The notes under the pieces: generated by a model
Told to the model about the DNA's origin: nothing
The model's database searches: none
What the model saw: only the letters and a program-made list of their open reading frames with translations
Position numbers and translations under genes: made by a program
Part shown: in pieces, positions 1-64,000 of the stretch
Numbering within the stretch: position 1 is the stretch's first letter
How the letters are laid out: each line of letters opens with the position of its first letter
NCBI GenBank assembly: GCA_043805415.1
Contig: JAZDHZ010000033.1
Coordinates: 89,600-153,599 of the forward strand
DNA from: Candidatus Omnitrophota bacterium
Lineage (GTDB): Bacteria > Omnitrophota > Gorgyraeia > B26-G9
Reading direction: 5' to 3'
Length of the DNA: 64,000 bases

Positions 1-116
1 AAAAATGGCGGTTTAAAAAAAATAGAGTTGATCCAAATATAAAAGACATTGATTTCGCGAGCAGGTTTTTTTTATTTGCTTTTTTTGCGTTTATTATTTT
101 TTCATTTCCGCCATAT

Positions 117-1460
117 TTGAGTCTGGGTAAGATATTTATTCCTTTTCCCTCATTTTTCCTGTATAAGAGTTTTTCGATGTTTCGCAACTATGCCAGAATC
201 GGGATTTTCGTTTTAATCTCAATGTGTGTTCTTGCTGGATACGGACTAGCTTATTTTATTGAGAATTTCTCCGGCAAAAAGAAACTTGGTGTTATCATTT
301 TATTGGGGAGTTTGATTTGTTTTGAATTTTTACCTTATCCGCCACAAAAAGTTGTTGACGCGACAACAGTAGCTCCTGTTTATGCGTGGTTGTCTAAACA
401 GCAAGGAGATTTTATTGTGGTTGAATATCCTATAGACGCAGATGAAAGGCCGTATTTATTTTCACAGCGCTATCATAAAAAGCGATTGATAAACGGAATA
501 ATTCCTGGAACCAAGGCTGCGGCTGTACGGAAAAAGATTATTGACATTAACGCGGAAAAAACCGCAGGCATCTTAGGATTTCTTGGTGCTAAATATCTGG
601 TGATGCATGAAGATAAATACACTAATTATGAGGGAGGTGTAATCCTCGGGCAAATCCCTGATCTTAGAGCAAACAGGGGATATGTGCTGGTAAAGGATTT
701 TGGGAATGAGAAGATTTATGAGATAACCGCGAAAGCAGTTGATCCGGAAAATGTAGTTGAAAATAATAATAATAATCAATCATCCCCGGATCGTAGCCTA
801 GAAGATAATAATTTTGGGTTTACGGTTGGCGATAAGTTTTCTTATTCAATTAAATATCTGGGGCTTGTTCCGTTATTAGATGTTTATGTGGAAGTAAAAA
901 AGGCGCGGGGTGAAAAAAATTTAGTGATTGAAGCTGATGCCAAAGCAAAAGGTATTATTGCGAAATTTATGGATATTGATATCAAATTGAAATCAATGAT
1001 CAATAAAGATGCTACTATCCCACTGGCTTACACCCAGAGTATAAGGATGCGTAAGGATACCAAACTAAAGGATGTTGTGTTTGACCGTGAGCAGTTGGTT
1101 ATGCTTAGGGGAGATAGGAAGGTATCGATTAATAAGTATACCCAGGATCCGCTTTCAGCGATCTTTTATATCGCGGCCTTTGATTTTAATCATGTGCGTA
1201 AGTTTGATGTTTTTATCAATCCGGGTAAGACAAATTATAAGCTGCGTGCAGAGGTTGTAGGAAAAACACAAAAAAAAGCTTTTAAGAGAAAAATGGATTG
1301 TTGGGAAATTAAGGGAGAATATTTTAGCTTAAAAGGTAAGCAGGAAAAGATAGCATCAGTTAAAATGTGGTTTCTAAATGACAAGGCAAAACCTTTAGTG
1401 CGTATGGAGGTTTTAACAAAAGCAGGGTTTATTACTGTTGAGAAGAATACTGAAAATTAA
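117..1460 (+). CDS. hypothetical membrane-anchored protein; N-terminal hydrophobic segments followed by a soluble domain (DUF3108-like impression). The ORF may continue upstream of the window.
   Basis: Long ORF from the track. The N-terminus has two predicted TM helices (IGIFVLISMCVLAGYGLAYFI, LGVIILLGSLICFEF). No recognisable catalytic motif. Sits next to sugar-modifying genes. Confidence 0.35.
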   Translation: MSLGKIFIPFPSFFLYKSFSMFRNYARIGIFVLISMCVLAGYGLAYFIENFSGKKKLGVIILLGSLICFEFLPYPPQKVVDATTVAPVYAWLSKQQGDFIVVEYPIDADERPYLFSQRYHKKRLINGIIPGTKAAAVRKKIIDINAEKTAGILGFLGAKYLVMHEDKYTNYEGGVILGQIPDLRANRGYVLVKDFGNEKIYEITAKAVDPENVVENNNNNQSSPDRSLEDNNFGFTVGDKFSYSIKYLGLVPLLDVYVEVKKARGEKNLVIEADAKAKGIIAKFMDIDIKLKSMINKDATIPLAYTQSIRMRKDTKLKDVVFDREQLVMLRGDRKVSINKYTQDPLSAIFYIAAFDFNHVRKFDVFINPGKTNYKLRAEVVGKTQKKAFKRKMDCWEIKGEYFSLKGKQEKIASVKMWFLNDKAKPLVRMEVLTKAGFITVEKNTEN

Positions 1461-1474
1461 ATAGGGAGTGAAGA

Positions 1475-2509
1475 ATGAAAATTCTAATAACCGGCGGAGC
1501 CGGACTGGTTGGATCGCATTGCGCCGAGTTTTACGCGCGGAAAAAAGCTAAAGTTATTGTGCTGGATAATTTAATGCGCTCGGAATTATTTAAATCAAAA
1601 AAACAAAGTGTGGAGTATAATTGGAATTATCTGGCTAAGTATAAAAATATCACAAGAATCAAAGGTGATGTGCGCAATGAACAAGATGTAAAAAAAGCAA
1701 TCGGTACAGGGGTTGACGCGGTGATTCATACTGCCGGCCAGCCGGGTGTGCCGTCTTCGGTGCGTATGCCCAGAGAAGATTTCAGTATTAATGCTTATGG
1801 GACTTTAAATGTGCTGGAATGTTTGCGCAAGAAAAGCCCAAAAGCGGCATTTGTCTATTGTTCTACAAATAAAGTCTATGGGGAAAATGTTGACAAAATT
1901 TTATTAAAGAAATTAAAAACCCGATATATTTATAAAAATATTAAAGGGGTTGATGAAACAACCTTGACTGATCTGACCGGGCATACGCCTTATGGAGTAA
2001 GTAAACTGGTCGGAGATTTGTATACCCAGGAATACGCGCATATTTATGGCATGAAGACAGCGGTTTTTAGAATGAGCTGTATCTATGGCCAGCGTCAATT
2101 TGGGTTTGAGGATCAGGGCTGGGTAGCCTGGTTTATTATTGCCAGCTTGCTGGGTAAACAAGTTACTATATTTGGTGACGGCAAACAAGTCAGAGACTTA
2201 TTATATGCTGAGGATCTGGTGCGGGCTTATGATTGCTTTATCCAAGGCAAGCAGTCGCATGCTTTGGTTAATATCGGAGGCGGAGGTAAAAACACTATAT
2301 CATTACTTGAATTTGTTAGCAAAATCAAAAACATTACTGGCAAAGAGTTAAAAGTTAAATTCGCTGATTGGCGGCCTTCGGATCAGAAAGTTTATATCAG
2401 CGATATCAGTAAAGTAAAAAAAATGCTTGGCTGGCAGCCTGAGATAAGTGTTGAGCAAGGGCTGTTAAAATTAGGGCAATGGGTAAAACAGAATATAAAG
2501 ATATTTTAG
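1475..2509 (+). CDS. NAD-dependent epimerase/dehydratase family protein (CDP-paratose 2-epimerase / UDP-sugar 4-epimerase-like)
   Basis: N-terminal Rossmann motif ILITGGAGLVGSH. The YxxxK-type SDR fold pattern (YGVSK) is present. Length about 340 aa is typical. Confidence 0.8.
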   Translation: MKILITGGAGLVGSHCAEFYARKKAKVIVLDNLMRSELFKSKKQSVEYNWNYLAKYKNITRIKGDVRNEQDVKKAIGTGVDAVIHTAGQPGVPSSVRMPREDFSINAYGTLNVLECLRKKSPKAAFVYCSTNKVYGENVDKILLKKLKTRYIYKNIKGVDETTLTDLTGHTPYGVSKLVGDLYTQEYAHIYGMKTAVFRMSCIYGQRQFGFEDQGWVAWFIIASLLGKQVTIFGDGKQVRDLLYAEDLVRAYDCFIQGKQSHALVNIGGGGKNTISLLEFVSKIKNITGKELKVKFADWRPSDQKVYISDISKVKKMLGWQPEISVEQGLLKLGQWVKQNIKIF

Positions 2510-2556
2510 ATTGTTGTGCAGTCAAAAACATATCTTTTAGCTAAGCCCTGAACAGC
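2491..2556 (+). repeat. Copy 1 of a ~60-bp intergenic repeat (aatataaagatatttta...cagtcaaaaacatatcttttagctaagccctgaacag) that spans the stop codon of the epimerase gene
   Basis: Near-identical to the sequence at 3336-3398. Both copies supply the last codons and stop codon of the upstream gene. Confidence 0.7.
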
Positions 2557-2571
2557 TTCGAAGGAGAGGCA

Positions 2572-3345
2572 ATGAATACCAAACCAGTGGATTCGCAGCA
2601 TTATAGTAAAGATTACTATTATAATGATAATGACGGACATAAAGAATTTGAACAAGGTTTAGATTTTGCGATGCATGGGAAATTTAAAAGATTCTTTGAT
2701 ATTGTCAATCCTGTTAAAGGCCAAAAAATTCTTGATATCGGCTGCGGAAGAGGCGAAATAGCTTATTATTCAGCGCAAAGAGGATGTGAGGTTTATTCAG
2801 TTGATTATAGCAGCGCGGCTGTGGAAATCGCTAAAAAGACATTAGAAAAGCTGTCCGCGGAAAAAAAGAATCTGGTAAAAGTTGAGTGTCTGGATATTAT
2901 CGAAGCGGAAATAAAAGAAAAATTTGATATTGTAGCATTAATTGATGTTTTGGAGCATCTTACTCCCAGACAAGCAGAAAAGTTATTTATGAATTTCAAG
3001 GATTTAGTAACTGATAAAAGTAAGGTTTTTATTAGTACGCCAAATGGTTTTTATGAGCAATATCTGTATATTTTTAAACATATGATACAATATCCCTGGA
3101 AACCATTTAAAATTCTTTGGCGGCTTTCCTGGGGGAAGTTTAAACCAAAAGGGTTTAAAGAGTTCTTTAAAAAAGCATTTAGCCTGCTTCCGGAAAGTTC
3201 AGAGAATATAGAGCTTATGCATGTGAATGTAATGACTCCTCTAGCAATAAAAAAACTTTTAAAGAAAAATGGATTTAAGGTAAAATTTTATCAGGGGAAT
3301 AATTTCATTGATAAAGAAATTGTGGTAGTGGGCAAGAGAATATAA
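2572..3345 (+). CDS. class I SAM-dependent methyltransferase
   Basis: Motif I ILDIGCGRGE and post-I acidic residue (VYSVDYS), i.e. a Rossmann MTase fold. RBS GAAGGAGAGG lies upstream. Confidence 0.75.
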   Translation: MNTKPVDSQHYSKDYYYNDNDGHKEFEQGLDFAMHGKFKRFFDIVNPVKGQKILDIGCGRGEIAYYSAQRGCEVYSVDYSSAAVEIAKKTLEKLSAEKKNLVKVECLDIIEAEIKEKFDIVALIDVLEHLTPRQAEKLFMNFKDLVTDKSKVFISTPNGFYEQYLYIFKHMIQYPWKPFKILWRLSWGKFKPKGFKEFFKKAFSLLPESSENIELMHVNVMTPLAIKKLLKKNGFKVKFYQGNNFIDKEIVVVGKRI

Positions 3346-3420
3346 AGATATTTTAAAAACAGTCAAAAACATAGCTTTTAGCTAAGCCCTGGACAACGTA
3401 GTGTTGCCCAGGGTTCGCGT
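3336..3420 (+). repeat. Copy 2 of the ~60-bp intergenic repeat, followed by an inverted repeat (ccctggacaac/gttgcccaggg) that looks like a terminator hairpin
   Basis: Direct sequence identity with 2491-2556. The palindrome at about 3388-3414 is followed by a T-rich stretch. Confidence 0.65.
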
Positions 3421-3529
3421 TTTTGATGGAAAACAGAGTTTAGGTTGTGATTATTTATTGACAAAATATATATTATCTGATAATTTATATTTACCAGATG
3501 TTTATTATTAAATAATCCAGGAGGGTATT

Positions 3530-4774
3530 ATGATTTATCATCGGTTAATAACCAATAAAATAGTTGCGCGTTTATCAGATCCTGATATTCTTATCTTAGT
3601 TGGGGCGAGACAAGTGGGAAAAACAACGATATTAAGGCAGATAAAAGAGTCTTTATCTTCTAAAGGAGAACAGACAGAATTTATTAATCTTGAAGATTTA
3701 GAATATGTGAAATTATTAGATGAAAGCCCTAAAAATCTATTCAAAATAATAGCTTTGCCGGAGAAAAAGAAGATTTTTGTTTTTGTTGATGAAATCCAAT
3801 ATCTTAAAAATCCAACTAATTTCCTGAAATATATTTATGATGAGTTTAAGGATAAAGTTAAGCTTATTGTCTCGGGATCGTCAGCGTTTTATATTGATGA
3901 AAAATTTAAAGATTCACTTGCGGGAAGAAAAATTATATTTCCCGTCCATACTCTCAGTTTGCCGGAAATGCTTATTTTTCAGGGGCATGAGGATTTAGCC
4001 GAAAAAACAGCGTTTAAAATAAGGTCTAAGAATATATTCTTGGAGGATTTTCCGCTTAAGGAAAAAGAAAAGGTTACTGCTTGTATCAACAGTCTTCTTA
4101 TCTTTGGAGGGTATCCTCGGGTTGTTTTAGAAAAAGATGTTTCCAGGAAAAGGGAGATAATAGAAGAAATAGCTTTATCTTATATAAAAAAAGATGTGCT
4201 GGAAGCAAATATTAAGAGAACTAATAAGTTTTATGAACTTTTTAAACTGCTAAGTTCTCAAGTAGGAAGCTTGCTTAATGTTAATGAACTTTCTAATACA
4301 CTTAATATATCTCAGACTTCCTTAAATAATTATTTGCATGTAATGAGAAAGTCGTTTCATATTGTTCTTATTCGGCCGTTTTATAAGAATTTGAGGAAAG
4401 AATTAACTAAAATGCCCAAGCTATATTTTATGGATTTGGGATTGAAGAATTTTTTTCTTAAAGATTTTACCCCGCTTGCCTTGCGTGAAAATCCTGGGTT
4501 TTTATACGAAAATTTTATATTTAAGCAATTCGCGGAATTGTTTTCCCTTGACGATATAAAATTTTGGAGGACACAAACTGGTAACGAAACAGATTTTATT
4601 TTAGAAAATAAAACAGCTTGTGAAGTAAAATATAATATTAATAATTTTTCAGTGGCAAAGTATAAAATGTTTTTGAATAGTTATGATGATTTTACTCTAA
4701 ATGTAATATATCATACAGGGATAGTTAAAGATAATGTCCTTAAAGATAAGCGGTTCAATTTTATAAGACTGTAA
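3530..4774 (+). CDS. AAA+ superfamily ATPase (AAA_14 / DUF4143 type, COG1373-like)
   Basis: Walker A ILILVGARQVGKTT and Walker B-like FVFVDEIQY. The C-terminal region is typical of DUF4143 ATPases. Confidence 0.7.
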   Translation: MIYHRLITNKIVARLSDPDILILVGARQVGKTTILRQIKESLSSKGEQTEFINLEDLEYVKLLDESPKNLFKIIALPEKKKIFVFVDEIQYLKNPTNFLKYIYDEFKDKVKLIVSGSSAFYIDEKFKDSLAGRKIIFPVHTLSLPEMLIFQGHEDLAEKTAFKIRSKNIFLEDFPLKEKEKVTACINSLLIFGGYPRVVLEKDVSRKREIIEEIALSYIKKDVLEANIKRTNKFYELFKLLSSQVGSLLNVNELSNTLNISQTSLNNYLHVMRKSFHIVLIRPFYKNLRKELTKMPKLYFMDLGLKNFFLKDFTPLALRENPGFLYENFIFKQFAELFSLDDIKFWRTQTGNETDFILENKTACEVKYNINNFSVAKYKMFLNSYDDFTLNVIYHTGIVKDNVLKDKRFNFIRL

Positions 4775-4857
4775 ATCATGATAAGCCATCTGAAATAATG
4801 CCAAAGATTTTAGCTGAATTGATAATAACTGAATATTGAAATGCATAGGGTGAATAA

Positions 4858-6507
4858 ATGAAAGTTGCTTTATTACAGCTGAATATGACTGTAGGGGATA
4901 TTTCCGGTAATAGCGCGAAGATCATCAGCGCGGTTAATCATGCCAGTGCTGATAATGTCGATCTGTGCGTTAGTTCGGAATTGGCGCTTTTGGGTTATCC
5001 GCCGCGGGATCTGCTGTTTAATCATGCTTTTATTGCCCAAGCGCAAGCCGCGCTTAAAGACATTGCTTTAAAATTAAAAGATAGCCCGGCACTTATTTTA
5101 GGCACTGTCGAGCCGGTCGCGCGGGCCGGAGCAGGTAAGCCCTTGTATAATTGCGCTGTGCTTGTTCATAAGGGTAGTGTGCAGCAATCATTTCACAAGA
5201 GTCTTTTACCGACATATGATGTGTTTGATGAAGAACGTTATTTTGAGCCGGCGCTGACTCCGGGGATGTTTGAATTCAATGGGATTAAGATCGGCGTGAC
5301 GATCTGCGAAGATGTGTGGAATGATATTGATTTTAATACCAGCCGGCGCTATAAAACTGATCCTTTGCAGCTTTTGGCTAAAAACAACGCGCAATGCATA
5401 ATTAATCTTTCTGCTTCGCCGTTTTCTTTGGGCAAACAAAAATTAAGAGAAAAGTTGCTGGCTAATATTGCTAAAAAATATCAGATTGATTTGGTTTACG
5501 TTAATCAGGTCGGAGGTAATGATGATCTGGTTTTTGACGGGCGCAGTTGTGTGTTTGATAAACAAGGCGATTTGATTGCCAAGGCCAAGGCTTTCGCGGA
5601 AGATATATTGATTTGTGATATTAAGTCAAACGCGGAAAAAATTAAAAACCATGAATGTTTGCCTGAGGCTGAAGCCTGGAAAGCCTTGGTATTGGGCACG
5701 CACGATTATGTTGAGAAATGCGGATTTAAAAAAGTACTGTTGGGCTTATCCGGGGGAATTGATTCGGCGCTGACCGCGGTGATCGCGGTTGAAGCTTTGG
5801 GTGCGGATAATGTTCTGGGCGTATTATTGCCGTCGCCTTATTCAAGCAAAGGCAGTATTGATGATTCCTTAAAACTTGCCGTTAATCTGGGGATTAAAAC
5901 AATCACAATCGCGATTAAGGATATTATGCAGGCATATGCTAATGGTTTAAAACAGTCCTTTACTGATTTTGAGCCGGGATTGACGGAAGAAAATATCCAG
6001 GCAAGAATCCGCGGCAATATTTTGATGGCTTTGTCTAATAAATACAATTCCATGCTTTTGACAACCGGCAATAAATCTGAATTGGCTGTGGGTTATTGTA
6101 CGATTTATGGAGATATGTCCGGAGGGTTTGCGGTGATATCTGATGTGCCGAAAACTTTAGTTTATCGGATCGCGAACTATGTAAATAAAATAAAAGGAAC
6201 TGAGACAATTCCTCAAGTTATTATTGATAAAGCGCCGAGTGCTGAATTGCGGCCCAACCAGTTAGATCAGGATAGTTTGCCGGAATATGATGTCTTGGAC
6301 GCGATTTTATTCCTCTGTATTGAACAGCATAAATCAGCGCAAGAAATAATAGACGAGGGATTTGATGCTGAGGTGGTTAAAAGAGTTTTGAATCTTTTGT
6401 ATAAGGCGGAGTTTAAGCGTAAGCAGGCTGCTCCGGGGGTGAAAATAACGGACCGGGCTTTTGGCATTGGCTGGCGCATGCCGATTGCGTACAAGCGAAA
6501 TTTCTAA
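4858..6507 (+). CDS. nadE: glutamine-dependent NAD+ synthetase (N-terminal CN-hydrolase/nitrilase domain + C-terminal NAD synthetase domain)
   Basis: Nitrilase-fold N-terminus (MKVALLQLN, catalytic CEDVWN region). PP-loop ATP pyrophosphatase motif GLSGGIDSA. Length about 550 aa. Confidence 0.9.
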   Translation: MKVALLQLNMTVGDISGNSAKIISAVNHASADNVDLCVSSELALLGYPPRDLLFNHAFIAQAQAALKDIALKLKDSPALILGTVEPVARAGAGKPLYNCAVLVHKGSVQQSFHKSLLPTYDVFDEERYFEPALTPGMFEFNGIKIGVTICEDVWNDIDFNTSRRYKTDPLQLLAKNNAQCIINLSASPFSLGKQKLREKLLANIAKKYQIDLVYVNQVGGNDDLVFDGRSCVFDKQGDLIAKAKAFAEDILICDIKSNAEKIKNHECLPEAEAWKALVLGTHDYVEKCGFKKVLLGLSGGIDSALTAVIAVEALGADNVLGVLLPSPYSSKGSIDDSLKLAVNLGIKTITIAIKDIMQAYANGLKQSFTDFEPGLTEENIQARIRGNILMALSNKYNSMLLTTGNKSELAVGYCTIYGDMSGGFAVISDVPKTLVYRIANYVNKIKGTETIPQVIIDKAPSAELRPNQLDQDSLPEYDVLDAILFLCIEQHKSAQEIIDEGFDAEVVKRVLNLLYKAEFKRKQAAPGVKITDRAFGIGWRMPIAYKRNF

Positions 6508-6640
6508 AAGGACACCAGGACACCAGGTCACAAGGACGCAAGAGCAGTTATGAATTACGAATGATGAGTTACGAGTTAAAAGCAGGAAAAGCAAAGAACT
6601 AAAACAGTTCATAAAGTCAAAGATAAAGATGTTTAGAAGG
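6508..6640 (+). repeat. Composite intergenic repeat element, copy A: GACACCAG octamer repeats followed by the AGCAGTTATGAATTAC...GAGTTACGAGTTAAAAGCA...AAACAGTTCATAAAG module
   Basis: The same module recurs at 8131-8175 and 16773-16850. Every copy sits immediately 3' of a + strand gene. Confidence 0.7.
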
Positions 6641-6688
6641 GCAAAAAGGAATTTGGTGTTAGTAACGGGAAAGGAAAGGTTTTAAATC

Positions 6689-8110
6689 ATGAAGAAAGTG
6701 GTTTTTTATATCATGGCGGGCGGTGAGGGAATGAGACTTTGGCCTTTGAGCCGGGCCAGTTTTCCTAAACAGCTGCATCATTTATTAGGAGACAGTTCTT
6801 TATTGCAGCAGTCGATTGAACGGGTTTTAAAAATCAGTGATCCGAAAAATATCATGATCGGCACAAGAGATGATTTGTATTTTTCCATACAAGACCAGTG
6901 GAAAAAAATGAACTTAAAATGTGAGCCCTGGCTTTTGCTGGAACCAATGAGCCGCAATACCGCGCCAGCCATTGCTCTGGCCTGTCACGCGGCCCGTGAG
7001 CGTTTTGGCGAAGATGTGATTATTGTGACTTTAGCTTCGGATCACGCGATCAAAGATGAAAAACGGTTTCATCAGCTGCTTAAAACCGGGATAAAAATAG
7101 CGGAACAGGGCAATATAGTTACTTTTGGCATAGTCCCCACATATCCGGAGACGGGATATGGTTATATTAATGTGGGTAAGCAGATTGAAAAAGATGTTTT
7201 TCAGGTAGCGGCATTTAAAGAAAAACCCAGCATTGACATTGCTAAAAAATATCTTAAAACCAAAAAATATCTTTGGAATAGCGGAATGTTTGTGTTTGAT
7301 ACAAAAGTTATTGCTGATAATATGGAAAAATTCGCTCCGGATGTCTGGAAGGTGAGTAAGAAAGTATGGGACAAACGAATTGAAAATAAAGACAAAATCG
7401 GATTTGATAAAAAACAATTTGAAAGTTTTCCCTCGATTTCAATTGATTTCGCGGTTATGGAAAAAGCGCCAAAGCGGGCAGTGATCAAAGCGGATTTTCA
7501 ATGGTGTGATGTGGGCTGCTGGCATATGCTGCATCAGATATCTAAAAAAGATAAAGATAATAATGTTTTATCCGGAGATATATCTACTGTGGATACGTAT
7601 AATTCGTTTATTAAAAGCGAAAAAAGATTTGTGGCCACAGTGGGAATAAATAATCTGGTGGTTATTGATACCCCGGATGCTCTGCTTATTTCTGATAAAG
7701 ATCGTTCGCAGGATGTAAAGACAATTGTCAGCAGGCTAAATGAGAAACAGTCATCTCTGACCAAATTTCATACAACAGTTTACCGTCCCTGGGGTAAGTA
7801 TACGGTACTGGAGGAAGGCCCATTTTATAAAATTAAAAGAGTAGTGGTTAATCCTAAACAGCAGCTATCTTTACAAAAACATTTAAAACGCAGTGAGCAT
7901 TGGGTGGTAGTCTCAGGCACAGCCAGAATAATTTGCGGGGATAATTCAATTCTGCTTAAAGCAAATGAAAGTGTGTTTATTGCTAAAGGCCGCAAACATA
8001 GAATTACTAATCCCTATTCTAAGCCGGTTACAATTATCGAAGTTCAGACAGGCGGATATTTGGAAGAAGATGATATTATCCGGTTTGAGGATAAGTATGA
8101 AAGAAAATAA
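6689..8110 (+). CDS. manC: bifunctional mannose-1-phosphate guanylyltransferase / mannose-6-phosphate isomerase (ManC/CpsB/XanB family)
   Basis: N-terminal nucleotidyltransferase motif IMAGGEGMRLWPLSR. C-terminal cupin (type II PMI) domain with HxH...E pattern (QKHLKRSEHWVVVSGTARI). Length about 470 aa. Confidence 0.85.
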   Translation: MKKVVFYIMAGGEGMRLWPLSRASFPKQLHHLLGDSSLLQQSIERVLKISDPKNIMIGTRDDLYFSIQDQWKKMNLKCEPWLLLEPMSRNTAPAIALACHAARERFGEDVIIVTLASDHAIKDEKRFHQLLKTGIKIAEQGNIVTFGIVPTYPETGYGYINVGKQIEKDVFQVAAFKEKPSIDIAKKYLKTKKYLWNSGMFVFDTKVIADNMEKFAPDVWKVSKKVWDKRIENKDKIGFDKKQFESFPSISIDFAVMEKAPKRAVIKADFQWCDVGCWHMLHQISKKDKDNNVLSGDISTVDTYNSFIKSEKRFVATVGINNLVVIDTPDALLISDKDRSQDVKTIVSRLNEKQSSLTKFHTTVYRPWGKYTVLEEGPFYKIKRVVVNPKQQLSLQKHLKRSEHWVVVSGTARIICGDNSILLKANESVFIAKGRKHRITNPYSKPVTIIEVQTGGYLEEDDIIRFEDKYERK

Positions 8111-8130
8111 TTTAGCGTAAAGCGTTTAGG

Positions 8131-8245
8131 AAAAGCAGTTATGAATTATGAGTTATGAGTGATGAGTTAAAAAATAAAAGGAATTAGCTATTGACCATTG
8201 ATTTGGTGATACGCGATACGCACGACGCAATCCAGAAAATAAAAA
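8131..8245 (+). repeat. Composite intergenic repeat element, copy B (AGCAGTTATGAATTATGAGTTATGAGTGATGAGTTAAAA + GATACGCGATACGCACGACGCAATCCAGAAAA module)
   Basis: Sequence identity to copies at 6543-6622 and 16773-16960. Confidence 0.7.
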
Positions 8246-8754
8246 TTGGCATATTTTTATTAAATAGGGTATAATTATTATGTAATATGAGTACAACTAA
8301 ATTTCCAAAATGCGATTTATGTTGTAACCATAATTAGAAAAAGGCAAACCTCACGTGAGTGGGGGGCGTCCCAAGAGTCGGATGGATTAAGTAAGACAAA
8401 GGGACCTTGAAAAAAAAGAACGCTATAATATATAAAATATTTTTCAAGGCAAAGCTACGGGTCTAAAAGGGAAAATTGTAAATGGATTTTATTTGTTTTC
8501 AAGTTAGATAGCCGGGCTACCGAAAAATGGTGAACAATATTCCAACCGAACTATCTGGGACAGATGGATCGGTTTTATTTTATATAGGGTTTGAAAATGC
8601 AGAAGGCAATTAATATCTGCAGAAAGGAGGCGCAACTGATAAAATAAACCTGCTGATTTTAGGTTTGTGGGGTCAGAAGCAGTCCTATAATCAGTCAAAC
8701 TGGGAATAAACAACATGGATAAAATTTTAGAGCGAAATTCTTGGGGAAGAATTA

Positions 8755-8790
8755 GCTTGACAGGAAAACATTGTTTTGATAAATATATAT
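8755..8790 (+). promoter_or_regulatory. Putative sigma70-type promoter (TTGACA-N17-TAAATA) upstream of the orphan pilin gene
   Basis: A TTGACA hexamer sits about 55 nt upstream of the pilin ATG with a 17-nt spacer to a TA-rich -10 element. The GGAGG RBS follows. Confidence 0.35.
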
Positions 8791-8810
8791 ATATAACTGG
8801 AGGAAATAAA

Positions 8811-9224
8811 ATGAATAGAAAAGGTTTTACACTTGTTGAACTTTTGATGGTAGTTATCATCATTGGTATATTGGTAACGTTGGCTGTTCCAAGTTATTAT
8901 AAGTCAATTGAAAGAGCAAAAGGCGGTAAAGCAAAATCATCTTTACGTACTATCACTAATGCTCAAATACAGTATAGAGCGCTTAATGATACATATGTTA
9001 ATGGTGCTGATTTAACTTTATTAGCTGATGTTGATTTGCCTGCGGAATTACAGGATGGAGCTACTGGAGATGGAGATTGGACATATGCATGTACTTCTAC
9101 TGATATCACTGCGGATGTTCTTACTACAGCTACAAGAAATCTTGGGCCTTATGCTGGTGATACTGTAACAATGGATCAAGATGGCTTCTATATTAATGTT
9201 GATGCCCATCAAGAATGGAACTAA
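8811..9224 (+). CDS. pilA: type IV pilin / prepilin-type N-terminal cleavage-methylation domain protein (candidate major pilin); start refined to the internal Met after a GGAGG RBS
   Basis: Class III signal peptide: MNRKG|FTLVELLMVVIIIGILVTLAVPSY (G-F cleavage site, Glu at +5, hydrophobic alpha1 helix). The track ORF 8715-9224 has an unlikely 5' extension. Confidence 0.8.
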   Translation: MNRKGFTLVELLMVVIIIGILVTLAVPSYYKSIERAKGGKAKSSLRTITNAQIQYRALNDTYVNGADLTLLADVDLPAELQDGATGDGDWTYACTSTDITADVLTTATRNLGPYAGDTVTMDQDGFYINVDAHQEWN

Positions 9225-9260
9225 GAATTATCTAGTATGACAGAGAAAGTTATTTAAAGA

Positions 9261-9322
9261 TGATGCCACTGATTTATTCGTTTAAAGATTTATTAAATGA
9301 ATAAATCAGTGGTTTTTTTAAA
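9261..9322 (+). terminator. Rho-independent terminator after the pilin gene
   Basis: Perfect 14-bp inverted repeat ccactgatttattc ... gaataaatcagtgg followed by tttttttt. Confidence 0.75.
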
Positions 9323-9380
9323 CTTATCGAAAGTGTTTGTTTAGTTAGGGGTTTAACGAATTAATTGAGGAGGCGAAATA

Positions 9381-10487
9381 ATGCGGATAATTGCGGTAGC
9401 TAATCAAAAAGGCGGTTGCGGTAAAACAACGACATCAATTAATTTATCTGCTTGTTTAGCCGCGCTTAAAAAAAATGTTTTGTTAATAGACTTAGATCCA
9501 CAGGGACACGCGAGTTTGGGGTTAAATATCCAGCCGCAGGATTTATCAAAAACCATATATAATGTATTGACCACAGATAGCGAAGCCAAATTCCGGCTTG
9601 ATGAAGTTATTATCCCTATATCTGAAAATCTTGATCTGGCTCCGGCAAATATTTTGTTATCCGCGATTGAGCAGGAACTGTCTGGAAAACCAGAAAGAGA
9701 AGCAAAATTATTTCAAGCAATATCTTTAATGGTAAGTAAAAAAACATATGATTATGTAATTATTGATTGCTCTCCAAGTTTGGGTCTTTTGACTTTTAAT
9801 GGATTGCGTGCTGCTACTGAACTGATTGCTCCGGTGGACACTGGATTTTTCTCTTTGCATGGCATAAGCCGTTTACTGGAAACTGTCAATCTTATTGATA
9901 AACGCTTGAATTGTCAGATAAAAGTAAAAGCATTGATCACAATGTTTGATTCCAGAACTAAATTTTCCCATGAAGTAAAAGACGAAATTTATAAATATTT
10001 TTCAGGCAATGTTTTTGAAACAGTAATTCATAATAATGTTAGAGTAAAAGAATCTTCAAGCTATGGGGTACCTGTCGCGGCTTATGATAAGCGCTGCCGA
10101 GGGGCACAAGATTACAGCGCATTAGCCAATGAAGTTGAATCTCCGATGAGCAAGGAAAAAGCTAAAGATAAAACCAGCAGCGCTTCTGAGAAAATAACAT
10201 CTTTTATTCAGGAAGTACAGCAGGTCAAAAAAGGCACAGTAGTTACTTTTAATTCTCTGGACGCGAAAAATGTTGAAATTGCCGGTGATTTTAATAACTG
10301 GGTTAGTTCGGTTGATACTAAACTTGAACGGATTGATAATGGTGTATGGGCTAAAGTGATTCATCTTAAACCCGGTGCTTATAAATATAAATTTGTTGTT
10401 GATGGACAATGGATAACTGATCCCAATAATCCTAAGCTGGAAATTGACGAAGTAGGTAATAAAAATTCGATTTTAGAAGTTAAATAA
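9381..10487 (+). CDS. Soj/ParA-family P-loop ATPase fused to a C-terminal CBM48 (AMPK beta glycogen-binding-domain-like) carbohydrate-binding module
   Basis: Deviant Walker A NQKGGCGKTTTSINLSACLA...LLIDLDPQGHAS is almost Soj-like. The C-terminal 90 aa (VVTFNSLDAKNVEIAGDFNNWVSS...YKYKFVVDGQWITDPNNPK...NSILEVK) closely parallel the AMPK beta GBD/CBM48 signature GSFNNW...YKFFVDGQW.HDP...NNIIQVK. Confidence 0.85.
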   Translation: MRIIAVANQKGGCGKTTTSINLSACLAALKKNVLLIDLDPQGHASLGLNIQPQDLSKTIYNVLTTDSEAKFRLDEVIIPISENLDLAPANILLSAIEQELSGKPEREAKLFQAISLMVSKKTYDYVIIDCSPSLGLLTFNGLRAATELIAPVDTGFFSLHGISRLLETVNLIDKRLNCQIKVKALITMFDSRTKFSHEVKDEIYKYFSGNVFETVIHNNVRVKESSSYGVPVAAYDKRCRGAQDYSALANEVESPMSKEKAKDKTSSASEKITSFIQEVQQVKKGTVVTFNSLDAKNVEIAGDFNNWVSSVDTKLERIDNGVWAKVIHLKPGAYKYKFVVDGQWITDPNNPKLEIDEVGNKNSILEVK

Positions 10488-10507
10488 AAAAACTAGGATT
10501 ATGGTTT

Positions 10508-11425
10508 ATGAATAAATTAAAGAAGTTGGGTAAGGGATTAGAAGACATTTCCTATTTGTTTCTTTCTCCGGAGCAAGAAGATACTATTCAAGAAGAGTCC
10601 ATGGCTGAAAAAAAGAAAATTTTAACTGAAACTATTGAGATTACGACAAAAAACATTTGTTTAATCGGCAATAGCCATGATTCGCGAGATGCTTTTTTAG
10701 TGATTAATTTATCATTAGCTTTGGCTAGACTGGGGATGCGTATCGCGGTAGTTGATATGGATGAGAAGCTTCCTTGTCTAAATTTTTTATTAGGAAAAAG
10801 CGCTAACAATGGATCGCAAAATAATGATCAGGAAATTGTTCGCCAAGGGCCTTTTGGCGTAAAGCTGGCAGGGCTAAATGAGTCTCTGCTTGAAAATATG
10901 TTGGTTGATTCTGTTGCTAGAAAAACAATTATGCTGGAACTGAAAAAAATGGAAGAAGAAGTTGATCTTGTGCTGATTAGTGTATCACAAGATAGCCTTT
11001 ATTATATGAATCCATTGCTTAGAAAATCAATAGAAGAATTTCTAGTTTTTGTTTCTCCGGATAAAAACTCAATGCTTAATTCTTATAAAGTTGTAAAAAC
11101 CATTTTTTCTAATAACCCGGTTGCTAAAATTGGTACGATTATAACTGATATTGAACACATGTATGAAATTGACGCGGTGTTTAATAAAATGTTTTCCGCG
11201 GTAAAGAAATTTCTGGTTAAAGAGCTGTATAAATATGGATTTCTTTTTAAACTAAAACAGGAAATTAATAACAACGCGAATATCGCTTCTTTTTATGACG
11301 CGGATTTGACGGCTTGCATCTCAAATATCGCGCAGATTATTATATTGCGCTTGAACCTTGCGGAAAATGTTAAATCAAGCGGGGAATTATTTAAAAATGT
11401 TTTTAATGAGTTTGGGATAAATTGA
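10508..11425 (+). CDS. ParA-fold protein with degenerate (inactive) Walker A and an N-terminal ParB-like LGKGLEDISYLFL peptide
   Basis: Residues about 50-100 (ICLIGNSHDSRDAFLVINLSLALARLGMRIAVVDMDEKLP) align to the ParA P-loop region, but KGGxGKT is replaced by GNSHDSRD. A Walker B-like VDLVLISVSQDS is retained. N-terminal KKLGKGLEDISYLFLS resembles the ParA-activating N-terminal peptide of ParB/Spo0J (GLGKG..AL). Confidence 0.55.
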   Translation: MNKLKKLGKGLEDISYLFLSPEQEDTIQEESMAEKKKILTETIEITTKNICLIGNSHDSRDAFLVINLSLALARLGMRIAVVDMDEKLPCLNFLLGKSANNGSQNNDQEIVRQGPFGVKLAGLNESLLENMLVDSVARKTIMLELKKMEEEVDLVLISVSQDSLYYMNPLLRKSIEEFLVFVSPDKNSMLNSYKVVKTIFSNNPVAKIGTIITDIEHMYEIDAVFNKMFSAVKKFLVKELYKYGFLFKLKQEINNNANIASFYDADLTACISNIAQIIILRLNLAENVKSSGELFKNVFNEFGIN

Positions 11426-11432
11426 GGCTGTT

Positions 11433-12128
11433 ATGACAACGATATTTCACAACGCGCAAATTAATAAAGAAAAACTCAGACAGATTATTTTAAAAAATCC
11501 GCAATCTCTGCTCGCGGGATTAAGTTTTATTGATTTAGAGATGGCTACGGATGAGTCTGGAGTCATTGATTTCTTAGGAGTGGATATAACTGGGCGCATG
11601 GTGGTTGTGAATTTTGATACCCAGGCTAATGACCAGATGCTCATAGAAATATTGTCTCAAATTCAATGGCTCAAAAAAAATGAAGGATTAATCAAAAGGT
11701 TATTTTTTAGTGAGAGCGTGGATTTTGAACAAGCGCCTCAAATGCTTTTGGTTTGTCCTGTTTTTTCCAATAAAATCCAATCAGCGGTAAAACAATTGAC
11801 GGATAAAGATATAAAACTTTTAAAATTTAAATATATTGTCTCAAACGCTGATGACGCGATAATCTTTGACGAGGTATTTTCCAGTATAAATTCAGCCTCC
11901 GCGCCAGCTTTAAAAACTCAACTATCAACTGACCGGGAAAGTATAATGGTTGATCGCGCTGCTTTAACCAAGCACGCGCCGCTAATTAAAAAGACGGTAT
12001 CAGAAATAAGTGAAGACGCGAAAAAAGAACAATCTCCCCTATATGATGTGATTACTCTTACGCCGGAAGAGATTACGGAATTCATGGATTTTAATATAGC
12101 CTTGGCACAGAGCCAAGCAGCTGATTAA
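11433..12128 (+). CDS. hypothetical protein (no recognisable domain); coding likely from position in the operon and start overlap context
   Basis: A 231-aa ORF that starts 8 nt after the upstream stop. No motif could be assigned by eye. Confidence 0.4.
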   Translation: MTTIFHNAQINKEKLRQIILKNPQSLLAGLSFIDLEMATDESGVIDFLGVDITGRMVVVNFDTQANDQMLIEILSQIQWLKKNEGLIKRLFFSESVDFEQAPQMLLVCPVFSNKIQSAVKQLTDKDIKLLKFKYIVSNADDAIIFDEVFSSINSASAPALKTQLSTDRESIMVDRAALTKHAPLIKKTVSEISEDAKKEQSPLYDVITLTPEEITEFMDFNIALAQSQAAD

Positions 12129-12231
12129 GAATAAAACTCTAACCGATTATATAGCTGATCAAATCCTAAATTAAAACCTGCCTGATAATGATTATTAAAT
12201 TTACTACGCAAGTTCTTAGAGGTGAGAAAAT

Positions 12232-12987
12232 ATGCAAGGTGTAAATAGATCATCATCGATCTATAAAATAAATAATTTACTTCCAAACAATATTATATCC
12301 GCTTTTTCCATAGGGAAATTAAATTATGATTATCGTGCTGGGAATGAAAGTGAAGTTCTAAAAAATAGAAAAGATTTTTTTTATCAAGCAGGACTTGCGC
12401 TTGATACTGCTGTTTTTCCCCAACAAGTTCATAAAGCAAACATTCTAAAGGTTGAGCAAAAAGACAAAGGACGTGGCGCGTTTTCTTTCGCGCAGGGCAT
12501 CCCCCAAACAGACGCGTTGATAACTAACGCGAAAGGGATCGCGCTCTGCCTGCTTAGCGCTGATTGTTTGCCGATTATTTTCTATGAAGCAAATGGCAGG
12601 GCAATTGGGATCGCGCATGCCGGATGGCGGGGAATACACGCGGGGATAATTGAAAAAACAATCTTGGCCATGGCCAATGAATTCGCGATTAATCGCGAAG
12701 ATATTAAAGCGTTTTTTGGCCCGGCGATAGGGAGCTGCTGCTATGAAGTTGGCCCTGAGTTTTTAGATATTTTTCCTGAGAATATTAGCGCGCGAAATAA
12801 TAAAACATACCTGGATATTAAAAGCTTAGCTCGGATAAAATGTCTTAGTTCTGGGATTTTTCAGGATTCAATAAATGACGTATCTATTTGTACCAAATGC
12901 AGTAATGACACATTTTTCTCTTATAGATCCGGAGATAATCTCAATCGCCTAATCAGTATTGTGGCTATTGGTGAGCAATGCGGATAG
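12232..12987 (+). CDS. pgeF: peptidoglycan editing factor PgeF / YfiH (DUF152, laccase-domain purine nucleoside phosphorylase family)
   Basis: Family-typical motifs CLLSADCLPIIFYE, IGIAHAGWRG, GPAIGSCCYEVG, and a C-terminal Cys cluster. Confidence 0.8.
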   Translation: MQGVNRSSSIYKINNLLPNNIISAFSIGKLNYDYRAGNESEVLKNRKDFFYQAGLALDTAVFPQQVHKANILKVEQKDKGRGAFSFAQGIPQTDALITNAKGIALCLLSADCLPIIFYEANGRAIGIAHAGWRGIHAGIIEKTILAMANEFAINREDIKAFFGPAIGSCCYEVGPEFLDIFPENISARNNKTYLDIKSLARIKCLSSGIFQDSINDVSICTKCSNDTFFSYRSGDNLNRLISIVAIGEQCG

Positions 12988-13046
12988 ATAGCAATTTCCG
13001 GCTTAGGGAGCTATTTTTTATTTTGACTAATTATCTGCTTGACATT

Positions 13047-13080
13047 TATATGTATCTGTAGTAATTTCTTTAAATAGATA
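13047..13080 (+). promoter_or_regulatory. Putative promoter (TTGACA ... extended -10 TGTAGTAAT) for the Lys-rich protein gene
   Basis: The hexamers sit about 16 nt apart in the AT-rich region upstream of 13105. Confidence 0.3.
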
Positions 13081-13104
13081 ATATCTTTTAAATTAACTAA
13101 AAAA

Positions 13105-14988
13105 TTGAAAAATATGACAAAAAAAATAAGTTTCAAAAAACAAGCAAAAGCTAAAAATACTGTTGCGAAGAAAATTAAAACAGTAGAAAAAAAAGCTTTA
13201 AAAATCAAGGTTGTGAAAACTGCGAAGCCTGCGCGCAAAAAATTAGGTAAGGGCTTGGAAGATATCTCAACCTTGTTTTTGTCTGATATTAAAAAAGACG
13301 CGGTAATTGCTAAGAAAAAAACAATAAAATCCGCGGCTAAAAAAAGTGTAATGCCAAAGGTTAAAAAAGTAAAAAGCGCAAGTGTTAAGACATTAGGCAT
13401 TGCTATAAAAAAATCTCCTAAAAAAATCATTGCAAAGGTTGCTAAAAAACCAGCGGCAGCAAAGGAAATCGTTGCTAAGACTATTGCAAAGGTTGAAACA
13501 AAACCAGCAGTATTAAAGGAAATCGTTGCGCATAAGACTATTGCAAAGGTTGAAACAAAACCAGTGGCAGCAAAGGAAATCGTTGCGCATAAGACCATTG
13601 CAAAGGTTGAAACAAAACCAGCAGTATTAAAGGAAATCGTTGCGAATAAAACTATTGCCAAGGTTGAAAAAAAGGCAACTGCAGTAAATGATAATGTTCC
13701 TAAAAAAACTGTTGCTAAACTTGCTAAAAAAATAGCTGTAGTAAAGGAAAGTATCCCGGAAAAAGTAATCGCGCGTGTTGATGCGAAATTAGACGCGGCA
13801 AAGGATAAAAATCCTGAGAAAACTATGGCTTTAACTGATAAAAAAACTGTAAAAGAGACAACAGGTAAAACACTTGAAAAAATTGCAGTAAAACAAGAAG
13901 AAGCAAAACAAGCAACTTCCAAACCAATTATGAAAATAACAGAGGTGGTAGGGATGGGAACGTTAAAAAAGTCTTCGAAAGCGGTTAAAAAACCAAAGCA
14001 GGATAAACCAGCAGAAAAAAAGAGTACTAAAACAAAAGAGAATAAAAAAACACAAACCTTAGGCCCAATCAGTGATCTGAAGACTTTGTTTAAGAAGAGA
14101 AAAACAGCCGGATTAACTGTTGAGCCGCAGAATATTCAAACAGAGCAAGTTATTGAGGATAGCAAATTTTTTGTTAGTAAGGAAACTGTAAGTCGGATCG
14201 CGGAAGATGAATTTTGTGATTTGCCTGAAGGCTACGGTGATAATAGAATTGTTATTCAGGTTAGGGATCCGTATTGGTTATTTGCTTATTGGGAAGTTTC
14301 TCAGAGAAAATTAAGTTCAGTTGTGGAGAAATATGGTAGTGCTATCCATAACGCAAAAAGAGTACTACGGGTTCATGATATTACATCGGTTGCATTCAAT
14401 GGAAAGAATTCAAACAGTTTTTTTGATATAGCGATTAATGATGTTGCCAAGAACTGGTATGTAAATGTCGGCAATCCTGGGAGAAGTTATTGTATTGATC
14501 TGGGGCTTGTCTTAGCTGATGGGCGTTTTGTCGTGTTTGCTCGTTCAAATTTTGTGACAACTCCGATTGATGGCCCAAGTCTAATAACTGATGAAGAGTG
14601 GATGATTGTTGAAGATGATTTTAACAAGCTTTATGGATTATCTGCTGGATTGGGGATTGGCCTGAGTTCCGGAGAGTTGAGAAGACAAATAAAAACAAAG
14701 ATGAAGAATTTATCATCAGGGATATTGAGTTCACCTGGGGTGACAACAGTGTCTCCGCGTCGTAATTTTTGGATGGTTGTCAATACTGAGCTAATAGTTT
14801 ATGGAGCAACTCAACCAGGTTCTGAACTTACAGTGCAGGGAAAACCGATTAAATTAAATGAAGATGGAACATTTAGTCTTCGTTTTGCCTTGCCTGATGG
14901 AGAGCAGGTCATTCCGGTTCGGGCGGTTTCTCCGGATAAGGTTGAAGAACGGGTAATTACTCCTGTGGTCAAAAAAAACACGGTGTAA
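13105..14988 (+). CDS. Lys/Ala-rich (histone H1-like) protein with a ParB-like LGKGLEDISTLFL peptide, four ~20-aa tandem repeats and a C-terminal DUF4912-like globular domain + beta-sandwich tail
   Basis: Residues 40-60 ARKKLGKGLEDISTLFLS match the motif of the 10508 protein. Repeats KEIVAHKTIAKVETKPAVL x4. C-terminal RIVIQVRDPYWLFAYWEVS...NWYVNVGNPGRSYCIDLG looks like the DUF4912 signature. The opposite-strand ORF 13011-13922 is a low-complexity artefact. Confidence 0.6.
   Translation: MKNMTKKISFKKQAKAKNTVAKKIKTVEKKALKIKVVKTAKPARKKLGKGLEDISTLFLSDIKKDAVIAKKKTIKSAAKKSVMPKVKKVKSASVKTLGIAIKKSPKKIIAKVAKKPAAAKEIVAKTIAKVETKPAVLKEIVAHKTIAKVETKPVAAKEIVAHKTIAKVETKPAVLKEIVANKTIAKVEKKATAVNDNVPKKTVAKLAKKIAVVKESIPEKVIARVDAKLDAAKDKNPEKTMALTDKKTVKETTGKTLEKIAVKQEEAKQATSKPIMKITEVVGMGTLKKSSKAVKKPKQDKPAEKKSTKTKENKKTQTLGPISDLKTLFKKRKTAGLTVEPQNIQTEQVIEDSKFFVSKETVSRIAEDEFCDLPEGYGDNRIVIQVRDPYWLFAYWEVSQRKLSSVVEKYGSAIHNAKRVLRVHDITSVAFNGKNSNSFFDIAINDVAKNWYVNVGNPGRSYCIDLGLVLADGRFVVFARSNFVTTPIDGPSLITDEEWMIVEDDFNKLYGLSAGLGIGLSSGELRRQIKTKMKNLSSGILSSPGVTTVSPRRNFWMVVNTELIVYGATQPGSELTVQGKPIKLNEDGTFSLRFALPDGEQVIPVRAVSPDKVEERVITPVVKKNTV
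13445..13685 (+). repeat. Four tandem copies of a 60-bp coding repeat inside the Lys-rich gene
   Basis: aaggaaatcgttgcgcataagactattgcaaaggttgaaacaaaaccagc... is repeated head-to-tail with a few substitutions. Confidence 0.85.
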
Positions 14989-15020
14989 GTGCTGGAATCC
15001 TTTAACATGCTTTTTAATCG

Positions 15021-15058
15021 CGCCGGAATGAGTATTAACATTCCGGCGTTTTATTTTT
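15021..15058 (+). terminator. Rho-independent terminator after the Lys-rich/DUF4912 gene
   Basis: cgccggaatg-agtattaa-cattccggcg followed by ttttattttt. Confidence 0.8.
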
Positions 15059-15185
15059 AGCAGTCAAAATCGCTTGAATTCTTCAGAGTACTATGCTAGT
15101 ATAAGAATGTTATTTTAAATTAATTATAAACCTTAAATCTTAAAGGTTTTCCGCAAAAAAGCCACTGGGTATTATAGGGGAAAAT

Positions 15186-16766
15186 ATGGAAAAAGGATAT
15201 CTTTGTATTGTTTTACATGGGCATTTACCTTTTGTTCGTCATCCTGAGCACGCGAATTTCTTAGAAGAAGAATGGCTTTACGAGGCTATAACTGAGACAT
15301 ATATTCCATTGCTTAGTATATTTGATAAGTTGATAGAAGACGGAGTTAATTTTCGGATTACCATGGGTGTATCTCCGCCATTAATATCAATGCTTCTTGA
15401 TCCTTTATTGCAGCATCGTTACATAATGCATATAGAGAAATTAATCGAATTGGCAAGTCGTGAGGTTGAAAGAACAAGATGGCAGCCGGAATTTAATAAG
15501 CTGGCTTTAATGTATCTAAGTAAATTTAATCTTGCCCGATATTATTTTGCCGAAAAACACCGGGGAAATCTTTTAGAGGCATTTAAAAGAATTCAGGATG
15601 CCGGAAGATTAGACATCATGACTTGCGGCGCTACGCATGGGTTTTTCCCATTGATGGATACATGTAGAGATTCAATTCGGGCACAGGTAAGAGCCGCGGT
15701 TGAGCAATATAAAAAAGTATTTCAGCGTCAACCAAAGGGCATTTGGCTGCCTGAGTGTGGATATCATCCTGGTGACGATGAAATCCTGCGGGAAAACGGA
15801 TTAAGATATTTCTTTAGTGATACCCATGGGGTACTTCATGGTACTCCGCGGCCCAAATATGGTGTTTTTGCTCCGGTTTTTTGTAAGTCCGGAGTTGCTT
15901 GCTTTGGACGGGATCTGGAGTCTTCAAAACAGGTTTGGAGCGCTAAGCAGGGATATCCTGGAGATTACAATTACCGGGAATTCTATCGGGATATTGGTTT
16001 TGATCTTGATTTTGATTATATAAAACCGTATATTCATCCAGATGGAATCAGAACAAATACAGGAATAAAATACTATCGGATTACCGGGGAAACCGATAAT
16101 AAACAGCCGTACAATCAAGATGTTGCTATGCAAACAGCGGCATCGCACGCGTCTAATTTTATGTTCAACCGGGAAAAACAGGCGGAGTATGTGAAGGACA
16201 TAATAAAAAGAAAACCGATTATTGTCGCTCCCTATGACGCGGAGTTATTTGGACACTGGTGGTATGAAGGCCCGGATTGGCTTAATTTTTTAATTAGAAA
16301 AATTGCTTTTGATCAAAAAAATATCAAACTTATTTCGCCATCGGATTACTTAGATGAATATCCGAAAAATCAAGTTATTACACCTTCACTTTCCAGTTGG
16401 GGATATAAAGGTTATGCCGAGTTTTGGCTGGAAGGTTCAAATGCCTGGGTTTACAGGCATTTACATAAAGCTTCTGAGCGGATGAGTGAATTAGTTAAGC
16501 TTTATCCCAATGCCGGCGGTTTGACGCTTAGGGCGCTGAACCAGGCTTTGCGTGAAGTATTACTTGCCCAAAGTTCTGACTGGGCTTTTATTATGAAAAC
16601 CGGGACACATGTTTCTTATGCTGTGGATAGAACCAAAAAACATGTGCTTAATTTTACAAAATTATACAATCAGATAAAGGCAGATAATATTAAAGAACAG
16701 TGGCTGAGTGAAATTGAGTCAAAAGATAATATATTTCCTGACATTGATTATCATTACCATTCTTAA
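15186..16766 (+). CDS. glycoside hydrolase family 57 protein, 1,4-alpha-glucan branching enzyme type (DUF1957-containing)
   Basis: N-terminal GH57 signature YLCIVLHGHLPFVRHPE and ...CGATHGFFPLM match Thermus/Thermococcus GH57 branching enzymes. Length about 525 aa. Confidence 0.88.
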   Translation: MEKGYLCIVLHGHLPFVRHPEHANFLEEEWLYEAITETYIPLLSIFDKLIEDGVNFRITMGVSPPLISMLLDPLLQHRYIMHIEKLIELASREVERTRWQPEFNKLALMYLSKFNLARYYFAEKHRGNLLEAFKRIQDAGRLDIMTCGATHGFFPLMDTCRDSIRAQVRAAVEQYKKVFQRQPKGIWLPECGYHPGDDEILRENGLRYFFSDTHGVLHGTPRPKYGVFAPVFCKSGVACFGRDLESSKQVWSAKQGYPGDYNYREFYRDIGFDLDFDYIKPYIHPDGIRTNTGIKYYRITGETDNKQPYNQDVAMQTAASHASNFMFNREKQAEYVKDIIKRKPIIVAPYDAELFGHWWYEGPDWLNFLIRKIAFDQKNIKLISPSDYLDEYPKNQVITPSLSSWGYKGYAEFWLEGSNAWVYRHLHKASERMSELVKLYPNAGGLTLRALNQALREVLLAQSSDWAFIMKTGTHVSYAVDRTKKHVLNFTKLYNQIKADNIKEQWLSEIESKDNIFPDIDYHYHS

Positions 16767-16772
16767 AAACAA

Positions 16773-16990
16773 AAGCAGTTATGAATTACTAGTTATGAGT
16801 TACGAGTGAAAAGCAAAGAGCTGAAACAGTTCGTAAAGGCCAAAGGTCAATATTCAATAGCTAATGGTCGATAGAAAAAAAAGAAAGAAAAAAGCATATT
16901 GAATTATTTATCATTTAGTGTTTTTTCGCGATACGCGATACGCGCGACGCAATACAGAAAACAGAAGACAAATGTTTTCTGTTTTCTTTA
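16773..16990 (+). repeat. Composite intergenic repeat element, copy C (AGCAGTTATGAATTACTAGTTATGAGTTACGAGTGAAAAGCAAAGAGCTGAAACAGTTCGTAAAG + CGCGATACGCGATACGCGCGACGCAATACAGAAAACAG hairpin module)
   Basis: Shares both modules with copies at 6543-6622 and 8131-8245. Ends in the inverted repeat cagaaaaca...tgttttctg. Confidence 0.7.
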
Positions 16991-17014
16991 GTTTTTTGAA
17001 AAGGCGGAGATAAA

Positions 17015-17740
17015 GTGACTGCTAAAAATCAGGTTCCCCAGCATATCGCGATTATAATGGACGGCAATGGACGCTGGGCAAAAAAAAGAAGATTACCGCG
17101 GATTGCCGGCCATAGCCGGGGTGCTGAGGTTATAAAATCTATTGTCCAATCTTGCGATAAAATCGGGGTTAAATATTTAACTCTGTATACCTTTTCTACG
17201 GAAAACTGGAAAAGACCAGAGCAGGAAGTTAACTTTCTTATGCAGCTTTTAAGCGGATTTCTGTTCAAAGAAATCCAGCATTTAGTAAATGAAAATATTA
17301 AATTCTTGACTATTGGCAGGACTGAGCATTTACCGAAAAAAGCGCAGGAAGTTATTGCCTTGGCAAAGGCAAGGACTAAAGATAATACGGGCATAACTTT
17401 GATCCTGGCTTTGAATTACGGAGGCAGATCAGAGATTATTGATGCTGCCTTAAAATTATACGCGGATATTGAAAGCGGCAAAGTTCTTTTAGATAAGGTT
17501 AATGAAAAAGTGTTTTCCAATTATTTGTACACAGCCGGGATTCCTGATCCGGATTTATTGATCCGCACAAGCGGAGAAATGCGTATAAGTAATTTCTTGC
17601 TCTGGCAGTTATCCTACAGCGAGTTTTATGTTACGGAAAAGTTTTGGCCGGATTTTGATGAAACCGAACTCAAACTAGCGATTAATAGCTACCAAAAAAG
17701 AAAACGTCGTTTTGGCGGCATTGCGCATAAAAAAGGATAG
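17015..17740 (+). CDS. uppS: undecaprenyl diphosphate synthase (isoprenyl transferase); GTG start
   Basis: MDGNGRWAKKRRLPRIAGHSRGAEV and the C-terminal LLIRTSGEMRISNFLLWQLSYSEFYV motif. Confidence 0.9.
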   Translation: MTAKNQVPQHIAIIMDGNGRWAKKRRLPRIAGHSRGAEVIKSIVQSCDKIGVKYLTLYTFSTENWKRPEQEVNFLMQLLSGFLFKEIQHLVNENIKFLTIGRTEHLPKKAQEVIALAKARTKDNTGITLILALNYGGRSEIIDAALKLYADIESGKVLLDKVNEKVFSNYLYTAGIPDPDLLIRTSGEMRISNFLLWQLSYSEFYVTEKFWPDFDETELKLAINSYQKRKRRFGGIAHKKG

Positions 17741-17749
17741 AGTATCGCG

Positions 17750-18565
17750 ATGAATGCAATAACAAAGCGGGTTGTAACAGCAATTCTAATTATTTTATTT
17801 GTGGGATTAGGATTGTTTTTTTTGCCAGGATGGTTTTACGCGCTGGTGGTAATTTTATTAATCGGCGGCGGCTTAAATGAATTCTATGAATTAATTGAAA
17901 AAAAAGGGATTTTTATTTATAAATATTTCGGCATTTTTGTCGGGATTATTATTCCTTTAAGTATATATTTTCAATTTGAAACAACTAAAGGCTGGGAGCT
18001 GCTGTTTATAGTGACTTCCACTTTAATTTTCTTTGTTTTGCAGTTTATTCGTAAAGACAGTTCTCAGGCGATTGTGGGCATTTCTACAACACTTTTCGGA
18101 ATATTCTATGTTAGTTGGTTTCTTTCTTTTTTAATAAAAATAAGATTTTTGCCTTATGGAACTTTGCTGGCTGCTTTTCTTTTGCTGGTTACCAAGATGG
18201 GAGATGTTGGCGCTTATTTAGTCGGAAAGAGTCTGGGCAAACATACTCTAATTCCGAGAATTAGTCCGAAGAAAACTTTAGAAGGTTCATTCGGCGGACT
18301 GATTTTTAGTTTGCTTGCCGCGGGAATAAGTAAATTGTATCTGCCGTTTATCTCAATGCTGCATTTGTTGGCAATGGGCGCTTTGCTTGGTTTTCTTGCC
18401 CAGTTGGGAGATCTTTGTGAATCACTGATAAAACGAGATTGCCAAGTAAAAGACAGCGGAGACCGTTTGCCGGGGCTAGGGGGAATTCTCGATATTATTG
18501 ATAGTATTATTTTTACCGCGCCAATATTTTATTACTATTTAATTTATTTTAAATTAACTCCTTAA
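17750..18565 (+). CDS. cdsA: phosphatidate cytidylyltransferase
   Basis: Polytopic membrane protein with the CTP-transferase C-terminal signature SPKKTLEGSFGGLIFSLL...GDLCESLIKRD. Conserved uppS-cdsA-dxr-rseP order. Confidence 0.85.
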   Translation: MNAITKRVVTAILIILFVGLGLFFLPGWFYALVVILLIGGGLNEFYELIEKKGIFIYKYFGIFVGIIIPLSIYFQFETTKGWELLFIVTSTLIFFVLQFIRKDSSQAIVGISTTLFGIFYVSWFLSFLIKIRFLPYGTLLAAFLLLVTKMGDVGAYLVGKSLGKHTLIPRISPKKTLEGSFGGLIFSLLAAGISKLYLPFISMLHLLAMGALLGFLAQLGDLCESLIKRDCQVKDSGDRLPGLGGILDIIDSIIFTAPIFYYYLIYFKLTP

Positions 18566-18569
18566 AACC

Positions 18570-19724
18570 ATGAAAAATATCGCAATCCTCGGCTCAACTG
18601 GTTCAATTGGCACAAATGCTTTAAAAATTGTCCAAAGCCGGCCAAAAGATTTTAATGTTATCGGGATTAGCGGTTATAGTAATGTTCGGTTGCTTGCTCG
18701 GCAGATCAAGGAATTTAGCCCGGAAATTGTCAGTGTTAAAGATGAGGCTGTTATCAGTAAGCTTGAGAAGTTAGTTAGGCTTAAAGGGATAAAAGTATAT
18801 CCGCAGCAAATCGGGCTAGATAAGATTGCTACAAACGCGAAAGTTAAGACACTGCTTGTGGCTACTTCTGGGATTGTAAGCCTGAAACCGACATTAGAGG
18901 CTATTGAAAGAGGAAAAACAATTGCTTTGGCTAATAAGGAACCATTGGTTATGGCCGGGCAGATTGTAATGGAAAGAATAAAAAAAACCAAAGGAAGCAT
19001 TATTCCGGTTGATTCAGAACATAGCGCGATTTTTCAATGTTTAAAACAGGAAGCGATAACTAAACTTAGGCGGATTTATCTTACAGGCAGCGGCGGTCCG
19101 TTTAGAAAATTTAAAAAGAATCAGTTGGCAGAAGTTAGTTTGTCCATGGCTTTAAACCACCCTAAATGGAAAATGGGCAAAAAAATTACAATTGACTCCG
19201 CGACCTTAATGAATAAGGGCCTGGAATTAATTGAAGCTTGCTGGCTTTTTGATGTTGCTCCTGAGAAAATTGAAGTGATAATTCATCCGGAAGCGGTAAT
19301 TCATTCTATGGTTGAATTTTGCGATCGCTCTATAATCGCCCAGTTGGGAATTACTGATATGCGATTGCCGATACAATATGCTTTTGATTATCCTCAAAGG
19401 ATAGCAAATAACTTACCGTCAATTGATTTTTTAAAAACAAAAGCATTAACTTTTTTTAAGCCGGATATAGATAATTTTCCTTGCTTGGCGATTGCCAAAC
19501 AAGTCGCGGTAAAAGGCGGCAGCAGCGGCGCGGTTATGAACGCGGCAAACGAAATTGCCGTACAAGCGTTTTTGTCGGAAAAAATTAAATTTATTGAAAT
19601 ATCAAAAGTAGTCGCGAGTGTGTTAAAGAAACACAATTTTATTAAACAACCTGTGCTTGATGAGATCTTTAAGTTAGACGTTTGGGCACGAAGGGAGGCA
19701 GAATTACTTTGTTATCAACATTAG
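18570..19724 (+). CDS. dxr: 1-deoxy-D-xylulose 5-phosphate reductoisomerase
   Basis: N-terminus IAILGSTGSIGTNALKIV. LANKEPLVMAG and the SEHSAIFQC catalytic region. Confidence 0.9.
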   Translation: MKNIAILGSTGSIGTNALKIVQSRPKDFNVIGISGYSNVRLLARQIKEFSPEIVSVKDEAVISKLEKLVRLKGIKVYPQQIGLDKIATNAKVKTLLVATSGIVSLKPTLEAIERGKTIALANKEPLVMAGQIVMERIKKTKGSIIPVDSEHSAIFQCLKQEAITKLRRIYLTGSGGPFRKFKKNQLAEVSLSMALNHPKWKMGKKITIDSATLMNKGLELIEACWLFDVAPEKIEVIIHPEAVIHSMVEFCDRSIIAQLGITDMRLPIQYAFDYPQRIANNLPSIDFLKTKALTFFKPDIDNFPCLAIAKQVAVKGGSSGAVMNAANEIAVQAFLSEKIKFIEISKVVASVLKKHNFIKQPVLDEIFKLDVWARREAELLCYQH

Positions 19725-20806
19725 TATCAGCATTGGCATTTCTATTTGTACTGGGAGTACTGGTTTTTGTCCATGAGTTTGGACATTTTATTGTAGCGAA
19801 AATGGTAAAAGTCAGAGTAGAAATTTTTTCTATTGGGTTTGGCAAAAAACTTTGGTCTTTTAAAAAGGGAGATACTGAATATAGAATTTCGATATTTCCT
19901 TTTGGCGGTTATGTTAAGCCGGCAGGGGAAAATCCGGAAGAAGAAAGAAAAGGTGAACCTTGGGAGTTTCTTTCCAAATCCGTGGGAGAACGGGCGGCAA
20001 TAATTGCTGCAGGTCCTATATTTAATTATATTTGCGCTTTTCTCTTGTTAATTCTGGTTTATTTTGTCGGGGTCCCGAATCTTACCGCTACAATCGGCAT
20101 GGTAAAAGAAAACTATCCTGCTGCTCAGGCTGGATTAAAAGAAAATGATAAAATCATTTCTATTGATGGCAAGCGGGTGAAGTTTTGGGATGAGCTTTCT
20201 GCTGCTATCCATGAAAAGACAGAGCAAAAACCAGTGGAAATTCAAGTTCAAAGACAAGGGCAAATGTTTGCGGTTTTTGTTATTCCCCAAGTTGAAACAA
20301 TTAAAACTCTCTTAGGTGAAGATAAAAAAATCGCGCTTATTGGCATCGGTCCATCTGATGATGTTGAGGTTATAAAGTACGGTTTTGTCGGGTCAATATC
20401 TGAGGCAGCTAAGCAAGTAGTGTTTAGAACAAAAATGATATTTTTCGCGCTTTATCAGATGGCATCCGGCAAAATATCTCCGCGGGAGGTAGCTGGTCCG
20501 GTGGGAATATTTCAGATTACCGGACGTGCCGCTCAACTGGGGTTTATTTATCTTTTAGATCTGATGGCTCTGTTAAGTATTAATCTGGCAATTATAAATT
20601 TATTTCCGATTCCGGTTTTAGACGGAGGGCATCTTTTGTTTCTTGCTTGGGAAAAACTGCGCGGCAAAGCAGCCAGTCTTAAGGTGCAGGAGATTGCGAC
20701 GCGGATAGGCTTTTCAATGTTAATGCTTTTAATGGTAGCTGTTTTGTTTAATGATTTAAACCGGATTGGTTTATTTGAAAAGATATTCGGTCTTTTTTTT
20801 AGATGA
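19707..20806 (+). CDS. rseP: RIP site-2 metalloprotease RseP (M50 family); start refined to TTG after a GGGAGG RBS
   Basis: HEFGHFIVAK zinc-binding motif, a PDZ region, and the C-terminal LDGG motif (PIPVLDGGHLLF). Confidence 0.85.
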
Positions 20807-20813
20807 TTAAACT

Positions 20814-21887
20814 TTGGGGTTTGCAATGAAAATAAAGCGCAGGAAATCTAGAAAGATATTTGTCGGCAGTGTTGCTATCGGCGGTAATAGCCCGATTACA
20901 ATCCAATCGATGACATCTACGGATACTAAAGATATAAAGGCTACGGTTCGGCAAATAAAAGCGCTTGAGCTTGCCGGAGTACAAATTATCAGAGTTGCTG
21001 TTCTTGATAGTGATGCCGCTATAGCAATTAGTAAAATTAAGAAAAAAATAAACATCCCGATTGTCGCGGATATTCATTTTGATTATCGACTGGCTTTGTT
21101 GGCTATAGAAAACGGGGCAGATAAAATAAGATTAAATCCGGGTAATATTGAAAAGCCTTGGCAGATTGAAGCAGTTTTAAAAGCAGCGATTAAAAATAAA
21201 GTACCAATTAGAATCGGCTTGAATTCCGGTTCAGTAAAAAGAACTAAAAAGAACATTGTTGATGATATGATCGCGGCCGCGGTTTCTTATGAAAAAATAT
21301 TTAAAAAGTATAATTTCAAAGACATGATTTTTTCTTTTAAGACCCATGATGTTTTATCCACCATAGAAGCGTATCGCAAATTCGCGAAATTAAACGATGT
21401 TCCGCTTCATTTAGGGGTTACTTCCGCGGGCCTTGAAGCCAGCGGCTTGGTGAAATCAAGCATTGGTATCGGCGCATTGCTGCTGGAAGGGATCGGCGAT
21501 ACCTTAAGGGTTTCTTTAACCGCTGATCCGATTAAGGAAGTTCAAGCCGGAAAAAATATATTGTCAGCTTTAGGATTACGTTCTGAGGGCATAGAAATTA
21601 TTTCCTGTCCCACCTGCGGACGTTGTACAATTAATCTGATAGAAGTTGTCGAACAAGCTGTAAAAGCGTTTGAACCCTTACAAAAGAAATATGCCAACCG
21701 GAAACTGAAAGTAGCGCTTATGGGCTGTATAGTTAATGGCCCAGGAGAAGCGCGGGAAGCTGATATCGGCATTGCGTGGGGCGGAAAGTCGGGCATATTA
21801 TTTAAAAAAGGAAAAAAAATAAAAAACATTGATAAGCACGCATTAATAAAAACATTGGTCGCGGAGGTTGAAAATGAAGTGGTCTGA
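20814..21887 (+). CDS. ispG: 4-hydroxy-3-methylbut-2-en-1-yl diphosphate synthase (GcpE)
   Basis: IFVGSVAIGGNSPITIQSMT N-terminus. C-terminal 4Fe-4S ligands CPTCGRC...GC. Confidence 0.9.
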   Translation: MGFAMKIKRRKSRKIFVGSVAIGGNSPITIQSMTSTDTKDIKATVRQIKALELAGVQIIRVAVLDSDAAIAISKIKKKINIPIVADIHFDYRLALLAIENGADKIRLNPGNIEKPWQIEAVLKAAIKNKVPIRIGLNSGSVKRTKKNIVDDMIAAAVSYEKIFKKYNFKDMIFSFKTHDVLSTIEAYRKFAKLNDVPLHLGVTSAGLEASGLVKSSIGIGALLLEGIGDTLRVSLTADPIKEVQAGKNILSALGLRSEGIEIISCPTCGRCTINLIEVVEQAVKAFEPLQKKYANRKLKVALMGCIVNGPGEAREADIGIAWGGKSGILFKKGKKIKNIDKHALIKTLVAEVENEVV

Positions 21888-23595
21888 GCTATTGCTGCCT
21901 ACACTTAAAGAAGTGCCCTCAGAGGCAGAGGCGATAAGCCATATCCTAATGATCAGAGCTGGGCTGATCCGCAAGCTTACCTCAGGGGTGTATTCATATT
22001 TACCTGTGGGTTTGCGGGTATTAGCCAAAGTGGAAAATATAATTCGCCAGGAAATGAACAAAAAAGGGGCGCAGCAATTACTCCTGCCGGCGATTCAGCC
22101 TGCTGAATTATGGCAAAAAAGCGGACGGTTTGAAGCTTTAGGGCAAGACATGATAACATTTACTGACCGGCATAAAAAGCTGAATGTTCTTGGCCCGACG
22201 CATGAGGAGGTAATTACCTCGCTTGTAAAAAATGAGGTTAATTCTTACCGGCAGCTGCCGCTTATTTTATACCAAATACAGACAAAATTCCGCGATGAAG
22301 CGCGCCCGCGTTTTGGCATAATCCGTTCGCGTGAATTTATTATGAAAGACGCGTATAGCTTTGATCGAGATATTGAAGGGCTGGGTAAAAGCTATGATAA
22401 AATGTATGATGCTTATTGCCGCATCTTTGAACGCTGCGGATTAAATTTTGTTCCAGTTGAAGCAGATACAGGAATTATGGGTGGCGACGCGTCGCATGAG
22501 TTTATGGTTTTAGCTGACAGCGGTGAAGATAAAATTGTTCAATGTGAAAAATGTTCATATGCCGCAAGCCTAGATAAAGCCGAGTGCCTGCGTCTAAAAG
22601 ACACAGGACACAAGACACAAGACACAAGAAAAGAAGAGCCGGAGGAGGTAAGTACTCCGGGTGTAAGTAGTGTTGAAGATGTTGCTGAATTTCTAAATAT
22701 TCCGATCACTAGATTAATTAAAACAATGATTTATCTGGCTGATGGAAAACCAGTAGCTGTTTTAGTTCGTGGTGACCACGAGATCAATGAAGTAAAATTA
22801 TCCAAAGTATTAAAAGCTGCTCACTTAGAAATGGCTGCTCCTGGGATTATCGAAAAAGTAACAAAAGGGCCGATTGGTTTTAGCGGTCCAGTTGGCTTAA
22901 AGGACATTGATATTTACGCGGATTATGCTATTGAAGGAGCTGGTGATGTAGTTGTTGGAGCAAATAAAGCGGATACGCATACTCAGAATGTTGATATTGT
23001 CCGCGACGTAAAAATCAATAAATGGGCTGATATTCGCAGCATTACAGATAAAGATAAATGTCCGAGATGCGGCGCTGATATTAAAATTAAACTGGCTATT
23101 GAAGTGGGGCATGTTTTTAAATTAGGCGCGAAATATACAGACAGTCTTGGAGCAACTTTTCTTGATGAACAGGGTAAAGCTAATTCAATTATTATGGGTT
23201 GTTATGGGATTGGCGTGACTAGAATTATTGCTGCTTTTATCGAACAGAATTTTGATCAGAATGGAATTATTTGGTCAAAAGAAATAACTCCTTTCCAAGT
23301 CTTAGTCATGCCGCTTAATACAGAAGATCTGCCGAGTATGAAGATTGCTGAATCTATTTATGAACAATTGCTTAAAAAAAATGTCGAGGTACTTTTAGAT
23401 GATCGAAACTTAAGAGCAGGAATAAAATTCAAAGACGCGGATTTAATTGGTATTCCGCTGCAGGTTGTTATTGGGCAAAAGAATATCAGTCGAAATGTTA
23501 TTGAGTTAAAGGTCCGCAGCAGCGGTGAAAGACAAGAAGTTTCTATAGATGAGGCAATTAGTAAGATCATTGATCTGGTTTTAAATAATAACTAA
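21868..23595 (+). CDS. proS: proline--tRNA ligase (bacterial type with INS editing domain); carries a short low-complexity in-frame insert encoded by GACACAAG octamer repeats
   Basis: Class II aaRS motifs (FRDEARPRFGIIRSREFIMKDAYSF; GCYGIGVTRII). The insert KDTGHKTQDTRKEEPEE lies at nt about 22596-22640. Confidence 0.9.
   Translation: MKMKWSELLLPTLKEVPSEAEAISHILMIRAGLIRKLTSGVYSYLPVGLRVLAKVENIIRQEMNKKGAQQLLLPAIQPAELWQKSGRFEALGQDMITFTDRHKKLNVLGPTHEEVITSLVKNEVNSYRQLPLILYQIQTKFRDEARPRFGIIRSREFIMKDAYSFDRDIEGLGKSYDKMYDAYCRIFERCGLNFVPVEADTGIMGGDASHEFMVLADSGEDKIVQCEKCSYAASLDKAECLRLKDTGHKTQDTRKEEPEEVSTPGVSSVEDVAEFLNIPITRLIKTMIYLADGKPVAVLVRGDHEINEVKLSKVLKAAHLEMAAPGIIEKVTKGPIGFSGPVGLKDIDIYADYAIEGAGDVVVGANKADTHTQNVDIVRDVKINKWADIRSITDKDKCPRCGADIKIKLAIEVGHVFKLGAKYTDSLGATFLDEQGKANSIIMGCYGIGVTRIIAAFIEQNFDQNGIIWSKEITPFQVLVMPLNTEDLPSMKIAESIYEQLLKKNVEVLLDDRNLRAGIKFKDADLIGIPLQVVIGQKNISRNVIELKVRSSGERQEVSIDEAISKIIDLVLNNN
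22596..22630 (+). repeat. GACACAAG-type octamer microsatellite inside the proS coding sequence
   Basis: gacacaggacacaagacacaagacacaag. The same octamer family occurs at 6510-6541 and, inverted, at 33973-34008. Confidence 0.7.
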
Positions 23596-23732
23596 AACCT
23601 AAAACATAAAAAAAATAATATAACTGGCAAAAATAGCTTGACATATAATTTTGTTTATAATAAAATTAAATAGTAACAGAAATATCCTTTAAGGGTGAAA
23701 TGGATTTTCACAAACATAAATGGATTTAAATT

Positions 23733-25385
23733 ATGGCTTTTTTTAGAACCACCGTAGGTCTATATATAGGTCCTAAAACTGTACAAATTGCCCAAATGCA
23801 AGCAATCGCGGGTAAGATACAGCTAACCAATTTTGTTCATGTCGATATATTCGATGGAGAACAATCCGAATCAGCCGATAAAGAGGCGCTGATTCTCTCT
23901 GCCCTCAAAAAAGCGGTAAATAAATCAAAAATTGATCTTAAAAGAGTTAATACAGTATTAATGCCAGGTATGGTATTATTACGTTATTTTCAAATGCCGA
24001 GAATTAGCGCCGAAGAGCTTGAAGAGGCGGTAAGATTTGAGGCAAGAAAATATATTCCTTTTCGTTTAGAAGAAGCGGTAACTGGTTTTTACATTCTGAA
24101 AGAAGATCAGGAAAAGAAAAAACTGGGAATCCTTTCTTTAGTAACAAAAGAAGAATCAATTAAAAACCACCTGACAATTCTCCATAAAGTTGATATCCAG
24201 CCAACGGCTGTGGAAACTGCCTCTTTTGCTTTGCTGCGTCTTTTGGAATATTCTGGAGATATCGAAAGAGATAAATCTAACGCGGTTTTGTATCTTTATG
24301 CCCAAAGAATAAATATTATAATCCTTAGAAACAGTATCCCTTATTTCGTGAGAGATATTTCTTTGGCAAAAAAAGAAGAATGGATAGATGACGAAACTGC
24401 TGAATTTTTAATGGGAGGAAAGATTAGTTCCGCTGACAGCCGGATAGTAACTCTGGAAAATATGATCAGTGAATTACGTATTTCTTTTGAATATTATAAA
24501 AAAGAGTTGGGAAAAGAAAATGTAAGTAAGATGATTTTGTGCGGAGAAGTTGATGATTTTGATGATTTAGAGCTTGTGAGCAAAGCTGCTCAAGATCAGC
24601 CGGATAATCCTTGTCCCTTGAGTGTGTTTTTAGAAAAACAATTTGATATCCCAGTTAGATTGGTTGATCCGCTAAAGAATATTGTTAGCCCTAAGGCAAA
24701 ACCCTTGCCGTATACTTTCCCAATGCTTGCCGTTACTATTGGGGCCGCTTTAAGAAACTTAAGTAAATCTACTGTGGAAATAGATCTTTTTCGTGCCAGA
24801 AAAAAAACAAGTTTAAAGGCTAAAGTCCTTATTACGAAAATGATCGGCATGGAAGTTGGCGCGCTTTTAGTTTGTTTTATTATTATGTTTATAGTATCTT
24901 CGGTGTTTATTTCCAGAGAAAATAATTTGCTGGAACAAGAAAAAAGATCAGCGCCAAAATTTATGGATTTAAGCCATTTTAGTGAAGATCAGTTAAAAAC
25001 GGGTGAGCAGGAAATAAAACAGAGAATTAATGCTTTTAATAAAATTGTTACAAATAGGTTTGTAGTCACTGATAAATTAAGCGCTTTATCAAAAATAATT
25101 CCTGATGGAATTTGGATGGATAAGTTCATTTTTTTAGTTTCGGCTAAAGAAAAAAATTATGTTGATCGTAGTCTTGAGCTTTCGCTATCGGGTTTTATTT
25201 ATACTGATCAAAAAGGTATGGAAATTGAAATGGTGAATGATTTTACTGAGGCATTAAAATCAAACGATTTGTTTTTTAGCGATTTTAAAGTAATAAAAAC
25301 TGGCTCAGTTGCCCGCGAAACATTTTACGCGATACCGGTTATGACTTTTGAATTGACATGCTTTTCTAAGGCTGGAGAAAAATAA
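23733..25385 (+). CDS. pilM: type IV pilus assembly protein PilM (actin-like ATPase fold) fused to a PilN-like TM/coiled-coil module
   Basis: N-terminus MAFFRTTVGLYIGPKTVQIAQ is typical of PilM. A TM helix (VGALLVCFIIMFIVSSVFI) at about aa 375 is followed by a PilN-like periplasmic region. Length of 550 aa exceeds the usual ~350 aa for PilM alone. Confidence 0.75.
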   Translation: MAFFRTTVGLYIGPKTVQIAQMQAIAGKIQLTNFVHVDIFDGEQSESADKEALILSALKKAVNKSKIDLKRVNTVLMPGMVLLRYFQMPRISAEELEEAVRFEARKYIPFRLEEAVTGFYILKEDQEKKKLGILSLVTKEESIKNHLTILHKVDIQPTAVETASFALLRLLEYSGDIERDKSNAVLYLYAQRINIIILRNSIPYFVRDISLAKKEEWIDDETAEFLMGGKISSADSRIVTLENMISELRISFEYYKKELGKENVSKMILCGEVDDFDDLELVSKAAQDQPDNPCPLSVFLEKQFDIPVRLVDPLKNIVSPKAKPLPYTFPMLAVTIGAALRNLSKSTVEIDLFRARKKTSLKAKVLITKMIGMEVGALLVCFIIMFIVSSVFISRENNLLEQEKRSAPKFMDLSHFSEDQLKTGEQEIKQRINAFNKIVTNRFVVTDKLSALSKIIPDGIWMDKFIFLVSAKEKNYVDRSLELSLSGFIYTDQKGMEIEMVNDFTEALKSNDLFFSDFKVIKTGSVARETFYAIPVMTFELTCFSKAGEK

Positions 25386-25389
25386 TTTA

Positions 25390-25926
25390 ATGGCTATTAA
25401 AAAGATTATTCCACGCGAAATACAACAGGTTTTTATTGTTGGAGCAGTTATTTTTTTGTTTTTATTTTTTTGGGGTGGGCGTGTTTTGCAAAAATATCAT
25501 GACACGCAAATTATGAAGATAAGAAAACAGCGCAAAAGAGTTGAACTTGAAAATGCGGTTGCTGTGCAATTAAGTAAATTGAAAAAGCTTAAAGAAGAAA
25601 TAACAATTATTAATGAAAGTTCACGCTTTTTGGCTGAAATTGCTAAAATGTCTGGACAGCTTAATTTGAAGATTACTTCGATATCAGCGGTTCCTATTGA
25701 AAAGCGTGATGAGTTTATCAAATTAGGAGTAAGTATGGACATTGATACTACCTATCATGAGCTAGGGGTTTTTATGAGCAAACTTGAGTCAGCAGAACTA
25801 TTTATAACTGTTGAAAAATTAGAAATGATTTCTACTATGGGTAAAAATCCCGCGGAAGCGCCAAGGGTAAATGCCAAAATGAATCTTACAACTTTTGTTT
25901 TAACAGATACTATTTTGGAGAGATAA
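25390..25926 (+). CDS. pilO: type IV pilus assembly protein PilO-like (single TM + coiled coil + periplasmic domain)
   Basis: Position between pilM/N and pilP-pilQ. An N-terminal TM (VFIVGAVIFLFLFFWG) followed by predicted coiled coil. Confidence 0.55.
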   Translation: MAIKKIIPREIQQVFIVGAVIFLFLFFWGGRVLQKYHDTQIMKIRKQRKRVELENAVAVQLSKLKKLKEEITIINESSRFLAEIAKMSGQLNLKITSISAVPIEKRDEFIKLGVSMDIDTTYHELGVFMSKLESAELFITVEKLEMISTMGKNPAEAPRVNAKMNLTTFVLTDTILER

Positions 25927-26474
25927 TGCGTAAAATTCTATTATTAGTTTTAGCATTAATCCTGGTTTTTTCTAGCAGCGATTCTTCTATTGCAGCGCCT
26001 GCTAAAAAGCCAGTTGCTAAAAAACCAGTTGCCAAAAAACCAGTTGCCAAAAAACCAGTTGCTAAAAAAGGCGCTGTTGAAGAAGTTGATAAAGACGTTG
26101 GTAAAGACGTAAAAAAAGAAAAATACAAATCCAGAAGTGAAATTAAATATACTGGTTTTGATTCTAAAAGGGATCCTTTTTCGCCTCCTGAAGTTGTTGT
26201 TAAGATGTTAGAAAAACCGGAAGGGATTCCTGGGGCTGAAATCTTGGCCAAGGATATTAAACTGCCTGCGATTGATTTGCAGGGAATTATTTGGTCAAAA
26301 AATATTCCACAGGTGATTATTAATGGCGGGGTGATGAAGGTGGGAGATTTCATTGAGGAGTTTGAAATAAAAGAAATTCGCAGAACTGGTATAATTTTAT
26401 TTTTTAAGGGCAATGATTATTTTATAAAAATGGTTGGTTATACCCAGAAAAATACGAAAAAGAAAAAAAGATAA
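25926..26474 (+). CDS. pilP: PilP-like pilot/periplasmic protein with signal peptide, (AKKPV)4 tandem repeat and a C-terminal beta-domain
   Basis: Signal peptide MRKILLLVLALILVFS. DPFSPP motif. C-terminal LQGIIWSKNIPQVIINGGVMKVGDFI resembles the PilP core. Lies immediately upstream of the secretin, with a 1-nt taATG overlap with pilO. Confidence 0.5.
   Translation: MRKILLLVLALILVFSSSDSSIAAPAKKPVAKKPVAKKPVAKKPVAKKGAVEEVDKDVGKDVKKEKYKSRSEIKYTGFDSKRDPFSPPEVVVKMLEKPEGIPGAEILAKDIKLPAIDLQGIIWSKNIPQVIINGGVMKVGDFIEEFEIKEIRRTGIILFFKGNDYFIKMVGYTQKNTKKKKR
25996..26065 (+). repeat. 15-bp tandem repeat x4-5 (gctaaaaaaccagtt) encoding (AKKPV)n in pilP
   Basis: Direct repeats are visible in the sequence. 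The antisense ORF 25910-26413 is a repeat artefact. Confidence 0.8.
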
Positions 26475-26484
26475 GGAGCTAGAA

Positions 26485-28128
26485 ATGAAAAGGATTTTTG
26501 CGATACTGATTATGTTGTGGCTGAATTTAGCTTTTTTGATGAGTATCCATCAACCTAGTTTTGTTTTTGCCCAAGCTCAGACAGAATATGCGATAGAGGA
26601 TGATTCAGCTGTTGCTGAGGCTGATGATAAAGGTTTGGTTTCTTTAGATTTTAAAGATGCTGATCTAAAAGATGTTTTAAAAGTTTTTTCTCAGCAGTCG
26701 GGTCTAAACTTTGTCGCGGCCAAAAACATAGAAGATAGAGCGATAACTCTGTATATGAATGATGTTTTAGTGGAAGATGCTTTAAAGACTTTGTTAGACG
26801 CGAATAATTTAGGGCTTGAGCAAAATCCAGGCAGTAATATTTTGATTGTCAACGCTAAGCCGACCCTGCCAATCCAAACCATCACTCGAGTTTATAAAGT
26901 TCGATATTATCATGGTAATGTTTCTCCGGGTACTTACCTTTTAACTGAAGGTAAAAATAAGGAAACTAGAGGATCTGGAGATTGGAAAGATATTATTAAG
27001 CCTTTATTGAGTGAGTTTGGGGTTGTGATTGATTATACGAATATCTTAATAATTACAGATGTGCCTGACCGATTTAAACTTATTGATCAAGTAATCAGCG
27101 AAATTGACCGTCCGATTCCTGAAGTAATGCTTGAGGTTGAATTAATTGAAACAACCTCTAATTTTCTGAAAAAAATTGGAATGGAGTGGAGTGAGCAAAT
27201 GATGACATTTTCCGGAGCTTCAACTATTACAGCTTTTCCATTTGTTACAGAAGGTCGCTCGCGTGCGGCTCCAGGTTTTACCACATTGATTACTCCCTTA
27301 GCTAAAGAAGGAGCTTTTTTTAGTTACGGGCTTTTAGATTCAAGTGTTATGCAGTGGACGATGAGGATGTTGCAGACTGATACCAATACAAAGTTTCTCT
27401 CAAAACCAAGAATTCTTGTCCAGGACCGAGAGTGGGCGGAAATTAAAGTAACAGCTGATCAAATTGTTTCCGTGCAATCAACTGTTGATAATGAAACCGG
27501 AGATGTTACAACAAAAGTTGAAAGAATGGAAGTTGGAACAATTTTACGCCTAGTTCCGATTATTAACGCGGAAGAGGGATTTGTTTCAATTCTTTTAGAA
27601 CCAAGTATTTCCCGTCCGGTTCAGTCAGTATTTAAATCTATTGATGATACTAATTTCGTTGATCCGCATTCAAGAAGTATGCGTACTGTAGTGATGTCGC
27701 GTGATGGAGAAACAATAGCAATCGGTGGTTTTATTACAACTGAAGATCAAGAAGTAAAGACTAAAGTGCCTTGGCTGGGAGATTTGCCGCTTCTCGGTAT
27801 GTTTTTCCGTCATACTTCAAATGACCGGGTGGATAAGGAATTGCTGATTTTTGTTACGCCAAGAATTGTAAATCCTTCTGAGAAAGTGGAAATGTGGATG
27901 AGTGATAGTTTTAACAAAGGAGTGCTTGAGCATGCTCAAGGCCGTGAACAATCCGCATCTGCGCCGACGCAAGATAATAATAAAGTTTTAGTAAAGAAAG
28001 GTGATTCTGAAGCGAAAGAAACATCTTTAAATGATATGCCTTTTAGAGAACAGGAAGAAACAATAGACAGTAGTATTGATTTAACTTTACAGAGTTCAAG
28101 TTTGACTACCGTTGATTTAATAAAATAG
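26485..28128 (+). CDS. pilQ: type IV pilus secretin PilQ; start refined to the Met after an AAGGAG RBS
   Basis: Signal peptide MKRIFAILIMLWLNLAFL. N0/secretin_N region (VSLDFKDADLKDVLKVFSQQSGLNFV). C-terminal secretin motif (GETIAIGGF...LLIFVTPRIV). Confidence 0.8.
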   Translation: MKRIFAILIMLWLNLAFLMSIHQPSFVFAQAQTEYAIEDDSAVAEADDKGLVSLDFKDADLKDVLKVFSQQSGLNFVAAKNIEDRAITLYMNDVLVEDALKTLLDANNLGLEQNPGSNILIVNAKPTLPIQTITRVYKVRYYHGNVSPGTYLLTEGKNKETRGSGDWKDIIKPLLSEFGVVIDYTNILIITDVPDRFKLIDQVISEIDRPIPEVMLEVELIETTSNFLKKIGMEWSEQMMTFSGASTITAFPFVTEGRSRAAPGFTTLITPLAKEGAFFSYGLLDSSVMQWTMRMLQTDTNTKFLSKPRILVQDREWAEIKVTADQIVSVQSTVDNETGDVTTKVERMEVGTILRLVPIINAEEGFVSILLEPSISRPVQSVFKSIDDTNFVDPHSRSMRTVVMSRDGETIAIGGFITTEDQEVKTKVPWLGDLPLLGMFFRHTSNDRVDKELLIFVTPRIVNPSEKVEMWMSDSFNKGVLEHAQGREQSASAPTQDNNKVLVKKGDSEAKETSLNDMPFREQEETIDSSIDLTLQSSSLTTVDLIK

Positions 28129-28150
28129 GTGTTTTTACACAGGTGAAATT

Positions 28151-29851
28151 ATGATTAAATCTAATTTGAAATTAGGTGATATTTTAATTAAACAAGGATT
28201 GCTCTCTGAAGAGCAATTGATTGCTGTTTTAGATGAACAAAAGGAATCAGGAGTTAAGCTGGGAGAAATTTTAATTCAAAAGAAATTTGTTTCGGAAAAA
28301 GATATAGCAGGTGCTCTTTCTAAACAAATGGGCATTTTATTCGCTTCAATTGAAAAAGGTTTATTGCGTCCGAACCTTCATCAGGAACTTGAAAAAATAA
28401 TTCCTGAGGACTACGCGATATATCATCGAACGATTCCGCTTTCGAGACATAGTAATAATATTACCATCGCAATGGTTGATCCATTGGATATTATGACCAT
28501 TGATGATGTTATGAAGATGGCTGGTTGTGATGTTAATGTTGTAGTAACGACCAGCAGTGATATGGACAAGGCAATCAATGACTTTTATAAAAGCAAGGAT
28601 ATGGAAAAGAAAAATATCCAGGAAAAGTTTATATTAATGGATGGGGATGAAGTAAGAGATCAAAGAGAGACTGATGTTCGCGATGTGGTTTCGGAAGCGG
28701 ATGCCGCGCCAGTTGTTAAGTTTGTTGATATTATCTTAAGTGACGCGATAGAACAGGGAGCATCGGATATTCATATTGAACATTATGAAGAAAGAGTAAG
28801 TTTAAGATACAGGATTGATGGGGTGCTTTATGACGCGAATGCTCCTGATATAAAAATGTATTTCGCGATTATTTCTCGGATTAAGATTTTAGCTAAAATG
28901 GATATTGCTGAGCGCCGCCTTCCTCAGGATGGCGGATTTTCGATTGCTTTTGGTGAAAAATTTATTGATGTCCGCGTTTCAAGTATTCCCGCGATATTTG
29001 GTGAAAAAATTGTTATGCGTTTATTAGATCAAGCAAAACTTCCTTTGGAATTTAAATATTTGGGTTTTGACGAGCAGGATTTAAAATTGCTGAGAAGGGA
29101 AATTTTTAAGCCATACGGGATGGTTTTTGTTACAGGTCCTACGGGATCAGGAAAATCCACGTCCCTTTATACGATGTTAAACGCGATAAAAAGTCCGCGT
29201 AAAAATATTATTACTTGTGAAGATCCTGTTGAATATAAACTCGATGGGATCAATCAGGTGCAGGTTAAGCCGCTTATTGGTCTAAATTTTGCCAATACCT
29301 TAAGAGCTTTTTTAAGACAAGATCCAGATGTTATTATGGTTGGAGAAGTCAGAGACTTAGAGACAGCTCAAATGTGTATTCGCGCCGCGTTAACGGGTCA
29401 CTTGGTTTTAAGTACTTTGCATACTAATGACGCGCCGACTGCTGTTACCAGAATTATGGATATTGGAATAGAACCTTTTTTACTAGTTTCCGCCTTAAGG
29501 CTTGTTGTTGCCCAGAGGTTGATCCGAAGGTTGTGTGAAAAGTGTAAGCAGCCTGTAGCTAATCCTGGAGTAAAGTATAAAGACTTAGATTTGGAAGGAA
29601 ATACTATTTATGAGTCTCAGGGTTGCGAGGAGTGTCGGTTTACTGGGTTTAAAGGCAGAATTGGAATATATGAGCTTTTGCCGATTAATGAGGAAGTTAG
29701 AAATATGATTTATTATCGTAAGTCCAGTGATGAAATTAGAAAAAGAGCAGAAGCTACCGGTATGCGCAGTTTATATCAATGCGGGATAGCGAAAATGAAG
29801 CAGGGGATTACAACGCTTGAAGAGGTAATTGCAGTTACAGTATCTGATTAA
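28151..29851 (+). CDS. pilB: type IV pilus assembly ATPase PilB (GspE family) with N-terminal T2SSE_N domain
   Basis: Walker A VTGPTGSGKST. Asp box, His box and the tetracysteine motif (CEKC...CEEC). Confidence 0.9.
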   Translation: MIKSNLKLGDILIKQGLLSEEQLIAVLDEQKESGVKLGEILIQKKFVSEKDIAGALSKQMGILFASIEKGLLRPNLHQELEKIIPEDYAIYHRTIPLSRHSNNITIAMVDPLDIMTIDDVMKMAGCDVNVVVTTSSDMDKAINDFYKSKDMEKKNIQEKFILMDGDEVRDQRETDVRDVVSEADAAPVVKFVDIILSDAIEQGASDIHIEHYEERVSLRYRIDGVLYDANAPDIKMYFAIISRIKILAKMDIAERRLPQDGGFSIAFGEKFIDVRVSSIPAIFGEKIVMRLLDQAKLPLEFKYLGFDEQDLKLLRREIFKPYGMVFVTGPTGSGKSTSLYTMLNAIKSPRKNIITCEDPVEYKLDGINQVQVKPLIGLNFANTLRAFLRQDPDVIMVGEVRDLETAQMCIRAALTGHLVLSTLHTNDAPTAVTRIMDIGIEPFLLVSALRLVVAQRLIRRLCEKCKQPVANPGVKYKDLDLEGNTIYESQGCEECRFTGFKGRIGIYELLPINEEVRNMIYYRKSSDEIRKRAEATGMRSLYQCGIAKMKQGITTLEEVIAVTVSD

Positions 29852-29856
29852 AATAT

Positions 29857-29895
29857 TTGTTAAAGCCAGCCTAAAGGCCTCTTATATGGTATAAT
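29857..29895 (+). promoter_or_regulatory. Possible internal promoter with a perfect extended -10 (TGGTATAAT) upstream of pilC
   Basis: tatggtataatat at about 29885-29897 in the 120-bp pilB-pilC spacer. Confidence 0.3.
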
Positions 29896-29972
29896 ATATT
29901 AAAGGCTAAAATCTCAAGTAGCTAAATAATTTGACTTTAGAGTAAAAAATTGTTCAGGAGATATTAACTAGA

Positions 29973-31208
29973 ATGCCGGATTTTTTATATAAAGCAAGAG
30001 ACTCTGATGGAAATCTAGTTCAGGGTACAATGATTGCTGAATCGGAGTCTGAAGTTATAGAAATTCTACAGCGCAGAGCCTTGCTTATTACATCAGTACA
30101 GGAAATAGTTGTAAAACAAAAAGCAAAAGGTTTTGGTTTTAAATTCGGAAAAAAAATTTCGCTTTCTAGCAGAGTTAAACTTGATGACTTGTGTATTTTC
30201 GCGAGACAACTTGGAACTTTGCTGAATGCTGGTGTGCCTTTGTTAAGAAGCCTTTCGGTATTAGCTAAACAGATCGGCAGTGCTCCTTTACGTGATGCGG
30301 TTGAGAAAATTAAGGAAGATATTCAGAGTGGAAGCACTTTACGTGATGCTTTAGATAAACATCCTAAAGTGTTTTCCTCTTTTTGGGTTAATTTAGTTGG
30401 AACTGGTGAAGCTTCTGGTCAATTGCCTTCAGTTCTTGAGCAAATCGCGCAGTATTTTGAAAGTTCTGGGGAATTGCAAAGAAAGATAGTTTCGGCATTA
30501 ACTTATCCGGCGATTCTAATGGTTGTTTGTTTAGGAGCAATTTTAGTTTTTGTTATGAAGATTGTACCTGTTTTTGCTGAAATGTTTGCAAGTTTTGGAA
30601 CCGCGCTTCCTCCAGCTACGCAATTTGTTGTAGACCTTAGTGCTTTTATGAGCAAGTTTGGTTTGCCTCTCTTGATTTTAACCCCAGTACTAATTTTTTT
30701 AATAAGAAAATTATTAAAAACTGATAAAGGCCGGTTCTATTTTGACCATTTTCGGCTAAAGATGCCTATTTTTGGGATACTTTTTAGAAATATTGCAATC
30801 GCGAATTTTGCCAGAGGCCTGGGAACAATGATATCTAGTGGTGTTCCTATTCTTTATGCTCTAGAAATTGTTACAAAAACTGTGGGCAATAGAGTTATTG
30901 AAGACGCGCTTGAAATGGTCAAAGACAGTGTACGTGATGGTAAGTCAATTGCTGAGCCGCTTGAACAATGCGGAATTTTTCCTCCAATGGTTGTGTTGAT
31001 GGTTAATGTCGGCGAAGAAACTGGTGAATTAGCTGATATGCTTAAACATGTCGCTATATTTTATGAGGAAAGAATATCAATGATGGTAGAGAGATTATCC
31101 GCGCTTATTGAGCCTTTTATGTTAGTTTTTATGGGCGGACTGGTAGGCTTTTTAGTTATTGCTATGTTTATGCCGATATTTAAATTAGCTACAGCGGTAA
31201 ATATGTAA
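29973..31208 (+). CDS. pilC: type IV pilus inner-membrane platform protein PilC (GspF family)
   Basis: Two GspF repeats, three TM segments, about 410 aa. Conserved GspF-type signature stretches. Confidence 0.9.
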   Translation: MPDFLYKARDSDGNLVQGTMIAESESEVIEILQRRALLITSVQEIVVKQKAKGFGFKFGKKISLSSRVKLDDLCIFARQLGTLLNAGVPLLRSLSVLAKQIGSAPLRDAVEKIKEDIQSGSTLRDALDKHPKVFSSFWVNLVGTGEASGQLPSVLEQIAQYFESSGELQRKIVSALTYPAILMVVCLGAILVFVMKIVPVFAEMFASFGTALPPATQFVVDLSAFMSKFGLPLLILTPVLIFLIRKLLKTDKGRFYFDHFRLKMPIFGILFRNIAIANFARGLGTMISSGVPILYALEIVTKTVGNRVIEDALEMVKDSVRDGKSIAEPLEQCGIFPPMVVLMVNVGEETGELADMLKHVAIFYEERISMMVERLSALIEPFMLVFMGGLVGFLVIAMFMPIFKLATAVNM

Positions 31209-31224
31209 TTCACAGGAGGATATT

Positions 31225-31617
31225 ATGAAGAAAAAAGCGTTTACCTTGATTGAATTAATGATAACGGTTATGATTATCGCTATTTTAGTGAGCATTGCTA
31301 TTCCGAATTACATTAATACTGTGGAAAGAGCACGCGCTCGCGAGGCAAGATCAACATTGGAATCCATGCTTGCTGCTGAACGGAGCTATGCTGCTGAGCG
31401 ACGTTCGTTTATTAGTCTGGGAGCAGCTACAACTACTGATTGGCAAGCAATTGGTTTGGAAAATCCGAATCTTAATACCAATAATTCCTGGACATATACC
31501 GGAACAGCAGCTGGGACTAATTTTACCGCGACCGCAACCCGGATTGACGGTCCATATGGTGGAGCTACTATTGATCTTGACCAGGATGGAGCAGAGACAG
31601 TTAGTACTTTTTATTAA
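31225..31617 (+). CDS. prepilin-type N-terminal cleavage/methylation domain protein (pilin or minor pilin)
   Basis: MKKKA|FTLIELMITVMIIAILVSIAIPNY class III signal. The same-strand overlapping ORF 31295-31687 is a frame artefact. Confidence 0.75.
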   Translation: MKKKAFTLIELMITVMIIAILVSIAIPNYINTVERARAREARSTLESMLAAERSYAAERRSFISLGAATTTDWQAIGLENPNLNTNNSWTYTGTAAGTNFTATATRIDGPYGGATIDLDQDGAETVSTFY

Positions 31618-32755
31618 TTGTTTTCAGGATAGCTTGAGCCGCGTTTTTGTTTACCTGTCCGGAGCCAAGTTTATGCTTAACGGCTAAAAGCTTTTGGGTT
31701 TGAGCCTGCTTAAACGCGGTATTTTTATTTAAAAAACGAATGGTACAAGACACAATATTATTTTTATTAGATTGTCCCTGAATAAACTCAGGGACAATTT
31801 TTTTTCTGGCAACAACATTAACTAATCCGATATAAGGCAGTTTGATCAGCAGTTTGGAAATAAACCAAGTAAAAAAGCTGGTTTTATAAGTAATCAGCAT
31901 GGGAATGCCGAGAATCGCGGTTTCTAAAGTAGCTGTACCGGAACAAACCCAGGCATATGAACAAATACTGATAAAATCATAACTATGATCAGTGATTATT
32001 TCAATCGCTAGATGTTTGTAATTATTAAGATAAGTTTCAATAGTTCCTGGTTTAATATTAGCTGCTTTGATTAAAACAAAGCGAACAGCAGGCATTTTTT
32101 GGTGTAATTTATCCGCGCTGGCCAGCATAACCGGCAATAATCTTTTTACTTCAATCTGCCGCGAACCAGGAAGCAGGGCAATAATTGTATCAGACGGGGT
32201 AATTCCTTTTGCTTTGATTAATTCCGCTTTATTCTCTGAGAGCACAACGCTTTCCATCAGGGGATGTCCGACAAATTCAGCATCAATTCCATGCTGATTA
32301 TACAGGGTTGCTTCAAAATCAAAAACAACCAGCATTTTATCCACGATTTTTTCAATTAGTTTAATCCGTTTTTTACCCCAGGCCCAAACCTGCGGGCTGA
32401 TATAATAAATTATTTTTACATCCGGAAACAAGTGTTTAACTTTTTTGGCCAAACGAAGATTGAAACCCGGATAATCAATAAGTATCAGAGCCTTGGGCTG
32501 TATTTGTTTTATTTTTTCTAAAGTTAAATCAAAAGCTTTTTTGAAGATTGAGTAATGTTTTAAAACCTCAATAAAGCCGATTACCGCGTATTGCGCCAGA
32601 TCAGTAAAAATTTCCACGCCGGCTTTTTCCATCAGCCTGCTGCCAATGCCGTAAATCCGCAACTCGGGATTAAGCGTCTTTAATTCTTTTACTAAAGCAG
32701 CGCCATGCATATCCGCAGATGGTTCTCCAGCTATAATGATTATTGAATTATTCAT
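31601..32755 (-). CDS. lpxB: lipid-A-disaccharide synthase
   Basis: N-terminus IIIIAGEPSADMHGAALVKELK. Length about 384 aa. GT19 fold pattern. Confidence 0.85.
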   Translation of the reverse strand: MNNSIIIIAGEPSADMHGAALVKELKTLNPELRIYGIGSRLMEKAGVEIFTDLAQYAVIGFIEVLKHYSIFKKAFDLTLEKIKQIQPKALILIDYPGFNLRLAKKVKHLFPDVKIIYYISPQVWAWGKKRIKLIEKIVDKMLVVFDFEATLYNQHGIDAEFVGHPLMESVVLSENKAELIKAKGITPSDTIIALLPGSRQIEVKRLLPVMLASADKLHQKMPAVRFVLIKAANIKPGTIETYLNNYKHLAIEIITDHSYDFISICSYAWVCSGTATLETAILGIPMLITYKTSFFTWFISKLLIKLPYIGLVNVVARKKIVPEFIQGQSNKNNIVSCTIRFLNKNTAFKQAQTQKLLAVKHKLGSGQVNKNAAQAILKTINKKY

Positions 32756-32818
32756 ATATTAGTATCAATGGCTTAGGGTTAAGGTTTTTATTCGCGCAAT
32801 TGTCTATAAACGCGGGGA

Positions 32819-33742
32819 TTAGTTTATTTTTTTACGAATTATTTTAGTTATTCTCAGGGCGATTTTTAGCGCTTTTTTCGCATCTTGCCCCTGCACAATA
32901 GGAGATTTTCCGGTTTTAATGCATTGGATAAAAGAATGAAGCTCTTCTACGAGCGGTTCTTTTTTTTCAACAAAAATTTCTTTCTTTGTAATTTTTTTAC
33001 CTGCTTTTTTATACATAACTATTTTTTGCAAAGCATAATCTAAACTTATGTATGAGTTTTTTTGAAAGATTCTTATTTTTCGCAGAACATCCTCGCTTAT
33101 CCGGCTTGAGGTCAGGTTGCAAACAGTTCCATTGGCAAATGTAAGCCGCACATTGGCAATATCTTCAAATGATGATATTGCTTTTACGCCAATTGCGTGA
33201 ATGCTTTTCAAAGGAGATTTAACTAAAGAAAGAACTATATCAATATCATGGATCATTAAATCCAGGATAACGCTGACATCAGTGCCGCGTAAAGGGTATG
33301 GGCTTAATCGATGGCATTCAATAAACTGGGGGTTTTTACAGAAACGCGACAGCATTTTAATTGCCGGATTAAAGCGCTCAACATGCCCGACTTGGAGAAG
33401 AACTTTGTTTTTTTTAGCTAATTTTATGAGTTTTTCCGCTTCTTGAATTTTCTTAGTGATTGGTTTCTCAACCATTACATGTATTTTATGTTGGAGAAAA
33501 TCAGCCGCAATTTTAAAATGCGAACTGGTCGGGGTAGCAATGCTTACAGCATCAGCTTGATCGAAAAGTTGTGTGTAGTCAGTATAGGCTGTTGTCGAGA
33601 AACTTTGGGCATGGGTTTTTGCTTTATCTAAATCTGTATCACAAATTCCGATCAGCTCGGCATCTTTACATTGTGCGTAAATGCGAGCGTGAATTTTTCC
33701 TAAATGGCCAGCTCCGATAACAGCAACTTTAATTTTTTTCAT
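32819..33742 (-). CDS. Gfo/Idh/MocA family NAD(P)-dependent oxidoreductase (UDP-GlcNAc 3-dehydrogenase GnnA-like is possible but unproven)
   Basis: Rossmann N-terminus KVAVIGAGHLGKIHARIY and the EKP motif (VMVEKPI). Co-directional with lpxB. Confidence 0.7.
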   Translation of the reverse strand: MKKIKVAVIGAGHLGKIHARIYAQCKDAELIGICDTDLDKAKTHAQSFSTTAYTDYTQLFDQADAVSIATPTSSHFKIAADFLQHKIHVMVEKPITKKIQEAEKLIKLAKKNKVLLQVGHVERFNPAIKMLSRFCKNPQFIECHRLSPYPLRGTDVSVILDLMIHDIDIVLSLVKSPLKSIHAIGVKAISSFEDIANVRLTFANGTVCNLTSSRISEDVLRKIRIFQKNSYISLDYALQKIVMYKKAGKKITKKEIFVEKKEPLVEELHSFIQCIKTGKSPIVQGQDAKKALKIALRITKIIRKKIN

Positions 33743-33972
33743 AATGTAATTAATTTAGCACATTTAAGAATATATTGTCAATCATTCTAATTTTATAAGG
33801 TTAAGTGCGGTCTAGAATCAATTATTTATGCTCATTCTCGCATTACATCCTGTAATGCTTCGAGGATAAATCTCTGATTTTGCCAGTCCTATCAAAATCA
33901 GGCTTTAAACCCGCCAAAATAATTATTCTAGCCCTTGAGTTTTAGGCTTTTCTGTTCGCTTTTTTCCGTCTT

Positions 33973-34008
33973 CTATTTTCTTGTGACATTGTGACATTGT
34001 GTCATTGT
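33973..34008. repeat. Four tandem copies of the octamer TTGTGACA (reverse complement GTCACAAT) in the divergent intergenic region
   Basis: ttgtgacattgtgacattgtgtcattgtgaca. Same octamer family as 6510-6541 and 22596-22630, in opposite orientation. Confidence 0.7.
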
Positions 34009-34065
34009 GACAAAGTATTCCAACAAAATATTGACCTTAATTTAGATTTATAGTATTCTAGGGCC

Positions 34066-34971
34066 ATGAAGAAAATCATAAAGAAAAAATTCGCCTCAGT
34101 ACTAAGTGTTGTCGGTCTACGGTTACTTGTGAGTACAATTAGATTTTTGCCCAGAGGGATTACGTATTCTTGCGGCAGCATTTTGAGTAGAATTTACTAT
34201 ATATGTGCTAGGAAAAACAGAAGAACTGCGCTAATGAATTTAGGTAGTGCTTTGGGTAGCGCATTTTCTTTATCAGAATTAAGTAGAATCGCAAAAGAGA
34301 GTTTTAATACTATGGGGCATATTGTTCTCGATACCGTAAGGTATAAGGATTTTTCTAAACAGCAATTAGAATCATCAATTGAAATCCAAGGTATTGAAAA
34401 TCTGGAACAGGCTTTAACCAAAGGCAAAGGGGTTATTGGGGCAAGCGCGCATTTAGGCAGTTTTACTTTAATGGGTGGGCGATTAACCGCTATGGGGCAT
34501 AAATCTACTTTTGTCGCCAGACACGCTCGGAATAAAAGAGTTGAAAAGATTATGATGGATTTTTGCCGTCAGGCGGGTCAAAAAGTTATATTTAACCGTC
34601 CCATAGTTACTTGCATGAGACGCTGTATGCAAGTTCTTGCCCGGAATAATGTATTGATAATTGAAATGGATCAAAATTTTGGTACTGAGGGACTTGAAGT
34701 TAATTTTTTTGGAAAAACAGCTATGGTTGCCAGCGGGCCGATAAAACTGGCTTTGAGTACACAAGCAGCAATAGTTCCGATGTTTATAATCAGAAAGCCG
34801 AATAATAATCATATTATTATAATTGAACCTCAGGTAAAATTTGATATTTCGGGGAATATAGCTACAGATGTAAAAGTCAATCTGCAGAAGACGATTGATA
34901 TTATTGAAAGATATATCCGCCAATACCCTGGTCAATGGGTTAACTGGATCCATAAACAGTGGGAAGTTTGA
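34066..34971 (+). CDS. lipid A biosynthesis (Kdo-dependent) late acyltransferase, LpxL/LpxM/HtrB family
   Basis: N-terminal TM, then an LPLAT fold with HLGSFTL (HX4-type) and a downstream acidic motif. Sits in the lipid A neighbourhood. Confidence 0.65.
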   Translation: MKKIIKKKFASVLSVVGLRLLVSTIRFLPRGITYSCGSILSRIYYICARKNRRTALMNLGSALGSAFSLSELSRIAKESFNTMGHIVLDTVRYKDFSKQQLESSIEIQGIENLEQALTKGKGVIGASAHLGSFTLMGGRLTAMGHKSTFVARHARNKRVEKIMMDFCRQAGQKVIFNRPIVTCMRRCMQVLARNNVLIIEMDQNFGTEGLEVNFFGKTAMVASGPIKLALSTQAAIVPMFIIRKPNNNHIIIIEPQVKFDISGNIATDVKVNLQKTIDIIERYIRQYPGQWVNWIHKQWEV

Positions 34972-35109
34972 TACATAGTCACGGCTTTGCTTGAACCAGA
35001 TATTTTGTTTAAGTCCGGCCGTGGCTTTTTATCTCTGAGTTTATATTGACATTTTGATAAGAAACATATAGAATATAAAGACATTAAAATTTAACTATTC
35101 GAAATAACG

Positions 35110-35994
35110 GTGAGGAAAATGAAGAAAAAAATAAGAATTGGATTACCCAAAGGCAGTTTACAGGAATCAACCCTGCGGATGCTTAAAAAGGCGGGATTTT
35201 CGATAACTGTTTCCAGTCGGTCATATTTTCCCAGAATTGATGATTCGGAGATAGAGGCAGTTCTTTTAAGAGCGCAGGAATTGCCAAGATATATTGAAAA
35301 TGGGGTTTTGGATTGTGGAATTACTGGTGCTGATTGGATTTTGGAAAATAACGCGAAAGTTATCGTGGCTGCTGATTTGATGTACGCGAAACAGGGAAAA
35401 ACTCCTGTGCGTTGGGTGCTTGCGGTGCCGGCTGATTCAAAAATTAAAAGTGTTAAAGATTTACAAGGTAAGCGTTTGGCTACAGAATTAGTTAATGTTA
35501 CCAAGCAATATCTTAAGAAAAATAAAGTTAAGGCTGATGTTGAATTTAGTTGGGGAGCTACTGAGGCCAAAGTTCCCGAACTAGTTGATGCTATAGTCGA
35601 ACTGACAGAAACCGGGTCGAGTTTACGGGCACATAATCTTAAAATAATTGATACTTTGTGTGAGAGTGTTACACAACTTATTGCCAATAAAACTTCTTGG
35701 AAAGATGATTGGAAACGGGAAAAGATTGAAAATATAGCAATGCTTTTAAAGGGAGCGATTTTGGCGGAAGATAAAGTTGGGTTAAAATTAAACGCCTGTG
35801 AGAAAAATCTGGATAAGATACTTGCTTTGCTGCCGGCGATGAGAAATCCAACCATATCGCATCTTTCCCGAAAAGATTGGTACGCGATTGAAATTATCGC
35901 TGATGAAAAAAATGTAAGAGATTTGATTCAAAAATTAAAAAAAGCTGGAGCGGAAGATATAATTGAATATAATTTGACTAAAGTAATACCTTAA
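35110..35994 (+). CDS. hisG: ATP phosphoribosyltransferase, long form (with C-terminal regulatory domain)
   Basis: Aligns along its full length with E. coli HisG ([64 protein letters not shown]). The antisense ORF 35091-35855 is an artefact. Confidence 0.8.
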
Positions 35995-36023
35995 GCAGAA
36001 GACACCTTGAAGGAGGAATTAGA

Positions 36024-36119
36024 ATGCCTTGCGGAAGAAAAAGAAAAAGAAAGAAAATATCTACTCATAAGAGAAAAAAGAGATTAAGAAGAGATAGACA
36101 TAAGAAAAAGAACTCATAA
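36024..36119 (+). CDS. 31-aa extremely basic micro-protein (MPCGRKRKRKKISTHKRKKRLRRDRHKKKNS) with a strong AGGAGG RBS
   Basis: A perfect SD sits 7 nt upstream of the ATG in an otherwise gene-free 140-bp spacer. 20/31 residues are Lys/Arg/His. Confidence 0.35.
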   Translation: MPCGRKRKRKKISTHKRKKRLRRDRHKKKNS

Positions 36120-36134
36120 AAGGCACATATTGTA

Positions 36135-37706
36135 ATGAGAGCTGATAAGCGAGATGCTTGCGGTGTGATATTATTGCTGTTAACACTTTCTTTTATCTTC
36201 AATGGTTGTGCTTCCCAGAAGGCATCTTTGGGGAAGAGTGTGCTTAAAACTGATTACAACAACCAAACAGTTATCAGATCGAAAAAATCAGCGGACAAAA
36301 GAAACTTGATCTCAAAAGCCTACGCACATTATTTGCGTGGGCTTTTATATGAGAAAGAGAATCAGTTGAAATTAGCAATAAAAGAATATGAGTCCGCGGC
36401 GAGTTTTGATAAAAAATCTTCGGTGATTTTTGTAAAACTGGGAACAGCTTACTTTAAACAAGGTGATTTTACCAGCGCGATTACTCAGTTTAAAAAAGTT
36501 TTAGACTATTCACCTGAGGATATCAGAGTAAGATTACTGTTGGGACTTATTTATACTTCTTTGGGGGATCTTAAAACAGCAGAAAAATTTTATGAAGACG
36601 CGATTAAGCTTGATCCTAAAAATAATCAGGCGAGTCTTAGTTTAGCTGATTTGTATGTTCTGGGACATAACTTTGACAAGGCAATAGTTGTTTATGAATC
36701 TCTTGCCCGGCAGGAAATTAATCTGCCCTATGTTTATTTCAATCTAGGGATGCTGTATAGCCAAATGGATAGATACGCTGAGGCTATTCCCTATTTAGAA
36801 AAAACAATTAGCATATCTCCTGATTATATCGAAGCGTATTTAGGCTTAGGACTTGTCTATGAATTGCAAAATGAAATTGAAAAATCGCAGCAGGCTTACG
36901 AACATGCGATTCAAATAGACCCGGCCAATGCTTTGGCTTATTTTAGGCTGGGGCAGATGTATGCGAATCGGAATAAACTCGAACAAGCACTTGAGAAATT
37001 TAAGCAGGTTTTAGTGCTTAACCCCCGAGTTGTTGATACATATTTTGAAATAGCGCATATTTATTTAAAACAAGATAAGACAGATCAAGCAATAGAAGTA
37101 TTGTCTAGTGCTGAATCATTGCTAAAAGATAAATCGCGTTTGTATCTTCTTTTAGGCTTAGCTTACAGCCTCAAAGAAGATTATATCCAAGCTGAGCAAT
37201 TCTATAAAAAAACTATTGAAATTAATCCTAATGATGAGCTTGTATATTTTTACCTGGGAGCTTTATATGAGAAACAGGGAAAACGAGAACTGGCGGAAAA
37301 ACAGTTTACAAAAACTTTGGCCATAAATCCCGATAATGCGGATGCTTGTAATTATTTAGGCTATATGTATGTAGAAGAGGGTAAGCAGCTGGATAAGGCT
37401 ATTGAACTAATAACTACAGCCTTAAAGCTTGAGCCTGAAAATGGGGCATATATTGATTCTCTGGGTTGGGCTTATTACAAAAAAGGGGAATTTATTAAGG
37501 CTCAAGAATTGCTTGAGAAGGCGGTTATCGCGTTAAGTTCTGATCCAGTAATTAATGACCATTTAGGGGACGCGTATTTTAAGAATGGCTTAAAAGACAA
37601 AGCTCAGGCTCAATGGGAAAAGTCGCTTAAACTTGATCCTAAGCAAAAAAAGGTTCAAGATAAGCTTGAATTACTAAAAAATAATGTAATTCCGGCTAAA
37701 TTATAA
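36135..37706 (+). CDS. tetratricopeptide-repeat (TPR) lipoprotein
   Basis: Lipobox IFNGCAS after a signal peptide. More than 10 TPR-like 34-aa repeats with the W-LG-Y-A-P signature. Confidence 0.7.
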   Translation: MRADKRDACGVILLLLTLSFIFNGCASQKASLGKSVLKTDYNNQTVIRSKKSADKRNLISKAYAHYLRGLLYEKENQLKLAIKEYESAASFDKKSSVIFVKLGTAYFKQGDFTSAITQFKKVLDYSPEDIRVRLLLGLIYTSLGDLKTAEKFYEDAIKLDPKNNQASLSLADLYVLGHNFDKAIVVYESLARQEINLPYVYFNLGMLYSQMDRYAEAIPYLEKTISISPDYIEAYLGLGLVYELQNEIEKSQQAYEHAIQIDPANALAYFRLGQMYANRNKLEQALEKFKQVLVLNPRVVDTYFEIAHIYLKQDKTDQAIEVLSSAESLLKDKSRLYLLLGLAYSLKEDYIQAEQFYKKTIEINPNDELVYFYLGALYEKQGKRELAEKQFTKTLAINPDNADACNYLGYMYVEEGKQLDKAIELITTALKLEPENGAYIDSLGWAYYKKGEFIKAQELLEKAVIALSSDPVINDHLGDAYFKNGLKDKAQAQWEKSLKLDPKQKKVQDKLELLKNNVIPAKL

Positions 37707-37716
37707 AGGGGGCAGC

Positions 37717-39342
37717 ATGAATAAAATTACTTTCCTAAGAAAAATTAAAATCTTCGTTGAAGATTATTGGGTAGCCATACTGATTGTTTTTGTCGCATTG
37801 ATTTTGATGGGTTTATCTGCTATCGGGATGTCGCAACTTGAATCATATGCTCGAATTTCCGCATTGGCAAATATGCCTTTAACTATTTTAGTTATGCTGG
37901 TCAGTGGCGCGGTTACGGCTTTTATTTATGTTTCGGTTATGTTCGGCTATATGGGCAAAATGAAGACCAAGAAAGTTGATCCGACAAAAGTTAATATCAA
38001 ATTTTCTGATGTTATTGGTATTGATCAAGCTGTTCAGGAAGCGCGTGAGGTAACTCAATTATTACTTGACCGCACAGCATTAAAAAATATGGGCGCGCAG
38101 TTTATAAAAGGGATTCTGATGGTCGGGCCTCCTGGATGCGGAAAAACTTATTTAGCCAAGGCGATAGCTACCGAAACCGGAGTGCCGTTTTTAAGTATGG
38201 CCGGCAGTGAATTCGTGGAGATGTTTGTGGGTGTTGGCGCAAGCCGGATTAGAAAAATGTTTCATAAGGCACGCCGCCTTGCTTATGCTAATGGCGGCTG
38301 TATAATTTTCATTGACGAAATTGACGCGGTTGGAAGAGTGCGTTCTTTTAGCATGGGCGGCGGACAGGAAACTAACAATACACTGAACCAGCTTTTAGTT
38401 GAGCTTGATGGTGTTACTGGCAGCGCGAACATTGTTATTATCGGGGCGACTAATGCTGCTGAAGGGCATTTGGATCCGGCTTTAATGCGTCCCGGAAGAT
38501 TTGATCGGAAAATTTATTTTAATCTGCCTGATTCAGATCAAAGAGAGGCAATTTTTCAATACTATCTTAAGAAAGTAAAATGCGCGCCGAATCTTGATAT
38601 TAAAAAACTTTCGAGACAAGCTGTGGGCAAGACTCCAGCGGATATTGAAAATATTGTCCGCGAAGGAGCCTTGGTTGCCGCCAGGAACAAAATGGATTGC
38701 ATTTCTCATAAGGAATTAAGTGAAGCAATGGAACGCATAGACCTTGGACTTAAGCATCGAATGAAAATGACGGACAAAGAGCGAACAATGACGGCCTATC
38801 ATGAAGCTGGACATCTGATTGCTACTTTTTTCTTGCATCCATATGATGATGTGTTTAAGGCTTCAATTATCCCGCGCAAAAGTTCTCTGGGAGTTGTGCA
38901 TCATCAGCCTCGAGAGGAATATGTCGGACTTAATTTAAATCACATTATGGCGCAGATAAAAGTTTCATTAGCTGGATATGCCGCGGAAAAAATTCAGTTT
39001 GGGATTACGACATTAGGAGTATCCAGTGATTTTAAACAAGCAATGTTATGCGCGCATCAAATGGTTTGGAAATACGGAATGGGTATTTCCGGTCATATTG
39101 GGGATTATGATGTAATTCCCCAGCAGCAATTATCGGAAGCGCTGAAGCAACGCTTGAATGAAGAAACTAATCAAATATTACAAAATTGTTTAAAAGAAGT
39201 ACAAAATCTTTTAAAAAAGGAAAAGGATATTTTAGATAGATTTGCTAATGAGCTATTAGAAAAAGAAGAATTAGAATATGATGAGATCGAAGCTATTTTT
39301 AAAGAGTTTGGCAAAACTGCTCCTGGAACAGAAAAGACTTAG
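37717..39342 (+). CDS. ftsH: FtsH-family ATP-dependent zinc metalloprotease (compact form without large periplasmic domain)
   Basis: AAA module GPPGCGKT, DEID, second region of homology. M41 HEAGH zinc motif. Two closely spaced N-terminal TM helices. Confidence 0.8.
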   Translation: MNKITFLRKIKIFVEDYWVAILIVFVALILMGLSAIGMSQLESYARISALANMPLTILVMLVSGAVTAFIYVSVMFGYMGKMKTKKVDPTKVNIKFSDVIGIDQAVQEAREVTQLLLDRTALKNMGAQFIKGILMVGPPGCGKTYLAKAIATETGVPFLSMAGSEFVEMFVGVGASRIRKMFHKARRLAYANGGCIIFIDEIDAVGRVRSFSMGGGQETNNTLNQLLVELDGVTGSANIVIIGATNAAEGHLDPALMRPGRFDRKIYFNLPDSDQREAIFQYYLKKVKCAPNLDIKKLSRQAVGKTPADIENIVREGALVAARNKMDCISHKELSEAMERIDLGLKHRMKMTDKERTMTAYHEAGHLIATFFLHPYDDVFKASIIPRKSSLGVVHHQPREEYVGLNLNHIMAQIKVSLAGYAAEKIQFGITTLGVSSDFKQAMLCAHQMVWKYGMGISGHIGDYDVIPQQQLSEALKQRLNEETNQILQNCLKEVQNLLKKEKDILDRFANELLEKEELEYDEIEAIFKEFGKTAPGTEKT

Positions 39343-40159
39343 TGTTTTAGTATTGGTTTTTTTGCTTATTATAAATGTTAATGGCTGTGCTCCTAGTTAT
39401 CCCAAGGAAAAACTAGCAGAGTCCTTAATTAAGATTTGTGAAAAAACATATAATATTAATGTTCAGGTGAAATTAATCGGCCGGAATATAGTTGTATTTA
39501 TCCCTTTAACTGAACTGTTTAATTCTAATCTTGATATTGCGCCTGAGGCTGTTAATAAAATTGAAAGTGTGATACTAAGTACATCACGGCTGCTTTTCAG
39601 CACAGACGCGAAAGTGGATTTTTATACGATTATTGCCGCGGATGTGCACGCAACAGCCGCGGAAGTAATCCTTGTGCGTTGCATGGATGATGTTTATAAG
39701 TTCATGCATGGGTGGATAAGCCGTGAAGAGTACAGGAAAAGAATATTGTGGCAAGTGAATTTTAATATAGAATTAATCAAAGATGCTCCTTTTAATTTTG
39801 ATATTGAGGAAATGACTATGCCGAATTTTTTGGCAGAACAAATTTCTCAGCGAATAAATCTTAAATTTAACTCTTCGATTGTTAACAAAGCTAAGGTTTC
39901 GGGCTCTTATTCTGAAGAAAAAGAACTTTTTTCCTTTTCCTTGCCGGTTAAGGATAACTCCAGGTTTAATAAAATATATGTACCGATAATTTTAAACATA
40001 GCCGAACAGGTTCTACTGCAATATAAATTTACTGGATTTAATCAGCTAGAAGTAAAAAATGAATTGTTAAGAAATTTTGTTGTTTTTGATAAGGCTGAAC
40101 TCGAGGGGTATCGGACTATTAATATTGACGAATTATTGACATTGCCATATTATGATTAG
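39278..40159 (+). CDS. hypothetical lipoprotein (signal peptide + lipobox VNGC); overlaps the 3' end of ftsH by about 65 nt in another frame
   Basis: MMRSKLFLKSLAKLLLEQKRLSVLVLVFLLIINVNGCAPS. No further recognisable domain. Confidence 0.45.
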   Translation: MMRSKLFLKSLAKLLLEQKRLSVLVLVFLLIINVNGCAPSYPKEKLAESLIKICEKTYNINVQVKLIGRNIVVFIPLTELFNSNLDIAPEAVNKIESVILSTSRLLFSTDAKVDFYTIIAADVHATAAEVILVRCMDDVYKFMHGWISREEYRKRILWQVNFNIELIKDAPFNFDIEEMTMPNFLAEQISQRINLKFNSSIVNKAKVSGSYSEEKELFSFSLPVKDNSRFNKIYVPIILNIAEQVLLQYKFTGFNQLEVKNELLRNFVVFDKAELEGYRTINIDELLTLPYYD

Positions 40160-40237
40160 CTGAAATAAATTATTTAGATAACGTTTCGAAGTTAATGTAG
40201 ACGCATTTATCCGAGAATATTAACAAGGAGTTAACAG

Positions 40238-41050
40238 GTGGAAATTAAGCAATTAGAGAAAAAAGCAAAACAAATGCGGCGGGAAGTAATTAAGATGCTG
40301 ACTAAAGCCGGCTCAGGACATCCTGGCGGATCATTATCATCAACTGATGTCATAACCTGCTTATTTTTTAAAGTATTAAACCATAATCCGCAAAATCCGA
40401 ATTGGCCGGACAGAGATAGATTCCATATGTCAAAGGGCCACTGCTGTCCGATCTGGTATGTGGCTTTGGCTGAGTGCGGATATTTTGATAAAGCCCATCT
40501 GAATAATTTACGGAGTTTTGGCGCTTTATTGCAAGGCCATCCGGATGTGAATGTACCGGGAGTTGATGTGGCCAGCGGTTCTTTAGGCCAGGGCTTGTCT
40601 GTGGCTCTGGGCATGTCTTTGGCTGCAAAAATAGATAAAAAAGATTATCGGGTATACTGTCTGATGGGCGATGGCGAAATCCAAGAAGGAAATATTTGGG
40701 AAGCGGCAATGGCAGCTGCGCATTTCAAGAGTGATAATATTTGCGCGATTCTTGATCATAATGGATTGCAAATTGATGGTTGTATAAAAGATGTAATGGG
40801 AATCGAGCCTATTGCCGATAAGTGGAAGGCTTTTGGCTGGAATGTTATAGATATTGATGGACATAATATGGAACAGATCCTTGATGCCTTTGCTCTAGCA
40901 AAACAAGTAAAAGGTAAGCCAAGTATTATAATTGCCCGGACAGTAAAAGGAAAAGATGTTTCTTTTATGGAAAACGTGGTTAATTTTCATGGAGTTGCCC
41001 CAACAAAAGAAGAAGAAGCAAGAGCCTTGAAGGAGTTATCTGATGAGTAA
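40238..41050 (+). CDS. tkt: transketolase, N-terminal (TPP pyrophosphate-binding) subunit of a split enzyme
   Basis: HPGGSLSSTDVITCLFF, GDGEIQEGNIWEA. 8-nt overlap with the C-terminal subunit gene. Confidence 0.85.
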   Translation: MEIKQLEKKAKQMRREVIKMLTKAGSGHPGGSLSSTDVITCLFFKVLNHNPQNPNWPDRDRFHMSKGHCCPIWYVALAECGYFDKAHLNNLRSFGALLQGHPDVNVPGVDVASGSLGQGLSVALGMSLAAKIDKKDYRVYCLMGDGEIQEGNIWEAAMAAAHFKSDNICAILDHNGLQIDGCIKDVMGIEPIADKWKAFGWNVIDIDGHNMEQILDAFALAKQVKGKPSIIIARTVKGKDVSFMENVVNFHGVAPTKEEEARALKELSDE

Positions 41051-41981
41051 TGAAATGATGTACCAGCGTGATGTTTATGGACGGACATTAGTTGAATTAG
41101 GAAAAGAAAATAAGGATATTGTTGTGCTTGATGCTGATTTATCCGGTTCAACGCGAACCGCGTTTTTTGCCTGTGAATTTCCGGAGCGGTTTTTTAATTT
41201 TGGAGTTGCCGAACAAAATATGATGGCTGCGGCAGCAGGATTAGCTAGTTGCGGTAAAACTGTTTTTGCTTCTACTTTTGCCATGTTTGCCACCGGCAGG
41301 GCTTGGGATCAAGTGCGGAACTCAATTTGTTATAGCAAGCTTAATGTAAAAATTGTCGCGACTCATGCCGGGATTACTGTTGGCCCAGATGGCGCGACTC
41401 ATCAAGCTTTAGAAGATATCGCGATAATGAGAGTTATTCCCAATATGACGGTTATTGTTCCTTGCGATGGGCCGCAGACAAAAGACGCGATAAAAGCTTC
41501 ATTAGCTATAAAAGGGCCTGTTTATATAAGGCTCGGCAGATCAAAGGTGCCTACGGTTGAGGGCAAGGGAGCCTTTAGATTAGGCAAAGCAGATGTTTTA
41601 ACCCAGGGTGAAGACGTCTCAATTTTTGCTTGTGGAATTATGACAAAGTTAGCGCTTGACGCTTGCCAGATACTGAAAAAAGAGGACATTAAAGCAACAG
41701 TAATCAATATGCATACAATTAAGCCGATTGATGAAGATATTGTCAGGCAAATGACAAAAAAAACAAAAGCAATGATAATTTGCGAAGAACATTCTATTAC
41801 CGGTGGGCTGGGTTGTGCTATTGAGGAAATCGTTGCCGAATGCGCTGCGGGTATTCCAGTCGCGCGCATCGGCGTAAAAAATAGGTTTGGCCAGTCAGGA
41901 AATGAAAAAGATCTGCTCAAGGAATATAATTTACAAGCAGAGGATATTGTAAATAAAGTTAAGAAAATGCTGAATAAATAA
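41043..41981 (+). CDS. tkt: transketolase, C-terminal (pyrimidine-binding + C-terminal domain) subunit
   Basis: FNFGVAEQNMMAAAAGLA, ATHAGITVGPDGATHQALEDIAIMR. Confidence 0.85.
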   Translation: MSNEMMYQRDVYGRTLVELGKENKDIVVLDADLSGSTRTAFFACEFPERFFNFGVAEQNMMAAAAGLASCGKTVFASTFAMFATGRAWDQVRNSICYSKLNVKIVATHAGITVGPDGATHQALEDIAIMRVIPNMTVIVPCDGPQTKDAIKASLAIKGPVYIRLGRSKVPTVEGKGAFRLGKADVLTQGEDVSIFACGIMTKLALDACQILKKEDIKATVINMHTIKPIDEDIVRQMTKKTKAMIICEEHSITGGLGCAIEEIVAECAAGIPVARIGVKNRFGQSGNEKDLLKEYNLQAEDIVNKVKKMLNK

Positions 41982-41983
41982 TA

Positions 41984-42826
41984 ATGATTATTAATACCCC
42001 GGCTAAAATAAATTTATTTCTTGAAGTTTTAGATAAGCGTAAAGACGGTTATCATAATATTGAAACTTTATTTTTAAAAATAAAGCTCTTTGATAAATTA
42101 GATCTGAAAATTATCAAAAAAGAGATTAAGATCAGCTGTGATCATCCGGATGTTCCAGAGGATGAAACAAACCTGGTTTATAAGGCAGCAAAGTTATTGC
42201 AGCAAAAAACAGGTACAGATAAAGGGGTATATATCAAAATAAAGAAAAATATCCCTGTTTTTGCCGGTTTAGGCGGAGGTTCGAGCGATGCCGCGGCTGC
42301 TTTGCTTGGACTTAATAAACTATGGAAATTAGGCCTTGAGCAAAAAGATTTATTGTCGATAGCTAGAAAAATTGGGGCTGATGTGCCGGTATTTATCACT
42401 AATTATAATGCGGCTATAGGCAAATCAAGGGGAGATAGGCTGACGCCCTTAAATCTAGAAACAAAATTTTGGGTATTGCTTGTGAAACCGAATATCGCGG
42501 TTTCAACAAAAGAGGTTTATTCCGGGCTATTACCAAACTTGACAAAGACGAGAAATGATGTTAAACTGCTAATTCGTGCATTAAGAAGTAACCGTATGGA
42601 ACTAATTGAAAAAGCATTATTTAACAGACTGGAAACAGTAGCTTTTAAACGATATAAACAGCTAAAAGAGATAAAAAAAAATATATCCGCCCGTGGCGTG
42701 AGGGCGGTTTTAATGTCTGGGAGTGGATCAGTAATCTTTGGTTTGACAAAAACTAGAGAGGAGGCGATAAGTCTCAAGAATGAGCTTCAGGGCGCTTATG
42801 ATGTAGTGGTGGTAAGAAGTCTATAA
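41984..42826 (+). CDS. ispE: 4-(cytidine 5'-diphospho)-2-C-methyl-D-erythritol kinase
   Basis: [26 protein letters not shown] kinase motif [16 protein letters not shown]. Confidence 0.85.
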
Positions 42827-42858
42827 CTGCGTGCATCTTGGAAAGGAGTGGTTCGAAG

Positions 42859-43314
42859 ATGGAAGTTACAGAAGTAAGAGTTTTTTTGCGTAATAAAGAC
42901 AGTAATAAGAAATTAAAAGCTTATGTTACCGTAACCTTTGATAATTGTTTTGTTGTCAGAGACGTAAAAGTAATCGAAGGCAGCAAGGGATTATTTGTTG
43001 CCATGCCATCAGCAAAAATGAAAACAACTTGCCCTACGTGCGGACATCGCAATGTAGTGCGCAGTAAGTATTGCAATCAGTGCAGCGCAAATATAGAGAA
43101 CCAGCAGATAAAGCCAGCAGCAACTCCAGAAGAAGCTCGCCAGACAGAGCATAAAGATATCGCGCATCCGATTACTCCAGAGTCTAGGGAGTATATACAG
43201 AAGAAAGTTTTAGAGGCTTATGATATTGAAGCCGCCAAAGATCCTGAACTAGAGGATTATGACTCTGCGCTGAGTCATAAATCTGAGGGGATAACAGAGA
43301 AAGAAATAGACTAA
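42859..43314 (+). CDS. spoVG: SpoVG-family protein with C-terminal zinc-ribbon extension; start refined after an AAGGAG RBS
   Basis: [14 protein letters not shown]...[34 protein letters not shown] is the SpoVG core. Followed by [18 protein letters not shown]. Confidence 0.8.
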
Positions 43315-43326
43315 GTTAGCAAAAAT

Positions 43327-43401
43327 TGCCCGGTGGTGTAATTGGCAACACGAAAGAATTTGGATCTTTTGTTCATGGTTCGAGTCCATGCCGGGCAGCC
43401 A
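43327..43401 (+). tRNA. tRNA-Gln (anticodon UUG), CCA encoded
   Basis: Hand-folded cloverleaf: 7-bp acceptor stem (U1:A72), D arm gtgt/acac, anticodon stem aaaga/tcttt with loop aTTTGga, T arm catgg-TTCGAGT-ccatg, discriminator G, CCA. Confidence 0.8.
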
Positions 43402-43437
43402 TTTTATACAATAATAAATTTAACCCATTAGGTAATA

Positions 43438-44703
43438 ATGAAAAATATTAGTGCTGTGATATTAGCCGCTGGTGAAGGCACCAGAATGAATTCTAACATT
43501 CCCAAGATTTTGCACAAGATGGGAAACAAACCAATGCTTGGACATGTGATGGATAATGTGCAGGCAGCTGGGGTTGAAAACGTTTTTATTATTACCGGCT
43601 ATAAGTCAGAAATGGTTGAGAAATATGTTGGCCAAAAAGCTAAGTGTGTGCAGCAAAAAAAACTTTTGGGTACCGGTGATGCTGTTTGGCAGATAAATGA
43701 TGAAAAAGTGTTTAAGAATAAAGATGCGCGTTTGTTGATTATTTATGGAGATACCCCGCTGATTACTTGTTCAACCATAAAAAACTTACTGGAAAAACAT
43801 TATGAGGATAACGCGGTAGGAACACTGCTTACAGTTCGGACAAATAATCCCGTTGGTTATGGCCGAATAATTAGAAATGACGCGGGAAATCTTGCTAAGA
43901 TTGTAGAAGAAAATGATGCTAATGTTTATGAGCGCGCTATAGAAGAAATTAATGTGGGTGTTTATATTTTTAAGGCAGAAGAGCTTTTCGATGCTTTAAA
44001 AAAAGTTAAGCCGGATAATAATAAAAAAGAGTATTATCTTACTGATGTTGTAGCGGTAATGAATAAAGCTAAATTTAAAATAAATGCTGTAGAGACACTG
44101 GATCAAGCTGAAATACTGGGAGTCAATTCCCGGGAAAGTTTAGCCCAGGCTTATGAGATTTTTAGAAACAGAATAGTAAAAAAAATTGTGGCCGGCGGGG
44201 TGACGGTAATGGACCCTCAAACTACTTTTATCGACGAAGAGGTGCAAATCGGAAAAGATACGGTTATTTACCCCTTTACGATTATTGAAAGAGATGTTGT
44301 GATTGGAGAAAATTGCAGTTTAGGTCCTTTTTGCCGTATTCGCTCAGGATCAAAGGTTGCCCATGATGTAGCTATTGGTAATTTTGTTGAATTTAATCGA
44401 TCAACTATTGGGGAATTTTCAAAAATAAAACACCAAAGCTATATAGGTGATACAGAGATAGAAGATAAGGTTAATATTGGCGCAGGTACGATTGTTGCTA
44501 ACTATGACGGTAAAAATAAGAATAAAACAGTGATAAAATCCGGGGCTTTTATCGGCACAGGAACGATTCTTGTTGCTCCGGTAAAAATAGGTAAATTCGC
44601 TATGACCGGTGCTGGTGCGGTTGTTACGAGAAATAAAGATGTGCCTGATAATACTGTTGTAATTGGTGTCCCGGCACGTGAGTTAAAAAAAACGCAAAAA
44701 TAA
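43438..44703 (+). CDS. glmU: bifunctional UDP-N-acetylglucosamine pyrophosphorylase / glucosamine-1-phosphate N-acetyltransferase
   Basis: AVILAAGEGTRMNSNIPKILH nucleotidyltransferase N-terminus plus C-terminal left-handed beta-helix hexapeptide repeats. Confidence 0.9.
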   Translation: MKNISAVILAAGEGTRMNSNIPKILHKMGNKPMLGHVMDNVQAAGVENVFIITGYKSEMVEKYVGQKAKCVQQKKLLGTGDAVWQINDEKVFKNKDARLLIIYGDTPLITCSTIKNLLEKHYEDNAVGTLLTVRTNNPVGYGRIIRNDAGNLAKIVEENDANVYERAIEEINVGVYIFKAEELFDALKKVKPDNNKKEYYLTDVVAVMNKAKFKINAVETLDQAEILGVNSRESLAQAYEIFRNRIVKKIVAGGVTVMDPQTTFIDEEVQIGKDTVIYPFTIIERDVVIGENCSLGPFCRIRSGSKVAHDVAIGNFVEFNRSTIGEFSKIKHQSYIGDTEIEDKVNIGAGTIVANYDGKNKNKTVIKSGAFIGTGTILVAPVKIGKFAMTGAGAVVTRNKDVPDNTVVIGVPARELKKTQK

Positions 44704-44760
44704 ATCTAAAAATCTAAAAAAAAGATTGTTGTTTTTTAATGAATTGAAAGGTGAAGCAAT

Positions 44761-45699
44761 ATGCAAGAAAGATTAACGGTATTTACAGGCAATGCTAATC
44801 CGCAACTGGCAAAAGATATATGTAAACACTTGGGTATTGCTTTGGGAGCGGCTTTTGTTGGTAAATTCAGCGAAGGGGAAATAAAAGTCAGAGTTGATCA
44901 GAATGTAAGAGGTAAAGATGTTTTTGTGATTCAGCCTACTTGTCCTCCGACAAATGATAATCTTATGGAATTATTGATTCTTATTGATGCCTTGGCGCGT
45001 GCTTCTGCCGGAAGATTAACCGCGGTTATTCCTTATTACGGATATGCGCGGCAAGACAGAAAAGATCAACCGCGTGTTCCAATAACAGCTAAGCTGGTCG
45101 CTAATTTGATTGCTAATGCCGGCGCGGATAGAGTTTTAACTATGGATTTACATGCTGGGCAGATACAAGGGTTTTTTGACATCCCGGTAGATCATCTTTT
45201 TGCTGCTCCAGTGCTGATCGAGCATTTTAAGAAATTCATTGGAGAGGATGTTGTGATTGTTTCTCCTGATGTCGGCGGGGTGAAAATGGCCAGGGCTTTT
45301 GCTAAACGCCTGGGCGCCCCATTGGGAATTGTGGATAAACGCCGAATCGACGGTGAAAGCACGGAAGCGATGAATGTTTTAGGTGATGTTGATGGTAAAA
45401 TTGCCATTTTAATTGATGATATGTGCGCGACTGCCGGATCATTGACTGAGGCAGCAAACGCGCTTAAGCAAAAAGGGGCAAAGGCTGTATACGCGGGAGT
45501 TACGCATGGTGTTTTTTCAGGTCCGGCATTAGAAAGAATAGAAAAAAGCGGGTTAAAAGAAATTATTGTTACTGATTCAATTCCGCTGAATGATGATAAA
45601 AAACATCCAAAGGTGAAAGTGGTTAGTATCGCGAAATTGCTTGCGGAGGCAATTAAAAGAATTCATAATGAAGAGTCTGTCAGCTCTTTGTTTATCTAA
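44761..45699 (+). CDS. prs: ribose-phosphate pyrophosphokinase
   Basis: [18 protein letters not shown]-binding [18 protein letters not shown] and [18 protein letters not shown]. Confidence 0.9.
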
Positions 45700-45738
45700 T
45701 GAATACAAAAATGATGTTTATTAAAGGAGGCGTAACAA

Positions 45739-46404
45739 GTGGAAAAGGTATTACTGAACGCGAAAATTAGAACAGGTAGCGGCACCTCGGCTGCAAAAAA
45801 AGTAAGAGCCCTGGGGTTTGTTCCGGCAATAGTTTATGCTAAAAAAGAAAATCCTATTCAAGTGGGAGTGAACCACAAAGAATTAATAAAGCTTGTTCAT
45901 AAATATGGAGAAACTGCTATTATTAATTTAAAATTGGATAATAATGGAGCAATAACTGATTATCCAGTAATAATTAAAGAAATACAAATTGATCATATAA
46001 AAAATAATGTTTTACATGTTGATTTTAAATTAATCAATATGACTGAAAAAATTCGTGTACATGTACCTCTAGTGACAAAAGGCGATAGTGATGCTCCGGG
46101 AGTAAAAGAAGGCGGAATCCTAGAGCATGTATTACATGAAATTGAAATTGAAAGTTTGCCGATGAACTTGCCGAAACAGATAGTAGTGGATGTCTCGGGC
46201 TTAAAAGTGGGCGAGTCAATCCATGTTAGAGATTTGATTATGGATGAAGGCGTGCATGTTATCAGCAATCCTGACCAAGTAGCTGTTTTGGTTAAATATG
46301 AAGCAGTGGAAAAACCAGAGGAAGAAGCAGTCGTTGAGCCATCTAGCGGTGAACCTGAGGTTATTAAAAAAGGTAAAACTGACGAAGACGAAGCAAAGAA
46401 ATAA
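45739..46404 (+). CDS. rplY: 50S ribosomal protein bL25 / general stress protein Ctc form (GTG start after an AAAGGAGG RBS)
   Basis: RTGSGTSAAKKVRALGFVPAIVYAK plus an acidic C-terminal tail. Conserved prs-ctc-pth order. Confidence 0.8.
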   Translation: MEKVLLNAKIRTGSGTSAAKKVRALGFVPAIVYAKKENPIQVGVNHKELIKLVHKYGETAIINLKLDNNGAITDYPVIIKEIQIDHIKNNVLHVDFKLINMTEKIRVHVPLVTKGDSDAPGVKEGGILEHVLHEIEIESLPMNLPKQIVVDVSGLKVGESIHVRDLIMDEGVHVISNPDQVAVLVKYEAVEKPEEEAVVEPSSGEPEVIKKGKTDEDEAKK

Positions 46405-46501
46405 TTAGATTAATAATGGTTTTTTATATTTTTCAGTCCAATTATATCAGAATTCGATGAGTGGATTAGTCGTAAGGCAAAACTGAAGGCTGATAATTTA
46501 T

Positions 46502-47098
46502 ATGGCAATAAAACTTATAGTTGGGCTTGGCAATCCGGGTGCAAATTATAAAAACACAAAACATAATGCGGGGTTCTGGGTAGTAGAAGCAATAGCCAAA
46601 GAGCTTGATATTTCTTTGAATCAGCGCAAATTTAATTCGCAATGGGCACAGGGCAAGTATTGTAATAGCAGCTTTATCCTGGCAAAGCCTCTAACTTATA
46701 TGAATTTGAGTGGTAATGCCGTTAGAAGCTTTGTTGATTATTTCAAGATTTCCTTGACTGATATATTAATTATTTTTGATGATGCGCATCTAAAATTAGG
46801 AACAATCAGAATCCGCAAATCCGGGAGTGCCGGCGGGCACAATGGTTTGCGTTCGATTATAAAAGAGCTGGGTACTTCTGATATTGCCCGATTACGTTTT
46901 GGGGTCAGTTCTGGAGCACCGGGGATTGATTTATCAAATTATGTTTTGAGTGGTTTTAGTAATAAAGCCGATGAACAAATAGCAAAGGAAACCGTAGCCG
47001 AAGCTAAAAATGCCGGCTTAAGCTGGATGGAAAAAGATATAGATTTTGCAATGAATACATTCAATCCAAAAAGAAGGGAGAATTCAGACGATGAATAA
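46502..47098 (+). CDS. pth: peptidyl-tRNA hydrolase
   Basis: LIVGLGNPGANYKNTKHNAGF, GGHNGLRSI. Confidence 0.9.
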   Translation: MAIKLIVGLGNPGANYKNTKHNAGFWVVEAIAKELDISLNQRKFNSQWAQGKYCNSSFILAKPLTYMNLSGNAVRSFVDYFKISLTDILIIFDDAHLKLGTIRIRKSGSAGGHNGLRSIIKELGTSDIARLRFGVSSGAPGIDLSNYVLSGFSNKADEQIAKETVAEAKNAGLSWMEKDIDFAMNTFNPKRRENSDDE

Positions 47099-47378
47099 CT
47101 ATGAAGGAGTTTTTATTCTAAAAGCTTCCCTGGACAATGATGCACAGGAAAAGCTGGTCGAAGAAATCAAGGCAGTTATTAATAAGAACAAAGGTACCTC
47201 CGGTGAAGTTCAAAGCTGGGGAAAGAAGAAATTTACTTTTGATATCAAAAAGCAGAGCGAGGGATTTTATTATTGCCTTGACTTTAGCTTAGACCCAGCA
47301 TCAGTTAAAAAAATTGAAAGCCTTTTCAAGCTTAACGATGATATTTTAAGGGTTATGATTATCAGCAAGGAATCCTAA
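47091..47378 (+). CDS. rpsF: 30S ribosomal protein bS6
   Basis: MNNYEGVFILKASLD...G.V..WGKKKFTFDIK pattern. rpsF-ssb-rpsR order. Confidence 0.85.
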   Translation: MNNYEGVFILKASLDNDAQEKLVEEIKAVINKNKGTSGEVQSWGKKKFTFDIKKQSEGFYYCLDFSLDPASVKKIESLFKLNDDILRVMIISKES

Positions 47379-47387
47379 GGAGGAGAG

Positions 47388-47840
47388 ATGGCAAATTTAA
47401 ATAAAGTTTTGCTAATGGGAAATCTTACACGTGATCCGGAGCTGCGTTATGCTCCAAGCGGTACAGCGGTTACTACTTTTACCATAGCGATGAGCAGAGC
47501 TTTTAATTCCACTGCTGGAGAGAAAAAAGAAGATGTTTGCTATGTGCGGGTTGTTTGTTGGGCAAAACTTGCTCAAATATGCAGTGAGTACTTATTTAAG
47601 GGGCGTCCAGTTTTTGTAGAGGGAAGATTGCAAAGCCGGTCATGGCAGGCTCCTGATGGGGCAAAACGCAATACTATGGAAGTTGTTGCCCAGAATATTC
47701 AATTTCTCGGTAAAGGGAAAGCTCAGGGATCGGAGCAAAAACAAGCAATGCCTGAATACTCCCATGAAGAAATGTCAATGGATGAATCAATGGATCATTT
47801 TCCTTTAGAGTCCCGCAAGGATGAGGAAGTTCCTTTTTAA
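47388..47840 (+). CDS. ssb: single-stranded DNA-binding protein
   Basis: MANLNKVLLMGNLTRDPELRYAPSGTAVTTFTIA OB-fold N-terminus. Gly/Gln-rich linker and acidic tail DEEVPF. Confidence 0.9.
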   Translation: MANLNKVLLMGNLTRDPELRYAPSGTAVTTFTIAMSRAFNSTAGEKKEDVCYVRVVCWAKLAQICSEYLFKGRPVFVEGRLQSRSWQAPDGAKRNTMEVVAQNIQFLGKGKAQGSEQKQAMPEYSHEEMSMDESMDHFPLESRKDEEVPF

Positions 47841-47875
47841 TTTAATAATCTATATAGCAAGAGGAGAAAAAAGTA

Positions 47876-48139
47876 ATGTTAATGCGTAAAAAAGGTAAAA
47901 TGCTGAAAAAGCCTTCTAAAAGAACCGTACTGTTTAAAAAAAAGGTATGCCGTTTTTGTATAGATAAGGCTGATAAGGTTGATTATAAAGATGTTAGCAA
48001 GTTGGTTAAATTTATATCGGAAAGAGGAAAAATTGTTCCTTCACGTGTAAGTGGAACTTGTTCTAAACATCAGCGTAAACTGGCACAGGCAATTAAAAGG
48101 GCAAGATTTATCGCGCTATTGCCTTATGCTGCCGAATAA
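47876..48139 (+). CDS. rpsR: 30S ribosomal protein bS18
   Basis: [10 protein letters not shown]...[49 protein letters not shown]. Confidence 0.85.
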
Positions 48140-48324
48140 AAACGAAAGCCTGATATTAAATCTGATTATGGGAAGGGAAAGATGTTTTCGAATTTTATGC
48201 TTAAATAATAATGATTCCGAAAGTGTCTGCTAGGTCGCAGCCATTTCGGACTAAATTCGCGCTGGCTGACTTGACGTCGTAAAAATACTCCGTAAGTCAG
48301 TAGCTCATTTAAGGAGTTACAATA

Positions 48325-48765
48325 ATGAAAGTAGTTTTAAAAACAGATCTTAATAAATTAGGAAAGATCGGGGATGTTGTTGAGGTAGCAGAGGGTTATG
48401 CTCGCAACTACTTGCTTCCTCAAGGTAAAGCCCTGGAAGCTAATAAAAACAATCTACAGATACTTGAACAGGTTAAAAAAGTAAATAATAAAAAATTGTT
48501 AAAGTTAAAACAAGAAGCCGAAGAAATAGCAAAAAAAATTGAAGGTGTTTCCTGCACAATTGTTATGCAGGCACACGATGAGCAACTTTATGGGGCAGTG
48601 ACAAGTGCTGATATCGCGAAATCTCTGTCGCAGGAAGGGATATCTGTGGATAAAAAAGATATCTTATTAGATGAACCGATCAAAGCCTTAGGGGTCTATC
48701 ATGTTCCTGTTAAACTACATCCAGAAGTAAAACCTCAGGTAAAAGTATGGGTGGTCAAAGAATAA
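48325..48765 (+). CDS. rplI: 50S ribosomal protein bL9
   Basis: MKVVLKTDLNKLGKIGDVVEVAEGYARNYLLPQGKA. Confidence 0.9.
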   Translation: MKVVLKTDLNKLGKIGDVVEVAEGYARNYLLPQGKALEANKNNLQILEQVKKVNNKKLLKLKQEAEEIAKKIEGVSCTIVMQAHDEQLYGAVTSADIAKSLSQEGISVDKKDILLDEPIKALGVYHVPVKLHPEVKPQVKVWVVKE

Positions 48766-50135
48766 ATCGCAAGCCGGAGAGAATCCAACCTTTAGGCTCA
48801 TCTTCACTTCTGGATAAAGTTCCGCCGCAAAATAATGAGGCGGAGATGGCTGTATTAGGGTCAATGTTGCTTGAAGAAGCGGCTATCTCTGACATTGTGG
48901 AAATATTAGATGAGGATTGTTTTTATCGTGACAATCATCAAAAAATTTTCAAAGCAATGATTGGGCTTTATAGTGAAGCTAAGCCAATAGATTTAATTAC
49001 TCTGAGCGATTTTTTATTCAAGGAGAATGAATTAGAAAAAGTCGGGGGAGCGGGATATCTTACTGAACTTGCCAATGCAGTTCCTACAGCAGCCAATGTG
49101 CTGCATCACGCGAAAATTGTTAAAGAAAAAGCAATATTACGCAAATTAATATCAACCGCAACTAATATCGTAACCCAGGGATATGAGCCGGATCAGGATG
49201 TGGATGGTTTGCTTGATACGGCTGAACGATTGATCTTTGAAATTGCTGGATCAAAGGCTAAAAGTGGTATTGTTTCGATAAAAGAGTTGATCAAGAATAG
49301 TATAGAAACAATCGAAAAACTTTATCAGCGCAAAACCCAAGTTACCGGGATTCCTACTGGTTTTCAGGATATTGATGTTATTACCGCTGGGCTTCAGCCC
49401 GCGGATCTAATTATCGTGGCTGGCCGTCCTTCGATGGGCAAAAGTGCTTTAATCTGCGGATTCGCGGAGCATGCGGCGGTTATTCAAAAAGTGCCGACAG
49501 CAATTTTTAGTTTAGAAATGTCCAAAGAATCTTTGGTCCAAAGAATTCTTTGTTCTCATGCTAGGGTCGATATGCAGGCTGTGCGCACAGGATTTTTATC
49601 TCAGGATCATTGGGGAGATTTGGTTAATGCCGCGGGGCGAATGTCAACCGCGCCTTTATTTATTGACGATAGTCCAGGGTTAAATGTTTTAGAACTTAGA
49701 GCCAAAGCAAGACGTTTAAAAGCACAGCATAATATTGGGATGATAATTTTAGATTATCTTCAGCTTATGCAAGCTGCTGGTTTTCGCGGGGAAAGCAGAC
49801 AACAGGAAATATCGGATATTTCCCGTTCTTTAAAAGGATTAGCCCGAGAAATTAATGTGCCGCTTATTGCTGTAAGTCAGTTATCGCGGGCTACTGAATC
49901 GCGAGATGGTTTTAGACCTAGACTTTCTGATCTTAGAGATTCAGGGGCCATTGAACAGGATGCGGATGTTGTTATGCTATTATTCCGTGAGGAATATTAT
50001 AATCCTACCGAGGAGAATAAGGGGATAGCGGAAGTTATTATCGCAAAACAAAGAAATGGTCCGGTGGGGACAAAGAAACTTACATTTGTAAAAGAGTTCA
50101 GTAGATTTGAAAATCTTACACAGAGAGAAGAATAA
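48747..50135 (+). CDS. dnaB: replicative DNA helicase (DnaB family)
   Basis: N-terminal PPQNNEAEMAVLGSMLL. Walker A GRPSMGKSAL. RecA-like motifs (IILDYLQLM, QLSRATE). Confidence 0.9.
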   Translation: MGGQRINRKPERIQPLGSSSLLDKVPPQNNEAEMAVLGSMLLEEAAISDIVEILDEDCFYRDNHQKIFKAMIGLYSEAKPIDLITLSDFLFKENELEKVGGAGYLTELANAVPTAANVLHHAKIVKEKAILRKLISTATNIVTQGYEPDQDVDGLLDTAERLIFEIAGSKAKSGIVSIKELIKNSIETIEKLYQRKTQVTGIPTGFQDIDVITAGLQPADLIIVAGRPSMGKSALICGFAEHAAVIQKVPTAIFSLEMSKESLVQRILCSHARVDMQAVRTGFLSQDHWGDLVNAAGRMSTAPLFIDDSPGLNVLELRAKARRLKAQHNIGMIILDYLQLMQAAGFRGESRQQEISDISRSLKGLAREINVPLIAVSQLSRATESRDGFRPRLSDLRDSGAIEQDADVVMLLFREEYYNPTEENKGIAEVIIAKQRNGPVGTKKLTFVKEFSRFENLTQREE

Positions 50136-50138
50136 GAT

Positions 50139-52412
50139 ATGAAAAAAAACGCCATTATATTTTTTAGCTTTATGTTTTTACTATTTTCAGCTAATGTTTT
50201 TGCCCAAAATTCCGAGCGCTTGATTAATAAACTGAAAGTAATAAATAATAAGGTCGTAAGCGAACAAACAATTCTTTCTAAGTTGCAATCTAAAGAAGGT
50301 TCAGAATATTCACCTTTAATTTTAAGCGACGATATAAAACGTTTGTACGCGACAGGACTTTTTAATGATGTCAGCGCGGATTTGGTTGATGAAACAGATG
50401 GGATAACAATTGTTTTTAAGGTGGAAGAAAAACCAATGCTTAAAGAGATTGTTTTTTCAGGAAACCGCAGAATCCGGACAAAGAAGCTTAGGTCTGAGAT
50501 GACAGTTAAAACCGGAGAAATATTTGATCAGTTTCAACTAAAAGAAGATATTGTTAATTTGAAAAAACTATACGCGAAAAAGGGTTATTCATGCGCTGAT
50601 TTAGACTACTCTTTTGAGGCAAAAGATAATAGCGTTGTAGTGAATGTAACTGTTAAGGAAGGCACAAGAGTAAGAATTAGAAAAATTGGTTTTGCGGGTA
50701 ATAAGTTTTTTAATGATAGTCGGCTTCGTAAAGTTATTAAAACGAAAAAAAAAGGATGGTTTAATTCCGGGTTTTACAAGGAAGATGTCTGGACAGAAGA
50801 TTTGGATAGACTGAACAGTTTTTACAATACAGAAGGTTTTATTGATGCTAAGATTGAGCCAATAATTGAATATAATAAAAACAATGATTCGATGTATCTG
50901 ACTTTTAACATAATTGAAGGCAAACAATACAAAGCGGGCAATGTTTCATTTAAAGGAAATCAGGTTTTTTTAGCTTCAGATCTTAGCGAAAATCTGGAAC
51001 TTTTAAATGAGCAGGTGTATAGCGAAAATAAATTACGCGGAGATATTTCTAAAATTCAGTCGCATTATTTTGATGCCGGCTATATCGCTTCCTCAGTGAA
51101 AGCAGATACTATGCTTAATTCTGAGACTGGACATGTTGATGTAGCCTATAATATTAGTGAAGGGAAGATCGGGTATCTTGATAAAATAAACATTAAGGGT
51201 AATCTTCGGACAAAAGATGTTATCATAAGACGTGAAATGCGCTTATTTCCCGGAGACCGTTATAATGGCGAAAAATTAAGAAGAAGCCGTCAACGTTTAT
51301 ATAATTTAGGCTATTTTGAGGAGGTATCTTTTAATACTGAAGAAGAACCTTCCACCTTGCCGGATAAATATGATTTGGATATATTTGTTAAAGAGTCGAA
51401 AACAGGAGAATTTAGTTTTGGGGCAGGATACAGCTCAGTAGATAAATTTATTGGGTTTGTTGACCTTACTCAGCAAAATTTTGATATTTTTAATTTTCCG
51501 ACTTTTACAGGTGCTGGTCAAAAGCTGCGACTGCGTATGGAGTTTGGTTCAGAAAAAAAAGACTATGAGCTTAGTTTTGTTGAGCCTTGGTTATTAGGTT
51601 ATCCTTTGGCAACTGGTTTTAATGTGTTTAGCCGAACCAGAAATTGGGATAAATATGATGAGAAAAGAATCGGCGGCAATCTTTTTGTTAGTAAAGAATT
51701 AGGCGAATATTGGTTAAATAAATGGACTTATCGTTTTGAAAGTATCCGGATTAGTGACATTGAAGATGATGCTTCTAATGAAATCAAAGCCGAAGATGGG
51801 AAAAACTACATAAGCGGTATTCAAACCGATATTATTCATGATACTAGAGATAATATCTATAATCCTCGAACCGGAGCTTATAATCAATTGTCTACGGAGT
51901 ATGCCGGCGGCAGCCTGGGTGGAGACAAAGATTTTATCAGATATGAAACTAAAAATAATAAGTATTTTCCGATCGGAAAAGACGGAGTGCTTGATTTACA
52001 GGGAAGCCTGGGAATGGTAGAGGCTTTTGGCGATTCTATAGATGTCCCTGTTTACGAGCGGTTTTATGCCGGCGGCGCGAATACTATCAGGGGATATAAG
52101 GAAAGAAGAATTGGCCCGGAAGGAGAAAGGGGCGATCCTATTGGAGGTAGGTTAAGGGCAATATTTAATGCTGAATATACCCATAAATTAACTAATAATC
52201 TTAAATGGGCCTTTTTCTATGATATCGGAAATGTTTGGGCAAATAATCAGGAGTTTAGCTGGGATAAGCTTAAGCTTAAGGCAAGTATTGGAACCGGGAT
52301 TAGGGTGAAGACTCCTCTCGGTCCGATTAGACTTGATTATGGGTATGCGCTTAACCCTAAAGAAGGTGATTCTAAGGGCAGGTTCCATTTTGCTATGAGT
52401 CATGAATTTTAG
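50139..52412 (+). CDS. bamA: outer membrane protein assembly factor BamA (POTRA repeats + Omp85 barrel)
   Basis: Signal peptide. Five POTRA-like repeats. C-terminal barrel ending ...RFHFAMSHEF (aromatic terminus). Conserved bamA-skp-lpxD context. Confidence 0.85.
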   Translation: MKKNAIIFFSFMFLLFSANVFAQNSERLINKLKVINNKVVSEQTILSKLQSKEGSEYSPLILSDDIKRLYATGLFNDVSADLVDETDGITIVFKVEEKPMLKEIVFSGNRRIRTKKLRSEMTVKTGEIFDQFQLKEDIVNLKKLYAKKGYSCADLDYSFEAKDNSVVVNVTVKEGTRVRIRKIGFAGNKFFNDSRLRKVIKTKKKGWFNSGFYKEDVWTEDLDRLNSFYNTEGFIDAKIEPIIEYNKNNDSMYLTFNIIEGKQYKAGNVSFKGNQVFLASDLSENLELLNEQVYSENKLRGDISKIQSHYFDAGYIASSVKADTMLNSETGHVDVAYNISEGKIGYLDKINIKGNLRTKDVIIRREMRLFPGDRYNGEKLRRSRQRLYNLGYFEEVSFNTEEEPSTLPDKYDLDIFVKESKTGEFSFGAGYSSVDKFIGFVDLTQQNFDIFNFPTFTGAGQKLRLRMEFGSEKKDYELSFVEPWLLGYPLATGFNVFSRTRNWDKYDEKRIGGNLFVSKELGEYWLNKWTYRFESIRISDIEDDASNEIKAEDGKNYISGIQTDIIHDTRDNIYNPRTGAYNQLSTEYAGGSLGGDKDFIRYETKNNKYFPIGKDGVLDLQGSLGMVEAFGDSIDVPVYERFYAGGANTIRGYKERRIGPEGERGDPIGGRLRAIFNAEYTHKLTNNLKWAFFYDIGNVWANNQEFSWDKLKLKASIGTGIRVKTPLGPIRLDYGYALNPKEGDSKGRFHFAMSHEF

Positions 52413-52506
52413 ATGGTAACAGGGGTTGAGATTAGATTGACAAAATTTTCTATTGTGTTACAATAAAGCAAATAATTGTTATAAACAAGCAAAAATGGGA
52501 GGAAAA

Positions 52507-52992
52507 ATGAAGAAAATAATTTTAATTATTACACTGATCGGTGCGATTTTTTGTGTTCAGACCAAATGTTTTGCCGAAGAATTAACAATAGGCTATATTA
52601 ACCTTGCTAAGATTTTTGAAGGATATAAGAAAGTAGCTGATTCTAATGAAAAAATTGATAAGTTAAAAAATGATGTGAATGCTATGCTTCAAGATATGAA
52701 AAAAATGAATGAGGGATTTGATACTCTTAGCAAAGAAGCTCAAGAAGAAAGAAAAAATCAAATGTTGGCTAAACAAGATGTGATTCGTAAGCAGACAGTT
52801 GATATTAGAAAAGACGAAGAGACCATATTAAGAGAAATCCTAAAAGATGTTGAAAATGTCTCAAAGGAGTTGCGCAAAAAGAAAAAGCTAACTTATATCA
52901 TTGATGACAGATTAATTATTGATGGCCCAAAAGAGAGTGATTTGACTGATGAGATAATGAAGCTGCTGAATGAACGCTATAAAGGGAATTAA
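52507..52992 (+). CDS. skp: OmpH/Skp periplasmic chaperone; start refined to the Met after a GGGAGG RBS
   Basis: Signal peptide MKKIILIITLIGAIFCVQTKCFA. Coiled-coil, Lys/Glu-rich about 160-aa body. Position between bamA and lpxD. Confidence 0.7.
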   Translation: MKKIILIITLIGAIFCVQTKCFAEELTIGYINLAKIFEGYKKVADSNEKIDKLKNDVNAMLQDMKKMNEGFDTLSKEAQEERKNQMLAKQDVIRKQTVDIRKDEETILREILKDVENVSKELRKKKKLTYIIDDRLIIDGPKESDLTDEIMKLLNERYKGN

Positions 52993-53007
52993 AACAAGGA
53001 AATAAAC

Positions 53008-54072
53008 ATGAAGAAAACCTTAAATGAAATAGCGCAACTTATTGATGGGTCTGTAGTCGGAGATGGAAATATTGAGATTGTCGGAGTTTCTGGAATAAAA
53101 GAGGCCAAAAAAGGTGAGATTACTTTTGTGGCTAATCCAAAGTATATTTCCCTAATGGACCATACTAATGCTTCAGCAATTATTACTACCCCGGATGTGA
53201 AACAGTCATCAAAACCTCTGATTCTAACCGAAAATCCATCTTTGGCTTTTGCGAAATTATTGACTTTAGTCGCGCCTGAAGAGTCTAATCATTATAAAGG
53301 TATTCATCCGAGCGCGGTGATCGGTGAAAATGTAAAAATTGGTAAAGATGCCGCGATTTATCCGTTTGTGGTAATAGAAGATTATGCGGAAATTGGCGAT
53401 AATACTGTGCTTTGTGCTGGAGTATTTGTAGGTCACAATACAATAATCGGTAAAAATACAGTGGTTTATCCGCATGTAAGCATCAGAGAAAGAGTTATTA
53501 TCGGTGATCGGGTTATTATTCATAGCGGAACAGTGATTGGCAGTGATGGTTTTGGTTTTGCCACAGTAAAGGGTTTGCATCAAAAAATTCCACAGATTGG
53601 AACAGTGGTTATTGAGGATGATGTGGAAATCGGCGCTAATGTGACTATTGATCGAGCCCGTTTTGATAAAACCTTAATAAAACATGGAACAAAAATTGAT
53701 AATCTCGTGCAAATCGCGCATAATGTGGTTATTGGTGAGAATTCAATAATTGTCGCTCAGGCGGGAATTTCCGGGAGTACGACTTTAGGTAAAAATGTAA
53801 CTTTAGCTGGCCAGGCAGGTGTTATCGGACATATTAATATTGGTGATAATGCGGTGGTTGCCGCTCAGGCAGGAGTAACAAAATCAGTGCCTGAGAATAC
53901 CTGTGTCTCTGGGTATCCGGCAAAGCCTCATAAAAAAGCTAAAAGAATAAATGCCTGTATCCAAAAGCTGCCGGACTTATATAAGCTAGTTAATGAATTA
54001 GAAGAAAAAATTGCAACTTTAGAAGAGACATTAAAGGAACAGAAAAATGGAATTTCAAAAAACAATAATTAA
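53008..54072 (+). CDS. lpxD: UDP-3-O-(3-hydroxyacyl)glucosamine N-acyltransferase
   Basis: N-terminal uridine-binding domain, then left-handed beta-helix hexapeptide repeats (IGDNTVL, IGKNTVV, IGDRVII...) and a C-terminal helix. Confidence 0.9.
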
Positions 54073-55354
54073 TTCAGTAACGCTAAGCGGTATAGGTTTA
54101 CATACAGGACAAAAAGTTAATGTTAAATTTACTGCTGCTCCGGAAGACAATGGAGTAGAGTTTGTGCGTGTTGACCAGGCTGGCAGGCCTCGGGTTAAAG
54201 CGCACATGTCTAATCTTATTGAAAGACCGCGTCGGACTTCAATCGGAATTCGGAATATTGAAATTCATACTATTGAGCATGTTATGGCTGCTTTAGTGGG
54301 CTTGGGAATAGATAATATCATAATTGAGATGGACGCGGAAGAATTACCAGGACTTGATGGCAGTGCTTTGCCTTTTTTTGAAACATTAAAAAAAGCGGGT
54401 ATAGTTGAGCAAAAAGCTCAGAGAAAATATTTTCAGCCAAAAGAAGCTTTGTTTATGGAAGAGGGGGATTCTTCCTTAATGATCTTGCCTGCTAATGAAT
54501 TCCGGGTTTCTTATACCATGAGCTATCCGCATCCAATGCTAAAATCTCAATATGCTTCTTTTGATTTTGATGCTCAAGTTTTTGAAAAAGAATTGGCTCC
54601 GAGCAGAACTTTTTGTTTGCAGCAGGAAGCGGAAGAATTAACCAGACAAGGGCTGGGTAAGGGCGCTAATTATGATAATACTGTTGTGGTTGGAGATAAT
54701 GAAATAGTCAATAATAAATTACGATTTGAAGATGAATTTGTAAGGCATAAGATTTGTGATTTAATCGGCGATCTGTATCTTTTAGGGCATCCGATTATTG
54801 GACATGTTATTGGAATTAAAAGCGGTCATCCTTTAAATATTAAACTTCTTCAAAAAATTAAGCATCTTCATGATCGACAAACACAGGCTAGCATTGGCAC
54901 TACAAGTACTGATTTTAACAGTATTCCACCGCTTAATATTAATGATATACAGCAAATCCTTCCGCATCGATATCCTTTTCTGCTAGTTGACAAAATCCTT
55001 GAGCTGAAAGAGGACAAATTCGCAGTGGGGATAAAAAATGTTACGATAAATGAGCATTTCTTTAAAGGCCACTTTCCTGGTCGGCCAGTTATGCCAGGAG
55101 TTTTAATTGTTGAAGCTATGGCGCAGGTTGTGGGAGTTTTATTGCTTAGTAAGTCTGGAAATCAAGGGAAACGGGCTTATTTTATGAGCATAGATAAGGT
55201 GAAATTCAGAAGAATGGTTCTGCCCGGAGATCAGCTAAGATTAGAAGTGTCTGTTCTTAAACTAAAATCAAAAGTTGGCCAAGCATATGCTCGGGCATTG
55301 GTTGATAATAAAGTGGTAGCAGAAGCAGTGCTAATGTTTACTTTAGGTGAGTAA
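54047..55354 (+). CDS. lpxC: bifunctional UDP-3-O-acyl-N-acetylglucosamine deacetylase / 3-hydroxyacyl-ACP dehydratase (LpxC-FabZ fusion)
   Basis: N-terminal LpxC ([15 protein letters not shown], HxxxD zinc site [10 protein letters not shown]). C-terminal FabZ hot-dog ([31 protein letters not shown]). Confidence 0.9.
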
Positions 55355-55367
55355 AAATAATAAGTTA

Positions 55368-55435
55368 TGACAAAGACCAACTATCCTGACGATTCGATTT
55401 CGCGAAAATTGTCCAATAAGTTGGTCTTTTTTATT
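55368..55435 (+). terminator. Terminator-like hairpin with T-run between lpxC-fabZ and lpxA
   Basis: aagaccaact...(36-nt loop with internal mini-stem)...agttggtctt followed by ttttttatttttc. Confidence 0.4.
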
Positions 55436-55472
55436 TTTCAGCTTGATTTTTTAACCTCTCTGTTATAAGGTA

Positions 55473-56267
55473 TTGCATATGAATCAAAAGAATAATATAC
55501 ATCCAACCGCTTGCGTTAATCCAAAAGCTAAAATCGATAAGGGCGTTATTATCGGCCCATATTCTATTATTGGCGAAAATGTGAAAATTGGAGAAGATAC
55601 TGTTATTGGCAGTTCTTGTGTGATTGACGGCAGAACACGTTTAGGCAAACGTTGTAAGGTTTTTACTGGCGCGATTATCGGCAGTGAGCCTCAGGATTTG
55701 AAATACCAGGGAGAGAAAACGCAAGCGATTATCGGTGATGATAATATCATTCGCGAATACGTTACGATTAACTTGGGAACAATGGAAAAAGGTAAAACAG
55801 TTGTGGGGAATAAAAATTTATTTATGGCTTATAGCCATATCGCGCATGACTGTGTGGTGGGGAATGAAACTGTAATTGCTAATGTGGGGACTTTAGCCGG
55901 ACATGTTAGTGTAGAAGATAGATCAATTATTGGAGGGATGGTAGCGATTCATCAATTCTCGAGAGTTGGTAAAATGTCGATTATTGGCGGCTGTTCCAAG
56001 GTTATTCAGGATATTCCTCCTTTTTCAATTGTCGACGGGCATCCAGCCAAAGTTTATGGGATAAATAGTATTGGATTAAAAAGAGGAAATGTCCCCTTAC
56101 AAAGCGTTAAGAATCTAAAGTCTGCTTTTAAAATTTTATTTAAATTAAAAATATCTACCTCGAATGCTTTAAAAAAGATAAAAGATAATATTCCTGAAGA
56201 TCCTTATGTATCATATCTTGTAAAATTTATTAAAAAATCCCAACGCGGTGTTTGCAAGGGCAGCTGA
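55473..56267 (+). CDS. lpxA: acyl-ACP--UDP-N-acetylglucosamine O-acyltransferase
   Basis: IHPTACVNPKAKI plus hexapeptide repeats and a C-terminal helical domain. Length about 260 aa. Confidence 0.9.
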   Translation: MHMNQKNNIHPTACVNPKAKIDKGVIIGPYSIIGENVKIGEDTVIGSSCVIDGRTRLGKRCKVFTGAIIGSEPQDLKYQGEKTQAIIGDDNIIREYVTINLGTMEKGKTVVGNKNLFMAYSHIAHDCVVGNETVIANVGTLAGHVSVEDRSIIGGMVAIHQFSRVGKMSIIGGCSKVIQDIPPFSIVDGHPAKVYGINSIGLKRGNVPLQSVKNLKSAFKILFKLKISTSNALKKIKDNIPEDPYVSYLVKFIKKSQRGVCKGS

Positions 56268-56341
56268 TCAGCAATGTAAAAGTCTCAAGCAGAGAGTGAT
56301 ATATTGAGCTTTCTGCTTTTTCATTATTCAGAGGATATTAC

Positions 56342-57142
56342 ATGGAAAAAATTGCTTTAATAGCCGGGAATGGAAATCTGCCTATTGTTTCAGCACTTGC
56401 CGCAAAAAAGACCGGGGCTTATGTTGTGGTCATAGCGATTAAAGAAGAAGCAGACAAGCAACTATCTGATATCGCGGATAAAATATATTGGATCAGTGTT
56501 GGACAATTTAAAACTCTTATCGGAATTTTAAAAAAAGAGGAAATTAAAAAAGCGATTATGGTTGGACAGATCAAGCATAAATTGCTTTTTAGCCAAATTG
56601 AGCTTGATTTGGAATTAACAAAACTATTATTTACTTTAAAAGACAAAAAAACCGATACTATTCTCGGTGCAATAGCGCAGCGGATTTCACAGCTGGGAAT
56701 CGAGATGCTTGATTCCAGTACTTTTATAAAAGACCAGTTAGCTCCATCCGGAGTGCTTACGGATAAGGCTCCAACTAAAGCTCAATATGAAGATATTGAA
56801 TTCGGATATAAAATCGCCAAGCAAATTGCCGGCCTGGATATTGGGCAAACTGTAGTGGTTAAAGATAAAGTAGTTTTAAGCGTTGAAGCAATAGAAGGAA
56901 CTGATGAGGCAATCCGGCGCGCTAATTATTATTGTCATGGCAATGCGGTTGTGGTGAAGGTGAGTAAACCCAATCAGGATATGCGTTTTGATATACCTCT
57001 AATCGGATTAAAAACAATAGAAACGCTAATACAAGAAAATGTTGCTGTTTTAGCAATTGAAGCTGAAAAGACATTATTTCTGGATAAAACTCTGGTTTTA
57101 GTCCAAGCAAATAAACAGGGAATTGTGATTGTCGCAAAATAG
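56342..57142 (+). CDS. lpxI: UDP-2,3-diacylglucosamine diphosphatase LpxI (DUF1009 family)
   Basis: IALIAGNGNLP N-terminus. LDIGQTVVVKDKVVLSVEAIEGTDEAIRR and RFDIPLIGLKTIE closely match Caulobacter LpxI (LDIGQGAVV...VEAQEGTDAMLRR; RVDLPTIGVATI). Confidence 0.85.
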   Translation: MEKIALIAGNGNLPIVSALAAKKTGAYVVVIAIKEEADKQLSDIADKIYWISVGQFKTLIGILKKEEIKKAIMVGQIKHKLLFSQIELDLELTKLLFTLKDKKTDTILGAIAQRISQLGIEMLDSSTFIKDQLAPSGVLTDKAPTKAQYEDIEFGYKIAKQIAGLDIGQTVVVKDKVVLSVEAIEGTDEAIRRANYYCHGNAVVVKVSKPNQDMRFDIPLIGLKTIETLIQENVAVLAIEAEKTLFLDKTLVLVQANKQGIVIVAK

Positions 57143-57156
57143 TTTATCCTGAGTTT

Positions 57157-57229
57157 GCCCACGTAGCTCAGTTGGTAGAGCAAGGCTTTCGTAAAGCTTA
57201 GGTCGGGGGTTCGATTCCTCTCGTGGGCT
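57157..57229 (+). tRNA. tRNA-Thr (anticodon CGU), CCA not encoded
   Basis: gcccacg/cgtgggc acceptor. D arm gctc-agttggtag-agc. Anticodon stem aggct/agctt with loop tTCGTaa. T loop TTCGATT. The antisense ORF 56974-57471 overlapping it is rejected. Confidence 0.8.
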
Positions 57230-57243
57230 TTAAAAATTATAAA

Positions 57244-58485
57244 ATGAGTAAATTTAGCAAGATACTTACTGATAGAAATTTCTTTTGTTTTTGGGTTGGG
57301 CAGATTATCTCCCAGTTTGGGGATCGGCTTAATCAAATGGCACTCATAGCGCTTGTGTTTCAGCGCATGGGGGGCTCGGCTTTTGGTTTGGCTAAGCTGA
57401 TGTCTTTCACAATTATCCCATCGTTTATTCTTAGTCCAATTGCCGGTGCTTATGTCGATCGCTGGAACCATAAGCGTACGATGATAATAACGGACATTAT
57501 AAGAGCCTGTTTGGTTGTATTGATTCCTTTGTGTTTTTTGCGTACCAGCTCGTTTATTCCTATTTATATAACAGTTTTCCTTGTGTTTTCTACCAGCTGC
57601 TTTTTTCTGCCTTCAAAATTTTCAATTATTCCCGAGATAGTGGAAAAAGATGAATTACTTATTGCCAATTCTCTAACCAATACAACGATGATGGTCGCGG
57701 TGGTTTTTGGTGTGGGATTAGGCGGGCCTTTAATTGAAGCCATTGGAGCAAAAAACGGTTTTTATATTGATGCGGCTAGTTATCTATTGTCGGCTTTCTT
57801 TTTGTGTTTTATAAAAATAAAACATTCGGCTTTACAAAAAGAAGCTGAGCAAAATACAAGTCAGGAAAAATTCAGCCAATCAATATTTTTAGATGTACAA
57901 GAAGGCTTTAAATATGTGCTTACTCATCCCTATGTCAGATTTGTGTTTTTTACTATATTCTTGCTAATGTGCGCGGCTGGAGCTTTATATGTTGTGGGCA
58001 TAGTTTTTATTCAGCAGGCTTTTGGCTCGATTACAAGGGATTTAGGGGTATTGTCAGTTTTTCTGGGTATTGGTTTTTTCTTGGGCGCGCTTTTCTGTGG
58101 GCGATTTGGGAATAAATTATCTAAAGTAAAAATTATATTTCTAAGCGCGATAATCTGCGGTATCTTTATTAGCTGTTTTGGCTTATGTTTAAAAAGATAT
58201 CCGTCGATAATGCTGGCAATGATACTCTCTGTTTTTATTGGAGTCGGGGTGGGGCCGATATTTATTTCCGGCAATACCTTGATTCATGAGGTTATCAAAC
58301 CCCAAATGCGGGGAAGAATATTTAGTTCATTGGGCATTGTTATGAATTTAGGGTTTATAATTTTTATGTTTATTTCGTCAAAACTGTCTGAGTTTTTTAA
58401 TCCCACGTGGGTAATTTTAGGCATTGGCTGTTGTTTCATAATATATGGTATTTCCGGCCTTCTGCGGTTTAAGGGGAAACTTTAA
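57244..58485 (+). CDS. MFS transporter (12 TM); start refined to the Met downstream of the tRNA
   Basis: NFFCFWVGQIISQFGDRL signature of MFS_1 (DHA3/EntS-like) transporters. 12 predicted TM segments. Confidence 0.7.
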   Translation: MSKFSKILTDRNFFCFWVGQIISQFGDRLNQMALIALVFQRMGGSAFGLAKLMSFTIIPSFILSPIAGAYVDRWNHKRTMIITDIIRACLVVLIPLCFLRTSSFIPIYITVFLVFSTSCFFLPSKFSIIPEIVEKDELLIANSLTNTTMMVAVVFGVGLGGPLIEAIGAKNGFYIDAASYLLSAFFLCFIKIKHSALQKEAEQNTSQEKFSQSIFLDVQEGFKYVLTHPYVRFVFFTIFLLMCAAGALYVVGIVFIQQAFGSITRDLGVLSVFLGIGFFLGALFCGRFGNKLSKVKIIFLSAIICGIFISCFGLCLKRYPSIMLAMILSVFIGVGVGPIFISGNTLIHEVIKPQMRGRIFSSLGIVMNLGFIIFMFISSKLSEFFNPTWVILGIGCCFIIYGISGLLRFKGKL

Positions 58486-58662
58486 TTCTGAAAAAACAGA
58501 GTATTAGAGAGTAATGCCGCTAAAAGCAGCTTTGACAATATAGCGAGTTTATGCTAAGATATTATGAATAAACGCGAGCTATGTTTATGTTAAAATATAT
58601 TAGATTATGTTTTTAAACCAATATAAATTTTTTAAGCTTAGGATTAAAATGGCGGTATAAAT

Positions 58663-59496
58663 ATGTTTGGAAAACCAAAATATACTATAGTAAAGATCAA
58701 AAAAAAAGATATGCCCGGGGGCTTATGTACAAAATGCAGTGGTTGCGGGCAGATTATCTTCACAAAACAGCTCAAAGAAAATATGAGTATTTGTCCTAAA
58801 TGTGACCATCATTTTGTGCTTTCGGCAAAGCAGAGAATGGATATTTTAATTGATGAAGGGACTTTTACTGAATATGATCATAATTTAAGTTCCAAGGATA
58901 TAATCGGCTTTAAAGGCCCTAAGACTTATGTACAAAAAATTAAGCAAGACCAAAAAGCTACTGGGATTATTGATGCTGTGCTGACTGGTCAAGGCGAAAT
59001 GGATGCCAGAAAAGTAGTTATGGCAGTTACTGATTCTAGATTTATTATGGGATCAATGGGCTCTGTAGTAGGAGAGAGAATTACTCGAGCCACAGAGAAA
59101 GCTACAGAACTGAAACTTCCGTTAGTCATTGTTTCCGGTTCTGGCGGCGGAGCTCGAATGTATGAAGGATTAACAAGTCTTATGCAAATGGCAAAGACCT
59201 CCGCGGCATTGGCTAAACATAAAGAAAAAGGTCTTTTGTTTCTTTCGGTATTGACCAATCCTACAATGGCAGGGATTATGGCTAGCTTTGCTAGTTTAGG
59301 CGATGTGACGATTGCAGAGCCTAAGGCATTGATTGGTTTTACCGGCCCGCGGGTTATTGAGCAAACAATAAGGCAAACACTTCCGATGGGGTTTCAGAGT
59401 TCAGAATTTCTGATTGAGCATGGGATGCTTGATTTGATTGCGCATAGAAAACAGATGAAGGCATTATTAGGACAATTGATTGATTATTTAACCTAA
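58663..59496 (+). CDS. accD: acetyl-CoA carboxylase carboxyltransferase beta subunit
   Basis: Zinc finger CTKCSGCGQ...CPKCDHHF, then a carboxyltransferase domain (GSMGSVVGERI, GGARMYEG). Confidence 0.9.
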   Translation: MFGKPKYTIVKIKKKDMPGGLCTKCSGCGQIIFTKQLKENMSICPKCDHHFVLSAKQRMDILIDEGTFTEYDHNLSSKDIIGFKGPKTYVQKIKQDQKATGIIDAVLTGQGEMDARKVVMAVTDSRFIMGSMGSVVGERITRATEKATELKLPLVIVSGSGGGARMYEGLTSLMQMAKTSAALAKHKEKGLLFLSVLTNPTMAGIMASFASLGDVTIAEPKALIGFTGPRVIEQTIRQTLPMGFQSSEFLIEHGMLDLIAHRKQMKALLGQLIDYLT

Positions 59497-59537
59497 TAGC
59501 ATATTGAAAATAAAAGATTAGTTCGGAGGAGAAGTAA

Positions 59538-60539
59538 GTGCCAACAGAAAGACGTAAGAATGCAAGTACTCGCTATACTATCGGAGTTGATTTTGGGGGA
59601 ACAAATGTTAAATTAGCATTAGTTTGTTTTACGGGAGATGGTTTCAAAATTGAAGGCTTTTCTTCCTTTCAAACTAAAAACTATAAAAGAGATGAATTGA
59701 TTGAACAGTTGGTTATTAGGATTATTAAATTAAAAGCGGAAAGTACTTATAAAGGCAATCGAGTGCGGGGTGTTGGAATTGGGGTGCCTGGTAGAGTTGA
59801 TTTTAATCAGGGAATTGTTTTTGATCTGACTAATGTTGCCGGCTGGAAAAATGTTCATTTGCGTGATGCCTTAAATGCAAAGGTTAAAATTCCGGTTTTG
59901 GTTGACAATGATGCTAATCTTATGGCACTTGCGGAGAGTAAATTTGGCGCAGCCAAAGGGCACAAAGATTGTCTTTGTGTGACAATGGGTACAGGAATCG
60001 GCGGCGGGATTGTTTTTGACAGTAAAATATACAGAGGAATGAATTTTGCCGCTGGGGAAATCGGGCATATGACGATTAATGAAAATGGCCCGCTTTGTGT
60101 TTGCGGCGGAAAAGGCTGCGTGGAAAGATATGCTGGTAATAGATATATTTTGGAAACAGCTGTTAAGAGACTGCGCAATGGGGCAAAAAGCATGCTTAAA
60201 AGTCAACTGGCTGGAAAATATTCAAACCTTACATTGGAGATGCTGACCCAGGCCGCGAGAAAGAAAGACCCATTTTCTTTACTGATCTGGCAGGAAGTTG
60301 GTATGCATATGGGAGCTGTTTTAGCAAATGTGGTAAACCTGCTTAATCCTGAGATTATAGTTTTAGGTGGGGGAGTCGCAAATGCCGGGGCACTAATCCT
60401 TGATCCGATAAGAAGGACAGTAAAGGAGCGAGCTTTTCAAGTTTCATGCCGCAATTTAAAAATAGTGCCATCTAAATTTAAGGAAAAAGCAGGCATTATT
60501 GGCGCGGCTTCATTAGTATTGACCAATAAGGAGAAATAA
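59538..60539 (+). CDS. ROK-family sugar kinase (glucokinase / N-acetylglucosamine kinase-like)
   Basis: IGVDFGGTNVKLALV ATP-binding N-terminus. ROK zinc motif GHMTINENGPLCVCGGKGCVERY. Confidence 0.75.
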   Translation: MPTERRKNASTRYTIGVDFGGTNVKLALVCFTGDGFKIEGFSSFQTKNYKRDELIEQLVIRIIKLKAESTYKGNRVRGVGIGVPGRVDFNQGIVFDLTNVAGWKNVHLRDALNAKVKIPVLVDNDANLMALAESKFGAAKGHKDCLCVTMGTGIGGGIVFDSKIYRGMNFAAGEIGHMTINENGPLCVCGGKGCVERYAGNRYILETAVKRLRNGAKSMLKSQLAGKYSNLTLEMLTQAARKKDPFSLLIWQEVGMHMGAVLANVVNLLNPEIIVLGGGVANAGALILDPIRRTVKERAFQVSCRNLKIVPSKFKEKAGIIGAASLVLTNKEK

Positions 60540-61501
60540 TGAGAATTTTACTTACAGGCGGTGCGGGGTTTGTAGGTTCACACTTAGCTGAAAGTTTAAT
60601 TAAAGATGGGCATGAACTTACAGTTGTAGATAATCTTACAACTGGAAACAAAGAGAATATACTGCATTTAGACGGAATTGATGGATTTAGATTTATAGAA
60701 GGCAGCATTTTAGATTATAAACTTATGCTGAAACTGGTTACGGAATGTGATTTAATTTACCATCTGGCTGCCGCGGTTGGGGTTAAATATGTTATTGATA
60801 ATCCGCTTGATTCTTTAATTACTAATGTGCGCGGAACAGAAATTATTTTTGAACTAGCTCATGTTTTTAATAAAAAAGTTTTTTTTGCTTCTTCCTCAGA
60901 GGTTTACGGTAAAGATGCTGCGGCGCCTTTTAATGAAGATGCTGATAGAATAATGGGTTCTGTATCAAAATCCAGATGGGGTTATGCTTTTGCTAAGGGG
61001 TTTGATGAATTTCTAGCAGTCGCATATTCCCAAGAAAAAAAGCTTCCAATAGTTATTGGGCGTTTATTTAATATCTGTGGTCCAAGACAGAGTCATAATT
61101 ACGGTATGGTAATTCCCCGTTTTATTCAGCAAGCGCTTAAAAATGAGCCGATTACTGTTTATGGTGATGGAAAACAGATCAGGTCTTTTACGTATATTGA
61201 TTATGTCGTAAGCGCGATGAAAGCTTTAATGGCTAATCCGCAAGCTCCAGGGCAAATATTCAATATCGGCAGCAGTCAATCTATTGCTATCGGTGATCTT
61301 GCCAAAAAGATAAAACAGCTTTGCAACAGTGATTCTGAAATCATATCTGTTCCTTATTCTCAGGTCTATGGTGATAATTTTGAAGATATGCTGTATCGTG
61401 TTCCCGATACAGCTAAGTTTGAAAAGTTAACCGGTTTTACCCCAAGCATTAAGCTGGATGAAATGCTGCATACAATTATTGATTATCATAGGGGAAGTTA
61501 G
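60539..61501 (+). CDS. NAD-dependent epimerase/dehydratase, UDP-glucuronate decarboxylase (UXS)-like
   Basis: RILLTGGAGFVGSHLAESLIKDGHELTVVDNLTTGNKENI matches the UXS/ArnA-C-terminal type SDR. YxxxK = YAFAK. Confidence 0.75.
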   Translation: MRILLTGGAGFVGSHLAESLIKDGHELTVVDNLTTGNKENILHLDGIDGFRFIEGSILDYKLMLKLVTECDLIYHLAAAVGVKYVIDNPLDSLITNVRGTEIIFELAHVFNKKVFFASSSEVYGKDAAAPFNEDADRIMGSVSKSRWGYAFAKGFDEFLAVAYSQEKKLPIVIGRLFNICGPRQSHNYGMVIPRFIQQALKNEPITVYGDGKQIRSFTYIDYVVSAMKALMANPQAPGQIFNIGSSQSIAIGDLAKKIKQLCNSDSEIISVPYSQVYGDNFEDMLYRVPDTAKFEKLTGFTPSIKLDEMLHTIIDYHRGS

Positions 61502-63886
61502 TTGCGATCATTCCAAAGCAAACCCCTCAGTTTTTTTTTAAGATTTTTTCTTTTCTGCTTTATTTTTAATAACGCATTTATTTTCTTTTCTCTTCCCAAT
61601 GGCTTTTCCCAAGACAATATAAATAACAAACCAAAAGCAAATACTGCATCCCGCAGCCCGGTTATTGTTGATGCCGATGATGTTGAATACCTTGAGACAA
61701 TGATCACCGGTAAAGGTAATGTTAAGATTGATTATGATGGAGTTATTTTGAAATCTGACCGTGCTGATGTTGATATGATGTCAAAAGGGATTGTTGCTTC
61801 CGGTAATGTTATTATTGCTTACAAGGGGATTACCTTATACGGGGAGAAACTCGAATACGATATTGATTCAAAACAGGGATTTATTGAAAGCCTGACCAAT
61901 AATTCTGGTAAGGTTTACGCTTTATATCAAGATGTAAGAATAGATTCAACCAAAATAGACTTTGACTTGGATAATCAAATTGCTCAGGCTCAAGGGGATG
62001 TGGTTTTAACCCAAGGGGATTCTGTTTTAACCGGACATACTCTGCAATATGATTTTAAAACAGAAAGCGGGGGATTAGTTGATCCTATAATAAAAAGCGA
62101 TATTTGGTTTGGTAAGGCCCAGAAGGCTGATAAAAAAGCGCTAAAAAACCTAATAGAATTAGATCACGCGTATGTTACAACCTGTGATATATCGGAAAAA
62201 CCGCATTATCGTATTCAAGCAAAAAGAATTGATTACTATATTGATGATAAGATTGTTGCTAAAAACGCGCTGATGTTTGTGGGGAACATCCCAGTGGTTT
62301 ATTTTCCTTACTGGAGTCAGTCGCTTAAGGACGGCAGGAACAATCCGACAGTAAGTGTCGGGTATAAAAAAGAGTGGGGAGCATTTATTCTTACTACTTG
62401 GAGATATGATTTGAATGAGTATTTACAGTATAAAATTCATGCTGATCACAGAGATTTGAAAGGTTTTGCCAGCGGAGTAGATGCGGAGTATGATACCAAA
62501 GATTATGGATCGGGAACAGTTAAAACCTATTATATGAATGAACGTGATAAATATTGGGATAATGAGCAAGATAAGCCTAAGGAGACCGAGCGCTATCGGG
62601 CTCAGATAAAACATCGTTGGCAGGCAGATAAATCGACTTTAGGATTATTTGAATATAATAAATTAAGCGATATAGATTTTACTAAAGATTATCTTTATAA
62701 AGAATACGCAGAAGATTTTCAGCCGGTATCTGCGGGATCGATTACTCATTATGAGGATGACTATAGCGTGAGTATTTATGCCCGCAAGCGAACCAACCGC
62801 TTTTATTCAGAAGTAGAACGTTTGCCTGAGCTTGAGTTTAATACTGTGGGCAAGGAAATTGCTGATTCTAATTTTTATCTCCGCAATGACTTGGCTTTGG
62901 CTAATTTGAATAAAAAAATTGCTAATAGTGGAGAAGATACAGACGCAAACAGGATGGATAGTTATAATGAATTAAAATATCCGACAAAATTACCGGGAAA
63001 TTTTGACTGGATTAATATTGCTCCTTATGTAGGAACGCGCCAGACCTATTATTCTAAGGATAATATTGGGCTGAAAGAGGACTTTATCAGAGGTATTCAT
63101 TATTATGGGTTTGATATGAATACAAAATTTTTTCGGATATATGAATATAGCGGCAAGCCTTTGGGGATTGAGGTTAATCGGCTTCGGCATGTTATTACTC
63201 CAAGTGTAAAATACGCGTATATTCACAGCCCAACTGTTCCAGCGAGTAAACTTGGGCTATTTGATGAGATTGATTCTATTAGCGCCGCGAATTTCTTTAC
63301 TTTTGGAATTGAAAACCATTTACAGACTAAATGGACCCCAAGTAAAACAGGCGAATTAGAAAATGTTGATCTTGTTTATTTTTATCCTTATTTAGATTAT
63401 TATCAAAATGCCGCTCCTGGGGTTAAACATTTTGGATTTATTAATACTGAGCTCGATCTTAGACCTTATCGTTGGTTGCATTTGGATTCTGATACAGTTT
63501 TAAATCAGTATCAAAGAAGAATTCAAACCGTTAATATCGACTTATATGCAACCGGATACGATAAATGGAGATTGGGGTTAGGTAAGCGTTATGACCGGAA
63601 TATCAGCGATCAGCTTACTACGGATATATATTATAAAATAAATGATAAATGGCAGGTGCGGGCATATACGCGTTATTTAGGATATACTGATAGCTTCCAG
63701 GAACAGCAATATACTATATACCGAGATTTACATTGCTGGCTTTTAGAAACAAGTTATGATATAAAGCTAAATGATGATGGCTCTGTTGCGGATAAAACTT
63801 TTTGGTTTATTTTTAAGCTGAAAGCATTTCCAGATGAAACTTCGCTTCAGTTTAATGTGGGATATGAAACAACACGCCGAATATAG
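61502..63886 (+). CDS. lptD: LPS-assembly protein LptD-like (N-terminal OstA/LptA-like jellyroll + large C-terminal beta-barrel); TTG start
   Basis: Signal peptide. OstA_N-like beta-strand repeats (VIVDADDVEYLETMITGKGNVKI...ILKSDRADVDM...ASGNVII). About 500-aa C-terminal region rich in alternating aromatics, typical of a large OM barrel. Confidence 0.6.
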   Translation: MRSFQSKPLSFFLRFFLFCFIFNNAFIFFSLPNGFSQDNINNKPKANTASRSPVIVDADDVEYLETMITGKGNVKIDYDGVILKSDRADVDMMSKGIVASGNVIIAYKGITLYGEKLEYDIDSKQGFIESLTNNSGKVYALYQDVRIDSTKIDFDLDNQIAQAQGDVVLTQGDSVLTGHTLQYDFKTESGGLVDPIIKSDIWFGKAQKADKKALKNLIELDHAYVTTCDISEKPHYRIQAKRIDYYIDDKIVAKNALMFVGNIPVVYFPYWSQSLKDGRNNPTVSVGYKKEWGAFILTTWRYDLNEYLQYKIHADHRDLKGFASGVDAEYDTKDYGSGTVKTYYMNERDKYWDNEQDKPKETERYRAQIKHRWQADKSTLGLFEYNKLSDIDFTKDYLYKEYAEDFQPVSAGSITHYEDDYSVSIYARKRTNRFYSEVERLPELEFNTVGKEIADSNFYLRNDLALANLNKKIANSGEDTDANRMDSYNELKYPTKLPGNFDWINIAPYVGTRQTYYSKDNIGLKEDFIRGIHYYGFDMNTKFFRIYEYSGKPLGIEVNRLRHVITPSVKYAYIHSPTVPASKLGLFDEIDSISAANFFTFGIENHLQTKWTPSKTGELENVDLVYFYPYLDYYQNAAPGVKHFGFINTELDLRPYRWLHLDSDTVLNQYQRRIQTVNIDLYATGYDKWRLGLGKRYDRNISDQLTTDIYYKINDKWQVRAYTRYLGYTDSFQEQQYTIYRDLHCWLLETSYDIKLNDDGSVADKTFWFIFKLKAFPDETSLQFNVGYETTRRI

Positions 63887-63942
63887 GTTTATATTTTAAA
63901 TTAAGGCCGAGCAAGGATTAAATGAGGTAGGAATGAAAAGAT

Positions 63943-64000
63943 CAAAATTCGAGAGAATAGTAATTTCGAGCATACTTTTTATAGCGTGCTTAGTATTGTT
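63943..64000 (+). CDS. 5' fragment of an ORF truncated by the window end (MKRSKFERIVISSILFIACLVL..., signal-peptide-like)
   Basis: Open frame running off the window. No call possible. Confidence 0.25.

Follow-up and report, generated by a model that had tools for sequence, protein, structure and literature searches.

Cytoplasmic cargo other than DNA is distributed over the nucleoid, with self-organising spacing, by the ParA-type ATPase McdA and its partner McdB, which has a basic, disordered N-terminal region (PMC13052382). In the PomXYZ system of M. xanthus, the ATPase PomZ is served by two activators with short N-terminal activating peptides (PMC13170346). PHB and polyphosphate granules are tethered to the nucleoid by PhaM, PhaF and AlgP, which join a part that binds the granule to a Lys/Ala-rich, histone H1-like tail that binds DNA, and loss of the tether leads to fewer, larger or clumped granules (PMC13052382, PMC9239181). 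Neither McdA nor PomZ has a cargo-binding domain of its own, and McdA contacts its cargo only via McdB. We know of no ATPase in the PhaM/PhaF/AlgP tether systems. In AMPK beta and in the plant targeting proteins of the PTST family, SEX4 and LSF1, non-catalytic CBM48 domains deliver a further activity to glycogen or starch.

The locus described here, in a 64-kb stretch of Omnitrophota DNA analysed as a whole (the window), resembles each of these systems in part (Table 1). We put at roughly 55% the probability that it is a ParA/MinD-type positioning system coupling cytoplasmic alpha-glucan (glycogen) to the nucleoid. All support for this reading is computational, consisting of domain identities, conservation of key residues, a peptide and its position, linkage to GH57 and DUF4912 genes, and the absence of ParB. 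The initial annotation counted five genes, whereas the span 9381-16766 holds six on the + strand, g3 and g4 having been left undescribed. A hairpin closes an upstream pilin-like gene and marks where the g1 transcription unit starts; as no terminator was found between g1 and g5, these genes may form a single unit. Of the promoter and terminator attributed to g5 alone, the terminator stands but the promoter is not supported, promoter-like sites being no commoner in the region than chance predicts (31 observed, 32.4 expected). The most likely start of g5 is the ATG at 13114, in agreement with the deposited protein P0165. The PgeF/YfiH gene g4 is probably a passenger, its position next to the module being kept only within Omnitrophota. 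The surroundings of the locus are housekeeping genes.

Table 1. Features of the locus, in window coordinates (nt) or protein residues (aa).
Feature	Position	Strand	Length	Description
Intrinsic-terminator-like hairpin	9266..9312	+		20-pair stem then T-run; strong
g1, ParA-CBM48	9381..10487	+	368 aa	AAA_31, CbiA, AMPK1_CBM, CBM_48 matches
g1 Soj-like deviant-Walker-A ATPase	aa 1-255			
g1 variable linker	aa 256-285			
g1 AMPK-beta-type CBM48	aa 287-368, nt 10239-10484			
g2, pseudo-ParA	10508..11425	+	305 aa	Weak CbiA match; hhalign to ParA-CBM48 family
g2 ParB-like peptide KKLGKGLEDISYLFLS	N terminus, nt 10520-10567			Followed by ParA/MinD fold without Walker A
g3	11433..12128	+	231 aa	NucS C-terminal-domain-like PD-(D/E)xK fold
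g4, PgeF/YfiH (Cu-oxidase_4)	12232..12987	+		E=9e-60; TIGR00726 score above its cut-off
g5	13114..14988	+	624 aa	DUF4912 E=7.9e-38; Glucodextran_B-like beta-sandwich 6e-6
g5 Lys-rich leader, then peptide RKKLGKGLEDISTLFLS	nt 13234-13284			
g5 histone-H1-like Lys/Ala-rich region	nt 13416-13750			19-aa tandem repeats
g5 DUF4912 domain	nt 14233-14589			
g5 C-terminal beta-sandwich	nt 14791-14961			
Intrinsic-terminator-like hairpin 3' of g5	15020..15049	+		11 pairs, 7 G-C, then T-run
g6, GH57 alpha-glucan branching enzyme	15186..16766	+	526 aa	GH57 + BE_C
Terminator-like hairpin 3' of g6	16956..16987	+		

The ATPase domain of g1 matches AAA_31 (E=3.5e-53) and CbiA (2.2e-21), its closest solved structure being M. 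xanthus ParA (8ray, E=1e-57). As in ParABS (Soj/Spo0J; M. xanthus), to the chromosomal ATPases of which it is ~45% identical, the residues for nsDNA binding and for the ParB pocket are conserved (PMC12462528), L134/G135/L136 corresponding to pocket residues L150/G151/L152 of MxParA. R192 is Arg in 73 of 74 ParA-CBM48 sequences and R221 is Lys or Arg in 64. Across these 74 sequences, drawn from many phyla, the catalytic residues of the ATPase are invariant, as are K10, K15, D37, D39, D129 and W307. Unlike McdA, g1 retains the lysine that marks classical ParA (KGGCGKT) and carries its own CBM48. The latter (aa 283-368) matches AMPK1_CBM (E=3.8e-16) and CBM_48 (5e-8), and its best solved matches are the CBM structures of AMPK beta1 and beta2 (E~3e-11), followed by GH13 pullulanase, SEX4 and LSF1. 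It is of the subtype found in AMPK beta, PTST, SEX4 and LSF1, fused here to a ParA ATPase. The g1 residues W307, W344, K337 and N362 correspond to W100, W133, K126 and N150 of AMPK beta1; the sugar-stacking tryptophans are present in 74/74 and 73/74 ParA-CBM48 sequences respectively, with Lys or Arg at K337 in 66/74 and Asn or Asp at N362 in 73/74. The profile scores, the alignment to AMPK beta structures and these retained sugar-contact residues bear out the original assignment of g1 as a Soj-like ParA ending in a CBM48 of the AMPK-beta type.

Far from being peculiar to this locus, the fusion is conserved as an architecture. Each of the 120 best database matches to g1 carry PF16561, and a scan of 185,579 species genomes confirmed 590 relatives in more than ten phyla, 80 of which were kept as loci and all align over query residues 1-363 or more, covering the full fusion. 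Counts below refer to 76 loci for neighbouring genes and 87 for six-frame and motif searches, and every homologue retrieved is a MAG or metagenome sequence. Neither the ParA-CBM48 architecture nor any link between ParA and glycogen was found in the literature searched; the initial annotation knew of no described system in which the ATPase itself binds glycogen. A canonical ParB would have pointed to ordinary partitioning, yet neither the 64-kb window nor the 87 loci contain one with the GERRxRA motif. Hence it is extremely improbable that this is a chromosomal or plasmid parAB with a ParA decorated by happenstance and a gene order due to chance: the ATPase domain is indeed Soj-like, but ParB is missing, the fusion, peptide and partners are conserved across phyla, the locus lies among housekeeping genes, and the fusion is absent from 72,556 plasmids. 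The locus also differs from ParABS in that neither the HTH and CTPase (GERRxRA) parts of ParB nor parS was found here, its partners being instead a pseudo-ParA, a NucS-like domain that is nuclease-dead and a protein with DUF4912.

The first of these partners, g2, has only a weak CbiA match by itself (1.6e-3), but comparison of its family profile with that of ParA-CBM48 gives an hhalign probability of 95.2% (E=2.6e-8), upholding its reading as a ParA-fold protein with a destroyed Walker A and an N-terminal ParB-like peptide. Its Walker A has been lost, since NSHDSRDAF aligns opposite the ParA KGGCGKTT; a P-loop (GxxxxGK[ST]) is still present in distant family members at loci L015 and L072. In g3 the catalytic Glu and Lys are replaced (VVVNFD), inactivating the nuclease fold, which is followed by a disordered linker and then by a C-terminal helix that is conserved, LTPEEITEFMDF. 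Some g3 relatives have an N-terminal domain that, judged by eye, is PilZ-like.

The peptide occurs twice in the window, as KKLGKGLEDISYLFLS in g2 and KKLGKGLEDISTLFLS in g5, giving two peptide carriers as in PomXYZ, albeit with a different cargo and different partner folds. Most synonymous codon positions differ between the two copies, so their likeness is due to selection at the protein level and not to recent gene conversion. The peptide is of the ParB and not the McdB kind and, like the ParA-binding motif at the ParB N terminus, places aliphatic residues around a central K/R, but its C-terminal half is extended and distinctive (EDIS.LFLS). Its placement exceeds chance: ParA-CBM48 is directly followed by a gene opening with the peptide in 30/76 loci from many phyla, against an expectation of ~0.01 per locus, and of 38 matches to a loose pattern in the 2.48 million residues of the six-frame translation of 87 loci, 31 lie directly downstream of the ParA-CBM48 gene or in g5. 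Three bodies carry it, namely the pseudo-ParA, the NucS-like domain directly and a Cys-rich protein; roughly half the loci, those of types B, C and 'none', have no recognisable peptide partner.

The conserved core consists of ParA-CBM48, a protein carrying the peptide and the NucS-like domain. As this last, universal partner looks DNA-binding rather than glycogen-binding, the activator may sit on the matrix instead of the cargo, departing from the logic of ParABS and McdAB. The cargo-ParA scheme initially proposed is supported, but the roles of nucleoid-bound ATPase and cargo-bound activator may be distributed differently. The same evidence can be turned towards DNA as the cargo, in a glycogen-sensing system for partition or nucleoid organisation: the NucS-like protein would stand in for ParB as a non-canonical analogue that binds the centromere or nucleoid, and the CBM48 would be an AMPK-like sensor or sequestration site tuning ParA to carbon reserves, for instance by delaying segregation or division or by parking ParA on glycogen. 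The direct fusion of peptide to NucS-like domain in several phyla is a ParB-like layout, the ATPase is as close to chromosomal Soj/ParA as to ParA-CBM48 proteins of other phyla, and glucan genes are missing from most type-A loci. We nevertheless regard this as rather unlikely, as it leaves unexplained why DUF4912, a standard neighbour of GH57, gained and kept the activating peptide, and why GH57 is repeatedly adjacent; moreover, no origin-type context (rsmG, mnmG, dnaA), parS or ParB was seen at the loci, and plasmids lack the fusion.

Glycogen synthesis is encoded by Omnitrophota MAGs (PMC8542988). The Lys-rich protein with the same peptide and a C-terminal DUF4912 had been recognised from the outset, and the DUF4912 score in Table 1 and the peptide support this. 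The N-terminal 340 aa of g5 are 26-37% Lys, with a pI above 10 and 4-6 copies of the 19-aa repeat. Its peptide is kept in homologues P0166, P0169-P0176 and P0179 (42-71% identical to g5), and its occurrence on DUF4912 is confined to a single Omnitrophota subclade. DUF4912 relatives have H1-like (PF07382) or Rho_N/SAP-like N termini. Such tails recall PhaM, PhaF and AlgP, although g5 additionally bears a ParA-activating peptide, is encoded with a ParA and would act on glycogen. Against the glycogen-positioning reading, the fold of DUF4912 belongs to a generic type, an FN3-like beta-sandwich whose glucan binding is putative, and 26/30 type-A loci lack a glucan gene nearby. The identification of g6 as a GH57 branching enzyme is confirmed, with motifs WLPECGY and DAELFGHWW and T. 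maritima AmyC (2b5d, E=8e-167) as best solved structure, alongside 3n8t and 1ufa.

The expected synteny with glucan genes extends to other genomes: GH57 lies within 10 kb of ParA-CBM48 in 20/76 loci, in at least four arrangements. The module is adjoined by a DUF4912-GH57 pair in the window and L001, and again in both L008 and L072, and one arrangement is an operon of GT5-like synthase, DUF4912 and GH57 in a Thermodesulfobacteriota MAG. The sole GT5-like synthase, that of L008, was detected only through Pfam, and regex searches for GlgA- or GlgP-type motifs returned none in 87 neighbourhoods. Linkage of DUF4912 and GH57 to the core is recurrent, not universal. Since the glucan genes involved are specifically those for the branching enzyme and its DUF4912 partner, joined in L008 by the synthase, the system could alternatively organise glycogen synthesis rather than finished granules, setting the site and number of glucan initiations by recruiting or activating GH57 and synthase on the nucleoid surface. 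Plant CBM48 proteins PTST2/3 supply substrates for starch-granule initiation, which offers a model for this. PhaM likewise couples the tethering of granules with activation of PhaC, the PHB synthase (PMC13052382). The polymer-binding residues of the CBM48 fit pre-existing glucan equally well, however, and we consider such an organiser unlikely.

A quite different cargo might be read from the neighbouring genes. The gene immediately upstream of the module is pilin-like in the window, L001 and L006. The window also has T4P/T2SS genes, at 23.7-31.2 kb, as does L006 on the upstream side. A PilZ gene is upstream in L002 and L003, and some g3 relatives have the PilZ-like N terminus mentioned above. 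The cargo might then be a type IV pilus, type II secretion or c-di-GMP-linked complex, with the CBM48-like domain a protein-interaction module and GH57 hitch-hiking. This is very improbable, as pilin adjacency is confined to Omnitrophota, sugar-contact residues unneeded for a pure protein-interaction role are conserved across phyla, and GH57 is linked in several independent arrangements.

Under the glycogen-positioning reading, ATP-dependent g1 dimers would bind nucleoid DNA non-specifically, to judge from catalytic motifs that are intact and from the conservation of Soj/ParA DNA-binding residues, and would simultaneously hold glycogen particles via the C-terminal CBM48, to which the conserved sugar-stacking residues point. 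By analogy to ParB, and given the conserved pocket residues, the peptide +LG(K/R)GLEDIS.LFLS would dock in a hydrophobic pocket that lies at the edge of the dimer and switch on the g1 ATPase. One predicted carrier is the pseudo-ParA g2, together with the nuclease-dead, probably DNA-bound g3; the other is g5, in which an H1-like tail of the PhaM/PhaF/AlgP kind would act alongside beta-sandwich domains, with the GH57 branching enzyme as usual neighbour. If the NucS-like partner is on DNA, ATPase and activator would share one surface, as do MinD and MinE, and g1 might carry a passenger as MinD carries MinC, a purely inferential parallel; here the nucleoid, not the membrane, would provide that surface, g1 having no membrane-targeting helix. 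The proposed cargo, unlike that of McdAB, is a polysaccharide instead of a protein shell. Through repeated binding and peptide-triggered release, glycogen particles would be distributed across the nucleoid, preventing their coalescence and ensuring inheritance by both daughter cells. The locus probably represents a widespread, previously undescribed system that spreads glycogen along the nucleoid.

The ParA-CBM48 fusion (g1) and the genes that follow it are best explained as a putative ParA system coupling glycogen to the nucleoid, with a probability put at about 0.55 and no higher, because all of the evidence on cellular function is computational and drawn from uncultured genomes. The initial annotation of g1 as a Soj-like ParA ATPase with a C-terminal CBM48 was borne out by profile searches, in which matches to AAA_31 (E=3.5e-53) and CbiA (2.2e-21) were followed by matches to AMPK1_CBM (PF16561, 59.5 bits against a cut-off of 26.8, E=3.8e-16) and CBM_48 (PF02922, 33.5 bits against 22.4, E=5e-8). 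The closest solved structure was the M. xanthus ParA (MxParA; 8ray, E=1e-57), and g1 carries the ParA/MinD signature, comprising the deviant Walker A motif KGGCGKT with its signature lysine, plus the aspartates in Walker A' and in Walker B. Across 74 distinct ParA-CBM48 sequences, the catalytic residues K10, K15, D37, D39 and D129 were invariant. Of three positions equivalent to ParB-peptide contacts of MxParA, L134 (MxParA L150) was L/V/I in 74/74, L136 (MxParA L152) was L/I/F/M/V in 74/74, and G135 (MxParA G151) was a glycine in 70/74. Of the DNA-binding positions, R192 (R189 in Soj, the classical chromosomal ParA) was an arginine in 73/74, and R221 (MxParA R238) was K/R in 64/74. This conservation suggests that g1 may undergo ATP-dependent dimerisation and bind DNA non-specifically. 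The invariance of Cys13 within KGGCGKT was left out as evidence, because the scan pattern, N[QH]KGGCGK, partly imposes this residue.

The best structural matches of the C-terminal domain were the CBMs of AMPK beta1 and beta2 (E~3e-11); next in rank came a GH13 pullulanase and two phosphatases from plants, SEX4 and LSF1. Tryptophans were found at position 307 in 74/74 sequences and at 344 in 73/74, with K/R at 337 in 66/74, N/D at 362 in 73/74, and a hydrophobic or aromatic residue at 358. W307, W344, K337 and N362 align with AMPK beta1 W100, W133, K126 and N150 respectively, which we take to be, together with L146, the sugar-contact residues of the beta1-cyclodextrin structure. The g1 CBM is therefore predicted to bind alpha-glucan.

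This fusion is not peculiar to one lineage. The best 120 matches to g1 all had the CBM, down to 43% identity, and a scan of 185,579 species, each represented by a single genome, found at least 590 confirmed relatives. In the best 80 loci, the match to the query always covered at least residues 1-363; these loci came from Omnitrophota, Planctomycetota, Myxococcota, Thermodesulfobacteriota, Rokubacteria, Gemmatimonadota, Acidobacteriota, Zixibacteria, Eisenbacteria, Spirochaetes and Bacteriovoracaceae. The C-terminal half of the fusion was encoded by none of 72,556 plasmid records. On account of this absence and of the genomic context of g1, a partition module of plasmid or mobile origin was rejected: the window, part of an Omnitrophota MAG, is chromosomal and of housekeeping character, with nearly all genes on the + strand, encoding ManC, isoprenoid genes, ProRS, T4P/T2SS, lipid A genes, GlmU, Prs, DnaB and BamA. 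The GlmU (43438-44703) was considered as a candidate GlgC, and rejected. The GC skew is strongly positive throughout 1-64000 (~+0.2 per 2-kb window), and the + strand holds every long ORF except two (31601-33742), which is consistent with a leading-strand replichore segment. Two tRNA genes are present (Gln, 43327-43401; Thr, 57157-57229), as is a single ORF matching a bifunctional LpxC-FabZ fusion (54047-55354; NF009667, 500.9 bits against a cut-off of 465). An AAA_14/DUF4143 ATPase gene amid sugar-nucleotide genes (3530-4774) may be a small insertion, because it is missing from the syntenic region of L001, a ParA-CBM48 locus in another genome. A T4P/T2SS cluster (PilM, secretin, T2SSE and T2SSF) lies at 23733-31208, and a type IV pilin-like gene (N_methyl, ComP_DUS-like) is directly 5' of ParA-CBM48 in three Omnitrophota genomes (window 8715-9224; L001:9444-9854; L006:9293-9667).

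The genes at 9381-16766 are all on the + strand, as first annotated, and number six instead of the five originally counted. The gaps between the first three are only 20 nt (g1/g2) and 7 nt (g2/g3), and hence these are regarded as tightly coupled. No terminator-like hairpin was found between g1 and g5. The suggestion that g5, which encodes a Lys-rich DUF4912 protein, has its own promoter and terminator held for the terminator, which has a matching hairpin, and failed for the promoter, as promoter-like consensus matches in the region were no commoner than expected by chance. The gene g4 is probably a passenger.

Features of the putative glycogen-coupling locus, and loci of the type-B arrangement
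Feature	Position	Strand	Remark
Terminator-like hairpin before g1	9266-9312		
g1	9381-10487	+	
g2	10508-11425	+	
g3	11433-12128	+	
g4, PgeF/YfiH	12232-12987	+	domain profile matches
g5	13114-14988	+	
Terminator-like hairpin after g5	15020-15049		
g6	15186-16766	+	
Terminator-like hairpin after g6	16956-16987		
Type-B loci	e.g. L026:6268-13970		L020, L022, L024, L026-L029, L033, L035, L036, L038, L040, L045, L053, L075, L081

The canonical ParB of ParABS systems, with an HTH and a CTP-binding GERRxRA box, was not encoded beside this parA. The box was found neither in six-frame translations of the window nor in the ORFs of 87 loci, and ParBc had no match among the 44 window ORFs scanned; g1 itself was the sole KGGxGKT protein in the window. 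What was found, when the ORFs of the 87 loci were clustered and the gene downstream of ParA-CBM48 searched, was an N-terminal peptide in 30/76 loci (type A), consisting of basic residues followed by LG(K/R)GL(E/S)(D/E)(I/V)S(H/Q/Y)(L/I/F)FLS. In six-frame translations totalling 2.48 million residues, a loose version of this pattern had only 38 matches, and 31 of them were type-A sites or that of g5. By sequence, the peptide conforms to the published definition of ParB's motif for binding ParA, in which N-terminal aliphatic residues surround a central Arg/Lys (PMC12462528). It has three types of carrier: firstly, a pseudo-ParA with a distinct g3-like protein after it (the window, L001, L006, L008, L039 and L078); secondly, a g3-like domain to which the peptide is directly fused (Rokubacteria, Gemmatimonadales, Vicinamibacterales, and many of 350 cluster representatives); and thirdly, a Cys-rich protein of ~190 aa. 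No LGKGL-type peptide was found in the type-B, type-C or unclassified loci; in type B, the activator, if there is one, may be c2, a beta-barrel protein rich in lysine.

In the window, the first of these carriers is g2, which had been described as a ParA-fold protein with a destroyed Walker A, and in which NSHDSRDAF indeed stands opposite the ParA P-loop KGGCGKTT. Alone, g2 scarcely scores as CbiA; at the level of family profiles, its match to ParA-CBM48 had 95% probability (E=2.6e-8). Two distant members of the g2 family, the peptide-bearing ParA-fold partners at L015:3339-4274 and L072:11089-11946, keep a Walker-A-like GxxxxGK[ST] loop (SGERVKGKS and SGKGVRGKT), which argues for descent of g2 from a real ATPase. 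The partner may hence still be an ATPase in some lineages, in which case these would have two tandem ParA-like ATPases, one with an activator peptide.

The adjacent g3 has the C-terminal PD-(D/E)xK nuclease-domain fold of NucS/EndoMS. The match is confined to this part of NucS, with the N-terminal DNA-binding and dimerisation domain absent, and the catalytic D...E-x-K triad is not kept, as g3 reads VVVNFD where NucS relatives read VVIELK, and peptide-fused forms read IIDVE or IIDFE. The identification of g3 as NucS was consequently rejected. In some g3 relatives (P0227, P0230, P0254 and P0264), which may be active nucleases, the catalytic position still has a motif of the ELK or KVK type. At its C-terminus, g3 has the helix LTPEEITEFMDF; among g3-like forms, this LTPEEIAEFM helix and the N-terminal peptide are mutually exclusive, with peptide-fused proteins lacking the helix and helix-bearing proteins lacking the peptide, which hints that the helix may serve to dock g3 onto g2, the carrier of the peptide. 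Four relatives (P0321, P0341, P0344 and P0349) have very long Ala/Pro-rich linkers, and a conserved C-terminal tail, LKFPKDGVLTRQWMEFLNQMA, in P0321, P0344 and P0349 is reminiscent of the g3 helix. Two others (P0223 and P0257) have an N-terminal domain that looks, by eye only, to be of PilZ type, and a PilZ gene is found two genes 5' of ParA-CBM48 in L002 (8956-9336) and L003 (2791-3171); these are hints of a c-di-GMP input.

The same peptide recurs in g5, where the anticipated PF16258 match (129.8 bits against a cut-off of 29.4, E=7.9e-38), Lys-rich N-terminus and peptide were all present. DUF4912 has an FN3-like beta-sandwich fold, and is joined in g5 by a second, C-terminal, beta-sandwich. 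The N-terminal 340 residues are 26-37% lysine, with a pI above 10, and include a 57-bp (19-aa) tandem repeat (13416-13750; 4-6 copies, 78-86% identity) with the unit (I/V)AKVE(T/K)KP(A/V)..KEIVA.KT. The length of this Lys-rich region varies widely between homologues, such that g5 relatives are ~345-620 aa. The peptide following the Lys-rich leader is kept in DUF4912 proteins 42-71% identical to g5 (P0166, P0169-P0176 and P0179), and is absent from the other DUF4912 proteins compared. Recent gene conversion between g2 and g5 was rejected as an explanation of the shared peptide, because their coding stretches differ at most synonymous sites over this region. Outside the peptide-bearing clade, P0185, P0191, P0192, P0199 and P0201 start with Rho_N/SAP-like modules or HC2 H1-like regions, and two of the Lys/Ala-rich H1-like N-termini of DUF4912 relatives match PF07382; hence a DNA-binding-type N-terminus joined to DUF4912 seems to be the general design of the family. 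In the literature searched, DUF4912 is named in two papers, in both of them only in passing. The final gene, g6, was correctly recognised as a GH57 alpha-glucan branching enzyme, having both GH57 (PF03065, 6e-39) and BE_C (PF09210, 2e-41) domains, and the catalytic motifs WLPECGY and DAELFGHWW, which align with 2b5d (T. maritima AmyC; E=8e-167), an enzyme that has reportedly been reclassified as a branching enzyme (PMC6616209). It scores below the NCBIfam equivalog cut-offs (342 bits against 1000), which do not fix its exact orthology group.

The association of ParA-CBM48 with glucan metabolism extends beyond the window, as the original proposal had anticipated. GH57 was within 10 kb in 20/76 loci, in at least four arrangements, meaning these cases do not represent one inherited block. 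GH57 normally occurs once per genome, and the chance of such adjacency was estimated, rather than computed, to be under 1% per locus. Firstly, in the window and L001, the order is ParA, pseudo-ParA, NucS-like, PgeF, DUF4912, GH57. Secondly, in L008 (Thermodesulfobacteriota), an operon of a GT5-like synthase, DUF4912 and GH57 is convergent on the module. Thirdly, in L072, DUF4912-GH57 is ~8 kb upstream of the module. Fourthly, in type B, a clade of 28 loci from Omnitrophota and Planctomycetales, the order is an alginate-export-like porin, GH57, a membrane protein of ~190 aa, ParA-CBM48, a DUF4870-like membrane protein, a protein with a Lys-rich N-terminus and an EF-Tu-domain-2-like beta-barrel, and DUF134. 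At L136 and F139, at or beside the ParB-peptide-contacting loop, type B has I/F and I/V, whereas type A has L and F. The GT5 (KTGGL) and GT35 (EASGTxNMK) motifs were not found by regex in the 87 neighbourhoods, and the sole GT5-like synthase, that of L008, was detected through Pfam, being without the classic motif. Omnitrophota MAGs reportedly encode glycogen synthesis (PMC8542988). The peptide on g5 provides a second, independent link to alpha-glucan metabolism. These two links bear on the main rival explanation, in which the ParA system acts on DNA and glycogen, as in AMPK, would serve as its regulatory signal: this would leave both the peptide on DUF4912 and the recurrent GH57 linkage unexplained, and is considered unlikely.

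If g1 instead links glycogen with the nucleoid, its dimers would, when ATP-bound, attach to DNA through their conserved residues and to glucan through the sugar-contact residues of the CBM. The peptide borne by g2 and g5 would, in the manner of ParB, set off ATP hydrolysis and release. Both the fold of the NucS-like partner and the tail resembling H1 suggest that the activators may themselves be placed on DNA. The ATPase and its activator would then share a matrix, with glycogen as the passenger of ParA, an arrangement that resembles MinDE with MinC more than it does ParABS or McdAB. It is a tentative, and rather doubtful, possibility that the usual ParA logic is inverted for a cargo that is neither protein nor enclosed by a membrane, such that the ATPase acts as its own glycogen adaptor via CBM48, and is mutually patterned, in a MinDE-like manner, by activators placed on the DNA matrix through the dead-nuclease NucS-like domain and the H1-like tail. 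Were this the case, it would represent a widespread and unrecognised organelle-like partition system for the commonest bacterial carbon store, across more than 10 phyla.

Known positioning systems offer parallels to individual components. The deviant Walker A of McdA is missing its signature lysine, and McdB serves as the cargo adaptor, whereas K10 is present in 74/74 ParA-CBM48 sequences, and no McdB-like protein was identified; hence a McdAB-like mode of action is conceivable for a system that does not itself belong to McdAB. The use of two activators for a single ATPase is already known from PomXYZ (PMC13170346). The tail of g5, histone-H1-like in composition, may have counterparts in PhaM, PhaF and AlgP, which hold granules of PHB and polyphosphate on the nucleoid at even distances (PMC13052382). 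The likeness is one of composition, in the lysine content, pI and 19-aa repeats, and there is no sequence homology between g5 and PhaF or PhaM.

To our knowledge, the control of the number, size, position and inheritance of bacterial glycogen particles has hardly been addressed. Glycogen does not appear in a 2025 review on how bacterial organelles are positioned, which deals with carboxysomes, magnetosomes, and granules of PHB and polyphosphate (PMC13052382). In line with the initial claim of novelty, the literature searched links no ParA/MinD ATPase to glycogen or CBM48. The system would be of a known kind, ParA/MinD positioning, with a putative glycogen cargo, a cargo-binding ATPase and partner families that would be new. 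If this is correct, the ParA/MinD principle would reach polysaccharide cargo, a ParA that directly binds its own cargo would exist, and three uncharacterised families (DUF4912, the NucS-like partner and the peptide-bearing pseudo-ParA) would acquire a role. The hypothesis is directly testable with few recombinant proteins, and the family is present in lineages with culturable members, such as Planctomycetota and Myxococcota. ATP-driven positioning would also be joined to the histone-H1-like tethers of PHB and polyphosphate granules, a link that the 2025 review raised as an open possibility (PMC13052382).

Follow-up and report, generated by a model that had tools for sequence, protein, structure and literature searches.

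ParA-type ATPases and CBM48 modules

Bacteria generally rely on ATPases of the ParA/MinD family to place large cytoplasmic objects, from chromosomes and plasmids to carboxysomes and chemoreceptor arrays, as well as the division site. It is a partner protein, and not the ATPase, that binds the cargo in a canonical ParA system. To our knowledge, the spacing and inheritance of storage-polymer granules is largely unknown; PhaM and PhaF tether PHB and PHA granules to the nucleoid as passive DNA- and granule-binding proteins that have no ATPase cycle. Non-catalytic modules that lead a protein to glycogen or starch are known from the CBM48 subfamily of the AMPK beta CBM (PF16561), SEX4, and LSF1, and from the plant PTST family, which we take to consist of CBM48 targeting proteins.

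The window analyzed here, that is, the whole 64,000-nucleotide stretch of an Omnitrophota contig, encodes a protein in which the two elements are joined. The C-terminal module of this ParA-CBM48 fusion is of the same subfamily as those of AMPK, SEX4, and LSF1, but whereas the AMPK and plant modules sit on a kinase scaffold, a phosphatase, or a coiled coil, this one sits on a P-loop partition ATPase that is bacterial and cytoplasmic. Its N-terminal half shares its fold, catalytic motifs, peptide pocket, and basic DNA-binding residues with chromosomal ParA/Soj proteins (8RAY; Thermus 1WCV/2BEK; H. pylori 6IUB), and the N-terminal L-G-[KR]-G-L-x-x-[IL]-like peptide of ParB recurs on the partner of the fusion. 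Unlike the ParABS systems, however, the fusion has a C-terminal CBM48, a Q98/F139 pocket, a sub-cut-off score with NF041546, and no ParB nearby; its partners are instead a pseudo-MinD, a NucS-fold protein, and a DUF4912 protein. McdAB, PomXYZ, and ParC/ParP resemble the proposed system in using a ParA-type ATPase for a non-DNA cytoplasmic cargo and small or disordered activating regions on the partners, yet in all three the partner binds the cargo, while here the ATPase itself bears the cargo-binding domain. PomX and PomY illustrate that one ATPase can have more than one activating protein (PMC13170346), as may also be the case for the fusion. MinD offers a precedent for a C-terminal surface-targeting module whose avidity would double on ATP-dependent dimerization, a logic proposed for the fusion as well, although the module of MinD is an amphipathic helix and that of the fusion an 80-aa carbohydrate-binding domain attached to a Soj-like ATPase half. 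MinD and FlhG/FleN also have the fold predicted for the partner of the fusion, but that partner lacks the Walker A motif. PhaM and PhaF have in common with the proposed system the concept of a storage-polymer granule coupled to the nucleoid for inheritance, and are unrelated to the fusion in sequence. The literature searched on ParA, CBM48, glycogen, and positioning, on DUF4912, and on McdA, a search weakened in part by "para" matching unrelated words, held no description of a ParA-CBM48 architecture; nor was a report of glycogen as a ParA or MinD cargo found in the literature searched.

Architecture of the ParA-CBM48 fusion

The fusion ORF (9381..10487; this and all features below lie on the + strand) is intact, begins with ATG, and encodes 368 aa; a GAGGAGG ribosome-binding site is evident in the sequence 7 nt 5′ of the start codon (9367..9373). 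The ORF, Pfam, and phmmer results together delineate three segments. A Soj-type ParA ATPase domain (residues 1–253; 9381..10139), defined by Pfam, PDB alignments, and residue mapping onto M. xanthus ParA, contains the deviant Walker A QKGGCGKT (residues 9–16; nt 9405–9428). It is followed by a flexible, K/E-rich linker (residues 254–286; 10140..10238) that is unconserved in the homologue alignment and varies in length from 14 to 48 aa (median 28) across the family, and then by a predicted AMPK-beta-type CBM48 glycogen-binding domain (residues 287–368; 10239..10484) that includes W307, K337, W344, G359, and N362. The corresponding Pfam matches are AAA_31 at residues 1–182 (180.6 bits, E 3.5e-53, cut-off 27), CbiA at residues 4–232, and AMPK1_CBM (PF16561) at residues 287–368 (59.5 bits, E 3.8e-16, cut-off 26.8), the C-terminus also scoring 33.5 bits with the CBM_48 profile (cut-off 22.4).

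The initial annotation had described residues 1–255 as an intact deviant-Walker-A ParA and the remainder as an AMPK-beta-type CBM48 domain, and had proposed that the fusion couples the ParA cycle to a polysaccharide-binding module. All the motifs that it quoted are present in the ORF, both domain assignments are borne out, with AMPK beta and no other E-set family as the identity of the C-terminal domain, and the coupling holds as far as architecture is concerned: a ParA and a module of polysaccharide-binding type are joined in one conserved protein. A search for further bacterial ParA-CBM48 architectures yielded 117 full-length homologues of 43–100% identity, every one of which has both domains, and all 80 species genomes inspected, from at least seven phyla, encode the fusion uninterrupted. 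The genome scan was seeded from a 6-sequence alignment; an exhaustive search with CBM48 alone was dominated by multi-repeat CBM48 proteins and was uninformative on the fusion. This breadth, together with the partners bearing ParB-like peptides and the clade-specific linkage to glycogen genes described below, goes beyond the initial annotation.

Among PDB entries, the N-terminal part is best matched by M. xanthus ParA (8RAY, 198 bits by phmmer), and reaches 145 bits with the Thermus and Helicobacter Soj proteins. Of the 117 homologues, 116 retain the signature and Walker A lysines, K10 and K15. D39 of Motif 2 (Walker A′), the equivalent of M. xanthus D60, is 99% conserved, and the Walker B motifs of 8RAY, 1WCV, and 6IUB line up with the segment YVIIDCSP. 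Since the residues of M. xanthus ParA that form the peptide pocket and bind DNA are experimentally defined (PMC12462528), both surfaces can be located in the fusion. The ParB-peptide pocket maps to L134/G135/L136/F139/L171: L150/G151/L152/L187 of M. xanthus become L134/G135/L136/L171 and are conserved, Y81 becomes Y60, and two substitutions, V116 to Q98 and L155 to F139, are invariant and specific to the family. The DNA-binding R238 corresponds to R221, which is R/K in 96% of close relatives, and R192 and K223 of the same basic patch are conserved among them to 100% and 99%, respectively. In the Soj-type ParA of B. subtilis, R189 is likewise a basic residue for ATP-dependent non-specific DNA binding. 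Position 221 is taken by Ala, Ser, or Thr in roughly one quarter of the wider family, and DNA binding is therefore perhaps not universal. Judged by these residues, the ParA half is a catalytically intact Soj-type ParA with a predicted ParB-peptide pocket and basic patch. It reaches none of the NCBIfam equivalog cut-offs, scoring 98 bits with the ParA equivalog NF041546 (cut-off 180), 49.8 with TIGR01968 (minD_bact; cut-off 212.9), and 79.8 with TIGR01969 (cut-off 201.75), and a MinD-type C-terminal amphipathic helix is absent, the C-terminus being that of the CBM48 (…NSILEVK).

For the C-terminal part, the best PDB matches by phmmer are the glycogen-binding domains of AMPK beta2/beta1 (E 3e-11), after which come the CBM48 of pullulanase and two starch phosphatases, SEX4 and LSF1. 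Mutational evidence supports a role in glycogen binding for W100, K126, W133, G147, and N150 of AMPK beta1 (PMC6274970), and all five have conserved equivalents in the fusion. Conservation across the 117 homologues is 100% at W307, W344, and S363, 100% as K/R at K337, and 93% at N362, so that the carbohydrate-contacting Trp and Lys residues singled out by the initial annotation (W307, K337, and W344 for W100, K126, and W133) are kept throughout the family. Glycogen binding, DNA binding, dimerization, and stimulation by a peptide are the activities that these conserved residues predict for ParA-CBM48.

A proposed glycogen-positioning system

With moderate confidence, we propose that ParA-CBM48 may be the motor that positions glycogen (alpha-glucan) granules, the cargo of a system of the ParA type. 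ATP-bound dimers would bind the nucleoid non-specifically, and the two CBM48 modules of each dimer would catch glycogen particles by avidity. Partners bearing a ParB-like peptide would then bind where the two subunits of the dimer meet, and by stimulating hydrolysis of ATP they would release the ParA. Repeated cycles of binding and release could distribute granules along the nucleoid, such that both daughter cells would inherit them and coalescence would be avoided. More tentatively, the breadth of the family suggests that bacteria of at least seven phyla might position or partition glycogen granules by a dedicated ParA that grips its cargo through CBM48, with a portable ParB-like peptide having been grafted repeatedly onto unrelated partners (pseudo-MinD, NucS-fold, DUF4912, and possibly membrane proteins). 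In favor of the positioning proposal stand the domain identities and conserved residues given above and, as set out below, the peptide-bearing partners, the GH57 neighbors, the hairpins on either side of the operon, and the failure to find ParB-box proteins at these loci or the fusion on plasmids. Several considerations weigh against it. A ParA that binds both the matrix and the cargo could be a static tether and no motor, a simple granule-partition model does not explain what the pseudo-MinD and NucS-like proteins do, most loci lack GH57 linkage, and part of the wider family has no basic residue at position 221.

Were the proposal true, storage polysaccharide would join the cargos of ParA/MinD ATPases, and the family would represent a new form of ParA/MinD positioning system, undescribed and widespread in bacteria, built on a design in which the motor carries the cargo adaptor. 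The family lends itself to direct tests, with a small two-domain protein, a candidate activator peptide of 16 residues, and homologues in several phyla, including one in a complete genome. The ParB-type peptide behaves like a module that moves between proteins, with at least four unrelated bodies carrying it, and could also serve as a guide to the partners of "orphan" ParAs.

Partner genes and the ParB-like peptide

The fusion gene heads a predicted five-gene operon that is flanked on both sides by terminator-like hairpins, one with a 20-bp stem and a T-run after the upstream pilin gene (9266..9312), the other after the DUF4912 gene (15020..15049). The second gene (10508..11425) encodes a partner of 305 aa with a disordered, peptide-bearing N-terminus followed by a MinD/FlhG-fold pseudo-ATPase domain, for which FlhG is the closest predicted fold (4RZ2, E 1.4e-14). 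The Walker A Lys-Thr is absent from partners of this type in three phyla, which led us to reject it as a second active ATPase, and it has no recognizable glycogen-binding domain. The third gene (11433..12128) encodes 231 aa in which a disordered linker connects a NucS/EndoMS-type PD-(D/E)xK fold (residues 1–150) to an acidic helix that is conserved at the C-terminus; because NFD replaces the ELK of NucS, which we take to be the catalytic motif, nuclease activity is unlikely. PgeF/YfiH (Cu-oxidase_4; 12232..12987) appears to be a syntenic passenger. The last gene (13105..14988) encodes a DUF4912 protein of 627 aa, in which a Lys-rich extension at the N-terminus precedes the DUF4912 domain (377–495) and a glucodextranase-B-like C-terminus; the extension contains about 5.9 copies of a 57-bp (19-aa) tandem repeat (13416..13750). 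Beyond the 3′ hairpin lies a GH57 1,4-alpha-glucan branching enzyme gene (Glyco_hydro_57 + BE_C; 15186..16766).

The predicted ParA-binding peptide, KKLGKGLEDISYLFLS, occupies residues 5–20 of the pseudo-MinD partner (10520..10567), and a second predicted copy, KKLGKGLEDISTLFLS, lies in the DUF4912 protein (13237..13284); both were recognized by motif match, and they are the only two occurrences in the six-frame translation of the window. In ParB, the motif that binds ParA has been defined by experiment as L11-G-R13-G-L15-x-x-L18, and Lys takes the place of R13 in about half of chromosomal ParBs (PMC12462528), so the L-G-K-G-L-E-D-I of the partner fits. A phmmer search of the PDB with 30 aa of the partner found no match, and because this query is too short, the comparison with ParB rests on the defined motif. 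Single-sequence phmmer picked up too few of the partners, which were therefore sought with profile HMMs and by examining the genes next to the fusion. An HMM built from the MinD-like partners alone recovered the peptide on DUF4912 proteins, on a Rokubacteria NucS-like fusion, and on proteins of 182–190 aa, and a peptide-bearing partner lies directly downstream of the fusion in at least 22 loci from at least six phyla. A loose regular expression gave 21 matches in 86 loci, all on the strand of the ParA gene, 19 of them in the adjacent gene and two in DUF4912 proteins. A generalized motif is enriched in flanking genes (28/102 versus 4/691), although its expression was written after the sequences had been viewed. 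ParA pocket residues covary with the class of partner, a pattern that we do not count as evidence because it is confounded by phylogeny.

In a second, unlikely reading, the CBM48 is a sensor as in AMPK. Glycogen would then adjust how much of the ParA is available or how its ATPase cycle runs, while the true target of that ParA would be something else (for example the chromosome, cell division, or a complex of the pseudo-MinD and NucS-like proteins), and the status of the carbon store would thereby be linked to the cell cycle. The CBM is specifically of the AMPK-beta type, and glycogen binding regulates AMPK activity (PMC6274970); the ParA half is also very near to chromosomal ParAs, as its score with 8RAY attests, the DNA-enzyme-like NucS fold and the MinD-like partner have no evident link to glycogen, and adjacent glycogen genes are missing at most loci. 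The sensor reading sits poorly, however, with the genes downstream of the fusion, which belong to families other than ParB: a ParB-box protein (ParB/Srx CTPase; GERRxRA and ENLQR boxes) was found neither in the window nor in the 86 loci, and a canonical ParB adjoins the fusion in 0/86. The invariant Q98 and F139 and the dedicated partners argue instead for a specialized system, the long unconserved linker fits tethering better than allosteric sensing, and in several clades the peptide is carried by a DUF4912 protein whose gene adjoins that of the branching enzyme.

A third reading draws on a different class of neighbor. In 32 loci, the adjacent gene encodes a single-pass membrane protein with a related half-motif in its cytoplasmic N-terminus, and across loci these proteins and the soluble partners are mutually exclusive. 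Glycogen might be the matrix and not the cargo, with the CBM48 standing in for the membrane-targeting helix of MinD: the ATP dimer would bind the granule avidly, and partners would trigger its release. Instead of moving granules on the nucleoid, such a system would arrange proteins (DUF4912, pseudo-MinD, possibly GH57) on the granule surface or recruit them there, or it would link granules to partners anchored in the membrane. The C-terminal location of the targeting module, the MinD/FlhG fold of the partner, and the membrane-protein loci, one clade of which lacks R221, are in keeping with such a scheme. We nonetheless regard it as rather improbable, as the N-termini of the membrane proteins resemble the peptide only in part, a likeness noticed post hoc, and as the protein of the window and its clade keep R192, R221, K223, and a Soj-like surface.

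Linkage to glycogen genes

Of 84 loci, 18 have a gene for a GH57 alpha-glucan enzyme no more than 7 kb from the fusion, and three different gene arrangements are represented among them. PGM/PMM genes occur in five loci and extra CBM48-only ORFs in two. With only 1–3 copies of GH57 per genome, such neighbors are far commoner than expected, yet the linkage is clade-specific and not universal, GH57 being missing from about 80% of loci. One could take this absence of any alpha-glucan gene within 7 kb in 80% of loci to mean that the CBM48-like domain was co-opted for some other ligand, perhaps a different glycan or a partner protein, and that the link to glycogen is coincidental. CBM48/E-set folds can make protein contacts, as when the AMPK beta CBM touches the kinase domain. 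Such co-option is nevertheless very unlikely: the equivalents of the glycogen-contacting residues of AMPK are kept over all 117 members (allowing K/R at 337, and 93% for N362) while the rest diverges to about 40% identity, the best structural relatives are all alpha-glucan binders, and GH57 neighbors exceed expectation in three independent gene arrangements.

Finally, an assembly or frameshift artefact is excluded because the 117 homologues and 80 of 80 genomes keep the fusion whole, and a plasmid or mobile-element partition gene is rejected just as firmly, with the fusion found on 0 of 72,556 plasmids, a complete chromosome among its carriers (Ca. Velamenicoccus archaeovorus), and chromosomal housekeeping genes (uppS, cdsA, dxr, ispG, and proS) around it in the window. 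As a separate observation, Omnitrophota are predicted to make glycogen, a point in favor of the glycogen-positioning reading.

Domain architecture and distribution

The ParA-CBM48 gene (9381-10487, +) is an intact open reading frame of 368 amino acids, with a GAGGAGG ribosome-binding site on its 5′ side and, farther 5′, a strong terminator-like hairpin (9266-9312) at the 3′ end of the upstream pilin gene. All motifs quoted in the initial annotation are found in this frame, and both halves of the fusion it described, an intact Soj-like ParA and an AMPK-beta glycogen-binding domain, are borne out. The N-terminal part matches AAA_31 (residues 1-182, 180.6 bits) and CbiA in Pfam; among PDB sequences, the N-terminal 259 amino acids match M. 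xanthus ParA (8RAY, 198 bits) and the Thermus and Helicobacter Soj proteins (~145 bits). The C-terminal part scores 59.5 bits with AMPK1_CBM/PF16561 (residues 287-368; curated cut-off 26.8) and 33.5 bits with CBM_48 (cut-off 22.4). The alternative of a non-carbohydrate E-set domain fails, because the C-terminal 102 amino acids best match the AMPK beta2/beta1 glycogen-binding domains (E = 3e-11), followed by pullulanase CBM48 and then the starch phosphatases SEX4 and LSF1. No NCBIfam equivalog cut-off is reached by ParA-CBM48, and it has no MinD membrane-targeting helix.

A search for other such fusions across 5.8 billion proteins was productive: the matches listed comprise 120 clusters at 43-100% identity, every one with PF13614 and PF16561, and 117 hold full-length homologues. 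Their annotations go no further than "AAA family ATPase" or "chromosome partitioning protein"; the 100% match is from a Candidatus Omnitrophota MAG. When the fusion-specific C-terminal 184 amino acids were scanned against one genome for each species, at least 533 candidates were confirmed by tblastn; the best 80 were inspected, and the other 453 may include CBM48-only proteins. An artefact, whether of frameshift or assembly, or a plasmid gene can be dismissed, as the fusion is uninterrupted in all 80 of these best loci and occurs on 0 of 72,556 plasmids. The inspected loci are mostly from Omnitrophota, with further hosts in Planctomycetota, Thermodesulfobacteriota/"Deltaproteobacteria", Zixibacteria, Rokubacteria, Myxococcota, Ca. 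Auribacter and the gammaproteobacterial Thiogranum and Thiohalobacter; Ca. Velamenicoccus archaeovorus carries the fusion on a complete chromosome.

Conserved functional residues

In the alignment with AMPK beta1, W307, K337 and W344 correspond to W100, K126 and W133, of which W100G and K126Q abolish glycogen binding and W133L, like G147R, weakens it (PMC6274970). Among the 117 homologues, W307, W344 and F304 are invariant, position 337 is always K or R, and N362 and S363 are kept in 93% and 100%. The interdomain segment (about residues 254-286) is unconserved, K/E-rich and 14-48 amino acids long in homologues (median 28), as expected of a flexible tether.

The functional residues of M. xanthus ParA have been defined experimentally (PMC12462528) and were carried over through the 8RAY alignment. 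The Walker A lysines K10 and K15 are kept in 116 of the 117 homologues; D60 corresponds to D39 (99% conserved), Y81, the R13 site, to Y60, and L150, G151, L152 and L187 of the ParB-peptide pocket to L134, G135, L136 and L171. DNA-binding R238 corresponds to R221 (R or K in 96%), in a basic patch that also holds R192 (100%) and K223 (99%). Set into this framework are family-specific invariant pocket changes, V116 to Q98 (99%) and L155 to F139 (97%), and an "H-x-N" replacing the canonical "P-[RK]-N". Since catalytic, pocket and DNA-binding residues are retained alongside these changes, the ParA half has the look of a functional Soj-type ATPase that binds DNA, is regulated by a partner and has specificity determinants of its own.

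A ParB-type peptide on unrelated partners

Just 20 nt 3′ of ParA-CBM48 lies the partner gene (10508-11425, +), whose 305-amino-acid product begins MNKLKKLGKGLEDISYLFLS. Its L7-G-K9-G-L11-E-D-I14 agrees with all defined positions of the ParB motif but I19; lysine occupies the R13 position in about half of chromosomal ParBs (PMC12462528). The peptide is nearly invariant among 30 aligned partner homologues. AlphaFold2 (pLDDT 74 overall, >85 in the core) predicts residues 1-44 to be disordered, with a short helix across the motif; the body beyond adopts a MinD/FlhG/FleN fold (Foldseek E = 1.4e-14 to 4RZ2). The P-loop, "GNSHDSRDAF", is without Lys-Thr, a degeneracy common to the partners of Omnitrophota, Zixibacteria and Thermodesulfobacteriota, by which the partner is judged to be an old pseudo-ATPase.

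Six-frame translation of the 64-kb window yields exactly two copies of the peptide, the second at residue 45 of the DUF4912 protein (13105-14988). A loose regular expression finds 21 matches in 86 loci (about 1 Mb), all on the ParA strand: 19 in the gene directly downstream of ParA-CBM48 and 2 in DUF4912 proteins. A profile HMM trained on MinD-like partners only also retrieves the peptide at the N-terminus of the DUF4912 proteins of the window and locus L006, and on 182-190-amino-acid proteins of deltaproteobacterial loci; the DUF4912 proteins of L086 and L087 likewise bear it. In two Rokubacteria loci (L023:7539-8240 and L037:7601-8305, numbered within each locus) it is fused directly to a NucS-like domain, a "Rosetta-stone" fusion that ties together genes two and three of the operon in the window. 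Because it sits on unrelated protein bodies, the peptide behaves as a portable module marking putative ParA-CBM48 partners. ParB boxes are absent from all ORFs of the window and of the 86 loci.

A diverged three-gene version occurs in Thiogranum, Thiohalobacter and other Gammaproteobacteria (L046, L059, L072, L074, L077 and L079). Its partner carries "RLAKISARFLSD", its third gene (197 amino acids) retains the NucS-like "HPVLVSFD" strand, and in its ParA pocket position 98 is Ala, Pro or Ser and position 139 is Ile.

Membrane-protein neighbours in other lineages

Twenty loci, that of the complete Ca. Velamenicoccus genome among them, share the gene order GH57, single-pass membrane protein, ParA-CBM48; this first membrane-protein family (L011:5838-6443, L060:5850-6428 and 18 other loci) lies directly upstream of ParA-CBM48, as does a second single-pass family (L014:982-1899 and 11 other loci), whose C-terminus is weakly CBM30-like. 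Both families open with the conserved segment "E-[HE]-L-A-x-[IT]-Y-[LF]-[DS]", resembling the second half of the peptide, E-D-I-S-Y-L-F-L-S. A generalised motif, its pattern written after the data had been seen, matches 28 of 102 flanking genes versus 4 of 691 others (Fisher p = 8e-23), and two of those four are DUF4912 proteins. Given this post hoc pattern, the membrane proteins are candidate partners only. No locus combines any two of the three partner classes, and membrane proteins never occur with soluble peptide-bearing partners; the ParA pocket residues vary by class, a pattern confounded by phylogeny.

Often 3′ of ParA-CBM48 in the GH57/membrane-protein loci is a Lys-rich protein of ~130 amino acids (just downstream in 18 loci, including L013, L024, L039, L040, L044, L057, L061 and L073), which combines a poly-Lys N-terminus resembling histone H1 with an EF-Tu-domain-2-like barrel at its C-terminus ("ITHYFPHV…AVIKL"; 25.8 bits, under the Pfam cut-off). 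Where a lineage has no LGKGL peptide, this protein could serve as a DNA-binding or McdB-like partner.

Link to glycogen

The window holds a GH57 branching enzyme (Glyco_hydro_57 plus BE_C; 342 bits to a Thermococcales branching-enzyme model). GH57-family genes lie within 7 kb of ParA-CBM48 in 18 of 84 non-redundant loci, about 20-fold above chance by an estimate, not a computed control, that takes the family at a few copies per genome. Six are branching enzymes and 12 are of a second type (513 amino acids), in three arrangements: downstream, on either the same or the opposite strand, or two genes upstream. Five of the 84 loci have PGM/PMM genes and two have stand-alone CBM48 ORFs. About 80% of the 84 have no alpha-glucan-type neighbour, and the glycogen-gene linkage is therefore clade-specific. 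Glycogen synthesis is a general prediction for Omnitrophota MAGs (PMC8542988).

The stand-alone CBM48 ORFs (101-119 amino acids; L010:6337-6642 (-) and L012:6422-6781 (-)), both in Thermodesulfobacteriota, have the ParA-CBM48 operon on one side and a GH57 branching enzyme on the other. Among protein database matches, AMPK-type CBM48 domains are very common in bacterial proteins of 3-18 tandem copies, many of ~480 amino acids with four; these proteins seem to form a class of multivalent glycogen binders that is still uncharacterised.

A proposed positioning system

Architecture, conserved residues, peptide and genomic associations are direct computational observations, and their best-supported reading, held with middling confidence, is a ParA-type positioning system for glycogen granules. 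We infer dimerisation, DNA and glycogen binding, ATPase stimulation and a cellular outcome as follows: ATP-bound ParA-CBM48 dimers would sit on the nucleoid, offering two tethered CBM48s that capture glycogen granules, and peptide-bearing partners would dock at the dimer interface, triggering hydrolysis and release. An AMPK-like, glycogen-sensing regulator of some other ParA function, in keeping with the AMPK-beta kinship, is rather unlikely. A MinD-like scheme with glycogen as the matrix, with the membrane-protein neighbours as candidate partners in its favour, is doubtful. That CBM48 binds a ligand other than glycogen is improbable, with the many loci free of alpha-glucan genes on one side and the invariant contact residues on the other.

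The proposed glycogen-positioning system would differ from known ParA/MinD systems in carrying the cargo-binding domain on the ATPase itself, in using unrelated partner proteins with a common ParB-type peptide, and in its new cargo. The literature searched, incomplete in coverage, held no description of a ParA-CBM48 protein or of ParA-driven glycogen positioning; DUF4912 is uncharacterised there.

Other genes of the operon and its surroundings

The cluster runs ParA-CBM48, partner, NucS-like gene, PgeF, DUF4912, terminator-like hairpin (15020-15049), GH57 branching enzyme and second terminator-like hairpin (16956-16987), an order kept in relatives down to 65% ParA identity. The product of the third gene (11433-12128) is predicted with high confidence to have a NucS/EndoMS-type PD-(D/E)xK domain (residues 1-150, pLDDT >90; Foldseek E = 6e-6), followed by a disordered linker and a conserved acidic helix; as "NFD" replaces the NucS "ELK", the domain is probably not a nuclease. 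In every close relative the gene for the peptidoglycan editing factor PgeF (12232-12987, + in the window; 163 bits against a cut-off of 141) separates the NucS-like gene from the DUF4912 gene, with no apparent rationale. The Lys-rich N-terminal extension of the DUF4912 protein contains ~5.9 copies of a 57-bp (19-amino-acid) tandem repeat (13416-13750, +; consensus about KTIAKVETKPAxxKEIVAx) and is highly variable in length among relatives, the whole protein spanning 348 to 627 amino acids. A 303-amino-acid Phe/Leu/Ala-rich antisense ORF across these repeats (13011-13922, -) is almost certainly no gene but an artefact mirroring the AAA/AAG-rich sense strand.

Upstream, a type IV pilin-like gene (8715-9224, +; N_methyl, weak ComP_DUS), also directly upstream in L001, L086 and L087, is split from the operon by the strong hairpin and is probably unrelated to ParA-CBM48. 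The rest of the window, examined to 37.7 kb, holds housekeeping genes, lipid A genes and a type IV pilus/T2SS cluster (23733-31208, +: PilM-like, PilO, T2SSB, secretin, PilB-type ATPase with MshEN, PilC), with no further glycogen or partition genes. An AAA_14 plus DUF4143 ATPase gene (3530-4774, +) is inserted amid sugar-nucleotide genes and is absent from that place in L001 and L086.

Follow-up and report, generated by a model that had tools for sequence, protein, structure and literature searches.

A peptide shared by two unrelated proteins

Why do two unrelated proteins, both encoded close to a ParA-type ATPase, carry nearly the same 16-residue peptide? Our answer, to which we assign a probability of about 70%, is that it serves as a short linear motif through which client proteins dock on the neighboring Soj-type ParA and activate its ATPase. 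In the window, by which we mean the whole 64-kb stretch of DNA that was analyzed (Table 1), KKLGKGLEDISYLFLS forms residues 5-20 of ORF 10508-11425 and KKLGKGLEDISTLFLS residues 45-60 of ORF 13105-14988; the initial annotation had the first of these right and placed the second at residues 44-60. Residues 45-60 become 42-57 if translation begins at ATG 13114, the start used by the public 624-aa annotation P0045 and likely the true one. The peptides agree at 15 of 16 residues, whereas their DNA agrees at 35 of 48 positions, 10 of the 15 shared residues are written with different codons, and the codons of the one differing residue (Y/T) have no base in common. Flanking sequences are unrelated, with a start codon and acidic linker around the first copy and Lys-rich tracts around the second. 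The claim that two unrelated proteins share a peptide conserved as protein and diverged as DNA is thus borne out. A degenerate back-translation of the motif matches the window exactly twice, against an expectation of 0.00 from 100 shuffles, and a six-frame regular-expression scan of the 64 kb yielded no third copy.

Table 1. Features of the locus, in window coordinates
Feature	Position	Strand	Remark
Soj-type ParA ATPase with C-terminal CBM48/AMPK-beta-type glycogen-binding module	9381..10487	+	putative docking target
Pseudo-MinD/FlhG-fold protein: N-terminal peptide, disordered acidic linker, P-loop-less ATPase-fold core	10508..11425	+	
Peptide copy 1, KKLGKGLEDISYLFLS	10520..10567	+	near-invariant across the pseudo-MinD family
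Degenerate Walker A position GNSHDSRD, aa 54-61	10667..10690	+	aligned to QKGGCGKT of the neighboring ParA
NucS-C-like (PD-(D/E)xK-fold) protein without catalytic E-x-K	11433..12128	+	in most module versions
Cu-oxidase_4 (PgeF/YfiH-type) gene	12232..12987	+	Pfam 8.9e-60
Lys-rich protein: basic N-terminus, peptide copy 2, 19-aa Lys-rich tandem-repeat linker, DUF4912, C-terminal beta-sandwich	13105..14988	+	
Peptide copy 2, KKLGKGLEDISTLFLS	13237..13284	+	within the Lys-rich DUF4912 protein
GH57 alpha-glucan branching enzyme	15186..16766	+	Pfam Glyco_hydro_57 6e-39, BE_C 2e-41

Even where family members are only 34% identical overall, the peptide remains near-invariant in their alignments, and at its invariant positions all synonymous codons are in use among 69 distinct DNA copies, as the purifying selection originally proposed would have it. 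Two proteins could also come to share a peptide by chance, or because DNA was recently duplicated or underwent gene conversion; the identity itself speaks for such an origin and nothing further does. The two copies differ at 13 of 48 nucleotides, mostly synonymously, and the motif recurs in other phyla with fully randomized codons. The duplicated segment that the initial annotation had raised as an alternative is ruled out by the diverged DNA and unrelated flanks, and we consider an origin by duplication, conversion or chance refuted for practical purposes by the divergence within the window, the shuffle expectation, a scan of 185,579 species (below) and the codon turnover.

The ParA ATPase and the ParB-like character of the peptide

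By its sequence features the gene at 9381-10487 is a ParA/Soj ATPase, with a deviant Walker A (KGGCGKT, containing the signature and Walker A lysines), a Motif 2 Asp-x-Asp (DLD), a DNA-binding Arg (R221, equivalent to R238), and close similarity to chromosomal ParA: in the PDB it is nearest to M. xanthus ParA (8ray, 3e-57, 197 bits), and Soj (1wcv) is matched at 3e-41. Both Walker A lysines and the Motif 2 aspartates are present in 56 of 56 aligned ParAs covering those columns, and the DNA-binding Arg/Lys is conserved among the aligned sequences. The ATPase (aa 1 to ~260; Pfam AAA_31 3.5e-53) is followed by a CBM48 at aa ~283-368 (nt ~10227-10484; AMPK1_CBM 3.8e-16, CBM_48 5e-8) that aligns with the AMPK beta CBM at an E-value of about 3e-11, including the Trp, Lys, Trp and Asn with which the AMPK beta CBM binds glycogen. 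Unlike that module, which sits on a kinase scaffold, or those of glucan-active enzymes, this one is fused to a bacterial partition ATPase.

The initial annotation had likened the peptide to the N-terminus of ParB/Spo0J, and a by-eye comparison using published residue numbers is in keeping with this: L7, K9, L11 and I14 of the peptide correspond to L11, R13, L15 and L18 of M. xanthus ParB, all four of which are critical residues (PMC12462528). Of the pattern L-x-(R/K)-x-L-x-x-L-I the peptide matches, again by eye, four of five positions, the fifth (I19 in M. xanthus) being an invariant Ser here, and about half of chromosomal ParBs have a Lys at the central basic position (PMC12462528). As in residues 11-19 of M. 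xanthus ParB, a hydrophobic-G-(K/R)-G-L-x-x-(L/I) motif with a central basic residue lies in a disordered N-terminal region of a protein whose gene stands beside that of a Soj-type ParA. Disorder is predicted for residues 1-44 of the 10508 protein (AF2 pLDDT < 50), and in other carriers the motif lies within N-terminal extensions or Lys-rich linkers. Truncated variants (R-P-L-S-E-I-S-H-L-F) retain exactly the basic-x-L-x-x-I core. The cleft of ParA that receives the ParB peptide is largely kept: residues at L150, L152, L155 (a Phe here), L187 and L192 remain hydrophobic and Y81 and E117 are retained, while three ParB-contact sites have changed (E82 to Asn, D110 to Leu and V116 to Gln, in M. 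xanthus numbering).

The SHLFLS extension of the peptide has no counterpart in ParB, the motif occurs here on at least three unrelated scaffolds, and the system has no parS logic. Pfam finds no ParB domain in either carrier (its matches are a weak CbiA and DUF4912 with Glucodextran_B), and across the carriers there is no ParB/Srx CTPase domain and an HTH in one locus only (L095). We rejected membership of the carriers in the ParB/Spo0J family for want of the ParB/Srx CTPase domain and parS-binding HTH. With the peptide as query, a profile search against the PDB returned no match.

The carriers and their neighbors

The 10508 protein is a MinD/FlhG fold without a functional Walker A (xKGGxGK[ST]) and, judged by its sequence, a member of an old and widespread pseudo-MinD/FlhG family. 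Profile comparison with the PDB matches it to FlhG (4rz2, 2e-16), FleN (4e-15) and MinD (2e-9), and structural comparison gives the same answer, with FlhG the top Foldseek match of the AF2 model (pLDDT 74; E 1e-14, TM 0.71-0.74). At the Walker A site GK[ST] is absent from all 50 family sequences aligned. The earlier description of this protein as a catalytically dead ParA-fold paralog therefore holds for the ParA/MinD-superfamily fold and the dead P-loop, and fails for close paralogy with ParA, the best PDB matches being FlhG and FleN.

It had further been suggested that the dead ATPase heterodimerizes with or caps the active ParA, which, if it were the main mechanism, would work through the ATPase-fold interface and make the peptide secondary. 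The two proteins do share the superfamily fold and their genes lie only 20 nt apart, but the pseudo-MinD belongs to the FlhG/MinD lineage, remote from the Soj type (an hhalign comparison with the neighboring ParA reaches a probability of only 19%, over 40 columns), and it has neither the signature Lys nor the P-loop on which ATP-sandwich dimers of the ParA/MinD family depend. The invariant part of the protein is the peptide, not the ATPase-fold core, and many systems have no pseudo-MinD at all and carry the peptide on the NucS-like protein instead. We found no support for this suggestion and think it improbable.

FlhG itself has a MinD-like core, preceded by an N-terminal peptide that activates another NTPase (FlhF) and followed by a C-terminal amphipathic helix. 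The pseudo-MinD family shares the fold of FlhG/FleN and MinD but has lost Walker A throughout, its N-terminal peptide is ParB-like instead of being of the FlhG DQAxxLR type, and the gene it is paired with encodes a Soj-type ParA in place of FlhF or MinE. A conserved C-terminal FF[EK][KR]L-like motif, a candidate for a membrane-targeting amphipathic helix, is found in many pseudo-MinDs, not all, and is represented here by ELFKNVFNEF, with a modeled helix at 294-301. Clients of the system also contain other conserved short motifs, LTPEEIxEF and PISDLKxLF besides FF[EK][KR]L.

The NucS-like protein of the window lacks the N-terminal peptide and ends in a tail motif, ITLTPEEITEFMDF (nt 12051-12092). 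It matches Pfam NucS_C at 2.3e-3 and NCBIfam NucS at 2e-6, its family profile matches PDB NucS 2vld at 4.7e-4, and NucS_C is matched by 5 of 24 family members, weakly but consistently. At the positions of E174 and K176 of 2vld it has N and D, and E or K is rare there in the family; an active NucS/EndoMS nuclease was rejected, the catalytic D...E-x-K not being kept. The other carrier contains a DUF4912 domain (Pfam PF16258, 129.8 bits against a cut-off of 29.4), for which a fold search produced no sign that it binds carbohydrate. Its neighbor in glycogen metabolism, the GH57 gene, is syntenic in Omnitrophota and also adjoins the module in Zixibacteria (L036) and in L058. The Cu-oxidase_4 gene, which keeps its place in Omnitrophota (L001-L003 and other loci) and is absent from the module in other phyla, is an uncertain member of the system. 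The genes from 9381 to 14988 are flanked by terminator-like hairpins at 9266-9312 and 15020-15049, and none as strong lies inside, the ParA and DUF4912 genes containing only short matches of 6 and 7 pairs, an arrangement consistent with co-transcription.

The peptide keeps company with ParA

A degenerate DNA pattern of the motif, scanned over one genome per species for 185,579 species, recovered 55 stretches from about 10 phyla: Omnitrophota, Rokubacteria/Methylomirabilota, Vicinamibacterales and other Acidobacteriota, Gemmatimonadales, Nitrospirae, Zixibacteria, Binatia, Deltaproteobacteria, Planctomycetes and Pseudomonadota MAGs. In all 55 the carrier is a pseudo-MinD, a NucS-like pseudo-nuclease or, in some Omnitrophota only, a DUF4912 gene, and the scan produced no match in an unrelated genomic context. 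ParA lies directly upstream of the peptide gene in 51 of the 55, which is wherever the flank exists; the other four either run into a contig end or contain a DUF4912 copy with ParA on a neighboring stretch of the same contig. An independent profile search covered 1.84 billion representative proteins and returned 36 matches, and those inspected fall on the same three scaffolds, short fragments and P0117 aside. This linkage supports the earlier view of both window proteins as candidate partners of the adjacent ParA-CBM48. The peptide is most likely a docking handle and off-switch for ParA because it is found only on proteins encoded beside this glycogen-binding ParA.

The scaffold changes from system to system. 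Operons with a pseudo-MinD have the peptide on that protein, those without it (the two-gene type) have it on an N-terminal extension of the NucS-like protein, in L095 a variant of the peptide precedes the HTH domain, and in L103, L119 and L121 peptide, pseudo-MinD and NucS-like domain form one polypeptide. The sole component common to every version is the ParA ATPase domain, the CBM48 being missing from ParA in five loci (L007, L018, L024, L044 and L063) and the NucS-like protein in L055 and L095. The link runs one way only: in a sample of ParA-CBM48 genes chosen without regard to the peptide, about 28 of 47 are followed directly by a partner gene that encodes the peptide or a variant of it, and about 40% have no peptide-bearing neighbor.

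Those unaccompanied genes would fit a system in which the common docking partner of the peptide is some protein other than ParA, or in which the peptide makes the clients self-assemble or condense, with ParA only a co-regulated neighbor. So would the fact that the most invariant part of the motif, [DE][IV]SHLFLS, is its non-ParB-like half, and the other short motifs of the clients suggest a network of peptide-mediated contacts. However, all peptide copies adjoin ParA and every other component that might serve as the common partner is missing somewhere, the pseudo-MinD from the two-gene type, the NucS-like protein and the CBM48 from the loci just listed, and DUF4912 from everything but Omnitrophota. 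We consider this reading unlikely.

The peptide could instead be a generic amphipathic helix that targets a membrane or surface. Lys-rich residues followed by an L/I/L/F-rich amphipathic stretch would suit such a role, MinD-type proteins do use amphipathic helices, and many pseudo-MinDs have the FFxKL-like C-terminus. Yet the Gly, Ser and acidic residues are near-invariant over the whole phyletic range, as one expects where a protein is specifically recognized and not where a lipid is bound. The net charge is no more than +1, an E-D pair lies at the center, and the linkage is strictly to a nucleoid-type ParA whose DNA-binding Arg/Lys is conserved. A membrane helix strikes us as very improbable.

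A possible mechanism and its relatives

If the peptide is indeed a docking motif for ParA, placed in disordered regions of otherwise unrelated clients, the system might work as follows. ParA dimers with ATP would sit on the nucleoid and hold alpha-glucan (glycogen) by their C-terminal CBM48; the peptide would fold as an amphipathic helix into the hydrophobic cleft at the dimer edge, its central Lys/Arg touching the neighboring ParA subunit; and ATP hydrolysis would be triggered, upon which ParA would leave the DNA. One client in the window would be the ancient pseudo-MinD, acting with the NucS-like pseudo-nuclease encoded next to it, and the other a lineage-specific addition, the DUF4912 protein encoded beside the branching enzyme. 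We infer physical binding of the peptide to ParA, stimulation of the ATPase, and glycogen as the cargo. By analogy with McdAB and carboxysomes, ParA would likely position or partition glycogen, or proteins associated with it, along the nucleoid; the CBM48 on ParA, the GH57 neighbor and the conserved DNA-binding residue are indirect hints of a McdAB-like system with a non-DNA cargo and a nucleoid gradient of ParA. It counts against this proposal that ParA here carries its own presumptive cargo-binding domain, whereas in classical systems the activator marks the cargo.

We found no literature on such a ParA-CBM48 and peptide system. More tentatively, and at somewhat less than even odds, ParA-CBM48 may be the first ParA-based machine for partitioning or positioning a polysaccharide storage body, regulated through one portable ParB-like peptide by a complex of two pseudo-enzymes (the pseudo-MinD and the inactivated NucS-type nuclease) and, in some Omnitrophota, also by the DUF4912 protein of the GH57 glycogen cluster. 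If true, this would be the first functional assignment for DUF4912 and for the pseudo-MinD family.

Among known systems, McdA/McdB pairs a nucleoid ParA-type ATPase with a largely disordered basic partner, encoded by the adjacent gene, and a metabolic cargo that is not DNA, the carboxysome (PMC11407121). The proposed system would resemble it in the nucleoid ATPase, the adjacent, largely disordered basic partner and the metabolic, non-DNA cargo. It differs in that the ATPase itself bears the presumptive cargo-binding domain, in that the partners are a pseudo-ATPase and a pseudo-nuclease, and in that its presumed cargo is a polysaccharide where McdAB has a protein shell. No relation to McdB was found at the sequence level. 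Another relative is PomXYZ of Myxococcus, in which an N-terminal peptide of PomX reportedly activates the ParA-like PomZ. The two would have in common more than one client of a nucleoid-bound ParA-like ATPase and activation via a short N-terminal peptide on a non-ParB scaffold, but the Pom proteins are unrelated to those described here, have no carbohydrate-binding domain, and serve to position cell division.

A peptide shared by two proteins of the module

The initial annotation had pointed to a peptide common to two proteins and kept in protein rather than in DNA, and this holds. MNKLKKLGKGLEDISYLFLS is the start of the pseudo-MinD ORF and ARKKLGKGLEDISTLFLSD a segment inside the DUF4912 ORF (see table). 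The two 16-mers share 15/16 residues, the underlying DNA is identical at 35/48 positions, codons differ at 10 of the 15 identical residues, and the flanking regions are unrelated to each other. A degenerate back-translation of the peptide has 2 matches in the window, which are these two sites (expected 0.00). The second copy, previously placed at aa 44-60, is present at aa 45-60, or at aa 42-57 when counted from the ATG at 13114, where the public 624-aa annotation (P0045) starts. The window is part of a Candidatus Omnitrophota MAG, and the first carrier is identical (100%) to V1747_06675. Purifying selection on the peptide is borne out by 69 distinct DNA copies, whose invariant positions draw on all six Leu codons, all four Gly codons, four Ser codons and both codons for Phe; these copies come from a pattern that itself demanded the invariant residues, and the same invariance is seen independently in family-based alignments and in the profile search.

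Features of the module in the window and at other loci (window positions unless a locus is named)
Feature	Position	Remarks
Type IV pilin-like gene	8715-9224	N_methyl motif
Terminator-like hairpin	9266-9312	strong, 20-bp stem; after the pilin-like gene
ParA-CBM48	9381-10487	Soj-type ParA (AAA_31 3.5e-53) with C-terminal AMPK1_CBM/CBM48 domain
Pseudo-MinD (MinD/FlhG-lineage protein)	10508-11425 (+)	Pfam: CbiA match below threshold only
Peptide, copy 1	10520-10567	in pseudo-MinD
ELFKNVFNEF	11384-11413	pseudo-MinD C-terminus
NucS-like protein	11433-12128	resembles NucS C-terminal nuclease domain, without E-x-K catalytic residues
ITLTPEEITEFMDF	12051-12092	aa 207-220 of the NucS-like protein
PgeF/YfiH-type gene	12232-12987	Cu-oxidase_4
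Antisense ORF	13011-13922	303 aa
DUF4912 protein	13105-14988 (+)	basic N-terminus, peptide, 19-aa Lys-rich tandem repeats, DUF4912, beta-sandwich
Peptide, copy 2	13237-13284	in DUF4912 protein
57-nt tandem repeat	13416-13750	~6 copies; encodes the 19-aa repeats IAKVETKPAVLKEIVAHKT in the linker
LGPISDLKTLFKKRK	14059-14103	~55 aa ahead of the DUF4912 domain
GH57 branching enzyme	15186-16766	
Pseudo-MinD of two-gene locus	L055 4372-5268	second motif at C-terminus
Single-chain fusion	L103 2161-3714	second motif at aa ~47-57
Single-chain fusion	L119 3825-5546	
Single-chain fusion	L121 1357-2889	
HTH scaffold	L095 820-1704	294 aa; variant NQGRGLAKVSHLFLS
Free-standing CBM48 protein	L025 3562-3909	115 aa
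Free-standing CBM48 protein	L027 3-350	115 aa

Association of the peptide with ParA

The peptide is near-invariant in 44 homologs of the pseudo-MinD protein, down to overall identities as low as 34%. Among 68 DUF4912 homologs it occurs only in the ~20 nearest Omnitrophota relatives; the rest have Rho_N or simple basic tails instead, and some Omnitrophota loci hold a short DUF4912 protein without it. A profile of the peptide had 36 matches among 1.84 billion representative proteins, mostly ~300-aa MinD-like proteins from other lineages that have no P-loop, the remainder being DUF4912 proteins and small NucS-like proteins homologous to the window's third gene. We also scanned one genome for each of 185,579 species with a degenerate DNA pattern and classified neighbouring ORFs by phmmer. 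Peptide-bearing stretches numbered 55, from ~10 phyla, and the scaffold was pseudo-MinD in 26, NucS-like in 26, DUF4912 in 5 (3 of which also hold a pseudo-MinD copy) and an ORF cut by a contig end in 1. In 51 of these stretches the gene immediately upstream encodes ParA, and contig ends, or a neighbouring stretch of the same contig, account for the other four.

The reverse comparison started from 47 ParA-CBM48 fusions, metagenome genes retrieved by their CBM48 end and independently of the peptide. A strict regular expression alone finds a peptide neighbour for only 9/47, and reading the downstream genes brings in divergent variants, giving a partner with the peptide or a variant in ~28/47. 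Variants include RPLSEISHLFLS, KKLVRGLKDISPLF, LPRDLGDVLHYFLP and NQGRGLAKVSHLFLS, and common to all is (K/R)-x-L-x-x-(I/V)-S-H-L-F. The remaining ~19 have no peptide partner; many belong to a longer subfamily of 400-466 aa, and for others the downstream sequence is too short to judge. The association is therefore one-way: the peptide implies ParA, but ParA-CBM48 is not always accompanied by the peptide. Members of the longer subfamily without a peptide-bearing neighbour (L071, L080, L102, L105, L109, L116 and L117) are followed by genes whose products have N-termini resembling signal peptides.

Several architectures carry the peptide, and their sole common element is the ParA ATPase domain, CBM48 being absent in 5 loci. 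In the first, ParA (with or without CBM48) is followed by peptide-bearing pseudo-MinD and then the NucS-like protein (Omnitrophota, Nitrospirae, Zixibacteria, Deltaproteobacteria, Binatia and some Pseudomonadota MAGs). In the second, there is no pseudo-MinD and the peptide sits on an N-terminal extension of the NucS-like protein after ParA-CBM48 (Rokubacteria/Methylomirabilota, Vicinamibacterales, Gemmatimonadales and a Planctomycetales MAG). The NucS-like fold assignment comes from weak profile matches only. One locus (L055) has ParA-CBM48 and pseudo-MinD alone, and Omnitrophota add a second peptide copy on DUF4912. Three single-chain fusions of 510-573 aa (L103, L119, L121), each directly downstream of ParA-CBM48, combine the peptide, an LTPEEF-type motif, the pseudo-MinD core and a C-terminal NucS-like domain, which argues that the two pseudo-enzymes act together. 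At L095, a protein downstream of ParA-CBM48 has an HTH_17/MerR-like DNA-binding domain after a variant of the peptide, a layout that recalls the small centromere-binding partners of plasmid ParAs. Two Pseudomonadota MAG loci (L025, L027) encode a free-standing CBM48 protein ~2 kb ahead of the ParA-CBM48/pseudo-MinD module.

Two further short motifs accompany these proteins. One, [IV]xL[TS]xEE[IF]xxF (here ITLTPEEITEFMDF), ends the NucS-like C-terminal tail only where the operon also has pseudo-MinD, moves to the pseudo-MinD C-terminus when the NucS-like gene is absent (L055), and directly follows the main peptide in single-chain fusions (L103). The other, LGPISDLKTLFKKRK, is kept only in DUF4912 proteins of the Omnitrophota clade, including short ones without the main peptide. 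It has the spacing of RPLSEISHLF, a truncated form of the peptide, and may therefore also contact ParA, as a second motif or as the ancestral one.

A pseudo-ATPase of the MinD/FlhG lineage

The pseudo-MinD protein had been described as a catalytically dead ParA paralog. Its family profile matches FlhG (4rz2, 2e-16), FleN and MinD, and FlhG ranks first (E 1e-14, TM 0.71-0.74) in a Foldseek search with the AF2 model (pLDDT 74, residues 1-44 disordered). The Walker A site reads GNSHDSRD, and GK[ST] occurs there in 0 of 50 aligned family sequences from many phyla. Because of these matches, the FlhG-like model and the family-wide loss of Walker A, we predict that the protein is a pseudo-ATPase of MinD/FlhG lineage. 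The ParA/MinD-type fold and dead P-loop thus stand, and the paralogy does not: hhalign of the family against ParA is weak (probability 19%), and we reject a recent or close paralog of the neighbouring ParA. The C-terminal ELFKNVFNEF, a short helix in the model, belongs to an FF[EK][KR]L-type motif found in many family members across phyla; the modelled helix recalls the membrane-targeting helices of MinD and FlhG.

Comparison with ParB and its ParA

In Myxococcus xanthus ParB, the critical residues are L11, R13, L15, L18 and I19; the hydrophobic ones among them enter a cleft at the ParA dimer edge (V116, L150, L152, L155, L187, L192), R13 touches the trans subunit near Y81, E82, D110 and E117, and the central position is Lys in about half of ParBs (PMC12462528). 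A peptide profile found no match among PDB sequences, so the comparison is made by published residue numbers, without an alignment score. By that measure the proposed likeness to ParB is partial: L7, K9, L11 and I14 of the window peptide fall at the same spacing, but the I19 position is Ser.

The nearest solved relative of the window ParA is the M. xanthus chromosomal ParA (8ray, 3e-57). Mapped onto it through a phmmer alignment, the window ParA retains Y81, E117, L150, L152, L187, L192 and the DNA-binding R238. At the L155 position it has Phe, still hydrophobic and near-invariant family-wide, and it departs at E82 (Asn), D110 (Leu) and V116 (Gln). In its own numbering the cleft residues are L134, L136, F139, L171 and L176. 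All 56 aligned ParAs covering those catalytic columns have the two lysines of Walker A and the aspartates of Motif 2. Because catalytic residues, R238 and most cleft residues are kept, the proposed target of the peptide is a ParA that is active, probably binds DNA and has a cleft largely compatible with ParB. ParAs beside the VRGLxDISPLF variant have Trp, not Phe, at the L155 position; co-variation of peptide class with cleft residues is not used as evidence here, the groups being small and confounded by phylogeny.

Proposed role and putative cargo

ParA/MinD ATPases position chromosomes, plasmids, carboxysomes, chemoreceptor arrays, flagella and the divisome. Judging from sequence, we consider it most likely (probability roughly 0.7) that the peptide is a portable motif that would dock onto ParA and activate it. 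Glycogen is a more tentative suggestion as cargo, prompted by the CBM48 domain, by GH57 adjoining the module in Omnitrophota and Zixibacteria, and by the DUF4912-GH57 pairing. The CBM of the window ParA can be aligned with that of AMPK beta, Trp/Lys/Trp/Asn positions included, and by analogy with AMPK the CBM could instead sense glycogen status and relay it to nucleoid-associated processes. In a genome that had no other ParA, it might rather link the segregation of the chromosome to glycogen status.

Activation by an N-terminal peptide on a partner protein is a well-known principle, and a 2024 review of ParA/MinD cargos mentions glycogen 0 times (PMC11407121). According to a recent study, glycogen reorganises the cytoplasm of E. 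coli (PMC12706056). Literature searches on glycogen-linked ParA, DUF4912 and AMPK1_CBM with ParA found nothing relevant, and in Pfam, NCBIfam and the literature we found nothing that describes a glycogen-binding domain on a ParA, the pseudo-MinD family or a function for DUF4912. We therefore rate the system a variant of a known principle, set apart by a putative new kind of cargo, the pseudo-enzyme adaptors and the scaffold-hopping motif.

A putative docking peptide carried by unrelated scaffolds is a natural experiment that would show the minimum needed for specificity between a ParA and its partner, and portable peptides of this kind would be of practical interest for engineered positioning of synthetic cargos. 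The module is present in ~10 mostly uncultured phyla. It is a candidate for the means by which glycogen is distributed in bacteria, and two pseudo-enzyme families and DUF4912 gain a testable role.

Genomic setting

Hairpins resembling terminators flank 9381-14988 on both sides, with only short weaker matches inside, and the order of module genes is kept in other Omnitrophota. The pilin-like gene is directly upstream of ParA here and at two other loci (L001, L003), its place being taken by a short unassigned gene at a third (L002). The antisense ORF overlapping the DUF4912 gene is probably a by-product of the biased tandem-repeat sequence. GC skew is strongly positive (~+0.2) throughout window 1-64000 and nearly all long ORFs lie on the + strand, the exception being two minus-strand genes at ~31.6-33.7 kb, where GC skew is near zero.
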